From positions 1 through 39,942 of the forward strand of contig JAKMGM010000113.1 in assembly GCA_022424925.1 (NCBI GenBank): 39,942 bases of DNA, written 5' to 3'. Positions 1-39,942 of this stretch are shown here, one piece after another. This stretch comes from Candidatus Poseidoniaceae archaeon (GTDB lineage: Archaea > Thermoplasmatota > Poseidoniia > Poseidoniales > Poseidoniaceae). Every line of letters begins with the position of its first letter. Within the stretch, counting starts at the first letter, position 1. The notes under the pieces were generated by a model that saw only the letters and a program-made list of their open reading frames with translations, was not told where the DNA came from and did not search any database. The position numbers and the translations under genes were made by a program.

Positions 1-813
1 GTTACGGTGCATGTACCGTTTCCCATTGAAAGCGCAGATGTCGCATTTGAGGCCATCATGGCGGGTGTGACGGAACGAACCGTTTTGGCCATGATTGACA
101 CTGTTACGAGCCCGACTGGGTTGTTGATGCCGTTTGAACGGTTAACGAACGAACTCGAGGCGAAGGGGGTTTCAGTTTTGCTTGATGCCGCACACGGTAT
201 CGGCATGATACCTCTCGCTCTCGATGCATTGGGTGCGTCGTACGTAACAAGCAATTGCCACAAGTGGTTGTGTGCGCCGAAAGGCTCGGCTTTCCTCCAT
301 GTTCGAAAAGATGTGCAGCACCGCATTCACCCCCTCACGATAAGCCACGGCATGACGTTTCCTTTGGGCGATACAACCCGCTTTCGTCATGAGTTTGATT
401 GGACGGGAACTCGAGATATATCCGCAGCATGCTCAATTCCTGCCACCATAGAATACATGGAAAACATGGTCGAAGGCGGTTGGCCAGCCATCATGCAACA
501 CAATCACAATTTGGCCGTTGAGGGGCGACGTATTCTCTGTGAACGCCTTGGAATTGAAGCGCCGTGCCCAGACGATATGATTGCTAGCATTGCCACCTTG
601 CCGCTTCCAGACGAGCATCAAGACGGTGGAATGCCGTTGCACGAACCCGACCCGTTGCACAAGGTCTTGCAAGACACGTACGGGATTCAAGTCCCTGTTT
701 GGTCTTGGGAGTCACCAAAAGGGCGCTACATTCGAATTTCTGCTCAACTCTACAATCACGTTGACGAATACCACTATCTTGCTGATGCACTTGCTGAAGA
801 GCTTGGTGTTTAA
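1..813 (+). CDS. PLP-dependent class V aminotransferase (isopenicillin N epimerase / L-cysteine desulfhydrase-like), 5'-partial
   Basis: LLDAAHG and SNCHKWLCAPKG (PLP lysine) motifs, WTGTRD, and C-terminal IRISAQLYN. The frame is open to base 1. Confidence 0.85.
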   Translation, partial: VTVHVPFPIESADVAFEAIMAGVTERTVLAMIDTVTSPTGLLMPFERLTNELEAKGVSVLLDAAHGIGMIPLALDALGASYVTSNCHKWLCAPKGSAFLHVRKDVQHRIHPLTISHGMTFPLGDTTRFRHEFDWTGTRDISAACSIPATIEYMENMVEGGWPAIMQHNHNLAVEGRRILCERLGIEAPCPDDMIASIATLPLPDEHQDGGMPLHEPDPLHKVLQDTYGIQVPVWSWESPKGRYIRISAQLYNHVDEYHYLADALAEELGV

Positions 814-1167
814 TCAGAAAGTGAGGACTTTCTCACTGTCCTGAACCCATGCTGAACATTCAGCCATGGTCGAGAATTGTGCACCTTCGTAATACGGTTG
901 ACCCTTGAGCACACCACAACGGTTCTGACAGGTTCCGCAAACTTTGACCGGTACGCCATTGGCAATCAGTTCCTTGGTCATTGCAACCATGTCTTCAATT
1001 CCTTCCGGCGGTACTATGCCATCACGCGCTAAATCTACGCTATCGTTCATCAAAAACAACCGTACCTCCACACCGTCGTTGTTCAATTGACGTGCTAATC
1101 GAAGTGCGTTCCATGTTATGTCGGTTCCGTCATACGGTTGTCGGTTGAGAATGATGAGCGTAGCCAT
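814..1167 (-). CDS. DsrE/DsrF-like sulfur-relay family protein
   Basis: MATLIILNRQPY...ALRLA...VRLFLMNDSV...VCGTC...SEKVLTF. Start moved to ATG 1167, which has a TTTCAAG box 30 nt upstream. Confidence 0.85.
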   Translation of the reverse strand: MATLIILNRQPYDGTDITWNALRLARQLNNDGVEVRLFLMNDSVDLARDGIVPPEGIEDMVAMTKELIANGVPVKVCGTCQNRCGVLKGQPYYEGAQFSTMAECSAWVQDSEKVLTF

Positions 1168-1245
1168 GAAGACTCGATACAGGCACAGTGCTTGAAACCA
1201 ACGCTGAGATTTGGCGCGGCCTTGCAAACATGAGTTCAAAAGGTG

Positions 1246-4200
1246 ATGGCCAAACCAGCGGATATGGGAAGGTCGTTTGCTGATTTTGCGAATTGGCTTA
1301 TTCCGCATCGTAAACGCGTCCACATAGCCGTCTTTTTGCTCACGCTGCTGATGATTCCAGGCGTATTAACGGCACTCCAACCCATTGACATGGAATCCTA
1401 TGAAATGGATTCGCCAGAACTTGAAGCCCAATCTATCATCGACAATGAGTTCGCGAACTCTGAAATCATTCTCGGTTTCCTCGTATCGGCACGTGACCCT
1501 ACGCAGGTGCCGCCTATTGAAGAATGGACACCAGTCCCTCGAATGAGCGATGGCGCACCGGATTATGCATCACTGCCGAGCGCTACTGAAATGCTCGATT
1601 CAGGAGAGCCTTGGGGCGGCATAAATGCTCCAACCGCCGGCATCATGAACTTGACACTGCTGCAAGAAATCGACGCCAAAGTTGACCTTGTTCAAGACCA
1701 TCCGCTCAGTAAAGCGATGAAACCGCTGGTGAACGATGTAACCGGCAACCAGGCTCCCGGTGCAATATCGCTCTCCGACCACTTCCGTGGTTTCATGAAC
1801 GGCTCCTCGATTTTGACACAACCCGGCCTTACTACGCTTGGAATCGTGACTGAACCTCCAACCAACTGGACCGATTGCGGTGTACTCGAATGTCTCGAGT
1901 TTGACGATGAAAATGTAACGCAGCAACACATTGATCTTGCAGCATCACGAATGGCTGAAGCTTCCAACAACAACTTCCTTCGCTGGCTTTCACTCGACCG
2001 AGGCTTTGTCGCCGATATGAACGCACTGCAAACAGGTCCAGTTGGAGGCTCTCTCAACAGCAACGGTACTTGGGAAAACGCCTTTTTTGCTACCGGTCGA
2101 TGGTCTGCCTCTTCGACATGGTTACTCGTTCAGTTTGACCGAGGGGTACTCGAAGAAATGGGTTGGGAAGTGATTTGGAAAGATTCACTCCAAGAGAAAA
2201 GCCTCGATTTTTCCGATGACGGTATCAAAATAGGTGGGTATCGTGTTGCAGACGGCTCGCTTGTTCTTCACCCGCCACAGTACACAGAAGAGTATTGTCT
2301 TGAACAAATGGAAGAGGGAGCAGGGTGCTCGACAGAATGGTCGTACATGGACCTTGAAGGCCATCTGCGTTCCAACGACCGAACCACGATAACGCTCTTG
2401 CTTGGACAGGGTGTCAATGTCGAAGTGAACAGGGAATTGCAAGCAAGTGGAGGATTGGTTCTGCTGATGGGGCTTGCTATTGTTGGGTTGCTCTATGTCA
2501 GTCTGCGAAGGGTTTCAGACGTCATTATCGTCATGTTTGCTCTAGGTACTGCCCTCGTGTGGATGCAGGGTATGATTGGACACTTCTCAAGCCTCACTTC
2601 TTGGTTTGGCTTCTCGCTCATTGCTCGTTCCCAATTTTCTAATCTGTTACCAATTCTCGTTCTTGCGCTCGGCATCGACGACAGTTTACACGCGCTGCAC
2701 CGCTACAAGGAAGAGCGCAGCAAATCGCGCACGCCCGAACAAGCAGCACAAACAACCCTGCAACGTGTTGGCCGTGCCATCATGCTCACTTCTTTGACGA
2801 CGATGGCTGCCTTTGCAGCCAATCTTTTCAGCGACATTGCTGTGCTTCGTTCGTTTGGGATCGAAGCCGCACTTGGCATTTTCTCAGCCTTCCTCTTGAC
2901 CGGATTGTGGGTTCCACTGATCCGCCTGTCAGTAGACAAATGGATGCAGGAACGTAACAAGAACATCGAAGAATCAGGCGATGTCACGCACCTCATTCCT
3001 GAGCCGTGGCTGAAGAAAATTTCAGTCACTTCTGGTACCTTCAAAAACTCGGTTATCATTGCTTCGATTGCGTTTCTTCTAACGGTTCCGGCCGCCTGGG
3101 GAATGGCGCAATTGGAGGGCGATTTCGCCGTCGAAGATTTCCTTGACGAGCGCTCAGATTTCGCTATAGGGGTTCAAGAGATATCCCAACGCTTTGCTGA
3201 TGAAGGTGAGCCTGCATACTTGCTCATTGAAGGAGATATACTCGACCCGGCGGTGTTTGCTGCTATCGACACCTTCCGGCAAGACATGGATGCATTACCC
3301 GAAGGCGTGCCAGACAAGATAACACGGCAACCTGATGGAACCATTGACATTCTTGCTTTGGACGAAATGGTGCTTGCGGCTCAGGGTTCACTCGTACTTG
3401 ATTCAACGCCGTTTGAAGAAGCAGGATGGGTCGTCAACCAGACCGGTCACGGCATGAATTGTTCAGATGCAAGCAACGGCCCGCTGATGGATTTGACCGA
3501 CCGCGATTGTCTCTCGTTCTTTTACGGCTTCCTGTCGCTGAACGGCGTTCCTGGCGTCGGCCCGATTCCAGATATCCCCCCAAGTATAGTTGCGCTCTAT
3601 ATCGCACCTGAAGTCGAACTGGACCCGACGCAGCCTTGGTTGGACATCAACGGCGAACCTGCTGCTTACGATCGAATGTTAATCCGATTTGGAATGACTG
3701 CTCCAGAGGATTTCCCAGGAATGGCTGGAGGCATGGAAGAGGTATGGCGTGACCTCTCATCGTTCACGAATCTCTCCACTGGCGACCGTTTCGAAGCCGG
3801 TGAACCCAGTGAAGACAAACCACTGACATGGGTGATGACCACCGGTCGCCCAGTAACCCGTTTTGTTGCTTCGACGACGATGCAGGATGAAATGCAATCT
3901 TCGCTTTTACTCGGTTCGCTGTTTGTTTTCATCACGCTTTCAATCGGCTTCAAGTCGTTCAAACAAGCCAGCGTCACACTTGTTCCAATCTTGCTGGTGG
4001 TTGTTTGGTTGTACGGTCTCATGTACATGGCCGGTTCATCGCTGAACATTGTCACCGTTACGATTGCTACCATATCGCTCGGCGTTGGGATCGACTATTG
4101 TATCCACGTCACTGAACGGTATCGCGAAGGGAGAGAATCAGGTGAGACACACCATGAAGCCCTTGTTGGCATCGGTGGGGCCTGCGGTTTGGCTTTGGTC

Positions 4201-4401
4201 GGAAGTGCTGCATCAGACATTGCAGGTTTCAGCGTTATTGCTTTGTCTCCAATGGGGCTGTTCAGTAATTTCGGAATATTCTCCGCTGCAATGATTGCCT
4301 TTTCTCTCATTGCCAGCCTTGTTCTCACCACAGCGGCTTTAGGCCTCATAGCCCGTACTCCGAATGCAGAGGATGAGCACGATGGAAGTCCGGCCGCTTG
4401 A
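1246..4401 (+). CDS. RND/MMPL family transporter
   Basis: Two repeats of a large extracytoplasmic loop plus a TM bundle, with LGIDDSLH and GVGIDYCIH motifs. Confidence 0.9.
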   Translation: MAKPADMGRSFADFANWLIPHRKRVHIAVFLLTLLMIPGVLTALQPIDMESYEMDSPELEAQSIIDNEFANSEIILGFLVSARDPTQVPPIEEWTPVPRMSDGAPDYASLPSATEMLDSGEPWGGINAPTAGIMNLTLLQEIDAKVDLVQDHPLSKAMKPLVNDVTGNQAPGAISLSDHFRGFMNGSSILTQPGLTTLGIVTEPPTNWTDCGVLECLEFDDENVTQQHIDLAASRMAEASNNNFLRWLSLDRGFVADMNALQTGPVGGSLNSNGTWENAFFATGRWSASSTWLLVQFDRGVLEEMGWEVIWKDSLQEKSLDFSDDGIKIGGYRVADGSLVLHPPQYTEEYCLEQMEEGAGCSTEWSYMDLEGHLRSNDRTTITLLLGQGVNVEVNRELQASGGLVLLMGLAIVGLLYVSLRRVSDVIIVMFALGTALVWMQGMIGHFSSLTSWFGFSLIARSQFSNLLPILVLALGIDDSLHALHRYKEERSKSRTPEQAAQTTLQRVGRAIMLTSLTTMAAFAANLFSDIAVLRSFGIEAALGIFSAFLLTGLWVPLIRLSVDKWMQERNKNIEESGDVTHLIPEPWLKKISVTSGTFKNSVIIASIAFLLTVPAAWGMAQLEGDFAVEDFLDERSDFAIGVQEISQRFADEGEPAYLLIEGDILDPAVFAAIDTFRQDMDALPEGVPDKITRQPDGTIDILALDEMVLAAQGSLVLDSTPFEEAGWVVNQTGHGMNCSDASNGPLMDLTDRDCLSFFYGFLSLNGVPGVGPIPDIPPSIVALYIAPEVELDPTQPWLDINGEPAAYDRMLIRFGMTAPEDFPGMAGGMEEVWRDLSSFTNLSTGDRFEAGEPSEDKPLTWVMTTGRPVTRFVASTTMQDEMQSSLLLGSLFVFITLSIGFKSFKQASVTLVPILLVVVWLYGLMYMAGSSLNIVTVTIATISLGVGIDYCIHVTERYREGRESGETHHEALVGIGGACGLALVGSAASDIAGFSVIALSPMGLFSNFGIFSAAMIAFSLIASLVLTTAALGLIARTPNAEDEHDGSPAA

Positions 4402-4855
4402 AACAGCTGATGTCGAATTGGCTTGGAACATTAACGAACAGGGCTTACCCGGGACAGGTAAAGTTTCACTCGACGAGTTTTCTGACATACTTTCGTTGTG
4501 CGAGTATGCTATTGGCGCGTTTGAGAGTCAGCAACTGCTCGGTTTCGTCCTCTGCTTGGCGCCGGGAACCAGATATGGCAGCCTCAATTATGGTTGGTTC
4601 AATGAGCGTTTTTCAGAATTTCTCTATGTTGACCGTATTGCTGTAGCCCTCACTCATCGAGATAGAGGCATTGGCTCCATGCTGTACAACAGTGTATTCC
4701 TTCGAGCCGGCGTGCAGAAAATCCCCGTCGTCGCTGAAGTGAATCGAACACCTCCAAACCCCGGTTCACTTCGCTTCCACAAGCGGCATGGCTTCGAACG
4801 AGTTGGTGAGTTCCATCATGATTCGAAATCTGTAGTAATGCTGCTGCGTCGCTAA
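4373..4855 (+). CDS. GNAT family N-acetyltransferase
   Basis: FLYVDRIAV..HRDRGIGSMLY acetyl-CoA motif and NPGSLRFHKRHGF. Overlaps the RND stop. Start is 4373 or 4382. Confidence 0.85.
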   Translation: MSTMEVRPLETADVELAWNINEQGLPGTGKVSLDEFSDILSLCEYAIGAFESQQLLGFVLCLAPGTRYGSLNYGWFNERFSEFLYVDRIAVALTHRDRGIGSMLYNSVFLRAGVQKIPVVAEVNRTPPNPGSLRFHKRHGFERVGEFHHDSKSVVMLLRR

Positions 4856-4917
4856 AAATAAGTAGTTTTTTCGATGAACGGAGTAGTGTTTAAGAGGATG
4901 ATACAATTTCCAAGAAC

Positions 4918-5388
4918 ATGGAAGATGGTGGCTCTTCGGATTCGAAGAAGCCGCCCGAAACCGTTTTGATTCAACCCTCGAATCCTGCGCCAGTTCATCT
5001 TAGCGGCGAAATCTCATCACCGCTCGCCTACAATCCCCAACTTCAGGGCAATACGCTCCCTCTTCCAAACGACGGCAAACCATCGATTTACACGTTTTTC
5101 ATATCGTTACTTGGCATCATTGTATCAACCGGCTATGTTTTTTTGAGCGCAAATGTGGGCATGGGTTCGAGCTTTGACGAGGAAATCGCTTGTTGTCTTC
5201 TTTGTAACGGAAATGCGCTTGGAATGGTCGGCATAGGAACATATTTAGTTCAAAGAGGAAATTGGGAATCGACTCAAAATCATACATTTTCGAGGACATT
5301 GTCGCACATCATTGCTGCTCTTTTGTTCCTTGTATCTGGACTCTTCTTCTTCCTATGGATTACATTTTCGGGCGATTTGTTCTACTAA
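4918..5388 (+). CDS. Hypothetical membrane protein (about 3 TM, Pro-rich N-terminus)
   Basis: Fills the gap between genes, has hydrophobic segments, and has a TTTAAG box 29 nt upstream of the ATG. Confidence 0.65.
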   Translation: MEDGGSSDSKKPPETVLIQPSNPAPVHLSGEISSPLAYNPQLQGNTLPLPNDGKPSIYTFFISLLGIIVSTGYVFLSANVGMGSSFDEEIACCLLCNGNALGMVGIGTYLVQRGNWESTQNHTFSRTLSHIIAALLFLVSGLFFFLWITFSGDLFY

Positions 5389-5471
5389 ATTCAATATCGG
5401 TGAGTTCATCAATGAGAGGTTTCAGGGTGTGCTGCTGTCTTTGGGGTTGACCCCGGGTTAGTGGTGATTGT

Positions 5472-7229
5472 ATGGCCGAAAAAACACCTTCTGAAAACGA
5501 TGATGCTGATGAGGATTGGATGAAGTATGCCAATGCTGGTTTTGGAGAAACAGATTATTCGTTATGGGATGAGGAGAGTGCCGATCTAGAGCAACCCGTG
5601 AACGATGATGAATGGGACCAAGATTTCGAATCGCCAGACCAACTCAGTACGCACATGGAGGAAATCCCCCGTGCTCCATCTCCTGCAGGCCATAAACATC
5701 TGGTACGAATTGGAACATGTGACCACTGTCTCGGCCGATTGGGTGGAAAGAAACGATTTGAGCAGAGTATCGAAGAATCTGGGGTTGAAATCCGTGCAGT
5801 TGTTACTGAACGAGATTCGCACTTATCCAATGCACGCATAGACGAGCCTCTCTGTCCTTTTTGTGAAAACTTGTATGAAGAATCAGCGCTGCTCGCTGAC
5901 ATCATCTTCGATTCAATTTCGCCGTATGAACTCTCAAGATTGCAACTCGGAGCCCGTATTCCAAAGGACCAAATGGAAGAGGAAGAGGAAATGAGAAAAC
6001 GCTACGGAGCCGGCGGTTCCGATCCGCTCAAGAGTGGACTCGTGAAAGCGATTGCACATCACCTCAACACTCGACTTGAAGGCATTACTTTAGTCAATGA
6101 TAAACCCCAAGTCCTTGCGCTCATTGACGTGTTAACACTCACGGTCGAACTTGATATCCGTGCGCATTACCTTTACGGACGATACCTCAAACTCGAACGA
6201 GGCATTCCCCAAACTCGTTGGCCGTGTAGGGCATGCAAAGGCCGTGGATGCCAACGCTGCGAACAAACTGGCCTCCAATACAAGAAAAGCGTTCAAGATC
6301 TGATAGGTAATCCCTTACTCGAACTTTTTGATGCGAAAGAACACGCCTTCCATGGCATGGGTCGCGAAGATATCGATGTCCGTTGTATGGGCCGAGGCCG
6401 TCCGTTTGTCATCGAAATGAAAGAACCTAAAATTCGCTCTGTCGATACGGTGAAAGCGATGAACATCATCAATGAGGCAGCCGAAGGTAGCATACAAATC
6501 ACAGGCCTTCGTGATTCAAACAGAAGCGAGGTCGTCCGTGTTAAGGATACGCCTGCCGAAAAATCCTACACGATACGCTTCCGAATATTGCCACTGAGTG
6601 AAGCAGAAATGTCAGTGCTGACCGCACCTGTTGATTTGACACACGTCGATGTGCAGGAACGAGGCGGCAAAGGGAAAAAGAAGTCTTCGAAGAGAAAGCG
6701 TCGTGGCGACCGTAAAAATGACCACAAGAAGCCGCTTCCTTCGGTCATCGATGTGCCTGTGGGCCCCGATGAAGCAACATTAACGGCAATGAAGAAACTC
6801 GAACTTGTTGCACTTGCTGAAGAGATGAACCTCAAGAAGTCGGGTACGAAACCGCAAATCATTGAACGTATACTCTCGACAGGTCCACCTGCCCCCACAT
6901 ACCTGGACCTACCAGAAAACGAGGAAATCTTGGAAACCATCAAAGCACTTTCTGGCGTTAAATTAGCGCAACGAACCCCGGAACGCGTCGCTCACCGGAG
7001 AGCGGACCTTATTCGGCGCCGGACCGTATATGAAACGTCAAATCCACGCATTGAAACGATGGAAGACGGGGTACGCGAAGTCGAGTTCACCTTACGCTGC
7101 GAATCAGGGACGTATGTCAAAGAAACAGTCCATGGCGATGGAGGCCGAACACAGCCAAGTCTATCCACACTCATCAAAGCAAAATGCGAGGTTTTGTGGC
7201 TCGATGTCGGTGATATTCACGCAGATTGA
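5472..7229 (+). CDS. pus10: tRNA pseudouridine(54/55) synthase Pus10 with an inserted basic tract and SAP-like domain
   Basis: CDHCLGR..CPFC Zn site, YGRYLKLERGIPQTRW, catalytic GREDIDVR, QRTPERVAHRR and GTYVKE. Lies next to rpl21e. Confidence 0.95.
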   Translation: MAEKTPSENDDADEDWMKYANAGFGETDYSLWDEESADLEQPVNDDEWDQDFESPDQLSTHMEEIPRAPSPAGHKHLVRIGTCDHCLGRLGGKKRFEQSIEESGVEIRAVVTERDSHLSNARIDEPLCPFCENLYEESALLADIIFDSISPYELSRLQLGARIPKDQMEEEEEMRKRYGAGGSDPLKSGLVKAIAHHLNTRLEGITLVNDKPQVLALIDVLTLTVELDIRAHYLYGRYLKLERGIPQTRWPCRACKGRGCQRCEQTGLQYKKSVQDLIGNPLLELFDAKEHAFHGMGREDIDVRCMGRGRPFVIEMKEPKIRSVDTVKAMNIINEAAEGSIQITGLRDSNRSEVVRVKDTPAEKSYTIRFRILPLSEAEMSVLTAPVDLTHVDVQERGGKGKKKSSKRKRRGDRKNDHKKPLPSVIDVPVGPDEATLTAMKKLELVALAEEMNLKKSGTKPQIIERILSTGPPAPTYLDLPENEEILETIKALSGVKLAQRTPERVAHRRADLIRRRTVYETSNPRIETMEDGVREVEFTLRCESGTYVKETVHGDGGRTQPSLSTLIKAKCEVLWLDVGDIHAD

Positions 7230-7294
7230 ACCTTCATAACGAGTGTTTTGAGGATGTTTTTCTACATTCAGCCCCTCTTTCATCCGTCGCGGTG

Positions 7295-7302
7295 CTTATA
7301 TG
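7295..7302 (+). promoter_or_regulatory. TATA box for rpl21e-rpoF operon
   Basis: CTTATATG. Spacing seen elsewhere in the window predicts a TSS near G7324. SD GGAGG at 7360. Confidence 0.55.
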
Positions 7303-7323
7303 GGAAAGGTAGGTCGCCAAACT

Positions 7324-7354
7324 GCTCCGAAGATGCGTTACGCAGACACGGGGC
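7324..7354 (+). promoter_or_regulatory. Putative structured 5' leader of rpl21e
   Basis: GCTCCG/CGGGGC stem, AAGA/GACA internal loop and TGCG-TTA-CGCA apical hairpin. Confidence 0.45.
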
Positions 7355-7372
7355 TTACAGGAGGCGACAAAC

Positions 7373-7663
7373 ATGAAGCGATCCAAAGGACTGAGAGTCG
7401 GTACAAGAAGCGTCCTGCGTCGACGCAAGTCGGAACGTAGCCGTGTAAACATCAGCCGCGTTATGCACGACTATCAAGAAGGCGACCGAGTGGCTATTGT
7501 CCTTGATGGCGGTCAACAAATGGGCATGCCCCACCGCCGTTTCAACGGTCGAACAGGATTCATCCAGAAGCGCCAAGGTGTCGCTTGGGTTGTTGCAGTC
7601 AAAGACGGTAACATGCCAAAGACAGTCATCGCTCGCCCAGAGCATTTGCGCCCACTCGAATGA
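7373..7663 (+). CDS. rpl21e: 50S ribosomal protein L21e
   Basis: MKRSKGLR..TR, GDRVAI, GMPHRRFNGRTG and RPEHLRP. Confidence 0.97.
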   Translation: MKRSKGLRVGTRSVLRRRKSERSRVNISRVMHDYQEGDRVAIVLDGGQQMGMPHRRFNGRTGFIQKRQGVAWVVAVKDGNMPKTVIARPEHLRPLE

Positions 7664-7672
7664 GGAATTACC

Positions 7673-8035
7673 ATGACTGAAGAAGAGCGATTTGTTGACT
7701 TTGCTACCGTGCGAACAATGCTTTTGGAAGCTGAAAAGCGCCGAAAGAACCTCACCTATGAGCAAAAAGCTGCATTGCAGCACGCTGAATGGGCCGCTAG
7801 CGATGCACGTAACGGATTCAAGACAGACCCCGAAGTCTTTCAACAATTGAAAGATGCTCTTTGTGAAGTAAAAACACTTTCATCCCTGCCGCATCTGGCT
7901 GCAAAGTTGGCTGAATTGATGCCGTTGTACCCCAATGATGTCAAGGCGGTATTGGCCTCCGAACGAAAGACTATTCCAGACGACGAAATCAACTCTGTGT
8001 TGGAAATTGTTCGTCAACACATCGGTTTCGAGTGA
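7673..8035 (+). CDS. rpoF: RNA polymerase subunit F (Rpo4)
   Basis: LTYEQKAALQHA and AAKLAELMP motifs. Sits at the conserved position after rpl21e. Confidence 0.92.
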   Translation: MTEEERFVDFATVRTMLLEAEKRRKNLTYEQKAALQHAEWAASDARNGFKTDPEVFQQLKDALCEVKTLSSLPHLAAKLAELMPLYPNDVKAVLASERKTIPDDEINSVLEIVRQHIGFE

Positions 8036-8060
8036 AACTTATCCCGCAAGGTGATTGGAC

Positions 8061-8852
8061 ATGACCGGTGGACGAAAAGACCGTAACATCAAGTTAGGTG
8101 CTGGAAAGAAAAAGCCATCACCATCCACTGGCTCTACATCATGGTCGAGACCAGCTGAAGGACGTAAAGAAGTCGCTCCCGCCAAACCCCGGCAATCTCG
8201 GCCTCAACCTCAGCGCGATAACAACCGCCGGAACGATAACCGACGTGGCAATCAAAACCGTCAAGGCGGACGCCGTGGAAACCGAACATCGGGTCCACAG
8301 ACCAAATCTCCGCTTATGGAAGAGGATTGGGCTCGAGTCATCGATCATGACCAAACCCGAAACGAAATCGTTGCCGTCACTGAAGGAAAGATGCTCCTCT
8401 GCCGCCTCAAACCGAAACCAAACATAACGCCCTTACTCACCACCGCTCGCGTGTACATTGGTACCGATGAGAACCTTCGGGAGCACGTCGACCAAGTTCT
8501 CGGCATGACGAACATCGGCAGAGTTGCGAATCACGTGAAGGCCGACCTGCCGTTGGTGATTCAAATCTTCGTTGAAGAAAATGAGCAGCATTTCATTAGC
8601 GCCTTTTTCAATGTGGCCGGCAACATGTCCCTCAAACAACACGCCTTTGAATTACTTTCAGGCGTTGGTAACAAGAAGGCCATACAGATGGTTGAAGCAC
8701 GTGGCTCTTCAGGCTTCGAATCTTTGGAAGCCCTCAACGAAGCATGTAACATTGATGCCGGTGAACTGCTCGCAAAGCGTTTCCTTGCCGAATTGGATGA
8801 CAGGGAAATGCAACCGCGGCTTCTCGACCTGCTTTTGCCGGTGAAGGCATGA
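8061..8852 (+). CDS. DUF655 family putative RNA-binding protein with basic N-terminal extension
   Basis: EEDWARVID, FFNVAG..SLKQHAFELLSGVGNKK (HhH) and FESLEAL. Lies between rpoF and ksgA. Confidence 0.85.
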   Translation: MTGGRKDRNIKLGAGKKKPSPSTGSTSWSRPAEGRKEVAPAKPRQSRPQPQRDNNRRNDNRRGNQNRQGGRRGNRTSGPQTKSPLMEEDWARVIDHDQTRNEIVAVTEGKMLLCRLKPKPNITPLLTTARVYIGTDENLREHVDQVLGMTNIGRVANHVKADLPLVIQIFVEENEQHFISAFFNVAGNMSLKQHAFELLSGVGNKKAIQMVEARGSSGFESLEALNEACNIDAGELLAKRFLAELDDREMQPRLLDLLLPVKA

Positions 8853-9715
8853 GAGGCGCACGTTGGCTCACCGACAGTTTGCGAGATAAACAGCCGTTTG
8901 ACAAGTCCTTAGGGCAGCATTTTCTCGTCAGTGATGAATGCATTGCACGGGCTGTTGAACTTGGTAATGTTTCCAAACACGATCATGTTCTAGAAATTGG
9001 ACCGGGACCCGGCGTTCTTACCGAGGTGTTGCTGTCAACCGGCTGCACACTCACCGCCATTGAAATCGATGGCGGTGCTGTCGAGCATCTTTTAGGCGCA
9101 TTCGCTCCAGAAATTGAGACAGAGCAGTTTCATCTTATCGAAGGCGATGCGTTGCAGGTGCGTTGGCCTGAAAACATCACCAAGATTGTTGCCAATATTC
9201 CGTATCAAATTTCGTCGCCCCTCATTGATGTGTTAACTCGCTATCATCGCAATCCTCGTACATCTGCATTAGAGCAGATTGTTCTACTTGTCCAAGAAGA
9301 ATTTGCTGAACGGCTGGTTATGGAATACGAAAGCGATGTGGGGTCACTGGGAATGACCGTTTGTCTTGATTGGGAATGCGAAATCGAAGATAAGGTTCCA
9401 CCGCATTACTTCAGCCCAATGCCTAAAGTCAATTCCTGTTATGTTACCATGGAGCCGCACGGTGAAGAATGGCCGTGCGATGTCCGTTTGGTTCGTCAAA
9501 TGATTCATTTGGCGTTTGATCAACGAAGGAAGAAACTCCGTTCGACTTTGAAATCTGTTCCGCGACGAATTGGTCGGGTCAATGGTTGGCATGCTGGGCG
9601 TTGGAAGCAGGCCTATGCCTCGCATCTTGATGACGAGCGAATGGAGATGCGGCCCGAAGAACTCGAAATAGAGGATTGGATTGAACTGTGTGAATCGTTC
9701 ACTCGCGTTGCCTAA
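8849..9715 (+). CDS. ksgA: 16S rRNA adenine dimethyltransferase KsgA/RsmA/Dim1
   Basis: KSLGQHFL, VLEIGPGPGVLT, VANIPYQISSP and FDQRRKKLR. ATGA overlap with DUF655. Confidence 0.95.
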   Translation: MRGARWLTDSLRDKQPFDKSLGQHFLVSDECIARAVELGNVSKHDHVLEIGPGPGVLTEVLLSTGCTLTAIEIDGGAVEHLLGAFAPEIETEQFHLIEGDALQVRWPENITKIVANIPYQISSPLIDVLTRYHRNPRTSALEQIVLLVQEEFAERLVMEYESDVGSLGMTVCLDWECEIEDKVPPHYFSPMPKVNSCYVTMEPHGEEWPCDVRLVRQMIHLAFDQRRKKLRSTLKSVPRRIGRVNGWHAGRWKQAYASHLDDERMEMRPEELEIEDWIELCESFTRVA

Positions 9716-9758
9716 ATCGTAGTTCATAAGGTGTCAATGCGTAGTCTATTCCTACACT

Positions 9759-9795
9759 GCGAGAGGAGAGCCTTTTCTTAGGAGGGTCTCCTCGC
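9759..9795 (+). promoter_or_regulatory. Hairpin in 5' leader of the 363-aa gene
   Basis: GCGAG..GAGA.CCTTTT / GGAGGG-TCTC-CTCGC inverted repeat, between a TTCATAAG box (9723) and SD GGAGGGG. Confidence 0.45.
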
Positions 9796-9818
9796 CTAGA
9801 ACCGACGGAGGGGACGCT

Positions 9819-10910
9819 ATGGCCAAGAAAGACACCTATCTTGCTTTACTACGCCGAGGAATCGATGAAACAACTGCTCAGCAGTTGGCCGATTCAGGGC
9901 TCAAAATTGGCGACCTTAAGAAAATCGACAAAGACATGTTGATTGAAAATTATGGTCTTAAAGCCGATATCGCAGACGGTGTTATTTCGATTATCACCGC
10001 CGGTCCTCAAAGTCACGGTAAAGAACGCTATCTTTCGAAAGTCTTGGCTCCTGAGAAGAAGCAGGAATCAAAGATTGAAGAAATTAAGTTCCAACGCAAG
10101 CAAAAAGACGTTCTCACTGAACTTGCTGAACAGAAAGAGCGTTTGAAAATTGCTAAAGTGGAATCGTTCCGAGCCAAGAAACTCATCATGAATCGTCTTG
10201 GAAAAACGGTTGAACTCATTGTCAAATTAGAGAACAACCTTCACGATGAGGGTAAAGACGACCAGAAAGTCAAGATTCGGGACCAACTGGAAACCCGTGG
10301 ACTCGAAGCCGCAAGAGATCACGAAATGCTTGAGCTTGAGGGCACACCTCAAGACATCGTTGACTTCCGTCGCAACCACGTTCCTGCCCTCATTTTCCAC
10401 GCCTGCCCAGAATGTGGTGATGAGATGGACCCTCGACAAGCCCGAGACCAAGACCGACCGCAAGAATGGGCTTTCATGTGCTGGGAGTGCGAGACGAGTT
10501 TTTCGCCTGGACTTGCTAACCTTGTGGAGACTCGACTTTCAAACGGTTCTCGAATCATCATTGACCCAGATAAGCGACCTCGTAACCCGGTGCCACCGAA
10601 ACCGGCATCGATGGACCTCACCAGTATGAACGAGTTAATCCGCAAAGATTTGGAGGTCACAGGTGCAACTGCTGATGAGATGACCAAGGCTGTTGAAGAA
10701 GGTGGACTGACGGGCGGTCTAATGGACATCAACGATTGGATTGACCAAAAAATTGACGCCAAAAATTACATTCAGGCACAAGAAGATCGCGAGGATTTCA
10801 TCCTACGCACCGGTGCAGGTGCAACGAAATTCAACAAATGGATGAAGAAGGCCGGACTTTACTTCAACAAGCAAACTGGTCGCTGGACGCGTCACAAGGA
10901 CATGCGCTGA
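9819..10910 (+). CDS. Conserved-looking hypothetical nucleic-acid-binding protein (HhH, coiled coil, Zn ribbon, basic C-terminal domain)
   Basis: Strong SD. N-terminal GIDETTAQQLADSG is HhH-like. CPECG...CWEC Zn ribbon. Confidence 0.75.
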   Translation: MAKKDTYLALLRRGIDETTAQQLADSGLKIGDLKKIDKDMLIENYGLKADIADGVISIITAGPQSHGKERYLSKVLAPEKKQESKIEEIKFQRKQKDVLTELAEQKERLKIAKVESFRAKKLIMNRLGKTVELIVKLENNLHDEGKDDQKVKIRDQLETRGLEAARDHEMLELEGTPQDIVDFRRNHVPALIFHACPECGDEMDPRQARDQDRPQEWAFMCWECETSFSPGLANLVETRLSNGSRIIIDPDKRPRNPVPPKPASMDLTSMNELIRKDLEVTGATADEMTKAVEEGGLTGGLMDINDWIDQKIDAKNYIQAQEDREDFILRTGAGATKFNKWMKKAGLYFNKQTGRWTRHKDMR

Positions 10911-10919
10911 GGTATTCTC

Positions 10920-11258
10920 ATGTCCGCCAATGCGGTTACCGCCGATGAGACACCGACTTCTGTTTCAACACGGCCAGTTGTACGTTTTTTACAAGGTGCA
11001 AATCTGTTAGGCCAAACGCCATTTATTGCAGGTAACACCCTTGTCGAACATGCAGAAGACGCTGGCGTACGTATCCCAACAAATTGCACTTCAGGAACCT
11101 GCGGGACATGTATGGTGACCCTCATCTACGGGGATGTCCCTCTTCCAGACATACTCCCCCCAGGTCTCGATGACTATCTGGTTGAGGAGTGTGCACGGCT
11201 CGGCTGTATCGGTGTTCCGACTGGAGATGTTGATGTCGATATTCGTCCACCGTTGTAA
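10920..11258 (+). CDS. 2Fe-2S ferredoxin
   Basis: CTSGTCGTC...RLGC (CX4CX2C...C). Confidence 0.9.
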   Translation: MSANAVTADETPTSVSTRPVVRFLQGANLLGQTPFIAGNTLVEHAEDAGVRIPTNCTSGTCGTCMVTLIYGDVPLPDILPPGLDDYLVEECARLGCIGVPTGDVDVDIRPPL

Positions 11259-11269
11259 GAGGGAAACAC

Positions 11270-11461
11270 ATGGATATCAACCCGTTTTCGAGTACGATGC
11301 TGATCATCGTTGTCGATCTGCTCGGTCTGTACATCATCATTCGTTTTCTTGCTTGGAAAGTACGGCACAAGTTGGAAGAGGTTGAACAACGTCAACAATT
11401 TTCAAATTATCAGAAAAAAAAGGCTCGTTCAAACAGAACTTCGACGACAGAATCCGAGTGA
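11270..11461 (+). CDS. Small single-pass membrane protein
   Basis: GAGGG SD, one TM helix followed by a charged tail, and operonic spacing. Confidence 0.6.
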   Translation: MDINPFSSTMLIIVVDLLGLYIIIRFLAWKVRHKLEEVEQRQQFSNYQKKKARSNRTSTTESE

Positions 11462-11546
11462 ATGACCAGTCGATTGTCTGAGCAGCATGAACACGCTCGT
11501 AGTGAAAGCGCGAGTGTTCAAGAACTGTGGGCATCTGTTTCGCCTT

Positions 11547-12812
11547 ATGACCGGTAATGGGCACGTCACAACCGGTGCCACACCGATTGGGCAATTCGTG
11601 CAACTGGTCAAACGAACTGTTGCTCATGACCCCTTGTTCACAAATCAGGCGTTGAAAGGCGAGGTTACGCAGTGGAAACAATACGCCAGTGGTCATACCT
11701 ACTTTTCGTTACGTGATGAAGATGGCCAAATGAGCGCCGTAATTTGGAAAGGAAAATGCTTCATTGACCCGAACATCAAGGAAGGAACCGAGGTCGTTGT
11801 TCTTGCAACACTCGACGTTTATGTGAAACGTGGCAATATCCAACTGGTTGTCCAACGAATCGAACCGGTGAATCTTCTCGGCGAACTTGAGAAAACCAAA
11901 CGTAAACTGTTAGAATCGCTGAGACGGGAAGGAGAACTTGACCGCCAACGCCACCCAGTCCCTTTCGTTCCACAACACATTGCCATAGTGACGGGTGCAG
12001 GTTCAGCCGCACTTGCTGACATGCATCGTTTGATTGAAAATCGATGGCCTGGATTGCGGCGAACGGTGATTGGTGTCCTGGTTCAGGGGCAGCGTGCACC
12101 AGAAGAAATTGTTCGAGCCTTAGCCGTAACACGAATGCTTGCCGACCCAAACATTGCGGAACAGCGTGGTCAGCCACCTGTTGATTTGGTGATTGTCGGA
12201 CGAGGCGGAGGTGCGCCTGAGGATTTGTGGGCCTTCAATTTGGAGCCAGTTGCTCGTGCCATTCTCGCCAGTCCAGTACCGGTCGTTTCCGCAGTTGGTC
12301 ATGAATCCGATGTCCTGGTTTCTGATTTGGTGGCAGATGTGCGAGCGTCAACGCCTTCTGATGCGATTGAACGTGTCGTTCCGTCGCTCAATGAACTGCA
12401 ATTTTTCCTGGATGAATTGGAAGAACGAATGACGGTTGCTTCACGGCGCCAACTCACGGATTGTCAACAAAGACTGGCAGTGCTTCAATCGCGTTTGCGC
12501 GTCGCACCGCTTGCAGGTATAAACCGAGCCAGAACCGAACTGATGTCGCTTGGCTCTCGGATGGAACGCTCAGCGCGTCAATTGTTTAACATTCAGTCCA
12601 CTCGATTAGCGCGTTATGAATCATCGCTGGCTGCTGTACACCCGCAGCGTGTCTTAGAAAGGGGTTACTCGATGACTCAAGACGCAAAAGGAACTGTATT
12701 AACCAGTATAGAAGGACTTCAAACCGGGCAAGACATTTTCCTGCACTTTGCAGATGGAACTGCTGATGCTACCGTTGTAAAAACCAAACAAATGAGGCGA
12801 AACGATGACTAA
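11547..12812 (+). CDS. xseA: Exodeoxyribonuclease VII large subunit
   Basis: OB fold (GEV..SGHTYFSLRDE), AALAD, VGRGGG..EDLWAFN, SAVGHESD and RASTPS. ATG 11547 has TTCAAG 30 nt upstream. Confidence 0.95.
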   Translation: MTGNGHVTTGATPIGQFVQLVKRTVAHDPLFTNQALKGEVTQWKQYASGHTYFSLRDEDGQMSAVIWKGKCFIDPNIKEGTEVVVLATLDVYVKRGNIQLVVQRIEPVNLLGELEKTKRKLLESLRREGELDRQRHPVPFVPQHIAIVTGAGSAALADMHRLIENRWPGLRRTVIGVLVQGQRAPEEIVRALAVTRMLADPNIAEQRGQPPVDLVIVGRGGGAPEDLWAFNLEPVARAILASPVPVVSAVGHESDVLVSDLVADVRASTPSDAIERVVPSLNELQFFLDELEERMTVASRRQLTDCQQRLAVLQSRLRVAPLAGINRARTELMSLGSRMERSARQLFNIQSTRLARYESSLAAVHPQRVLERGYSMTQDAKGTVLTSIEGLQTGQDIFLHFADGTADATVVKTKQMRRNDD

Positions 12813-13029
12813 AGAACAACCAACCTACACCCAAGCAGTACTGCGACTTGAAACCATAGTGTCTACCCTTGAACGAGGGGGAATGGGTCTTGATGAAACT
12901 TTGAAATTGTATGAAGAGGGTGCTGCCCTGCTCACGATATGCAAAGCGGAATTATCAACAGCAGAAGGAAAATTGAATGAACTTCAACTCAATACGATTG
13001 AAGCAGCACTTGAATCGGATGCTCAATAA
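12805..13029 (+). CDS. xseB: Exodeoxyribonuclease VII small subunit
   Basis: YTQAVLRLETIVSTLERG..LDETLKLYEEG..L..C..L..AE. Overlaps the xseA stop. Confidence 0.93.
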   Translation: MTKEQPTYTQAVLRLETIVSTLERGGMGLDETLKLYEEGAALLTICKAELSTAEGKLNELQLNTIEAALESDAQ

Positions 13030-13057
13030 ATACTGCAAAAAGAGCCGAGGTGAGACG

Positions 13058-13360
13058 ATGAAACCGAAAAAAATCCAAGCGATTCAGAGACGCTTATCAC
13101 GTGTTCTTGGGGCATGGAAAGACCCACACACCGAAGTCGCTCTTTCGGATTCAAATCAAATCCAGGGTATTGAAGTCACCGAAGAGGGCCAAATCAATCT
13201 CGCCATCGTCCCTGAACGCCCTCACTGCCCGTGCTGCTTGTTCGATTTACGCGATTTGCGCCAAACGATTGCTGGAATAAAGGATGTTTCTTCTGTGGAA
13301 TTACTCATCACTGGCGTACCGGCTGCTGAGCGATGGACCCGAGTTCTTAATCCAGAGTAA
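13058..13360 (+). CDS. DUF59/MIP18-like Fe-S cluster assembly protein
   Basis: DPHTEVAL...IQGIEV...PERPHCPCC...IAGIKDVSSVEL. GAGGTGA SD before ATG 13058. Confidence 0.7.
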   Translation: MKPKKIQAIQRRLSRVLGAWKDPHTEVALSDSNQIQGIEVTEEGQINLAIVPERPHCPCCLFDLRDLRQTIAGIKDVSSVELLITGVPAAERWTRVLNPE

Positions 13361-14171
13361 TTCGAGATTTGAGCACCATATAGGCCGGTAAAGACCAGCC
13401 GAACACAGCTCCAAGCCAAGCAACGGCTGACCCAATATAGATGCCCCATTCTGGCAAAGAATACATGGCAATGATGGCGTAGATTGCCACGCTCACGCCA
13501 CCAAGAGCCATCGGTCCGGCTGCCCCACGAGGCACTGTGGGGCCTTGAGCAAGCCAAAGTGCGACCATACTGGTCAGAAAGATGGCAGGAAAAACGGCGG
13601 CTAAGCCCGCAATGAACGGCTGTCCTTGAGAAGAGAGCCAAACCGCTGCGCCGATTGCTCCAGCGGCAGCACTGCCTCGAAGAACCAATACAGATTTGGC
13701 TACCGGTTCACTGCCTTTGGGAGTTTCGCGAATGTTCCAATTCATCCGAACAGCAAGCGCAATGATGAACATGAGCCCTACCGAGGCAATACCCCATGGC
13801 GAGAAGCCGTAGTCAAGCGCGTATTCAACGCCAAAGAACATCAGCATTCCAAACACAAGCCATGTTGCCAGTGAGCACACGGTTGTCGAAAGAAGCGGTC
13901 TTTTCACCGTCTCAAGTTGAGGGGGAAGATAGATCCATACCGCAAGGAATATTCCGTTGACCAACATTCCTAAAGGCATGATTGCGAGGCTTTGTCTGAA
14001 AAGTACCTCATCCCCTGCAAGGTAGATTCCAGCGGCAGCAGGAAGTATGGTTGAAGGCATTGTACCAAGGATTCCTCCTGCCAGCCCGCCCCAGCGTTCG
14101 ATAGCAAGCGTAACCAATACCGCTATGCAACCGGCTAAAACGGCGGAAACAAGCACTGAAGATGCAATCAT
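13347..14171 (-). CDS. Integral membrane protein, internally duplicated (DUF3147-like)
   Basis: About 8 TM helices. Repeated halves GGILGTMPSTI and AGLAAVFPAIF. Confidence 0.7.
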   Translation of the reverse strand: MIASSVLVSAVLAGCIAVLVTLAIERWGGLAGGILGTMPSTILPAAAGIYLAGDEVLFRQSLAIMPLGMLVNGIFLAVWIYLPPQLETVKRPLLSTTVCSLATWLVFGMLMFFGVEYALDYGFSPWGIASVGLMFIIALAVRMNWNIRETPKGSEPVAKSVLVLRGSAAAGAIGAAVWLSSQGQPFIAGLAAVFPAIFLTSMVALWLAQGPTVPRGAAGPMALGGVSVAIYAIIAMYSLPEWGIYIGSAVAWLGAVFGWSLPAYMVLKSRITLD

Positions 14172-14189
14172 AACAGTGCCTCAAAGGGT

Positions 14190-14981
14190 TCAAGCGAACG
14201 GGTCAATGTTGACAATCTGGTCAACATCAATGCGTTTGTACCCGCGCTCACGCGCATTTTCAGCCGCTTTTGAGAGCATTGCTCTCATCCAGCCCAACGA
14301 CATCAGTGTTTGCATTTTGCTTAGCGATTCGATGAAATGAACCGGGTTTCCACCGAACTGTGTATTGCTGCGGATATCTGATTCCATTTGCTCGACAACC
14401 ATGTAATATGTTTCAATCAATTCTTCGACAGCGTCTTTGGTTACCGGCATCTTCGCATGGGTTTTTGCCAGCGCTAAAAGAGATGACTCGGTGAGAATTC
14501 CACCGCCTTGGCTGATGACGAACTCTTCGGTCTGTCCCGCTTCAGGTATCGTTTCGTCTTCATCCGAATCGCTACCAAGTCCCATGCCGGCAACGGCAAT
14601 CTCAAGGTGACGTGGCTTGATTGTCGCAACTCGGTCTTTCTCCGCAGCGATTTCCGCATGATAAACGATTTTCGACAGATAGGTCTCAACTTGTGCTATA
14701 CCTGCTTGGACAGCAGCAGAACCTACCGATTCGACATCAGCAATTTCATCAATCATCAGTTCTCGTGTACGGTTGTAGTTTAGGCGAGTTCGGTACGGGT
14801 CGTCAAGGGTTTTACGCTCCGGGTCTTGTGCTAGTGTAGCTGCTTCCATCTCTGGAACGAAGCGGCGTATTTCGGCACATACCAGTTCCACGAGTTGCTC
14901 TTTAACAGCGCCAGCGAGCCTCATCTCAGTGAAGTTTGAGGCAACTGCTCCAATGTGACCGGTCGAGTAAGGCTTTGCCAT
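14190..14981 (-). CDS. Multi-histone-fold protein (three folds)
   Basis: L1/L2-like motifs MRLAG..ERKTLD, SVGSAA..DRVATIKPRHL and MPVTKDA..RGYKRIDVDQI. Confidence 0.75.
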   Translation of the reverse strand: MAKPYSTGHIGAVASNFTEMRLAGAVKEQLVELVCAEIRRFVPEMEAATLAQDPERKTLDDPYRTRLNYNRTRELMIDEIADVESVGSAAVQAGIAQVETYLSKIVYHAEIAAEKDRVATIKPRHLEIAVAGMGLGSDSDEDETIPEAGQTEEFVISQGGGILTESSLLALAKTHAKMPVTKDAVEELIETYYMVVEQMESDIRSNTQFGGNPVHFIESLSKMQTLMSLGWMRAMLSKAAENARERGYKRIDVDQIVNIDPFA

Positions 14982-15032
14982 ACTCGTGCCACATCGCAGA
15001 CGAAACTTGAAGGCTATGGTCGTTCTTTTTGC

Positions 15033-15296
15033 CTATTCGACCATGCCATCGTCGCGACCCATCGCCTGGGAAATCTCCCACGCATGCAAACATTCGTGGC
15101 CACCGAGGAATCCACCAGCTTCTCGACTCGGTCCAATAAATTCAGATGAGCAAAATTGACAGAAAACGCTCACGATGGGTTCGTTGTAATAGGTACCGTT
15201 CGGCGTTTTTCGTACTGGAATACGCTTGCCGACATCTTCGTGGGTCCATCCCTCGGTCTTCTCACAGATTTCGCCGTCTTTGTGTTCTTGTTCCAT
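15033..15296 (-). CDS. Small C2H2-type zinc-binding protein
   Basis: CQFC-x17-HECLH. The ATG is 2 nt past the peptidase stop. Confidence 0.7.
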   Translation of the reverse strand: MEQEHKDGEICEKTEGWTHEDVGKRIPVRKTPNGTYYNEPIVSVFCQFCSSEFIGPSREAGGFLGGHECLHAWEISQAMGRDDGMVE

Positions 15297-15298
15297 GA

Positions 15299-16621
15299 TT
15301 ACCACTCCGTTAACCAAGGCCATGCGCCACCAGCAGAGACCGGGCGCATACCCTCATCATCTCGAATCCACGTATCTTCACTACCAATACTACCCGTCGC
15401 ATAGACTGCTTTAGGTTCAATAGCCATCGCACCTCCAACAGGTAAAGGTCGGTCAAAACCTGCAGCCACAACGGGTGACTCGTCGAGTTGGAGGCCTACT
15501 GAATGGCCGAGAAATCGGCTCTGGTCGGGTGCCATGCCCATCAAATTGTCTTTGTATCCCAGTTCAACAGCCAAACCATACGCCTCATTCCAAGCCTGCT
15601 CGCACGTTTCACCACGGTCAAGAACATCGACGACAGTATCTTTTACGGCCACCATATCTTCAAGACGCTGATGCCATTGTTCAGAAAGTGAACCTGCGAC
15701 AAACATCCGCGTCATGTCAACAATGTATCCTCGATGGGCGTGCACAAGGTCGACGAGAACGGGTTCATTTGCCCGAATACGGTGGAAGCCAGAACCCATA
15801 CCGGCCAGAGGGTGAGCACCTGTTCCACCGACGGCTGAATCAAAAAACGACGGTATACCTCCAGCGCGGCCGGTGACGATGACGCCTCGGTCGCACTGAA
15901 GCGGAAATCGGCGCATCTGTACAGCGCCTCCGAATCCTTCAGAGCGGCTGACCGCTTCGGCTGCCGCTACCAATTCTAATTCAGTAATACCCTTACCGCC
16001 AACTGCCTCAACCGCTTCAAACATTCGAAGTTGGACTTCTGCAGCCGCATCCATTTGTTCGATTTCCCAACGGGATTTGATTTCTCTTTGACGATGAACG
16101 AGGGCAGTGACATCCGGGCAGACACCTAAGGAACTGAAAATGCTTACAAAACGTTGAGCGAAAGTGGCTGGAATTTCGCCAAACTGGAGCCCAGGGGCGG
16201 ATGTAACGCCTCGTTGGGTAAGAACCTCAACCAGCTGATTTGAGCGAGGAAAGGGCACAATGTCGTGCGGTGCATTAGAGCCGCCACCCTCAAACAGGGC
16301 GCGTTGAAGTGAGCGTCGCACGAACAACACTGAGCGCTTATCTTCAGCCGCTGCCGATGGAATATACATCGATGCATTTTGTCTGCCACCTGCGTAATAA
16401 TAGAGATCGACGGGGTGCTGGATGAAAGCACCAATCAAACCTGCTTCAGCGAGTAATTCGCCAAGCCGGTGCTGACGAGCAGCTAATTCTGAAGCAGGAA
16501 CCCTCCAGTCTTCGCCATCGGGGCCAACAAGGTCAGCCTCATCCCATCCAGTCATTGTTGAATGCTGCAGGCGGCCGTTCAAAACGGCATCGCTCAAACT
16601 TCGATTTCGGGAGGCATCCAT
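15299..16621 (-). CDS. M24 family Xaa-Pro peptidase
   Basis: Metal ligands VLVD, GYIVDMTR, GHSVG, AIEP and GSED, plus a creatinase-like N-domain (DLYYYAG). Confidence 0.9.
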   Translation of the reverse strand: MDASRNRSLSDAVLNGRLQHSTMTGWDEADLVGPDGEDWRVPASELAARQHRLGELLAEAGLIGAFIQHPVDLYYYAGGRQNASMYIPSAAAEDKRSVLFVRRSLQRALFEGGGSNAPHDIVPFPRSNQLVEVLTQRGVTSAPGLQFGEIPATFAQRFVSIFSSLGVCPDVTALVHRQREIKSRWEIEQMDAAAEVQLRMFEAVEAVGGKGITELELVAAAEAVSRSEGFGGAVQMRRFPLQCDRGVIVTGRAGGIPSFFDSAVGGTGAHPLAGMGSGFHRIRANEPVLVDLVHAHRGYIVDMTRMFVAGSLSEQWHQRLEDMVAVKDTVVDVLDRGETCEQAWNEAYGLAVELGYKDNLMGMAPDQSRFLGHSVGLQLDESPVVAAGFDRPLPVGGAMAIEPKAVYATGSIGSEDTWIRDDEGMRPVSAGGAWPWLTEW

Positions 16622-17550
16622 GCTTCAATTGTGTCAATGCGGTTTTGAGCGATTTCACAGTACGCCTCGGAAAGGTCGACGCCAACAAAGGTACGGCCAG
16701 TCATTTTCGCTGCAACGCATGTAGAGCCTGAGCCATTAAACGGGTCGAGTACGACATCTCCGGCAAATGAATACATCTCAATGCACCGTTTAGGCAATTC
16801 GACAGGGAACGGTGCTGGATGATTTACTCTTGAGGCTCGCTCTGTAGCGAACGACCATATTGACTTGGTATGTTGAATAAAGTCATCTCTCGGAATGGTG
16901 TCAATTCGACCCTCACTTCGCTCAGCCTTTTCTCGATTCAATTTGTAATTCCCCTTCGAAAACACGAGAAGATATTCATGAACATCGCGCAAGCAGGGGT
17001 TACTCGCCGATTGGAACGACCCCCACGCACATGACGACCCAGCACTTGCTGATTTATCCCAAATGATTTCACCTCGCATGAGGAAACCCAATTGATTCAT
17101 CATGATGTTGATGTGGCTCGAGAGCGGAATGTACGGCTTGCGGCCCAAGTTCGCCACATTGACAACCATTCGCCCACCAGGTGCTAACACGCGATAACAT
17201 TCAGCAAACACGTCGTACAGCATCTCGAGGTATTCACTGAGCGAGAGGTCTTCATCGTAGGCTTTACTGGCATTGTAAGGTGGTGATGTGACAACGAGTT
17301 GGACGCAGTTATCGGGAAGTGGCAGGTGACGAGAATCGCCTTGAATCACTGTGTTTGCTAGCGGTTCGGGAAACGCTTGTGCTGCACCGACGTCTCTGCT
17401 CGATACGATGCCGTCGTACATGCGACTTCCGTAGTACACCGAAGCGTCATGCCCTTCGCGTTTGGAGACACCAAATGAAGAGGTGCTGGTTTTGGCTCTT
17501 CGACGAGGCCCACTGAGGGTTTCATCCTCTTTGGGTGTCTTCTGCGCCAT
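16594..17550 (-). CDS. Beta-class amino DNA methyltransferase (SPPY, probably m4C), orphan
   Basis: LVVTSPPY (motif IV) precedes HPAPFP and VLDPFNGSGST (motif I). Confidence 0.92.
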   Translation of the reverse strand: MAQKTPKEDETLSGPRRRAKTSTSSFGVSKREGHDASVYYGSRMYDGIVSSRDVGAAQAFPEPLANTVIQGDSRHLPLPDNCVQLVVTSPPYNASKAYDEDLSLSEYLEMLYDVFAECYRVLAPGGRMVVNVANLGRKPYIPLSSHINIMMNQLGFLMRGEIIWDKSASAGSSCAWGSFQSASNPCLRDVHEYLLVFSKGNYKLNREKAERSEGRIDTIPRDDFIQHTKSIWSFATERASRVNHPAPFPVELPKRCIEMYSFAGDVVLDPFNGSGSTCVAAKMTGRTFVGVDLSEAYCEIAQNRIDTIEAWMPPEIEV

Positions 17551-17690
17551 CTGTTGTGAGCGGTCTTAGCGGCTATATCACCTTTCGCGCCGTTCGTAGG
17601 TCGCAGGCGCGCGGTTGTGAGGCTAACACATCTTGCCAGCCGCTTCCTCGACCCGCTGCAATCAAAAACCGAGAGTGCTTGGAAGGAGCA

Positions 17691-18950
17691 ATGGCGAGCG
17701 TCTTGACTCTCGACGATATCAACGTCGAAAACAAAACAGTTCTGGTTCGCGTCGACATCAACTGCCCGCTTTTGCCGGACACCAAAGCTTTCCTTGATAC
17801 GACGAGAATTAAAGCGATTGTTCCAACGTTGAATAAACTCAAGGACTCAAGGGTTGTTCTTCTGGCTCATCAATCACGACCCGGAAAAAATGATTTCACA
17901 TCAACGCTCGGTCACTCACGTGAACTAGGGCGGATTCTTGGAAGACCCATCAAATGGGTAGACGACGTGGCCGGACAGAAAGCAATGCTTGCCATTGAAT
18001 CGCTCAATGTTGGTGAAATTCTCATGTTGAACAACGTGCGAATGTATGCTGACGAGGTCAACACCAAAGGCGGGTTTGACGTTATGGCAGACACGGCTAT
18101 GGTCCAAAACTTGGCCAGCGTCGCCGATGTGTTCGTCTATGATGCATTTGCATGTGCACACCGTAGCACGCCGTCAGGTGTTGGTTTCACGCACTTGATT
18201 CCGTGTGTTGCTGGAGAACTTATGAGGAATGAACTCAGCAAACTCGACAGGGCTTTAGATCACCCTGCTCGCCCTTGTATTGCCGTTCTTGGAGGCATCA
18301 AAGTCGATGATTCAATCCTCGTTGCTGACAATATGCTGCGCAACAACATTTGTGATCAATTCTGGCCTACTGGGGGAGTCGCTAATCTTCTGCTCGAACT
18401 TTCCGGTTTTGAAATCGGTGCAGTGAACCATGATTTCTTGGTGAATGAATTGGGCAAAAATTGGCACCAAACGGTAGAAACTGCCAAATCGCTGTTGCAA
18501 GACTTCGCCGAACACATCCATCTTCCTGTTGACATTGCAGCAAACATCGAAGACAACCGTGTCGACCTCGCCATAGACCAGCTTCCCATCGAAGCACCAA
18601 TTTTTGACATGGGCATCGAATCGATTCTTCGTTTATCAGCCGCAATCAAATCCGCTGGAACGATACATTTGAACGGTCCAGCAGGCGTTTTTGAAATCGA
18701 AGACTTTGCTTTTGGAACCGTCGAGATGTTGAATGCTTGTGCAGAATCCAAGGGGTATGTGGTCGTTGGTGGTGGACACACCTCCACCCTCATAGTCAAG
18801 CATGGACTTCGTGATAAAATGGGGCATATGTCGACCGGTGGCGGCGCATGTCTCGATTACATTGCAGGGAAGAATTTGCCAGCGGTGGCCAGTCTTGAAG
18901 CGAGTGCCAAAGCCTTCACATTGAACATAGAACGCTCATTGGACCAATGA
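17691..18950 (+). CDS. pgk: Phosphoglycerate kinase (archaeal type)
   Basis: VRVDINCP, AHQSRPG, DAFACAHRS, LGGIK, GGGH and STGGGA. SD GGAG before ATG 17691. Confidence 0.96.
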   Translation: MASVLTLDDINVENKTVLVRVDINCPLLPDTKAFLDTTRIKAIVPTLNKLKDSRVVLLAHQSRPGKNDFTSTLGHSRELGRILGRPIKWVDDVAGQKAMLAIESLNVGEILMLNNVRMYADEVNTKGGFDVMADTAMVQNLASVADVFVYDAFACAHRSTPSGVGFTHLIPCVAGELMRNELSKLDRALDHPARPCIAVLGGIKVDDSILVADNMLRNNICDQFWPTGGVANLLLELSGFEIGAVNHDFLVNELGKNWHQTVETAKSLLQDFAEHIHLPVDIAANIEDNRVDLAIDQLPIEAPIFDMGIESILRLSAAIKSAGTIHLNGPAGVFEIEDFAFGTVEMLNACAESKGYVVVGGGHTSTLIVKHGLRDKMGHMSTGGGACLDYIAGKNLPAVASLEASAKAFTLNIERSLDQ

Positions 18951-18952
18951 GG

Positions 18953-19025
18953 AGCCACTGGGGAGGTTCGAACTCCCGACCTCCTGATTACGAATCAGGT
19001 GCTATACCAGCTAAGCCACAGTGGC
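18953..19025 (-). tRNA. tRNA-Thr(CGT)
   Basis: GCCACTG/CAGTGGC acceptor, anticodon arm CCTGA-TTCGTAA-TCAGG and GTTCGAA T-loop. No intron. CCA is not fully encoded. Confidence 0.96.
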
Positions 19026-19103
19026 GCAAACCATCGGCAGCGTCAATGAGAGATAAGGCAAACGGTTGAAAGCGTTCATGAGGGGTGAGGATGACCGAAG
19101 GTC

Positions 19104-20363
19104 ATGGCCGAGGACATGAGCGTTCGCTACCGCAACGCAATATTGTACGATGATAAAGGTCACAAACATACAGGTGATGTGCTCCTTCACCAAGACGGTA
19201 GTTGGTCGCAATCGGTTGGCGATGAGGATGTTCAAAACGACCTTGACGGCTCAAACAGACTCATCACCCGCAGCCTTCAAAATTGGCACACACATCTGGC
19301 CATGCAGTTGAATGCTCGTGATTTTAGCGACGGATACCCGCTTCATCGATGGCTGAATGAGGCTATTTTCCCCACCGAAGCAAAACTCAATCCGGAATAT
19401 GTTCGAGTTGGTGCACAGGCTGCTGCTGCTGAAATGATACGAACGGGTAGTTCATTTGCTGCGGACATGTATTTTTATCCGGCCGTTACAGGTAATGTGC
19501 TCCAACAAGCAGGTCTTCGCGGACTGATTGGCGGCCCTGTTAGCGATGCAGCGCTTCCGTCCCACCCAGATGCAGCTTCTGCTTTGGATGAACTGGATAG
19601 CATTTTGAAATCGCAGCGACCAGAAGACCGCATTCAATACGCCATTGCGACACATTCCGTCTACCTCTGCTCTGAAGAAACGCTGCTCAAGGCATCAGAA
19701 CTGGCAGAGAAACGAGATGCTCGGCTTCACATTCATGTTAGTGAGACGAGGAAAGAGATTGCTGATTGCCATGACAAAACCGGCCTTTATCCAATAGAAT
19801 ACCTCAACAGTTTGGATTTCTTCAAACCCGGGACAGTGTGTGCACACGCATCTTGGGTAAAGAAGAACGAAATCCGGATGCTCGCTGAACACCAAGTTAC
19901 GGCCGTTCATTGCCCTTCATCGAATATGAAAATCGCCTGCGGTGGCACGCTTTCCTATCCAGCATACAAACAAGCTGGAGTTGATGTGCGTATCGGAACA
20001 GACGGGGCGGCCTCTTCAGGTAGTGGTCTTGACATGCTCGCTGAAGCGCGTTTAGCGGCTCTTGTGCAGCGACATGACCATTGGGATGCTACACTTCTAC
20101 CAGCGAGTGAAGTCTTTTCCATGGCTACAAAGGGAAGTTCAGATTGGGCAGTGTGGGATCTCAACGACATTCGGATGCGACCGGTTGGGAGAAGTGGAAA
20201 CCGTCACCTCGCAAACCTCGTCTTCAATGGAGCTGAATGTCTCGATTTGTGGGTAGATGGAAACCCACTTCGGCTCGATGGACACACAATGACCATCGAT
20301 GAAAACCGAGCGTGGAATGAATTGGATACTGCGGTACAATCGTATTACGATGGCGTTGAATAA
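19104..20363 (+). CDS. Amidohydrolase, MTA/SAH deaminase-like
   Basis: NWHTH, EMIRTG..FAADMY, HIHVSET, AH, HCPSSNMK and GTDG metal-site motifs. Confidence 0.88.
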   Translation: MAEDMSVRYRNAILYDDKGHKHTGDVLLHQDGSWSQSVGDEDVQNDLDGSNRLITRSLQNWHTHLAMQLNARDFSDGYPLHRWLNEAIFPTEAKLNPEYVRVGAQAAAAEMIRTGSSFAADMYFYPAVTGNVLQQAGLRGLIGGPVSDAALPSHPDAASALDELDSILKSQRPEDRIQYAIATHSVYLCSEETLLKASELAEKRDARLHIHVSETRKEIADCHDKTGLYPIEYLNSLDFFKPGTVCAHASWVKKNEIRMLAEHQVTAVHCPSSNMKIACGGTLSYPAYKQAGVDVRIGTDGAASSGSGLDMLAEARLAALVQRHDHWDATLLPASEVFSMATKGSSDWAVWDLNDIRMRPVGRSGNRHLANLVFNGAECLDLWVDGNPLRLDGHTMTIDENRAWNELDTAVQSYYDGVE

Positions 20364-20912
20364 TTATTTCATTCGGGCGAGAGCCAAGCCACCGACTCCT
20401 ATGAGGAAACTGAACAGATATGTTGCAGCCCCAGCCGATAAACCGACCTGATAGCGAAGGGAAAGTTCGGTTCCTGCAGGCAGTGTCCCTGACTTGGTGC
20501 CGATTCCTGCATAATATTCTCCAGAGGTAACCCGCCAATCCATGCCTTCGGTTCCATCGACGGCGGTTGCCTCGTATCCATCATCACCGTATTGACACGT
20601 TTGACTTTCCGAAGTCGCTTCTAAGAATGCCCCACCGTTTGCCCGAATACCATCGCACTGCTGTTTCTTATCCGCTTCGGCAATAACCATGAAAATATCA
20701 TCACGGTCCCACTGTATTTCCGTATCTGCAATGATGAACAACGGAGCGGGATTTCCCGGTAACGCCTCTTCTGAAAAGAAGACGTACCCTTCGACATTCG
20801 GCGTCGGCACGTCGTTGATTTCCCCTTCAATGGTGTAACCAACGGTACCGCCTGCAATAAGCAGTACAGCCAACCCCGCCAAACAGAATCCAATGATTTT
20901 TCTTTTACCCAT
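20364..20912 (-). CDS. Hypothetical membrane protein (N- and C-terminal TM, acidic ectodomain)
   Basis: Two hydrophobic ends and an SD GAGGT. Directly follows cax. Confidence 0.7.
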   Translation of the reverse strand: MGKRKIIGFCLAGLAVLLIAGGTVGYTIEGEINDVPTPNVEGYVFFSEEALPGNPAPLFIIADTEIQWDRDDIFMVIAEADKKQQCDGIRANGGAFLEATSESQTCQYGDDGYEATAVDGTEGMDWRVTSGEYYAGIGTKSGTLPAGTELSLRYQVGLSAGAATYLFSFLIGVGGLALARMK

Positions 20913-20921
20913 TCAAAGACC

Positions 20922-22082
20922 TCACATTTGGAAGAACGCCAATGCGAGAATAATGTAACACGCCAAAAGCATTGCACCTTCAAGCCAATTTGACTTACCG
21001 TCCGTCATAATCGAATTGGCAACAAGTACCGAAATGAAGGTTGCAGCGGTCTCAAGTAACCCGAACTCGAGCGTCAAGCCCACACCGAGGAACCAAGCGA
21101 ACAGAACCATCACAGGCGCCACAAACAGTGCAATCTGTACGCTGCTTCCAATAGCAATGGCGATTGAAAGGTCCATTTTGTCCTTTCCAGCGACCAAGAC
21201 TGCCGTGAAATGTTCCGCAGCATTTCCGAAGAATGGTAAAAGAATCACGCCAATGAACAGTTCGGGCATGTGCCATTTCTCAACAGCAACCTCCAAACTG
21301 TGGACTAAAATGTGCGCCATCCAGCCTACGAGAATGGTCGAGAGGATGAGCAAAATCCATGCGTCTCGGATTGTCATCTGTGGGTCTTCGTGCGAGCCGT
21401 GACCAGTCTCAGTTTCGAACACATCGACATGTGTCTTGAGTTGAAACAGCAGCGATAAGCCATAGATGATGAGCAATACCACTGCAGTGTAATGCGACAG
21501 TTGAGCAACATCACCGACAGTTCCGCCTGAATGGTGTACTGCGCTTGGAATGATGAGGGCGACTATGGCCAGCAAAAGAAGCGAACCGTTCATTCGACCG
21601 GCATCAGGACTAAACAACTGAATTTTATGATTCACGCCACCCCAGACCATAGCCAGTCCAAGAACCAACAGTAGGTTGCCCAAAATGGAACCAATCAAGG
21701 ATGCCTGTGTTACGGTAATCATTGTTTCAGCCAGTTCTTCATTTTGCGAAGCAGTGTAGAGTGCAAGGCCTGCGATAATCATTTCAACGGCATTACCGAA
21801 CGTAGCGTTCAGTAAACCACCAACTGCTTCTCCGGTTCGGAGTGCTATTTCTTCAGTCGCCTTCCCCATGAGAAAGGCCAAAGGCATTATCGCAACCATC
21901 GAGAACATGAACGCAAGGCCGCCTTGATGGGTAAAGTTCGCATACAAAGCCACGGGTACGGCAAAAAGCAGAACATTGAGTTTGTTTTTCCGCGGGTCGA
22001 ACGACGAAAGCCAGGAGTGCATTTCCTCATCGACTTGAGCCGTCAAGTTCGCCTCTTTTCCCGCAGTCTTCGATTCAGTCAT
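20922..22082 (-). CDS. cax: Calcium/proton exchanger (CaCA family)
   Basis: Alpha repeats GGLLNATFGNAVE and GNAAEH, plus IAIGSSVQIALF and DGKSNWLEG. Confidence 0.93.
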   Translation of the reverse strand: MTESKTAGKEANLTAQVDEEMHSWLSSFDPRKNKLNVLLFAVPVALYANFTHQGGLAFMFSMVAIMPLAFLMGKATEEIALRTGEAVGGLLNATFGNAVEMIIAGLALYTASQNEELAETMITVTQASLIGSILGNLLLVLGLAMVWGGVNHKIQLFSPDAGRMNGSLLLLAIVALIIPSAVHHSGGTVGDVAQLSHYTAVVLLIIYGLSLLFQLKTHVDVFETETGHGSHEDPQMTIRDAWILLILSTILVGWMAHILVHSLEVAVEKWHMPELFIGVILLPFFGNAAEHFTAVLVAGKDKMDLSIAIAIGSSVQIALFVAPVMVLFAWFLGVGLTLEFGLLETAATFISVLVANSIMTDGKSNWLEGAMLLACYIILALAFFQM

Positions 22083-22128
22083 GTCAATCCCGTACTCTGT
22101 CTGTCGTCGACTTCACCGCTGTATCAAC

Positions 22129-25100
22129 TCAGTCATCGTTCTTTTTCCGGCTCACCGTACGACGCTTCGGCGCTTTACGGGGGGCTGCTCGGCGACCTAC
22201 AGCTCGCTTCTTCTTGACAGGTTTCTCTTCTTCGACTTCTTCTTCCTCGTCATCATCGTAAGCGCCCCAGTCAATACCGTCATCGTCTTCTTCATCGTCT
22301 TCGGGGATTTCAGGAACATCCTTCTTTCGGCGGGTTTTACGGGCAATGACGTTCACGGCGAACGGATCTTCATCTTCGACGGGTTCTGCCTCTTTTTCCG
22401 GCTCTGCGGCTTTTTCTTCGGTCTTTTCGCTGGTATCAGTGACTGCACCCATATCCAAATCTTGAGATGTGCCTATGAATTCAGACATCCAATCCTCGTC
22501 TTCTTCTTCCTCATCGCCGGCCTTCTTTTTCTTTGGACCGCTCATACTGGTGCTGATTACAAGCAGCATGATGATAAGCGAGAACACGAATATGCCTGAA
22601 AGAACCCATACCAGGATATACGGTGGGTCGGTAAAAGATGGTTCAACAATAATGGCTTCTGGCGGGTCTTTTAGAGATTCAACATAGTTACATGAGGTCG
22701 TACCGTCGAGTCGGTTTCGACATTCATCAACAACAAAGATAACACTGGCCGAGCGTTCATTCCCCGCAGAATCAACGGAACGCACAAACACTGCGTGTTG
22801 ACCGGGGAGGAAATTACCCGCAGAAAATTCGAGGTCAAGAACCAGTGAACTGTTATCTCCAAGCAGGTTGGTAACTTCGGTCGCCTCAGTCCAAGGCGTG
22901 GATATCGACTGGCCAGTCCCGTAGTTGTACGTGAACTTGTATTGGAACGAATCGATTCGTACATCGTCTTCAGCTCCCGCAAGCAATTGGATTTTGTTGC
23001 CGTAAAGGTACTTCGATTCACCATCTGAAAACGATGAGGGTGAATAGATGACAACAGTTGGTGGAACAGCATCAACTGCTCTGTCTGTCCATTGTTGAGA
23101 GGCCTTGTTGTTCGCTTTGTCCTCCATTTGAACTTCAAAGACCATGTCTCCTGCAATCGTTGCGGCGGTTACGAAGAAATCCAACTCATACACGGGCCCT
23201 CTGTCGGGATTACCAGCGTTTTCTTGGATGAGCGCCATCTCTCGCTCGCCACCGGATAAGTCACCGCCACCGACGGTCGTGATGTTGATCATTGGATTAA
23301 CGTCGAGGTATTCGTCAAATTCAATTTGAACCTTGTAGTCGCCAGCAATGAGGGAAGGACTGGTAAATGCTTCATTGTCTTCATTGATGAGAACCATTGA
23401 TGCCACTGGGGCTTTGGTATCTTCTGTCACTTTAATGGCATTTGAATTGAGGCCCGAATAGGTTTCAGGATCGGTATTGCCCCATTTGTCGGTTACCATC
23501 ACTGCATACCAGACGTCTCTGTCCACATCTTTCGGAATATCCAGTTGGCGGAAAAAGGTGTTTTCCTCGGATGTACCGGCTTGAATGTTGTCCAAAACAA
23601 GTTCCCAACCGTCTTCCGTTACCGAACTGATATCGCCTTCGTCTTCGCCGAAGGGCTCACCGTAATGGCGCCAAACTTGGTACATTTCATCGCTTTCGTC
23701 GCTGTTAAACCATTCAAGAGTAACCTTTTCGAGGTACCCAATGGATAGGACCTCCTTCATATTAACTCGGAGCGGTGCAGTGGTATCTTCTTCATTGCCT
23801 TCAGCAATTTGGAAGTAGTTTTGATTCAATCTCTTGTCCATGTATGTTCCAGAGAGGTGACCGTAGAGTGCTTCAGTGGTTACGAAATAGTAGGGGCGTG
23901 AAGCCAGTAGTCCGTCTGTAAGTTCGACATCAAAGAAGCCGACACCATCGCTGACTGAACCAAGCCATTGCAGCGAACCGTTGAATGTCGCCCATTCACC
24001 ACCGGTTACTTTCCAGCCAGCCTTGTAGACGTGGTATTGCTCTCCTTCCACACCCAATTGGTCGTTCCACGAAACCCTCGTTGTTTTGTTTCCGATAAAT
24101 TCGGCGTATACGTTGGTTGGTTCTGCAATCCACGGGCTAAACGCATCTTCGAGAACTGCATCCGAGCATGAATTGAAGGAGACATTGGTATCCATCACAC
24201 CGTACAAATCCACGGTTGCCACACAATAGTAGGCCATGCCCAGTCGTCCGGTAGGCACCTCGTATTCGAACGATTCAACACCTTCGGAAATCGTCCCTAA
24301 CAACTGAACATCGGAACGAAGAACGCTTGAAAATGCAGTGCCTGACATGTAGATTCGGTAGGATTCACCTACTTCGCCGTTCACATCAGTCCAAACTACG
24401 GTTGTTGTGCCGCCACCATCGGTTGGGTCTGCCGTGAATTGTGCATACATCGAACTCACCTGTTCAGGTGGCATGTTGTCTTCCATCACGGGAGAAGTCA
24501 TGGCGTTGTTTGACAGGAACCGAACATCTTGATAATCGACGCCAATCTCATTCCAGTTGGGTAGGTTGTAGGTCACAGAATAGTACGCATCTCGGTCGGT
24601 GTTTTGGGGCACATCAATGACAATCGAGGAAGTTCCGGCAGGTAACGTTGCAACAGGTGCTTCGGATAGCAGCATGTTGGGCCCGTTCGAACGGGTCACC
24701 GGGTACGATGTTCGGTACAGAAGAACCTCATAGGCATCGTCACCGGTTTCAGGTAAAATTGGGAAGATGTCGTTGTAGTTGATCCACTGGATTGTCGATT
24801 GGCTGGTGTCTGGGTTGAACGAGCCAAAGATGTTGTACGGAGTACGAATCGCTGTTGTCTGTTCGAGAATCGGCGTCGAAATCACTGAAGCGTTTTCATC
24901 CAAATCAAGCAAAGGGGTTCCATCGCCAAGCGTTGTTGTAACAGCGTAGTAGAACGATTCATTCACGCCTGGAGGGACCAAGAATGACGCTGAGTGTTGT
25001 GCAACAGTGCCGTTGATGCCTCGACATCTGAACGCAACGTTCTGAACTTCCTCTGACGAACACGCAATGATTCCCGTCTCGAATGGCGATAGGTCGCCGA

Positions 25101-25380
25101 TTGATGTAGCGTTGATGGGCTCACTTGAACGGTATACGTCGTACGTTGCGCTAAAGAGGCCTTGTAATACCGACCCGTCAATATCGATATTCCGCCAAGT
25201 GATGGTTGTTGTCTCGGTTGCTGGGTCGAAGACTGCGTTGATGTCTTGGGCTTGCAAATTGTTTGGATTACCGATATCTTCCGCCGAAACGTTGGCGAGA
25301 GGAAGTAGAGCCAAAAGCATGCACAACACAAGGAAAATTGCTTTTCTCTTGCCTTCTTTACCGAGCAGTTCGACCGTCAT
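22129..25380 (-). CDS. Large secreted, C-terminally anchored surface protein with FN3/Ig-like repeats
   Basis: Signal peptide, about 5 W..Y.(V/I)Y..YY.V.T repeats, DTKAP/DAVPP Ig-like starts, one TM helix, then an acidic and basic tail. Confidence 0.85.
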   Translation of the reverse strand: MTVELLGKEGKRKAIFLVLCMLLALLPLANVSAEDIGNPNNLQAQDINAVFDPATETTTITWRNIDIDGSVLQGLFSATYDVYRSSEPINATSIGDLSPFETGIIACSSEEVQNVAFRCRGINGTVAQHSASFLVPPGVNESFYYAVTTTLGDGTPLLDLDENASVISTPILEQTTAIRTPYNIFGSFNPDTSQSTIQWINYNDIFPILPETGDDAYEVLLYRTSYPVTRSNGPNMLLSEAPVATLPAGTSSIVIDVPQNTDRDAYYSVTYNLPNWNEIGVDYQDVRFLSNNAMTSPVMEDNMPPEQVSSMYAQFTADPTDGGGTTTVVWTDVNGEVGESYRIYMSGTAFSSVLRSDVQLLGTISEGVESFEYEVPTGRLGMAYYCVATVDLYGVMDTNVSFNSCSDAVLEDAFSPWIAEPTNVYAEFIGNKTTRVSWNDQLGVEGEQYHVYKAGWKVTGGEWATFNGSLQWLGSVSDGVGFFDVELTDGLLASRPYYFVTTEALYGHLSGTYMDKRLNQNYFQIAEGNEEDTTAPLRVNMKEVLSIGYLEKVTLEWFNSDESDEMYQVWRHYGEPFGEDEGDISSVTEDGWELVLDNIQAGTSEENTFFRQLDIPKDVDRDVWYAVMVTDKWGNTDPETYSGLNSNAIKVTEDTKAPVASMVLINEDNEAFTSPSLIAGDYKVQIEFDEYLDVNPMINITTVGGGDLSGGEREMALIQENAGNPDRGPVYELDFFVTAATIAGDMVFEVQMEDKANNKASQQWTDRAVDAVPPTVVIYSPSSFSDGESKYLYGNKIQLLAGAEDDVRIDSFQYKFTYNYGTGQSISTPWTEATEVTNLLGDNSSLVLDLEFSAGNFLPGQHAVFVRSVDSAGNERSASVIFVVDECRNRLDGTTSCNYVESLKDPPEAIIVEPSFTDPPYILVWVLSGIFVFSLIIMLLVISTSMSGPKKKKAGDEEEEDEDWMSEFIGTSQDLDMGAVTDTSEKTEEKAAEPEKEAEPVEDEDPFAVNVIARKTRRKKDVPEIPEDDEEDDDGIDWGAYDDDEEEEVEEEKPVKKKRAVGRRAAPRKAPKRRTVSRKKNDD

Positions 25381-25389
25381 CAATTCGCT

Positions 25390-25421
25390 TGTCGCATGCG
25401 ACGGTTAAGAGCATGTCGCAT
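25390..25421. promoter_or_regulatory. Palindromic operator candidate flanking the surface-protein promoter
   Basis: Perfect palindrome GTCGCATGCGAC (25391-25402) and a second TGTCGCAT (25414-25421), either side of a TCTTAA box. Confidence 0.45.
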
Positions 25422-25477
25422 ATCTAAGCGATAAAATCGGCTTTCAGCACACCCCTACGGGGTGACGAAATCAGGAA

Positions 25478-26245
25478 TCATTCCTGTTCCGAACGCTGAT
25501 TTGGTTGGGGCAGTGGATTCTCTTCATCAATGCGGTTTATTTCGGCATGTGCCTGCTGGAAACGCACGAGGAATGTCCACAGACCTCCGAATGCAGAGAT
25601 AAGCACAACAATGCTGAGCGGGTTGATTGGAACATGGTCCAGCACGCCAGGCAACATTCCGAAATCACCAATATCTGCATGGATGAACACGCCCATCAAG
25701 AAAATGCCCAAAATCGTCAGCACCGTCCTGTCGGCTCTCGAAAAACCACGATAATTTCTCGAACCGGCTACGGCTTGAGCTTGTGTCCCCATGTACGAGC
25801 CGAGCAACGTCAGCCATGCGGCCACAAATCCAAGCGTGATGTCACCAACGAATACTGAACCAGCAATGCACAGCACCCAAACCGCGTCAAGGATACGGTC
25901 GAAGGTGTGGTCAAGGTAATCGCCCCAACGACTCACATTGCCGAATTTTCGGGCGAGTGGGCCGTCTAAGCCATCCATCGCCATGGCCAGAATCATCAAC
26001 AAGCCACTACCGAACAGCATGTTTGCACCATACGATGTTTCTTCAGCTGTGAGTACAGCCAATCCGGCAAGCACACCAACAGGCAGAGCAACCCAAGTAA
26101 TCGTCGACGGTTTGACGTTTTCAAGAGCGTCCAAAAGTGGATTCAACACTCCTTCCCAAGCGTCGCGTAGTTTCTCTAGAGCCATGGTAACCGTCTCGCC
26201 GGCTGCAACGGGGGGTGTTTGTTGTTGCGGTAGATCTTCGGCCAA
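25478..26245 (-). CDS. CDP-alcohol phosphatidyltransferase (archaeal phospholipid headgroup synthase)
   Basis: DGLDGPLARK..SRWGDYLDHTFDR signature and RADR. Start is TTG 26245 or ATG 26185. Confidence 0.92.
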   Translation of the reverse strand: MAEDLPQQQTPPVAAGETVTMALEKLRDAWEGVLNPLLDALENVKPSTITWVALPVGVLAGLAVLTAEETSYGANMLFGSGLLMILAMAMDGLDGPLARKFGNVSRWGDYLDHTFDRILDAVWVLCIAGSVFVGDITLGFVAAWLTLLGSYMGTQAQAVAGSRNYRGFSRADRTVLTILGIFLMGVFIHADIGDFGMLPGVLDHVPINPLSIVVLISAFGGLWTFLVRFQQAHAEINRIDEENPLPQPNQRSEQE

Positions 26246-26254
26246 TGTGGCCTC

Positions 26255-26788
26255 TTACAACCAACTGACGGCTTTCGAACTTGCTTCTTGAAGAGGAAGT
26301 GAAGGCATGCCTTGTTCAATCCATTCAACAATTTTGGCTTGAATCTCATCATCGGATGATGCGGAGGTGTCGATTTCAAGGATGGGCGTTTCAATTTCAA
26401 ATTCAAGCAGTTCAGACCACGTGCCAGAGAGCATTTCCCATTCAACATTGGCGTTTATTTTTGACTGCGAATAGCCCCGTTGGAGAAGTCGCTGACGAAG
26501 CTGCTCAGGTTCGCAGCGCAGCAGAACGATGGCGTCGACCCCAAGGAAATGAGCGAGGTGCCCATCCAACAAGCATGATTTGGCGCCATCGAATTCCCAT
26601 TGTTCCGCCAGTTTGTGAATGTCGACGGGTGCCGATTGGTCTTCACCATCGACTTCCCCTAAGCAATTGTGTTGTTCTGCTAATGCTTGGATAGAAATCA
26701 CTTGGAACGCATCACTCAGCGATTGACATAGCGTTGTTTTACCGGAGCCAGGTGTCCCGGTTACGGCGATACAAAGGGGTTCTTCCAC
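26255..26788 (-). CDS. Adenylate kinase 6 / Fap7-like NMP kinase
   Basis: ITGTPGSGKTT-type P-loop (VTGTPGSGKTT), LLDGHLAH and RLLQRGYSQSKINANVEWE. GTG 26788 has TTTATG 29 nt upstream. Confidence 0.9.
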   Translation of the reverse strand: MEEPLCIAVTGTPGSGKTTLCQSLSDAFQVISIQALAEQHNCLGEVDGEDQSAPVDIHKLAEQWEFDGAKSCLLDGHLAHFLGVDAIVLLRCEPEQLRQRLLQRGYSQSKINANVEWEMLSGTWSELLEFEIETPILEIDTSASSDDEIQAKIVEWIEQGMPSLPLQEASSKAVSWL

Positions 26789-26920
26789 AATGAACGCTAT
26801 GGTGTTCAACACATAAACAGAAAGGAAGAACGGCAAGGAAAGCGCAGTTTTCTATTGATGCGCGTAGATACTTGGAGGCAAAGGCATCATAGGGCAACAC
26901 CCATAGCGACCGCTGTTACC

Positions 26921-27670
26921 ATGTTCGGAATGAATGACCCGTCACAAACACTGCTCCAGTTGGAGCGGTACATGGCAGAAGGTCGTATGGAAATGTCTGA
27001 AGTGATGGCTATCCAGTTCACCGATATGTTTCTCGCCCAGAAAAAGCGTGATTCAAATGCACAAAGTATGCTGGTCAAGGGCTTACGAATTTTATGTGAT
27101 GTTTTTCTTGCAAGGGGAAAAGCGAAGCGCGGAATTTCGACGGTGAAGATCCTTCATCGGGAGAGGAAAAAACTCGTTCAAATATTAACCAAGGGGGCGC
27201 CTCATCTCCTTTCAAAGATGACCCCAGCATCTGAGGATTACCGCCGAGCAGGGAATATTTTCGCCTTAGCTGGTAAACAATCATCGGCGATCAAAGCCTT
27301 CCGCCAATGTGAGAAACTATCGCCGAACCATCTGGCATCGGCTTTGGAGGCGTGTCAGTTGTTTCCGGATAACAAAAAACTCATTCACCTCTTTGTCAAG
27401 AATGCGACGCAAGCAGGGCCGGTCGTCATGTACGAGGGTGTGTTTTATCTGCAGCCTGAAACATCGCCGATGGTGAAAATTGACAATGTCATTCGCGTTC
27501 TTCAGTCCGCTCTTGAGCAAAGCCTTGGACCGTTGGATGCCTGCTCAGCACAACTCAAGCGGATTACCGATGAGCGTCAAGCCATTGAACGCGGCGAGGC
27601 TGCGGCGAATGCCCGTTTGCAAGCGGCGATGGATCTTCTCAAGCCACAGCACGACTATTACGAGTACTGA
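26921..27670 (+). CDS. Hypothetical helical protein with a TPR-like motif
   Basis: DYRRAGNIFALAGKQSSAIKAFRQCEKLSPNH is TPR-like. Start is uncertain (26921 or 26930). Confidence 0.7.
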   Translation: MFGMNDPSQTLLQLERYMAEGRMEMSEVMAIQFTDMFLAQKKRDSNAQSMLVKGLRILCDVFLARGKAKRGISTVKILHRERKKLVQILTKGAPHLLSKMTPASEDYRRAGNIFALAGKQSSAIKAFRQCEKLSPNHLASALEACQLFPDNKKLIHLFVKNATQAGPVVMYEGVFYLQPETSPMVKIDNVIRVLQSALEQSLGPLDACSAQLKRITDERQAIERGEAAANARLQAAMDLLKPQHDYYEY

Positions 27671-27671
27671 A

Positions 27672-27749
27672 TGGTAACGAGAGATGGATTTGAACCATCG
27701 ATCTCCGGGTTATGAGCCCGACGGGATATCCAGACTACCCCACCTCGTT
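27672..27749 (-). tRNA. Initiator tRNA-Met(CAT)
   Basis: A1-U72 pair (AACGAGG/TCTCGTT), three G-C pairs in the anticodon stem (GGG-CTCATAA-CCC) and encoded CCA. Confidence 0.95.
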
Positions 27750-27882
27750 ATGCTTCGGGCTGAAACCCTCCCGTTCTTCAATGCACCGATTCAACACCGT
27801 TGACTCCTTTCCGAAAAGAGCCCGTATGCTGTAGGCCAAGATAGGCACTGCATTGATGAAGTTGAACTGCATGTGCGAATAC

Positions 27883-28719
27883 ATGCGAGTACGAGGCACT
27901 CTCCCAGTTCTCTTCACTTCGTTGCTCCTTTTTGCATCGCTCACAGGGTGCATTGGTTCAGAAGAAACCCCAGGTAAAAGCAGTGCAATCGACTTAATTG
28001 TGTATTATGATGCAACATCAGGCGTTATCGAAGAAAGCATCCAAAACGGTCAACAAGTTTCAGAGACTGGAGTTGAATTGGTGTTTGACTTCTCGTATAC
28101 GAAATCTTCTGAAGGTGCTATGGTGACGTTTTATTTCGTGCCGGGAGATGGTTCGAGTACGGTCGAAAACAACGCTGCTGAAGACGGTGAAGTAACCTAC
28201 ACCTATCTCACGCACGGCTTGTTTGATGCAGCAATGGGTGGAATCGACGACCAAGGCAACGACTATTTCGAAAACATCACCATACGGATCGACAAGAAAA
28301 TCACCTGGAGTGAAAGCAACACGCCAAATCCTACGGCGATGAACATTGAGACTACGCCCGATTGTTCGTGTCCCCCACCCGAGAAACTCGTTGTCGAATC
28401 GACGGTCGTGAACCCGGAAAACCCCCCGTCAAACCCATTCGCACAAGGCCAAACGGTCACGGTAACATGGCGGATGCTCAATTCCACTGATTCTACAACG
28501 GTTGAATCCGCACCGGAGCAAGTTGGAGACGGACAAGACGCATCTTGGATGCACAACCAATATTTCATCGAACCGGGAACATGGAAACTTGAGGTTGATG
28601 TATCAGCGGAAGGGAATGAAGACGAACGAGTGAATGTTGAACACACCGTTGACATTCTTTACGAATCGAACGAAAGTATCCCGAATCCCATGTCAACGCC
28701 TGAGCCCGAAGAGGAATGA
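27883..28719 (+). CDS. Acidic lipoprotein with PKD-like domain
   Basis: Lipobox LFASLTGC and FDFSYT..F.PGDG..TYTY..G.F PKD pattern. TTGATG 30 nt upstream. Confidence 0.75.
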   Translation: MRVRGTLPVLFTSLLLFASLTGCIGSEETPGKSSAIDLIVYYDATSGVIEESIQNGQQVSETGVELVFDFSYTKSSEGAMVTFYFVPGDGSSTVENNAAEDGEVTYTYLTHGLFDAAMGGIDDQGNDYFENITIRIDKKITWSESNTPNPTAMNIETTPDCSCPPPEKLVVESTVVNPENPPSNPFAQGQTVTVTWRMLNSTDSTTVESAPEQVGDGQDASWMHNQYFIEPGTWKLEVDVSAEGNEDERVNVEHTVDILYESNESIPNPMSTPEPEEE

Positions 28720-28723
28720 ATGC

Positions 28724-28762
28724 ATTCACTTTCCGTTTTGCAAAAAGTGAACTTAAAGTGAA
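28724..28762. promoter_or_regulatory. Three TTCACTTT elements upstream of radA
   Basis: TTCACTTT at 28725-28732 (+). AAAGTGAA at 28744-28751 and 28755-28762. Confidence 0.5.
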
Positions 28763-28888
28763 TTAAAACGCTTGAGTGTTCCGTTTACACTTCGTATCGA
28801 AGCCATAATTGAAGCCATTCTTTCTCGCGCCCTGCATCGGTCATTCATATACCGTTGGCGTTCGAGATGGGGTTGGAAGTGAACAGAA

Positions 28889-29926
28889 ATGGCGACCAAA
28901 TCAAAAAAGAAATCGAAAACCGAAGTTGAAAACAATGAAAGCCCTACGGAGGAGACACCCGTAGTGATGCCAACAGAAGAGGAAGTCCCCGAGCCGTTGA
29001 TCGAAGATCTTCCTGGCGTTGGACCAGCGACAGCTGAAAAACTACGTGAAGCTGGTTTCGATGACCTGCTGGCCCTTGCAGTCATGTCCCCGGGCGACCT
29101 TGCAGACCAAGCTGAACTTGGAGAAGCAGTAGCAACCAAGATTATCGGTGGAGCAAAAAAGATGGCAAACATTGGTGGCTTCGTATCTGGTGGTGCCCTT
29201 CTTGATCGACGCCGAGAAGTTCTCAAACTCACGTCGAAAGTCGAATCCATCGACGACCTCCTTGGCGGCGGTTTTGAAACCCAGGCTCTGGTCGAAGTTT
29301 ACGGCGCATTCGGTAGCGGGAAAACTCAAATTGGCCACCAACTGGCTGTAAACTGTACGCTACCTTTGTCAGAAGGCGGATTTGATGGCGATGTCTTTTA
29401 CATCGATACGGAAGATACCTTCCGTCCTGAGCGGATCACGCAAATGGCTCGTGGACACGGCCTTGACCCTGAACAAGTGTTGAGCCGGATACATGTTGCT
29501 CGAGCGTACAACTCTGCTCACCAAATGCTTCTGGTTGATGAAATCAAAAGAATGAGCAAAGGGCTCAATGTCAAGATGATTATCGTCGATTCACTCACCA
29601 GCCATTTCCGCGCCGAATTTATCGGCCGTGGTATGCTTGCAAACCGTCAACAGAAACTCAACCGCCACCTGAAGGATTTGAAGCAGCTTGCTGATGTCAA
29701 CAATGCACTTGTTCTTGTCACCAACCAAGTTCATTCGAAGCCCGATGCAATGTGGGGCGACCCAACCAAGCCGGTCGGTGGACACGTTCTTGCTCACGCT
29801 TCGACCTTCCGATTGTACCTGCGCAAGGCCAAAGGCGGTCGCAGAATTGCTCGCTTAGTCGACTCTCCAAACCTACCTGATGGTGAATGTGTTTACCAGG
29901 TCACTCAAGAAGGTCTACGCGACTGA
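28889..29926 (+). CDS. radA: DNA repair and recombination protein RadA
   Basis: N-terminal Hh[38 protein letters not shown] and RIARLVDSP. No intein. Confidence 0.98.
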
Positions 29927-30004
29927 TGGTGAATGAATACACCCGGTAAAAACGCTGTATTGGCGGTTTGAAGCGGCGGCACATTCAAGCGTGCTCGGGT
30001 TAGC

Positions 30005-31144
30005 ATGACGCCTATGCGACACTTGATCGATAGAGTATTGGAACTCGCTGAATCAGAAACGGCAACGCCAGTAACAGCAACCCCGCCTATGGGTGAAGGT
30101 AGCGAGGTGGAACTGAAGGCTCTTCTCGAATCTTTGCAACCTCGGATACGTGTATTCGGTGTTGGCGGTGCTGGATGTAACGCCATTGGTCGATTGCACG
30201 CCGAAGGTTTGTTTGAAAATTCGTATGTCACTGGCTACGCTATCAATACCGATGCACAAGCACTCCTGATGTCGCCGATTGAAGAGAAAGTCTTGATCGG
30301 ACGAACCGCTCGAGGAAGGGGTGCGGGCGGGGACCCAACCAAAGGAGAGGCTGCTGCTCTTGAATCGGAACTCGCTCTTCGCCGAATTACCAACGACACG
30401 CAACTTGCCATTATCACTGCCGGAATGGGCGGTGGCTCGGGTACCGGTGCTGCCGGGCAAATAGCCCGTCTCGCAAAACAGCAGGGTGCAATGACCATTG
30501 CGGTCGTTACGTACCCGTTCCAGTCAGAGGGTGCCCTTCGAAAGCAAAATGCAGAATGGGGCCTTGAACGACTCCGAGAACATTGTGACACCATTTTGGT
30601 CATTCCGAATGAGCGACTCCTTGAGATTGAAGGCGTAAAAGACCTACCGATAACCAGTGCTTTCCGGGTTGGTGATGAATTGTTGGTTCGTTCGATTACG
30701 GGCGTGGCCGAATTGTTAACAATCGATGGCATGGTGAATCTTGACTTTGAGGATTTGCGCTCAGTCATCAATTTTGGTAGCGGTGTAGCGATGATTGGTT
30801 TAGGCTCTGCATCTGGGCCTGGCCGGGCTGAAGCAGCAACCCTTGAAGCCCTCCATTCCCCGCTGCTGGACATCGATGCTAGCGATGCTCGCGGCGCACT
30901 CATCAACGTTGTTGGTGGCGAAAGTTTGACGTTGGGTGAAGCCGAACAATGCGCTAAAATCATCAAAGAGCGTATCTCACCGCATGCTCAAATTATCTGG
31001 GGTGCAGCAGTCAAGGAAGAACTCGTCGACGAATTGCGTGTTATGCTGGTGCTCACTGGCGTAAAGAGCGAACAGATTCATGGCGCAAGTGAAAACCGTC
31101 AACTTCGAGCACTTCGAAATCAGCAGATTGAATTCGTCAACTGA
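30005..31144 (+). CDS. ftsZ: Cell division protein FtsZ
   Basis: GVGGAGCNA, INTDAQAL, GAGGDP, GMGGGSGTG, NLDFED and IIWGA. Confidence 0.93.
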   Translation: MTPMRHLIDRVLELAESETATPVTATPPMGEGSEVELKALLESLQPRIRVFGVGGAGCNAIGRLHAEGLFENSYVTGYAINTDAQALLMSPIEEKVLIGRTARGRGAGGDPTKGEAAALESELALRRITNDTQLAIITAGMGGGSGTGAAGQIARLAKQQGAMTIAVVTYPFQSEGALRKQNAEWGLERLREHCDTILVIPNERLLEIEGVKDLPITSAFRVGDELLVRSITGVAELLTIDGMVNLDFEDLRSVINFGSGVAMIGLGSASGPGRAEAATLEALHSPLLDIDASDARGALINVVGGESLTLGEAEQCAKIIKERISPHAQIIWGAAVKEELVDELRVMLVLTGVKSEQIHGASENRQLRALRNQQIEFVN

Positions 31145-31762
31145 TTATTTCAGGGCGTAGTACAGGAAGATAACCAAGACAATCAGCCCTCCGTAGAGGA
31201 TTGTGTATTGGGAACTGTTGAGTTGTTCAGCTGGATCAATAGTTTCGACAGGACCCTCGTATTGGGTTCCGGGTACGGTATAACCGATTGCATTCCACAT
31301 GTCCCCATCGGAATGCCCGTTACCGTTGACAACGTTTGCATACAGAATAAAATCTACCGTTGTGGTGTTGTCACTCGGTGCTTTCCATGTGATGTTCCAA
31401 TGTCGATACTGATTACCTTCTTCGGTATGTGTCCAACCCTCATCCAGATACTGTATCCTTGTTTCATTTGCTGGTATTACGGTACCTTTGCTGGCAAGAA
31501 TACGAAAACCAGCTTGAACTTCACCTTCGTTGTATTCCTTATCGCTCCCCGCTACCAGCGTGAAGTTGTAGGAAACATTCTCTTCGAATGCATCCGGCAG
31601 TCCGATTATCGTAGGTTGCGTGGCGTTGGAAAAGCCACCATGGCAAGTACAACCGTTGTCTCCCAAACTGCCAATGCCCGTCGGAAAACTTTGGATTGTA
31701 TGTGTGCCAAATGTTGTCACGACCAGTAGACAAAGAAAAACTGAAAGCCCGTTGAATCTCAT
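31145..31762 (-). CDS. Reeler-like (choice-of-anchor V) secreted protein with C-terminal TM
   Basis: Signal peptide, GCTCH, AGF, WNITWKAP and N.VNGNG..GD. Confidence 0.75.
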   Translation of the reverse strand: MRFNGLSVFLCLLVVTTFGTHTIQSFPTGIGSLGDNGCTCHGGFSNATQPTIIGLPDAFEENVSYNFTLVAGSDKEYNEGEVQAGFRILASKGTVIPANETRIQYLDEGWTHTEEGNQYRHWNITWKAPSDNTTTVDFILYANVVNGNGHSDGDMWNAIGYTVPGTQYEGPVETIDPAEQLNSSQYTILYGGLIVLVIFLYYALK

Positions 31763-31893
31763 TGAACTTCGCTTTACTGGAAGTCAGGGGCTCATTTGAC
31801 TCTTTCCGAAGATTTGTCTTTCTCCGATGATAATGTATCGGTTCTGTGTGTGCGATATTCTTCACGTGACGAAAACATTCTTTCTTGTAGTAG

Positions 31894-32604
31894 ATGGTCA
31901 ATGTTTTCGCTGGAAGTGTAGTGATGGGACCATGGGATACGACGACAGTGCAAGATGAAAACGCAGAAGAGGAGATTGACATGTTTGCCGTTCTCGGTGC
32001 TGCTCCTCCGAGCCAGCATGCTCCAAATGCAATCCATCAACAGCCACCACTTTCCGCTAACCACGATCCTCTTGCAGCATTCATGGAAGATGATGAGGAG
32101 GAAACACTCATCGCTGACTCAATGTTTGGACGTGATGAAGAACCAGCAGGAATCTCCGTTCAGAAGTCTGAGGCCGAATCACAGCCCCTCCAACAAACAC
32201 CATCTGCACCAGCCGTACAGCCAACCCTTTCAAATGAAGTAATTACCGAATTGCTTGAAGTGCTTGTTAAGAAAGAACTCCATGCCCGTGCTGAGCGAGG
32301 TGAGGACTGGTTGTCGGACCTACCAGCTCAAGCCCGCGCTGAGATTGAATCTGCAAAAGTCATCAAAGAACAGGAGGCATACCACCTTTCGCTCATTATC
32401 GATATGGTCGGAACTGGACAAGTTCGTCCATTTGCAACCGTTTTGTCTACAGGTGATGGACCCCTTCCAGTAAATCCGCCGTCACATCTTGGCAAGTCGT
32501 GGTACCCATTGTACAATGCACTGCGTGAACTTTTGTTACAGGCAATGTCGTCTCTCTCACACATCAATGTCGTGAGTGGAAAATCAGCCTCTCAAACATC
32601 ATGA
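31894..32604 (+). CDS. Hypothetical protein (acidic disordered N-terminus, helical C-terminal domain)
   Basis: Longest ORF in the gap with protein-like composition. Start is uncertain. Confidence 0.65.
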   Translation: MVNVFAGSVVMGPWDTTTVQDENAEEEIDMFAVLGAAPPSQHAPNAIHQQPPLSANHDPLAAFMEDDEEETLIADSMFGRDEEPAGISVQKSEAESQPLQQTPSAPAVQPTLSNEVITELLEVLVKKELHARAERGEDWLSDLPAQARAEIESAKVIKEQEAYHLSLIIDMVGTGQVRPFATVLSTGDGPLPVNPPSHLGKSWYPLYNALRELLLQAMSSLSHINVVSGKSASQTS

Positions 32605-32975
32605 AGAACAATCGTTGAGGAGATGTCCACTTCAGTTAGCATGTTTGACACACTGCAATACTTTTCATGGCTCTTCTCAACGATTCTTTCGACCAACTTG
32701 AGCGGGACATCTCCCTTCACGTGGTACGTGAGTTGTATCGTCTTGAAAACGCGGGGCGATTGCTCTGCTCGTGAACTGTCGATGTCGACCCAGACTTCGC
32801 TAAAACTTCTGTCTTTGAGACCTGTAATGACGTCAACTACGGAACAGGCAGCAACCATCTGAAGGGTTACCTGCATTGGTGAGGGGCCGTCTTCCCAGTC
32901 AAGTTGTAGACTTTGTTGATTTGAATTTGTGCATTGAAGACCGTTTGCACCGGTCCATTCGACTCGCCCCTGCAT
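32592..32975 (-). CDS. OsmC/YhfA family protein
   Basis: GPSPMQ..AACS..D and SHEKYCSVS. TTCAAG 29 nt upstream. Confidence 0.9.
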   Translation of the reverse strand: MQGRVEWTGANGLQCTNSNQQSLQLDWEDGPSPMQVTLQMVAACSVVDVITGLKDRSFSEVWVDIDSSRAEQSPRVFKTIQLTYHVKGDVPLKLVERIVEKSHEKYCSVSNMLTEVDISSTIVLHDV

Positions 32976-33033
32976 GGAGGTCCGTGGGGCGGTTCATTCT
33001 TGAAGGGGATGCATGTGGGTCGGTGTGATTGAC

Positions 33034-34260
33034 ATGACAGGTACGCCGGTTACGATGAAAGACGGAAAACTCGAAGTTCCAGACGATCCGATTATCCACT
33101 ACATCGAGGGTGACGGAATTGGTATCGATATCACTCCAGTAATGATGAAAGTCGTTGATGCAGCAGTCGAACACGCTTACGGCGGTAAGAAAGGCATCGT
33201 TTGGTCTGAAGTTCTCGCCGGAGAGAAAGCGTTCAATGCAACCGGAGAGTGGTTACCTCAAGCCACTCTCGACGCCATGCGAACTGGACTTGTCTCAATC
33301 AAAGGCCCGCTCACGACACCTGTTGGTGGTGGGATTCGCTCGCTGAACGTGGCACTGCGTCAAAAACTCGACCTGTATGCATGTGTTCGACCCGTTCGCT
33401 GGTATGACGGTACCCCTTCGCCGGTAAAAACTCCGGGAGATGTGGACATGGTTATTTTCCGAGAGAACAGTGAGGATGTCTACGCTGGAATCGAATGGGA
33501 AGCGGGCAGCGACGGTGTCAAGAAACTCATCGATTTCTTACAGAACGAGATGGGTGTCGACAAGATTCGATTCCCCGACACTTCGGGAATCGGAATTAAA
33601 CCAATTTCACAAGAAGGAACTGCACGTATTGTTCGTGCCGCATACCAATACGCAATTGATAACGACAAAGAAAGCGTTACACTTGTTCACAAAGGGAACA
33701 TCATGAAGTTCACCGAAGGAGGATTTCGAGATTGGGGCTACGCCCTGGCCAAGGAAGAATTTGGTGCCGTAGAACTCGATGGTGGACCTTGGTGCACCTT
33801 TGAAAATCCAAACACAGGCAAGACCATACTGGTCAAGGATGTGATTGCTGATGCCATGCTTCAACAAATCATCACCCGTCCAGCCGAATATTCGGTATTG
33901 ACGACGATGAACCTTAATGGCGATTATATCTCAGACGCATTGGCGGCACAAGTAGGTGGTATTGGAATAGCACCAGGCGCCAACATCAATTACGATACCG
34001 GTATTTCGATTTTCGAGGCTACGCACGGAACCGCACCCAAATACACGGGACAAGACAAGGTCAACCCAGGTTCAATGATTCTCTCTGCAGAGATGATGCT
34101 ACGGCACATGGGCTGGGCAGAGGCTGCAGACCTCATTGTCAAAGGCATGGAAGGAGCAATTTCGGCCAAGACCGTAACCTACGACTTTGAGCGTTTGATG
34201 GATGATGCAACGTTGCTCTCGTGCAGTGCCTTTGGCGATGCAATGATTCATCACATGTGA
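33034..34260 (+). CDS. icd: NADP-dependent isocitrate dehydrogenase
   Basis: [47 protein letters not shown] and VTYDFER. Confidence 0.97.
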
Positions 34261-34263
34261 AGC

Positions 34264-37200
34264 TCACTTGAGCCATGCGTTGAGTGAACGGCTGTTTTTG
34301 GCGATTCCAAAACCAAACTGTTCTTCAAATGCACGTGCGACAAGCGTGAAATCACCGTCTCTGGTTGCGACTAAAACCGTTCCGAGGTCTTGGAGGGATT
34401 GGGTTGCAAGTTGAGAAGCAATTTGCATTATGGTTCGGTCCGGTGCCTCTGGGTATACATCCAGGTTGTTCAGAACCGTTCGGGCAGGTTCGCCTCGAGT
34501 ACGCTTCATTGCAGTGATTTCCTCATAGATTTCAGTCGAATCAAGGAGGAACTGATCAATCGCTTCCTTGTTTTCAGGTGATTCGGCTTCTTTTTCCAAA
34601 TCGAGGTTAAGTGGCCGCCAGGTGTTGTAATCCTTCACGACTCCATCAACCAATTGATTCAGAGTTTTTGCACTGAAAATACTGTCGAGCAGTTCAGGCG
34701 ATACGAGGAAGTCATCAAAGCGGGATTTGAGTTTTTGAATTCCTGAAGCAATTCCACGTAATTCTTTTTCAACAATACTCGGTAACCACAGATGCAATTT
34801 CTTTTCTTTTGATTTACTGAGCAGGATTTTGTGGAAACTACCTTGTCCGCGCACATCCAAACTCGCTTCACTGACCAATTCCAATTTCTCGGCAATTCGG
34901 TCGGTAAGTGCGTCGACCAAAATATTGGTATCAACGATGACCAGTGGTGCGAGTGAGAGATTCCGGAGGTATCGACGCGATGCGTTCGGGATGTTTGCTT
35001 TGTTGACTGAGAACAGCGATTTTTCCGCTTGTTGAAGGCTACGGATTTCAGTATCGTTGAACAGAGGACTGTTTTGAGCGCGTTCAAGGAACATGAGTCC
35101 GTCAACTGCTCGAACCTTCGCAGCCTCACTCGCGAGTGTGTACACTTCATCGGTCGAGGGAGAGCCGCTTTGCATCAACTGGTTGAACCGCATGTCAAAT
35201 GTGTTCTTTTGCCGACGGCGGTTCTTGTGGAGTGAATTGGTTGCTGCAGTGACCCGTCCACAGAAGGGGTCGGTGGGGAGTGGTCGCGGGTGTTCCAACG
35301 GGTAGGTTTTGAGCATGTCGAGATCATCTTCTGCGTGGTAGACTCGCATCACCTCAACCATTTCGCCATCTTCGTTTTCTTCAGTGACCATGCGGGTTCG
35401 TTTCACGAAATCTTTGAGCATTTTGGTCGCCGAGTTGGTGTCTTTGGTGCGAGCCGTAAACGAAACACGCAGATAGAGTTGGAAGCGGTGCGTGATTGCA
35501 CTCTTGAGGGCAGGTTGTGCATCAAGTAACTCGACGGCTTCTCGCCATTGTTCTGCAAATGCCAAGTGAATCAGGGCTTTACGGTAGAGCGTTAGCGAGT
35601 GTTCGTAATCGAACTCTTCATGGTCGCCAGCCTTTCGGTAATCTCTAGCAGCGTTCAATTCTTCGCCTTGAGATGCATAGACTGCTGCCCTCGCCAAGGT
35701 ATGCCAAGGTGAAAGAGCGTCATTGTTCTGGTACCATCGGACCAATGAAGGCAGGCCGATATCGTGCTCCAGAACCAAATGTCGAACACTGTGGATCATC
35801 CCTGTGGGAACTGAGGAATTGCTCAGCAATGTATTGAGCGTATCGATGTTCTCCGGGTCAGCATTTCCGTGCTGCAGCATCAGGCCAACATAATTGAGGC
35901 GCAGTGTTGCTATTACGGCGTTGAACAGCACCCGTTCCATCACTGTAAGTTCTGCCGATGCGACACTTTCCTCAAGGTTTGCAAGATGCGTCGAGGAGGC
36001 AATGCCGCTGCCACCGTCTCGTAATGCTTGGCGAATAGGGCTGAATGCGCGCAAGCCTTGGCGGTCGAGAACAGAAGTGAGACGCTCGTCAACGATGTTT
36101 TCGCCTTCGAACAGCATCAGCAATGCTTCAGAGGTCGAGGAGAAGGATTCGGGTGCATCGACGCTGTGAATTTCAGACAGCGCAGTTCGTCGGGCTTTGC
36201 GTACTTGTGACCATAGTTCGTAATCACTCCCAGCATCGAGGAGGTGAGAAACAAGAAGTGTCTCGTAGGGATGTGACATTGAAATGAGTTCGTCTGAGGT
36301 AATAATTTTGGCCAACAAGGGTAGTTCCATACTTTGTGTGTGGATATCGATGAGGAGGGGTAAAACGGATTCGCGCTCTTCAGTTGCTCCGGGGTTGAGG
36401 TTGCGAGCAGCAGCAGCACGGATTTCAAGCGATAGGGAGTCCATTTGAATCAAGGCGACTAAGGCTCCGTCATCCAGTGCGGGGATTTGTTCAAGCAACC
36501 ATAGATCCAACTCGTCGTTCGTAAGTGACGCAAGCAAGGGTGCAATTCGAGAAAGTTCAGTGTTATGGTCTAGCTTTAGACTGGTGAGCAGTCTCACCGT
36601 TTCCTCTTCGTTACCTTCACTGTGAAGTGCATTCAATCTCCACCACATGACCTTTTCAATTTGAGCAGCGTTGGTCGTGTTCTCACGCAGGAGTTCTAGA
36701 CCTTCTGTCAATTGTTTTGAGGTTAATGTTGAAGCTTCATCTGGTGCATGTTCCCACGCCAGCAATTGACGTGCAGCAGCAAGTGAATGCTCACCTTCTG
36801 CCGTTCGCGACGCTTCCCAATCGGTGACTTTTCCTTGGGTGAGTGCGTGGTAATCACTCAACTGCTCGGCGAGTTTTTCATCGACAGATTCGAGTGTTTT
36901 CAAGGAGGCAGACGGGTCTTGTCCAGATGCCAACGACAGCAAGACGCTCAACGCTGAAGCGTGTTTTTTCATTTTCAAAAGTACCTCAGCGGGTTGGATT
37001 TGCCGTCCTGCTGCCAGTTGGGACGAAACAGTGCGCAAAGCGACTTGTGATTCAGCATCGATAACGGATGGAGAAATAGAGTCAATAGCGAGAATCAATT
37101 CTTCAGCATTTGATGGATTGATGAAGGCTGAATCGAGTTTCACTTTCTTGCCCGTTTTTGCTTTGGATACTTTGGCTTTCGGAAAAGCAGCAAATTGACC

Positions 37201-37665
37201 AAGAAGTGCGGTTCGTTGCGCTAAATCCTGCCATACCGGATGAACTCCCTTTTCCAAGCATGTTTCACGGAGTGACGTTTCTGTTGTTTCCCATTCTTCT
37301 TCCCAATCGTCTTTGTTGAGTAATTTGTGAACCATCAAAACCGCCAGTCGGAACGCCGGCGAATTGTCAGATGGTATGAGCATCTCTTGAGGCGAAGGCA
37401 AGAGATCCATAGGGCCAGTTGCACCTCTGCCACCTCTGCGACTTCGTCCACGTCCGCCTGCTTGTCGACGTCGAGGCGCGGTATCTTCGTCATCATCTGC
37501 AGCAGGTAGTTCAGTTTCAGCCAAAGCCAGTAACAGCAAAGGTCGCCACGGCTTTTCCATCAATTGCCAGTCAGGTGTCTTCACGACAATCGCTTGACGG
37601 CGAGCCTTCGTAACGTTCGACTTGAACGCCACTTCGAGGCAGTTTGCGATGTATGTCTCTTGCAA
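34264..37665 (-). CDS. Large alpha-helical/TPR protein with C-terminal PIN nuclease domain
   Basis: VIVDTNIL, IVEKEL, PDRTI and VATRDGDF acidic tetrad, TPR-like repeats and an N-terminal RGG tract. TTG start after a G-rich SD. Confidence 0.85.
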   Translation of the reverse strand: MQETYIANCLEVAFKSNVTKARRQAIVVKTPDWQLMEKPWRPLLLLALAETELPAADDDEDTAPRRRQAGGRGRSRRGGRGATGPMDLLPSPQEMLIPSDNSPAFRLAVLMVHKLLNKDDWEEEWETTETSLRETCLEKGVHPVWQDLAQRTALLGQFAAFPKAKVSKAKTGKKVKLDSAFINPSNAEELILAIDSISPSVIDAESQVALRTVSSQLAAGRQIQPAEVLLKMKKHASALSVLLSLASGQDPSASLKTLESVDEKLAEQLSDYHALTQGKVTDWEASRTAEGEHSLAAARQLLAWEHAPDEASTLTSKQLTEGLELLRENTTNAAQIEKVMWWRLNALHSEGNEEETVRLLTSLKLDHNTELSRIAPLLASLTNDELDLWLLEQIPALDDGALVALIQMDSLSLEIRAAAARNLNPGATEERESVLPLLIDIHTQSMELPLLAKIITSDELISMSHPYETLLVSHLLDAGSDYELWSQVRKARRTALSEIHSVDAPESFSSTSEALLMLFEGENIVDERLTSVLDRQGLRAFSPIRQALRDGGSGIASSTHLANLEESVASAELTVMERVLFNAVIATLRLNYVGLMLQHGNADPENIDTLNTLLSNSSVPTGMIHSVRHLVLEHDIGLPSLVRWYQNNDALSPWHTLARAAVYASQGEELNAARDYRKAGDHEEFDYEHSLTLYRKALIHLAFAEQWREAVELLDAQPALKSAITHRFQLYLRVSFTARTKDTNSATKMLKDFVKRTRMVTEENEDGEMVEVMRVYHAEDDLDMLKTYPLEHPRPLPTDPFCGRVTAATNSLHKNRRRQKNTFDMRFNQLMQSGSPSTDEVYTLASEAAKVRAVDGLMFLERAQNSPLFNDTEIRSLQQAEKSLFSVNKANIPNASRRYLRNLSLAPLVIVDTNILVDALTDRIAEKLELVSEASLDVRGQGSFHKILLSKSKEKKLHLWLPSIVEKELRGIASGIQKLKSRFDDFLVSPELLDSIFSAKTLNQLVDGVVKDYNTWRPLNLDLEKEAESPENKEAIDQFLLDSTEIYEEITAMKRTRGEPARTVLNNLDVYPEAPDRTIMQIASQLATQSLQDLGTVLVATRDGDFTLVARAFEEQFGFGIAKNSRSLNAWLK

Positions 37666-37808
37666 AACAGCCCCCCCTACCCCTTTGCCTCAACCTATCC
37701 TCCTTCAATCCACCGGAACAGCCTTCATGGATTCAAATCAACGGTTGATGATAAATTGTCTGCGAACATCAATGAACAAAGACAACTTGCACGCGACGAG
37801 GCAGTTCA

Positions 37809-38276
37809 ATGGATGTCGTACGAGTCGCCATTTTACTGCTTCACCCCCTTCTTGCTTCGCTGCTTTTGGTTTGGATTTGGTGGCAATATTCGTGGCGCAA
37901 GAAAAGTTACGAATTGAAAGGTGATGAGCGAAAATCAGCGCTGTCAAGCCACGAGAAAAACGGCAACCGCCTGGTATGGGCCACTTTCTTTGTGATTTGC
38001 ATCGCCTTTCTCAGCCGCGCCTTCGTTGGTTGGCGAGAGGGAGAGGCTGTACTGACATCACTCATACCCGGCAGTCTTCACGGATTCATGGGACCTGTTG
38101 GTTTTGTGCTGCTGTTGGTGTTGGCTCGAATGGGGCGACAAGCACGCAATGCTCGCAAGAACGGTGAGTCGTTCAAACACATCGCATTGCGTCATGGAAG
38201 AGCAGCTGACTTGATTGTCGTGCTTGTTTTTCTGCATGCCTTCTTAGGATTCTTGTACATCTTTGCCGTTGTGTGA
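37809..38276 (+). CDS. DUF4079-like membrane protein with His-bearing helices
   Basis: About 4 TM helices with HP, HEKNG, SLHG, RHGR and LHAFLG (cytochrome b561-like His pattern). Confidence 0.7.
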   Translation: MDVVRVAILLLHPLLASLLLVWIWWQYSWRKKSYELKGDERKSALSSHEKNGNRLVWATFFVICIAFLSRAFVGWREGEAVLTSLIPGSLHGFMGPVGFVLLLVLARMGRQARNARKNGESFKHIALRHGRAADLIVVLVFLHAFLGFLYIFAVV

Positions 38277-39275
38277 TGCGTGAATTCGCAGCGTTTGTTC
38301 TCGATTTTTCCACGTCTCAATCCACTTCTCGAGGTTTGCCTCAATACCGGGTGGTTGAATCCTGCATCCGCATGCATTTGCGTGACCTCCACCGGTCGGA
38401 TCAAACATCGTGGCAAGTCGAGAAAGGTCGTATTTTCCTTGTCCGTTCTTAAGAAACGAATTGGCGTAAAAACTTGCAGAGAGCGCTGGGCGTTCGGGTG
38501 TTTCGATAGAACCATCCGCATAGCCGTGAATGATGCAGCACGCATCCGCATTGTCACCCGCCCAAGCGGTGACAAGGTAGCCGTTTGAACGAACTCCTTT
38601 TTCATCCATTCGGCATACTGCAAGGCGGTCGATAATTTCGGTATGCTTCTCAACTACCGCCTGCGCCGCCTCTCGCTCGTCACGCGCTCGGGCGATGTGG
38701 GGTACGATTTTTTGGTCGCTCAATACCTCAGCCAGCGTCGCTCCTTGCGAAAACAACAGCAACACATGATGCATGTGTTCAGTTTCCCTCAGTGAGAGCG
38801 AGCGAGCGAGTTGCAACACCGGACCGTCTTCAATAAAGTCCTCTCGCCGAATCTGGCCAGAATCGAGTGCGTCAACGATTGGCATGATTTCTTCTAAGTG
38901 TCGCAGGTCGATGAATGGACTGAGCACATCAAAGGCGAGACGTGCTGCTGATGGGGTTGCTTCCCAATGACATGTGCCTCCAGCCGATACGAATGCCTGC
39001 TCCTCTTGCGGGTTTGGTCGATTTGTTTGGTGGTGGTCAAGGTACCATCCACAGTCGGGATGAAACGGCAAGTCGACCATTGCTGTTGTACGGTCGATGA
39101 GTTCATCCATTGCCCCCGAGCGAACCAATGCTGCGTGGGCAAAATGCACCTCTGCTTCCGGGTTTGCAGCCTTCAGGACTGCAGCTGCACACAAACCATC
39201 GAGGTCGGAATCTGCAATGATTCTTCGAAAGTTGGGAAGACCGGCTTCCTCCAGCGTTGAACGTGCAGAGCCCAT
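38244..39275 (-). CDS. DHH/DHHA1 family phosphoesterase
   Basis: DSDLDG, VDLP, LDHH, PSAAR and GGGHANACG. ATG 39275 has TTCTTG 29 nt upstream. Confidence 0.9.
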   Translation of the reverse strand: MGSARSTLEEAGLPNFRRIIADSDLDGLCAAAVLKAANPEAEVHFAHAALVRSGAMDELIDRTTAMVDLPFHPDCGWYLDHHQTNRPNPQEEQAFVSAGGTCHWEATPSAARLAFDVLSPFIDLRHLEEIMPIVDALDSGQIRREDFIEDGPVLQLARSLSLRETEHMHHVLLLFSQGATLAEVLSDQKIVPHIARARDEREAAQAVVEKHTEIIDRLAVCRMDEKGVRSNGYLVTAWAGDNADACCIIHGYADGSIETPERPALSASFYANSFLKNGQGKYDLSRLATMFDPTGGGHANACGCRIQPPGIEANLEKWIETWKNREQTLRIHASHNGKDVQES

Positions 39276-39361
39276 AGGGTGTGCGTATCTACGCCGCTCA
39301 AGAAGGTTTTTGGAAGCCAAATCGCCAAAATAAACATGACCTATTGCTATGTCGAGTGGAC

Positions 39362-39772
39362 ATGGAGACTTCATGCGGCATTGTTTTGGTGAATTTCGGA
39401 ACCGTGTTGTTGCTGCAATACCCTCAGGGGCATTGGGATTTTCCGAAAGGTCACGTTGAGGATACCGATGATGACCATCACGCAACTGCACGCAGAGAAC
39501 TCAACGAAGAAACTGGAATTTCAGAAATTGATTTCGTTGCGGATTTCGTTGAACGCAGTGAATACTCCTATCGACACAAAGGCAAAAAACGCACCAAGCA
39601 AGTGTACTGGTACTTGGCAGAAACTGAACGCATCACGGTTTCCCTTTCGCATGAACATCGAGGCCACATGTGGTTGGATTGGGAGCAGGCGATGGAGCAG
39701 TTATCCCATGAAGAAACCCAACGCGTTCTTGAACAAGCCCACAAGCACATGGTTTCGCTTGGTAAAGACTGA
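39362..39772 (+). CDS. Nudix hydrolase, asymmetric Ap4A hydrolase-like
   Basis: SCGIV..LLLQYPQGHWDFPKGHVE..TARRELNEETGI..LSHEH. Confidence 0.9.
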   Translation: METSCGIVLVNFGTVLLLQYPQGHWDFPKGHVEDTDDDHHATARRELNEETGISEIDFVADFVERSEYSYRHKGKKRTKQVYWYLAETERITVSLSHEHRGHMWLDWEQAMEQLSHEETQRVLEQAHKHMVSLGKD

Positions 39773-39773
39773 T

Positions 39774-39941
39774 TCATTCTAAGAGCATTCGTTCACCCTC
39801 AGCACCGACTTTGTACAGTGCAGCCTGCTCAATACTGAATCCTGTCATGCTCGCATGCACAAGGGTAGTGAAGAAATAGACCCACTGCAAGCCCATCCAA
39901 GCTTTTTTGAGAGTTGGATGAGTAATAGGACAACTCCATGC
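39774..39941 (-). CDS. 3' end of an unidentified CDS (partial)
   Basis: Open frame from the window edge (AWSCPITHPTLKKAW...ERMLLE*), with its stop abutting the Nudix stop like other convergent pairs here. Confidence 0.55.
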   Translation of the reverse strand, partial: AWSCPITHPTLKKAWMGLQWVYFFTTLVHASMTGFSIEQAALYKVGAEGERMLLE

Positions 39942-39942
39942 A

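Follow-up and report, generated by a model that had tools for sequence, protein, structure and literature searches.

A long helical-scaffold protein ending in a predicted VapC-like PIN domain in Poseidoniales

How does a protein of more than a thousand residues come to end in a domain resembling small toxins, and what would such a protein do in the cell? The question is raised by a gene (34264..37665) in the window, i.e., the whole 39,942-nucleotide stretch analyzed here from a Candidatus Poseidoniaceae genome. This large gene, annotated as hypothetical so far, is a signature of its order and can now be assigned to a nuclease fold with predicted catalytic residues that are open to testing. Coordinates given below are on the minus strand unless indicated otherwise.

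Gene and domain organization

The open reading frame of 1133 aa starts with TTG and encodes a real protein, with 205 homologues retrieved, and the motifs quoted in the initial annotation are found in its translation; NCBIfam gave no match for it. A run of seven G (37671-37677) resembling a Shine-Dalgarno sequence lies 5 nt 5' of the TTG, and a TTGAA motif is found at 37704-37708, the two signals together spanning 37671..37708. Many homologues have TTGAA or TTGATGTA at a comparable distance (42 loci, inspected by eye), and this motif is a putative promoter element. When the starts of 42 homologue loci were aligned by eye, TTG, CTG, GTG, or ATA was found at or adjoining the aligned start in 23, ATG in 14, and five were unclear. 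Three runs examined for expression did not cover the gene, which speaks neither for nor against its transcription.

The C-terminal part (residues 906-1133; 34264..34950) corresponds to a VapC-like PIN domain based on its predicted fold and conserved acidic residues, as had been proposed from the sequence, and its strands begin at residue 906 in the AlphaFold2 model. Modeled alone with AlphaFold2, it reached a pLDDT of 88 and a pTM of 0.85. The top 14 VIA rows are VapC-type PINs or close to them, including the VapC 3zvk (Z 10.6, rmsd 2.9 over 134 residues), and Foldseek also aligned the model with VapC-type PINs (prob 0.97-0.99, E ∼0.06). Other VIA matches correspond to Nmd4 (8rdd, Z 8.3), SMG6 (2dok, Z 7.1), HARP (7f3e, Z 6.0), and SMG5 (Z 5.2), while no FEN-type chain is found among 50 VIA rows. 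Matches to Pfam families of the PIN clan stay below threshold (of 42 rows: PIN_12 in 13, PIN in 12, PIN_4 and PIN_3 in six each). The predicted site consists of D912 (34930-34932), E968 (34762-34764), D1076 (34438-34440), D1103 (34357-34359), and D1105 (34351-34353). The acidic positions listed in the initial annotation are indeed kept: D912, T913, N914, D1076, D1103, and D1105 are present in 65/65 homologue rows, and E968 in 64/65, in an alignment covering 25-86% identity. The predicted active site thus appears intact, and the domain is probably a nuclease acting on RNA. Within the PIN domain, a helical insert with a hairpin (∼100 residues, 975-1072; 34450..34743) displays conserved K1054, R1062, and P1072, as well as the adjoining E1073, and is a candidate substrate-recognition element.

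The rest of the protein (residues 1-905), about 80% of the chain, forms a scaffold. The full-length AlphaFold2 model (65 homologues in the alignment) has a mean pLDDT of 83.3, and its residues 85-900 are helical with the exception of one β-hairpin. The N-terminal helical region (residues 1-165; 37171..37665) carries conserved basic residues (R23, R41, K114, R133) and an invariant G140. It includes the sole disordered stretch named in the model, a loop that is first acidic and then Arg-rich (residues 57-83; 37417..37497; pLDDT <50), with R76, R77, and R80 conserved. An RGG tract had been described near the N-terminus: only one RGG is present, but the Arg-rich character itself is conserved, with 4-10 Arg in 42/42 diverse homologue rows, and the loop may be an RNA-binding or autoinhibitory segment. 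An all-helical, solenoid-like region follows (residues 170-610; 35836..37158), which is the least conserved part of the protein and did not match any specific fold in searches with the whole model. The next region (residues ∼610-815; 35221..35838) is well conserved and TPR-like, with a protruding acidic hairpin (755-777) and the invariant residues W644, A710, F728, Y788, L796, P797, G803, and R804; VIA aligned it with TPR proteins (4lct, Z 9.2, rmsd 4.3; 7msn, Z 7.9, rmsd 2.9). As such low-rmsd matches are limited to residues ∼610-815, the earlier proposal of ∼850 aa of TPR-like helical repeats stands for the helices and not for the TPR likeness, and since hhalign revealed no repeats within the sequence (best probability 4.3%), "repeats" is valid only as a description of a solenoid-like shape. 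Fold searches with the whole model returned only generic solenoids (TM ≤0.18); the helical domains of SMG5/6/7, such as the 14-3-3-like and helical-hairpin domains of the EST1 family, were not listed, which does not exclude an EST1 fold.

Distribution, descent, and genomic setting

The gene is present, mostly in single copy, in 181/201 Poseidoniales genomes, and in 181/185 when the genera g19 and g12 are set aside; for comparison, a housekeeping β-CASP control was found in 164/201 genomes at a stricter cut-off. It was found neither in 238 other Thermoplasmatota genomes nor in the sister order (0/41 genomes, in a search without positive control), and it has no paralogue in its own genome. It is also absent from g19 (0/14 genomes, and 0/31 in a second set) and from g12 (0/2), and at three of the four g19/g12 loci examined the flanking genes are joined. 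Since two genera do without it in this way, the gene is not essential; these genera offer a natural comparison for finding partners of the protein. A viral origin was rejected, as no relative was found on viral contigs and the best BFVD match reached only E 0.01 and TM 0.42.

In a FastTree phylogeny of 42 rows, each of the 11 genera with multiple rows can be split off by one branch, and there is a single change of family label. The gene is inherited vertically and follows the genus tree, with no sign of transfer between genera. It likely has a single origin in the ancestor of Poseidoniales and seems restricted to these abundant marine archaea. A phyletic profile had been suggested for telling a universal housekeeping gene from a patchy defence gene, and the distribution in 181/201 genomes with vertical descent and a fixed locus points to housekeeping. 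The N-terminus and the length are constant across the order: the best 150 of 272 representative matches are full-length (≤1169 aa) or shorter pieces, without any variable effector fused, and the 82 matches of a PIN-profile search are apparently pieces of the same family. Gene-wide dN/dS is 0.033-0.046 (computed for nine pairs with dS <0.7 out of 67 compared within genera), indicating purifying selection. Yet the PIN gene diverges faster than most of its neighbors and is, along with the DUF4079-like gene, the fastest of the locus: it is conserved at 26-31% between families, versus 28-43% for the DUF4079-like gene, 37-45% for DHH, 42-58% for NUDIX, and 82-87% for icd.

The homologues share one fixed locus of metabolic, non-defence character. 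The divergent neighbor encodes a DUF4079-like protein (37809..38276, plus strand; a match below the cut-off, E 0.007), which is syntenic in 26/27 loci and retained at loci without the PIN gene. Two further syntenic genes encode a DHH-type phosphoesterase (38244..39260, start uncertain), a homologue of which matches PggH (7d62, E 6e-10), and a NUDIX hydrolase (39281..39772, plus strand). Downstream lies the convergent isocitrate dehydrogenase gene (icd; 33013..34260, plus strand), the two stop codons being 3 nt apart. That no antitoxin-sized partner is adjacent holds beyond the window, as no small co-directional gene is conserved beside the PIN gene in 27 loci. No repair gene is found as a conserved direct neighbor, and PADLOC, run on 37 rows, returned nothing with an E-value under 0.008.

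Possible roles of the protein

The RNases known from other systems were searched in five Poseidoniales genomes, where we found a Nob1-like PIN (5/5), a Utp24-like PIN_9 (4/5), the exosome (5/5), a β-CASP protein of the size of aCPSF1 (5/5), and RNase P RNA with Rpp29 (5/5). With all these found, a replacement of Nob1, PIN_9, the exosome, aCPSF1, or RNase P was rejected, and so was a co-loss with a second β-CASP nuclease, which genus g19 retains in 12/14 genomes. A search of 61 Poseidoniales genomes gave no aRNase J; this is a weak clue, because Thermoplasmatales also lack it (PMC7144898, in part) and g19 and g12 lack both aRNase J and the PIN gene.

The explanation we favor, and to which we give about an even chance, is that of a domesticated VapC-like, metal-dependent endoribonuclease, aimed by its scaffold and involved in the turnover or the quality control of RNA in the cell. 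The protein is likely a low-level housekeeping RNA cutter, useful yet dispensable in Poseidoniales; a toxin fold would then have been turned into core machinery. A toxin-type PIN would have been fused once to a solenoid in the ancestor of the order. Its residues D912, E968, D1076, D1103, and D1105 would bind Mg or Mn, like the five site-A residues of VapC15 (D4, E42, D96, D114, D116; PMC5499597, in part). The basic region of the PIN insert (K1054, R1062, R1111, R897) and the Arg-rich loop may hold structured RNA, be it rRNA, tRNA, or ribosome-bound mRNA, and the TPR-like groove may bind a conserved protein partner that limits when the nuclease cuts, in place of a separate antitoxin. The frequent non-ATG starts would keep the protein level low. 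Of the scaffolded housekeeping or defence ribonuclease proposed initially, the scaffolded PIN without antitoxin is retained and the housekeeping side favored, with RNase activity as a prediction. We count in favor of this explanation the conservation of the site residues, the VapC-like fold, the presence in 181/201 genomes, the vertical tree, the fixed metabolic locus, and the low dN/dS, as well as the lack of a paralogue, a PADLOC match, or a viral relative, and the non-ATG starts. Counted against it are the absence from g19 and g12, the fact that no missing known enzyme is replaced, the faster divergence than most neighbors, the toxins as nearest folds, and the defensive role of the best studied prokaryotic TPR+PIN proteins. 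In a more specific version, which strikes us as rather improbable, the Marine Group II ancestor would have domesticated a toxin-type VapC nuclease, and a single TPR-gated chain would now survey RNA, cleaving molecules that are faulty or ribosome-bound once its scaffold has docked on a conserved partner; these archaea, in which the search for aRNase J gave no match, would then have invented the SMG6 design independently.

The main rival, possible though doubtful in our view, takes the protein for a self-contained effector of defence or dormancy, in which the TPR-like solenoid would sense a viral protein or stress and free an autoinhibited VapC-like PIN, leading to cleavage of tRNA or rRNA and to an arrest of translation; the Arg-rich loop could then plug the acidic site. 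Fixed as core immunity in the order, it would stand out among immune genes by its stability and vertical inheritance. In favor of this rival, the PIN fold is nearest to VapC toxins; moreover, five genomes yielded no canonical VapC, so that Poseidoniales might have no toxin-type PIN other than this protein. The absence from g19 and g12 and the position among the two fastest-diverging genes of the locus would fit such a role, but the gene is not patchy, shows no sign of between-genus transfer, lies in one fixed non-defence locus, and has a gene-wide dN/dS of 0.03-0.05. Similarly, a TPR region with a terminal PIN in ∼1100 aa is the layout of the TGP conflict proteins, including the antiphage Agp, and weak ESM Atlas leads (0.77-0.78) point to clusters of PF20698; yet Atlas scores <0.9 are leads only, the model has no GreA/B-C domain, neither PF20698 nor PADLOC gave a match, and no variable effector is fused among the best 150 of 272 representative matches.

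We consider it decidedly unlikely that the substrates of the PIN are repair or replication intermediates, made of DNA or of DNA-RNA hybrids, with the solenoid docking it to a replication or repair complex. The PIN-like superfamily does include DNA nucleases, and the long insert might serve as a substrate arch, but by its fold the PIN sides with the VapC group, of which the characterized members cut RNA (both PMC5499597, in part), with neither a FEN-type chain among 50 VIA rows nor a conserved adjoining repair gene. We consider a mainly structural scaffold, whose PIN would bind RNA or metal without catalysis, very unlikely: 80% of the chain is scaffold and inactive PINs are known (SMG5), but all five acidic residues persist in 64-65/65 rows, in an alignment that otherwise goes down to 25% identity. 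Hardly credible, finally, is genuine kinship with SMG5/SMG6, the protein being their archaeal homologue or functional ancestor in translation-coupled mRNA surveillance, as suggested by the helical region before a terminal PIN and by the NMD-related PINs among the fold matches (Nmd4, SMG6), since VapC is ahead by >3 Z units, the family profiles match no SMG5/6 chain at E ≤10, and the family is confined to one order of Thermoplasmatota and has no long low-complexity N-terminus.

Comparison with known systems

The predicted PIN fold is alike that of VapC toxins (Rickettsia felis VapC2 3zvk, Mycobacterium tuberculosis VapC11 6a7v, and VapC15 4chg; Z 9.7-10.6, rmsd ∼3 Å, 132-134 residues), and it shares the five-acid D-E-D-DxD pattern with VapC15. 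Yet the identity is only 14-16%, the Poseidoniales domain carries the 100-residue insert, and the toxins have ∼130 aa versus 1133 here, a length kept across the order. Unlike VapBC, the gene is a core, vertically inherited one without an antitoxin gene, its upstream gene being divergent in 26/27 loci.

The helical scaffold with a terminal PIN had been regarded as specifically the layout of SMG5/6, which is not supported: the prokaryotic TPR-GreA/B-C-PIN (TGP) conflict proteins have TPRs and then a terminal PIN (Kaur et al., 2021; PMC8195603), the Escherichia coli TGP Agp being an antiphage protein of 1094 aa, and further bacterial TPR+PIN proteins of ∼1100 aa are found in Table S1 of Matelska and colleagues. 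TGP proteins (PF20698) resemble the Poseidoniales protein in being prokaryotic, ∼1100 aa long, and encoded by a stand-alone gene with a TPR region before the terminal PIN. However, they contain a GreA/B-C domain, whereas residues 610-905 of our model consist of helices and one two-stranded hairpin only, and no GreA family is among the listed Pfam matches. PF20698 did not match the PIN gene at E ≤10 in five genomes, and its three matches across 301 genomes are all on ORFs of 158-206 aa. TGP proteins are also sporadic, with a variable N-terminal effector, in contrast to the constant N-terminus and vertical descent in 181/201 genomes seen here.

DUF4935/PIN_12 (PF16289) is the best Pfam lead (16.7 bits versus a cut-off of 32, E 0.01, whole model aligned, 13/42 rows), and shares a long helical insert past strand 2 and a monocistronic gene; DUF4935 proteins, however, have ∼350 aa with an N-terminal PIN and an α/β C-terminal region (PMC5499597, in part), versus a C-terminal PIN after 900 helical residues. 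PRORP and HARP likewise combine a helical RNA-binding part or insert with a PIN-like nuclease (HARP 7f3e, Z 6.0), but PIN_5/HARP (PF08745) does not match this gene, only weakly the Nob1-like ORF; an identity as protein-only RNase P was rejected on this ground and with RNase P RNA and Rpp29 in 5/5 genomes. SMG6 and SMG5 (EST1 family) share a helical TPR-type region and a C-terminal PIN, and this resemblance is architectural only, as had been cautioned: VapC (Z 10.6) is a nearer structural match for the PIN than SMG6 (Z 7.1) or SMG5 (Z 5.2), SMG5/6 PDB chains did not match the family profiles at E ≤10, with PIN_4 only sub-threshold in 6/42 rows, and the Poseidoniales family is restricted to one order. 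SMG6 has a long low-complexity N-terminus with EJC-binding motifs, whereas here the N-terminus is folded and only residues 57-83 are disordered. The protein has no bearing on the origin of eukaryotic NMD.

No PIN at ∼900-1130 appears among the 11 "marine group II" rows listed in Table S1 of Matelska and colleagues, "Poseidon" and "Marine Group II" are both absent from 12 of the 13 supplementary files of Kaur et al., and in the literature outside subscription journals we found no description of a Poseidoniales PIN protein of this type. Set beside these systems, the protein represents a new lineage-specific PIN family, and not a new kind of system.

Gene, fold and active site

The scaffold-PIN gene, at window positions 34264..37665 (-), is an open reading frame of 1133 codons that begins with TTG, has a G7 run 5 nt upstream of this start, and shows a G+C content of ~50%, similar to that of the remaining window. 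Neither Pfam (whole protein, E 0.01) nor NCBIfam returned a match, and no paralogue was found in its own genome; a protein search yielded 205 relatives, those from named organisms being hypothetical proteins, mostly from Ca. Poseidoniales/Poseidoniaceae. Many of 42 homologous loci carry a TTGAA or TTGATGTA motif ~35-45 nt ahead of the start (window 37671-37708 (-) and homologues), followed by a G-rich Shine-Dalgarno-like run; this motif is a possible promoter element of Marine Group II. Several of the loci have CTG and ATA at the aligned start.

An AlphaFold2 model of the full-length protein, based on a 65-row alignment of homologues (mean pLDDT 83.3, pTM 0.63), consists of a disordered stretch (residues 57-83), helices across residues 85-900 with a hairpin (755-777) as sole exception, and a PIN domain starting at residue 906. 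Modelled alone (pLDDT 88, pTM 0.85) and compared with 48,161 chains, this domain matched best VapC toxins (3zvk, Z 10.6, rmsd 2.9, 134 aligned; 6a7v, Z 10.2; 4chg, Z 9.7), with lower scores for Nmd4 (Z 8.3) and the human Nob1-containing 6g18 (Z 8.0), and Foldseek gave the same ranking at E about 0.06. Sub-threshold Pfam matches to PIN_12 (13/42 rows), PIN (12/42), PIN_4 and PIN_3 (6/42 each) agree with this structural assignment. The C-terminal PIN domain proposed in the initial annotation is borne out, as are its intact acidic positions: D912, D1076, D1103 and D1105 are kept in all 65 rows, along with T913, N914, E1073, F1106, R897 and R1062, and E968 in 64 of them. An insert of ~100 residues separates E968 from D1076.

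The TPR-like repeats and RGG tract of the same annotation hold in part. Low-rmsd TPR-like matches are confined to residues ~610-815, whole-model fold searches otherwise led to generic solenoids, and no internal sequence repeats were found in the protein; likewise, an Arg-rich loop is conserved (4-10 Arg in 42/42 diverse rows), but most rows contain zero or one RGG.

Distribution and genomic context

A match to the gene, either single or in split pieces, was obtained for 181 of the 201 Poseidoniales genomes, for 56/61 of those at least 90% complete, and for 21 of 24 genera. The PIN profile was found in 58/63 Poseidoniales, 0/238 genomes of other Thermoplasmatota and 0/41 of the sister order, and a stricter first look with the full profile retrieved 90 of 401 phylum genomes, every one Poseidoniales. 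A search of 1.84 billion representatives yielded 272 matches, the best 150 of which are full-length (up to 1169 aa) or shorter pieces. Genus g19 lacks the gene (0/14 genomes, and 0/31 in a second search) and retains a control beta-CASP gene in 12/14; the scaffold-PIN gene was also missing from both genomes of genus g12 and unmatched in the single, 85% complete genome of genus g9. In three genomes without it (G043, G035, G002) the usual flanking genes lie only 42-48 nt apart, and in a fourth (G019) the upstream neighbour is placed in another context.

In a FastTree phylogeny of 42 rows, leaving out family f2, judged by genus and family labels and in which two long branches meet, a single branch separates each of the 11 multi-row genera from the other rows, and one change accounts for the family label. 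The scaffold-PIN gene keeps to one fixed locus: its divergent neighbour is a DUF4079-like gene in 26/27 loci, and other neighbours are a DHH-type gene (22/27), NUDIX (18/27) and icd (18/27), flanks being short in some loci. Of 67 within-genus pairs, the 9 whose dS is below 0.7 give dN/dS values of 0.033-0.046, and the range over all computable cases is 0.033-0.082; between-family identity is only 26-31%, below that of DHH, NUDIX and icd.

The DHH-type phosphoesterase (38244-39260 (-)), a homologue of which matches PggH 7d62 (E 6e-10) and whose window copy has no Pfam match, and the NUDIX hydrolase (39281-39772 (+)), which adjoins it order-wide even where the PIN gene is absent, are a conserved nucleotide-housekeeping pair. 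In six Poseidoniaceae loci (L042, L043, L044, L046, L048, L049), from several genera and in two orientations, a ~780-aa gene adjoins the DUF4079-like gene. Elsewhere, the window encodes one run of Pus10 (with a SAP-domain match), an RNA polymerase Rpb4-like protein, DUF655 and RsmA/KsgA (5472-9715 (+)); an exonuclease VII large subunit (11487-12812 (+), PF02601), known chiefly from bacteria; a 263-aa protein (14190-14981 (-)) with a weak, below cut-off histone-fold match (PF00125, E 1e-4), longer than usual archaeal histones; a 1084-aa acidic protein (22129-25383 (-)) with a weak Ig-like match and a Lys/Arg-rich tail, likely secreted and membrane-anchored; and a 271-aa helical protein (26855-27670 (+)) with a weak TPR_2 match (E 0.003).

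Candidate function

A stand-in for a missing known RNA enzyme can be dismissed, as Nob1-like PIN, exosome, aCPSF1-sized beta-CASP, RNase P RNA and Rpp29 are each present in all five genomes tested (three with the PIN gene, two without). PIN_9 occurs in four of these five and no canonical VapC was found in them; aRNase J (TIGR00649, E 1e-15) was not found in 61 Poseidoniales genomes, and Thermoplasmatales lack it as well (PMC7144898). All five test genomes (G000:C60:1205-1594; also G003, G023, G002, G035) carry a third RNase PH-family gene beyond the adjacent Rrp41/Rrp42-like pair.

A gene that is near-universal, vertically inherited and under purifying selection, and that sits at a metabolic locus, is in keeping with a housekeeping role for the nuclease; basic residues conserved in the N-terminus, the TPR region and the PIN insert fit an RNA substrate. 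For these reasons we favour, at roughly even odds, an endoribonuclease that is directed by its scaffold and works in the turnover or quality control of RNA; its catalytic, substrate, partner and low-expression steps we infer. Dispensability in g19 and g12, fast sequence drift and the toxin-like fold count against such a housekeeping role, and a one-chain defence or dormancy toxin, at odds of a little over one in four, is the main rival.

Comparison with known systems

The initial annotation saw a TPR scaffold with a terminal PIN as the layout of eukaryotic SMG5/SMG6; this contrast is not supported, since prokaryotic precedents are described by Kaur et al. (PMC8195603). Its caution that the SMG6 resemblance is architectural was justified: no homology to SMG6 was found, its PIN scoring Z 7.1 versus 10.6 for VapC (HARP 6.0, SMG5 PIN 5.2; for SMG5/SMG6, PMC4132714). 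Membership in the TPR-GreA/B-C-PIN conflict proteins was rejected: unlike these, the protein has neither a GreA/B-C domain in its model nor a variable effector, PF20698 is unmatched, and ESM Atlas leads to PF20698 clusters score 0.77-0.78, under noise level. No description of the family was found in the searched literature, including passages of PMC5499597, PMC8195603 and bioRxiv 10.1101/2024.11.07.622273. The protein represents a genuine PIN family, hitherto undescribed and specific to the order, whose active site is intact. Its acidic set matches, with residues equated by motif order, the five-acid site of VapC15, and its ~100-residue insert recalls the long one described for DUF4935 (both in Matelska et al., PMC5499597).
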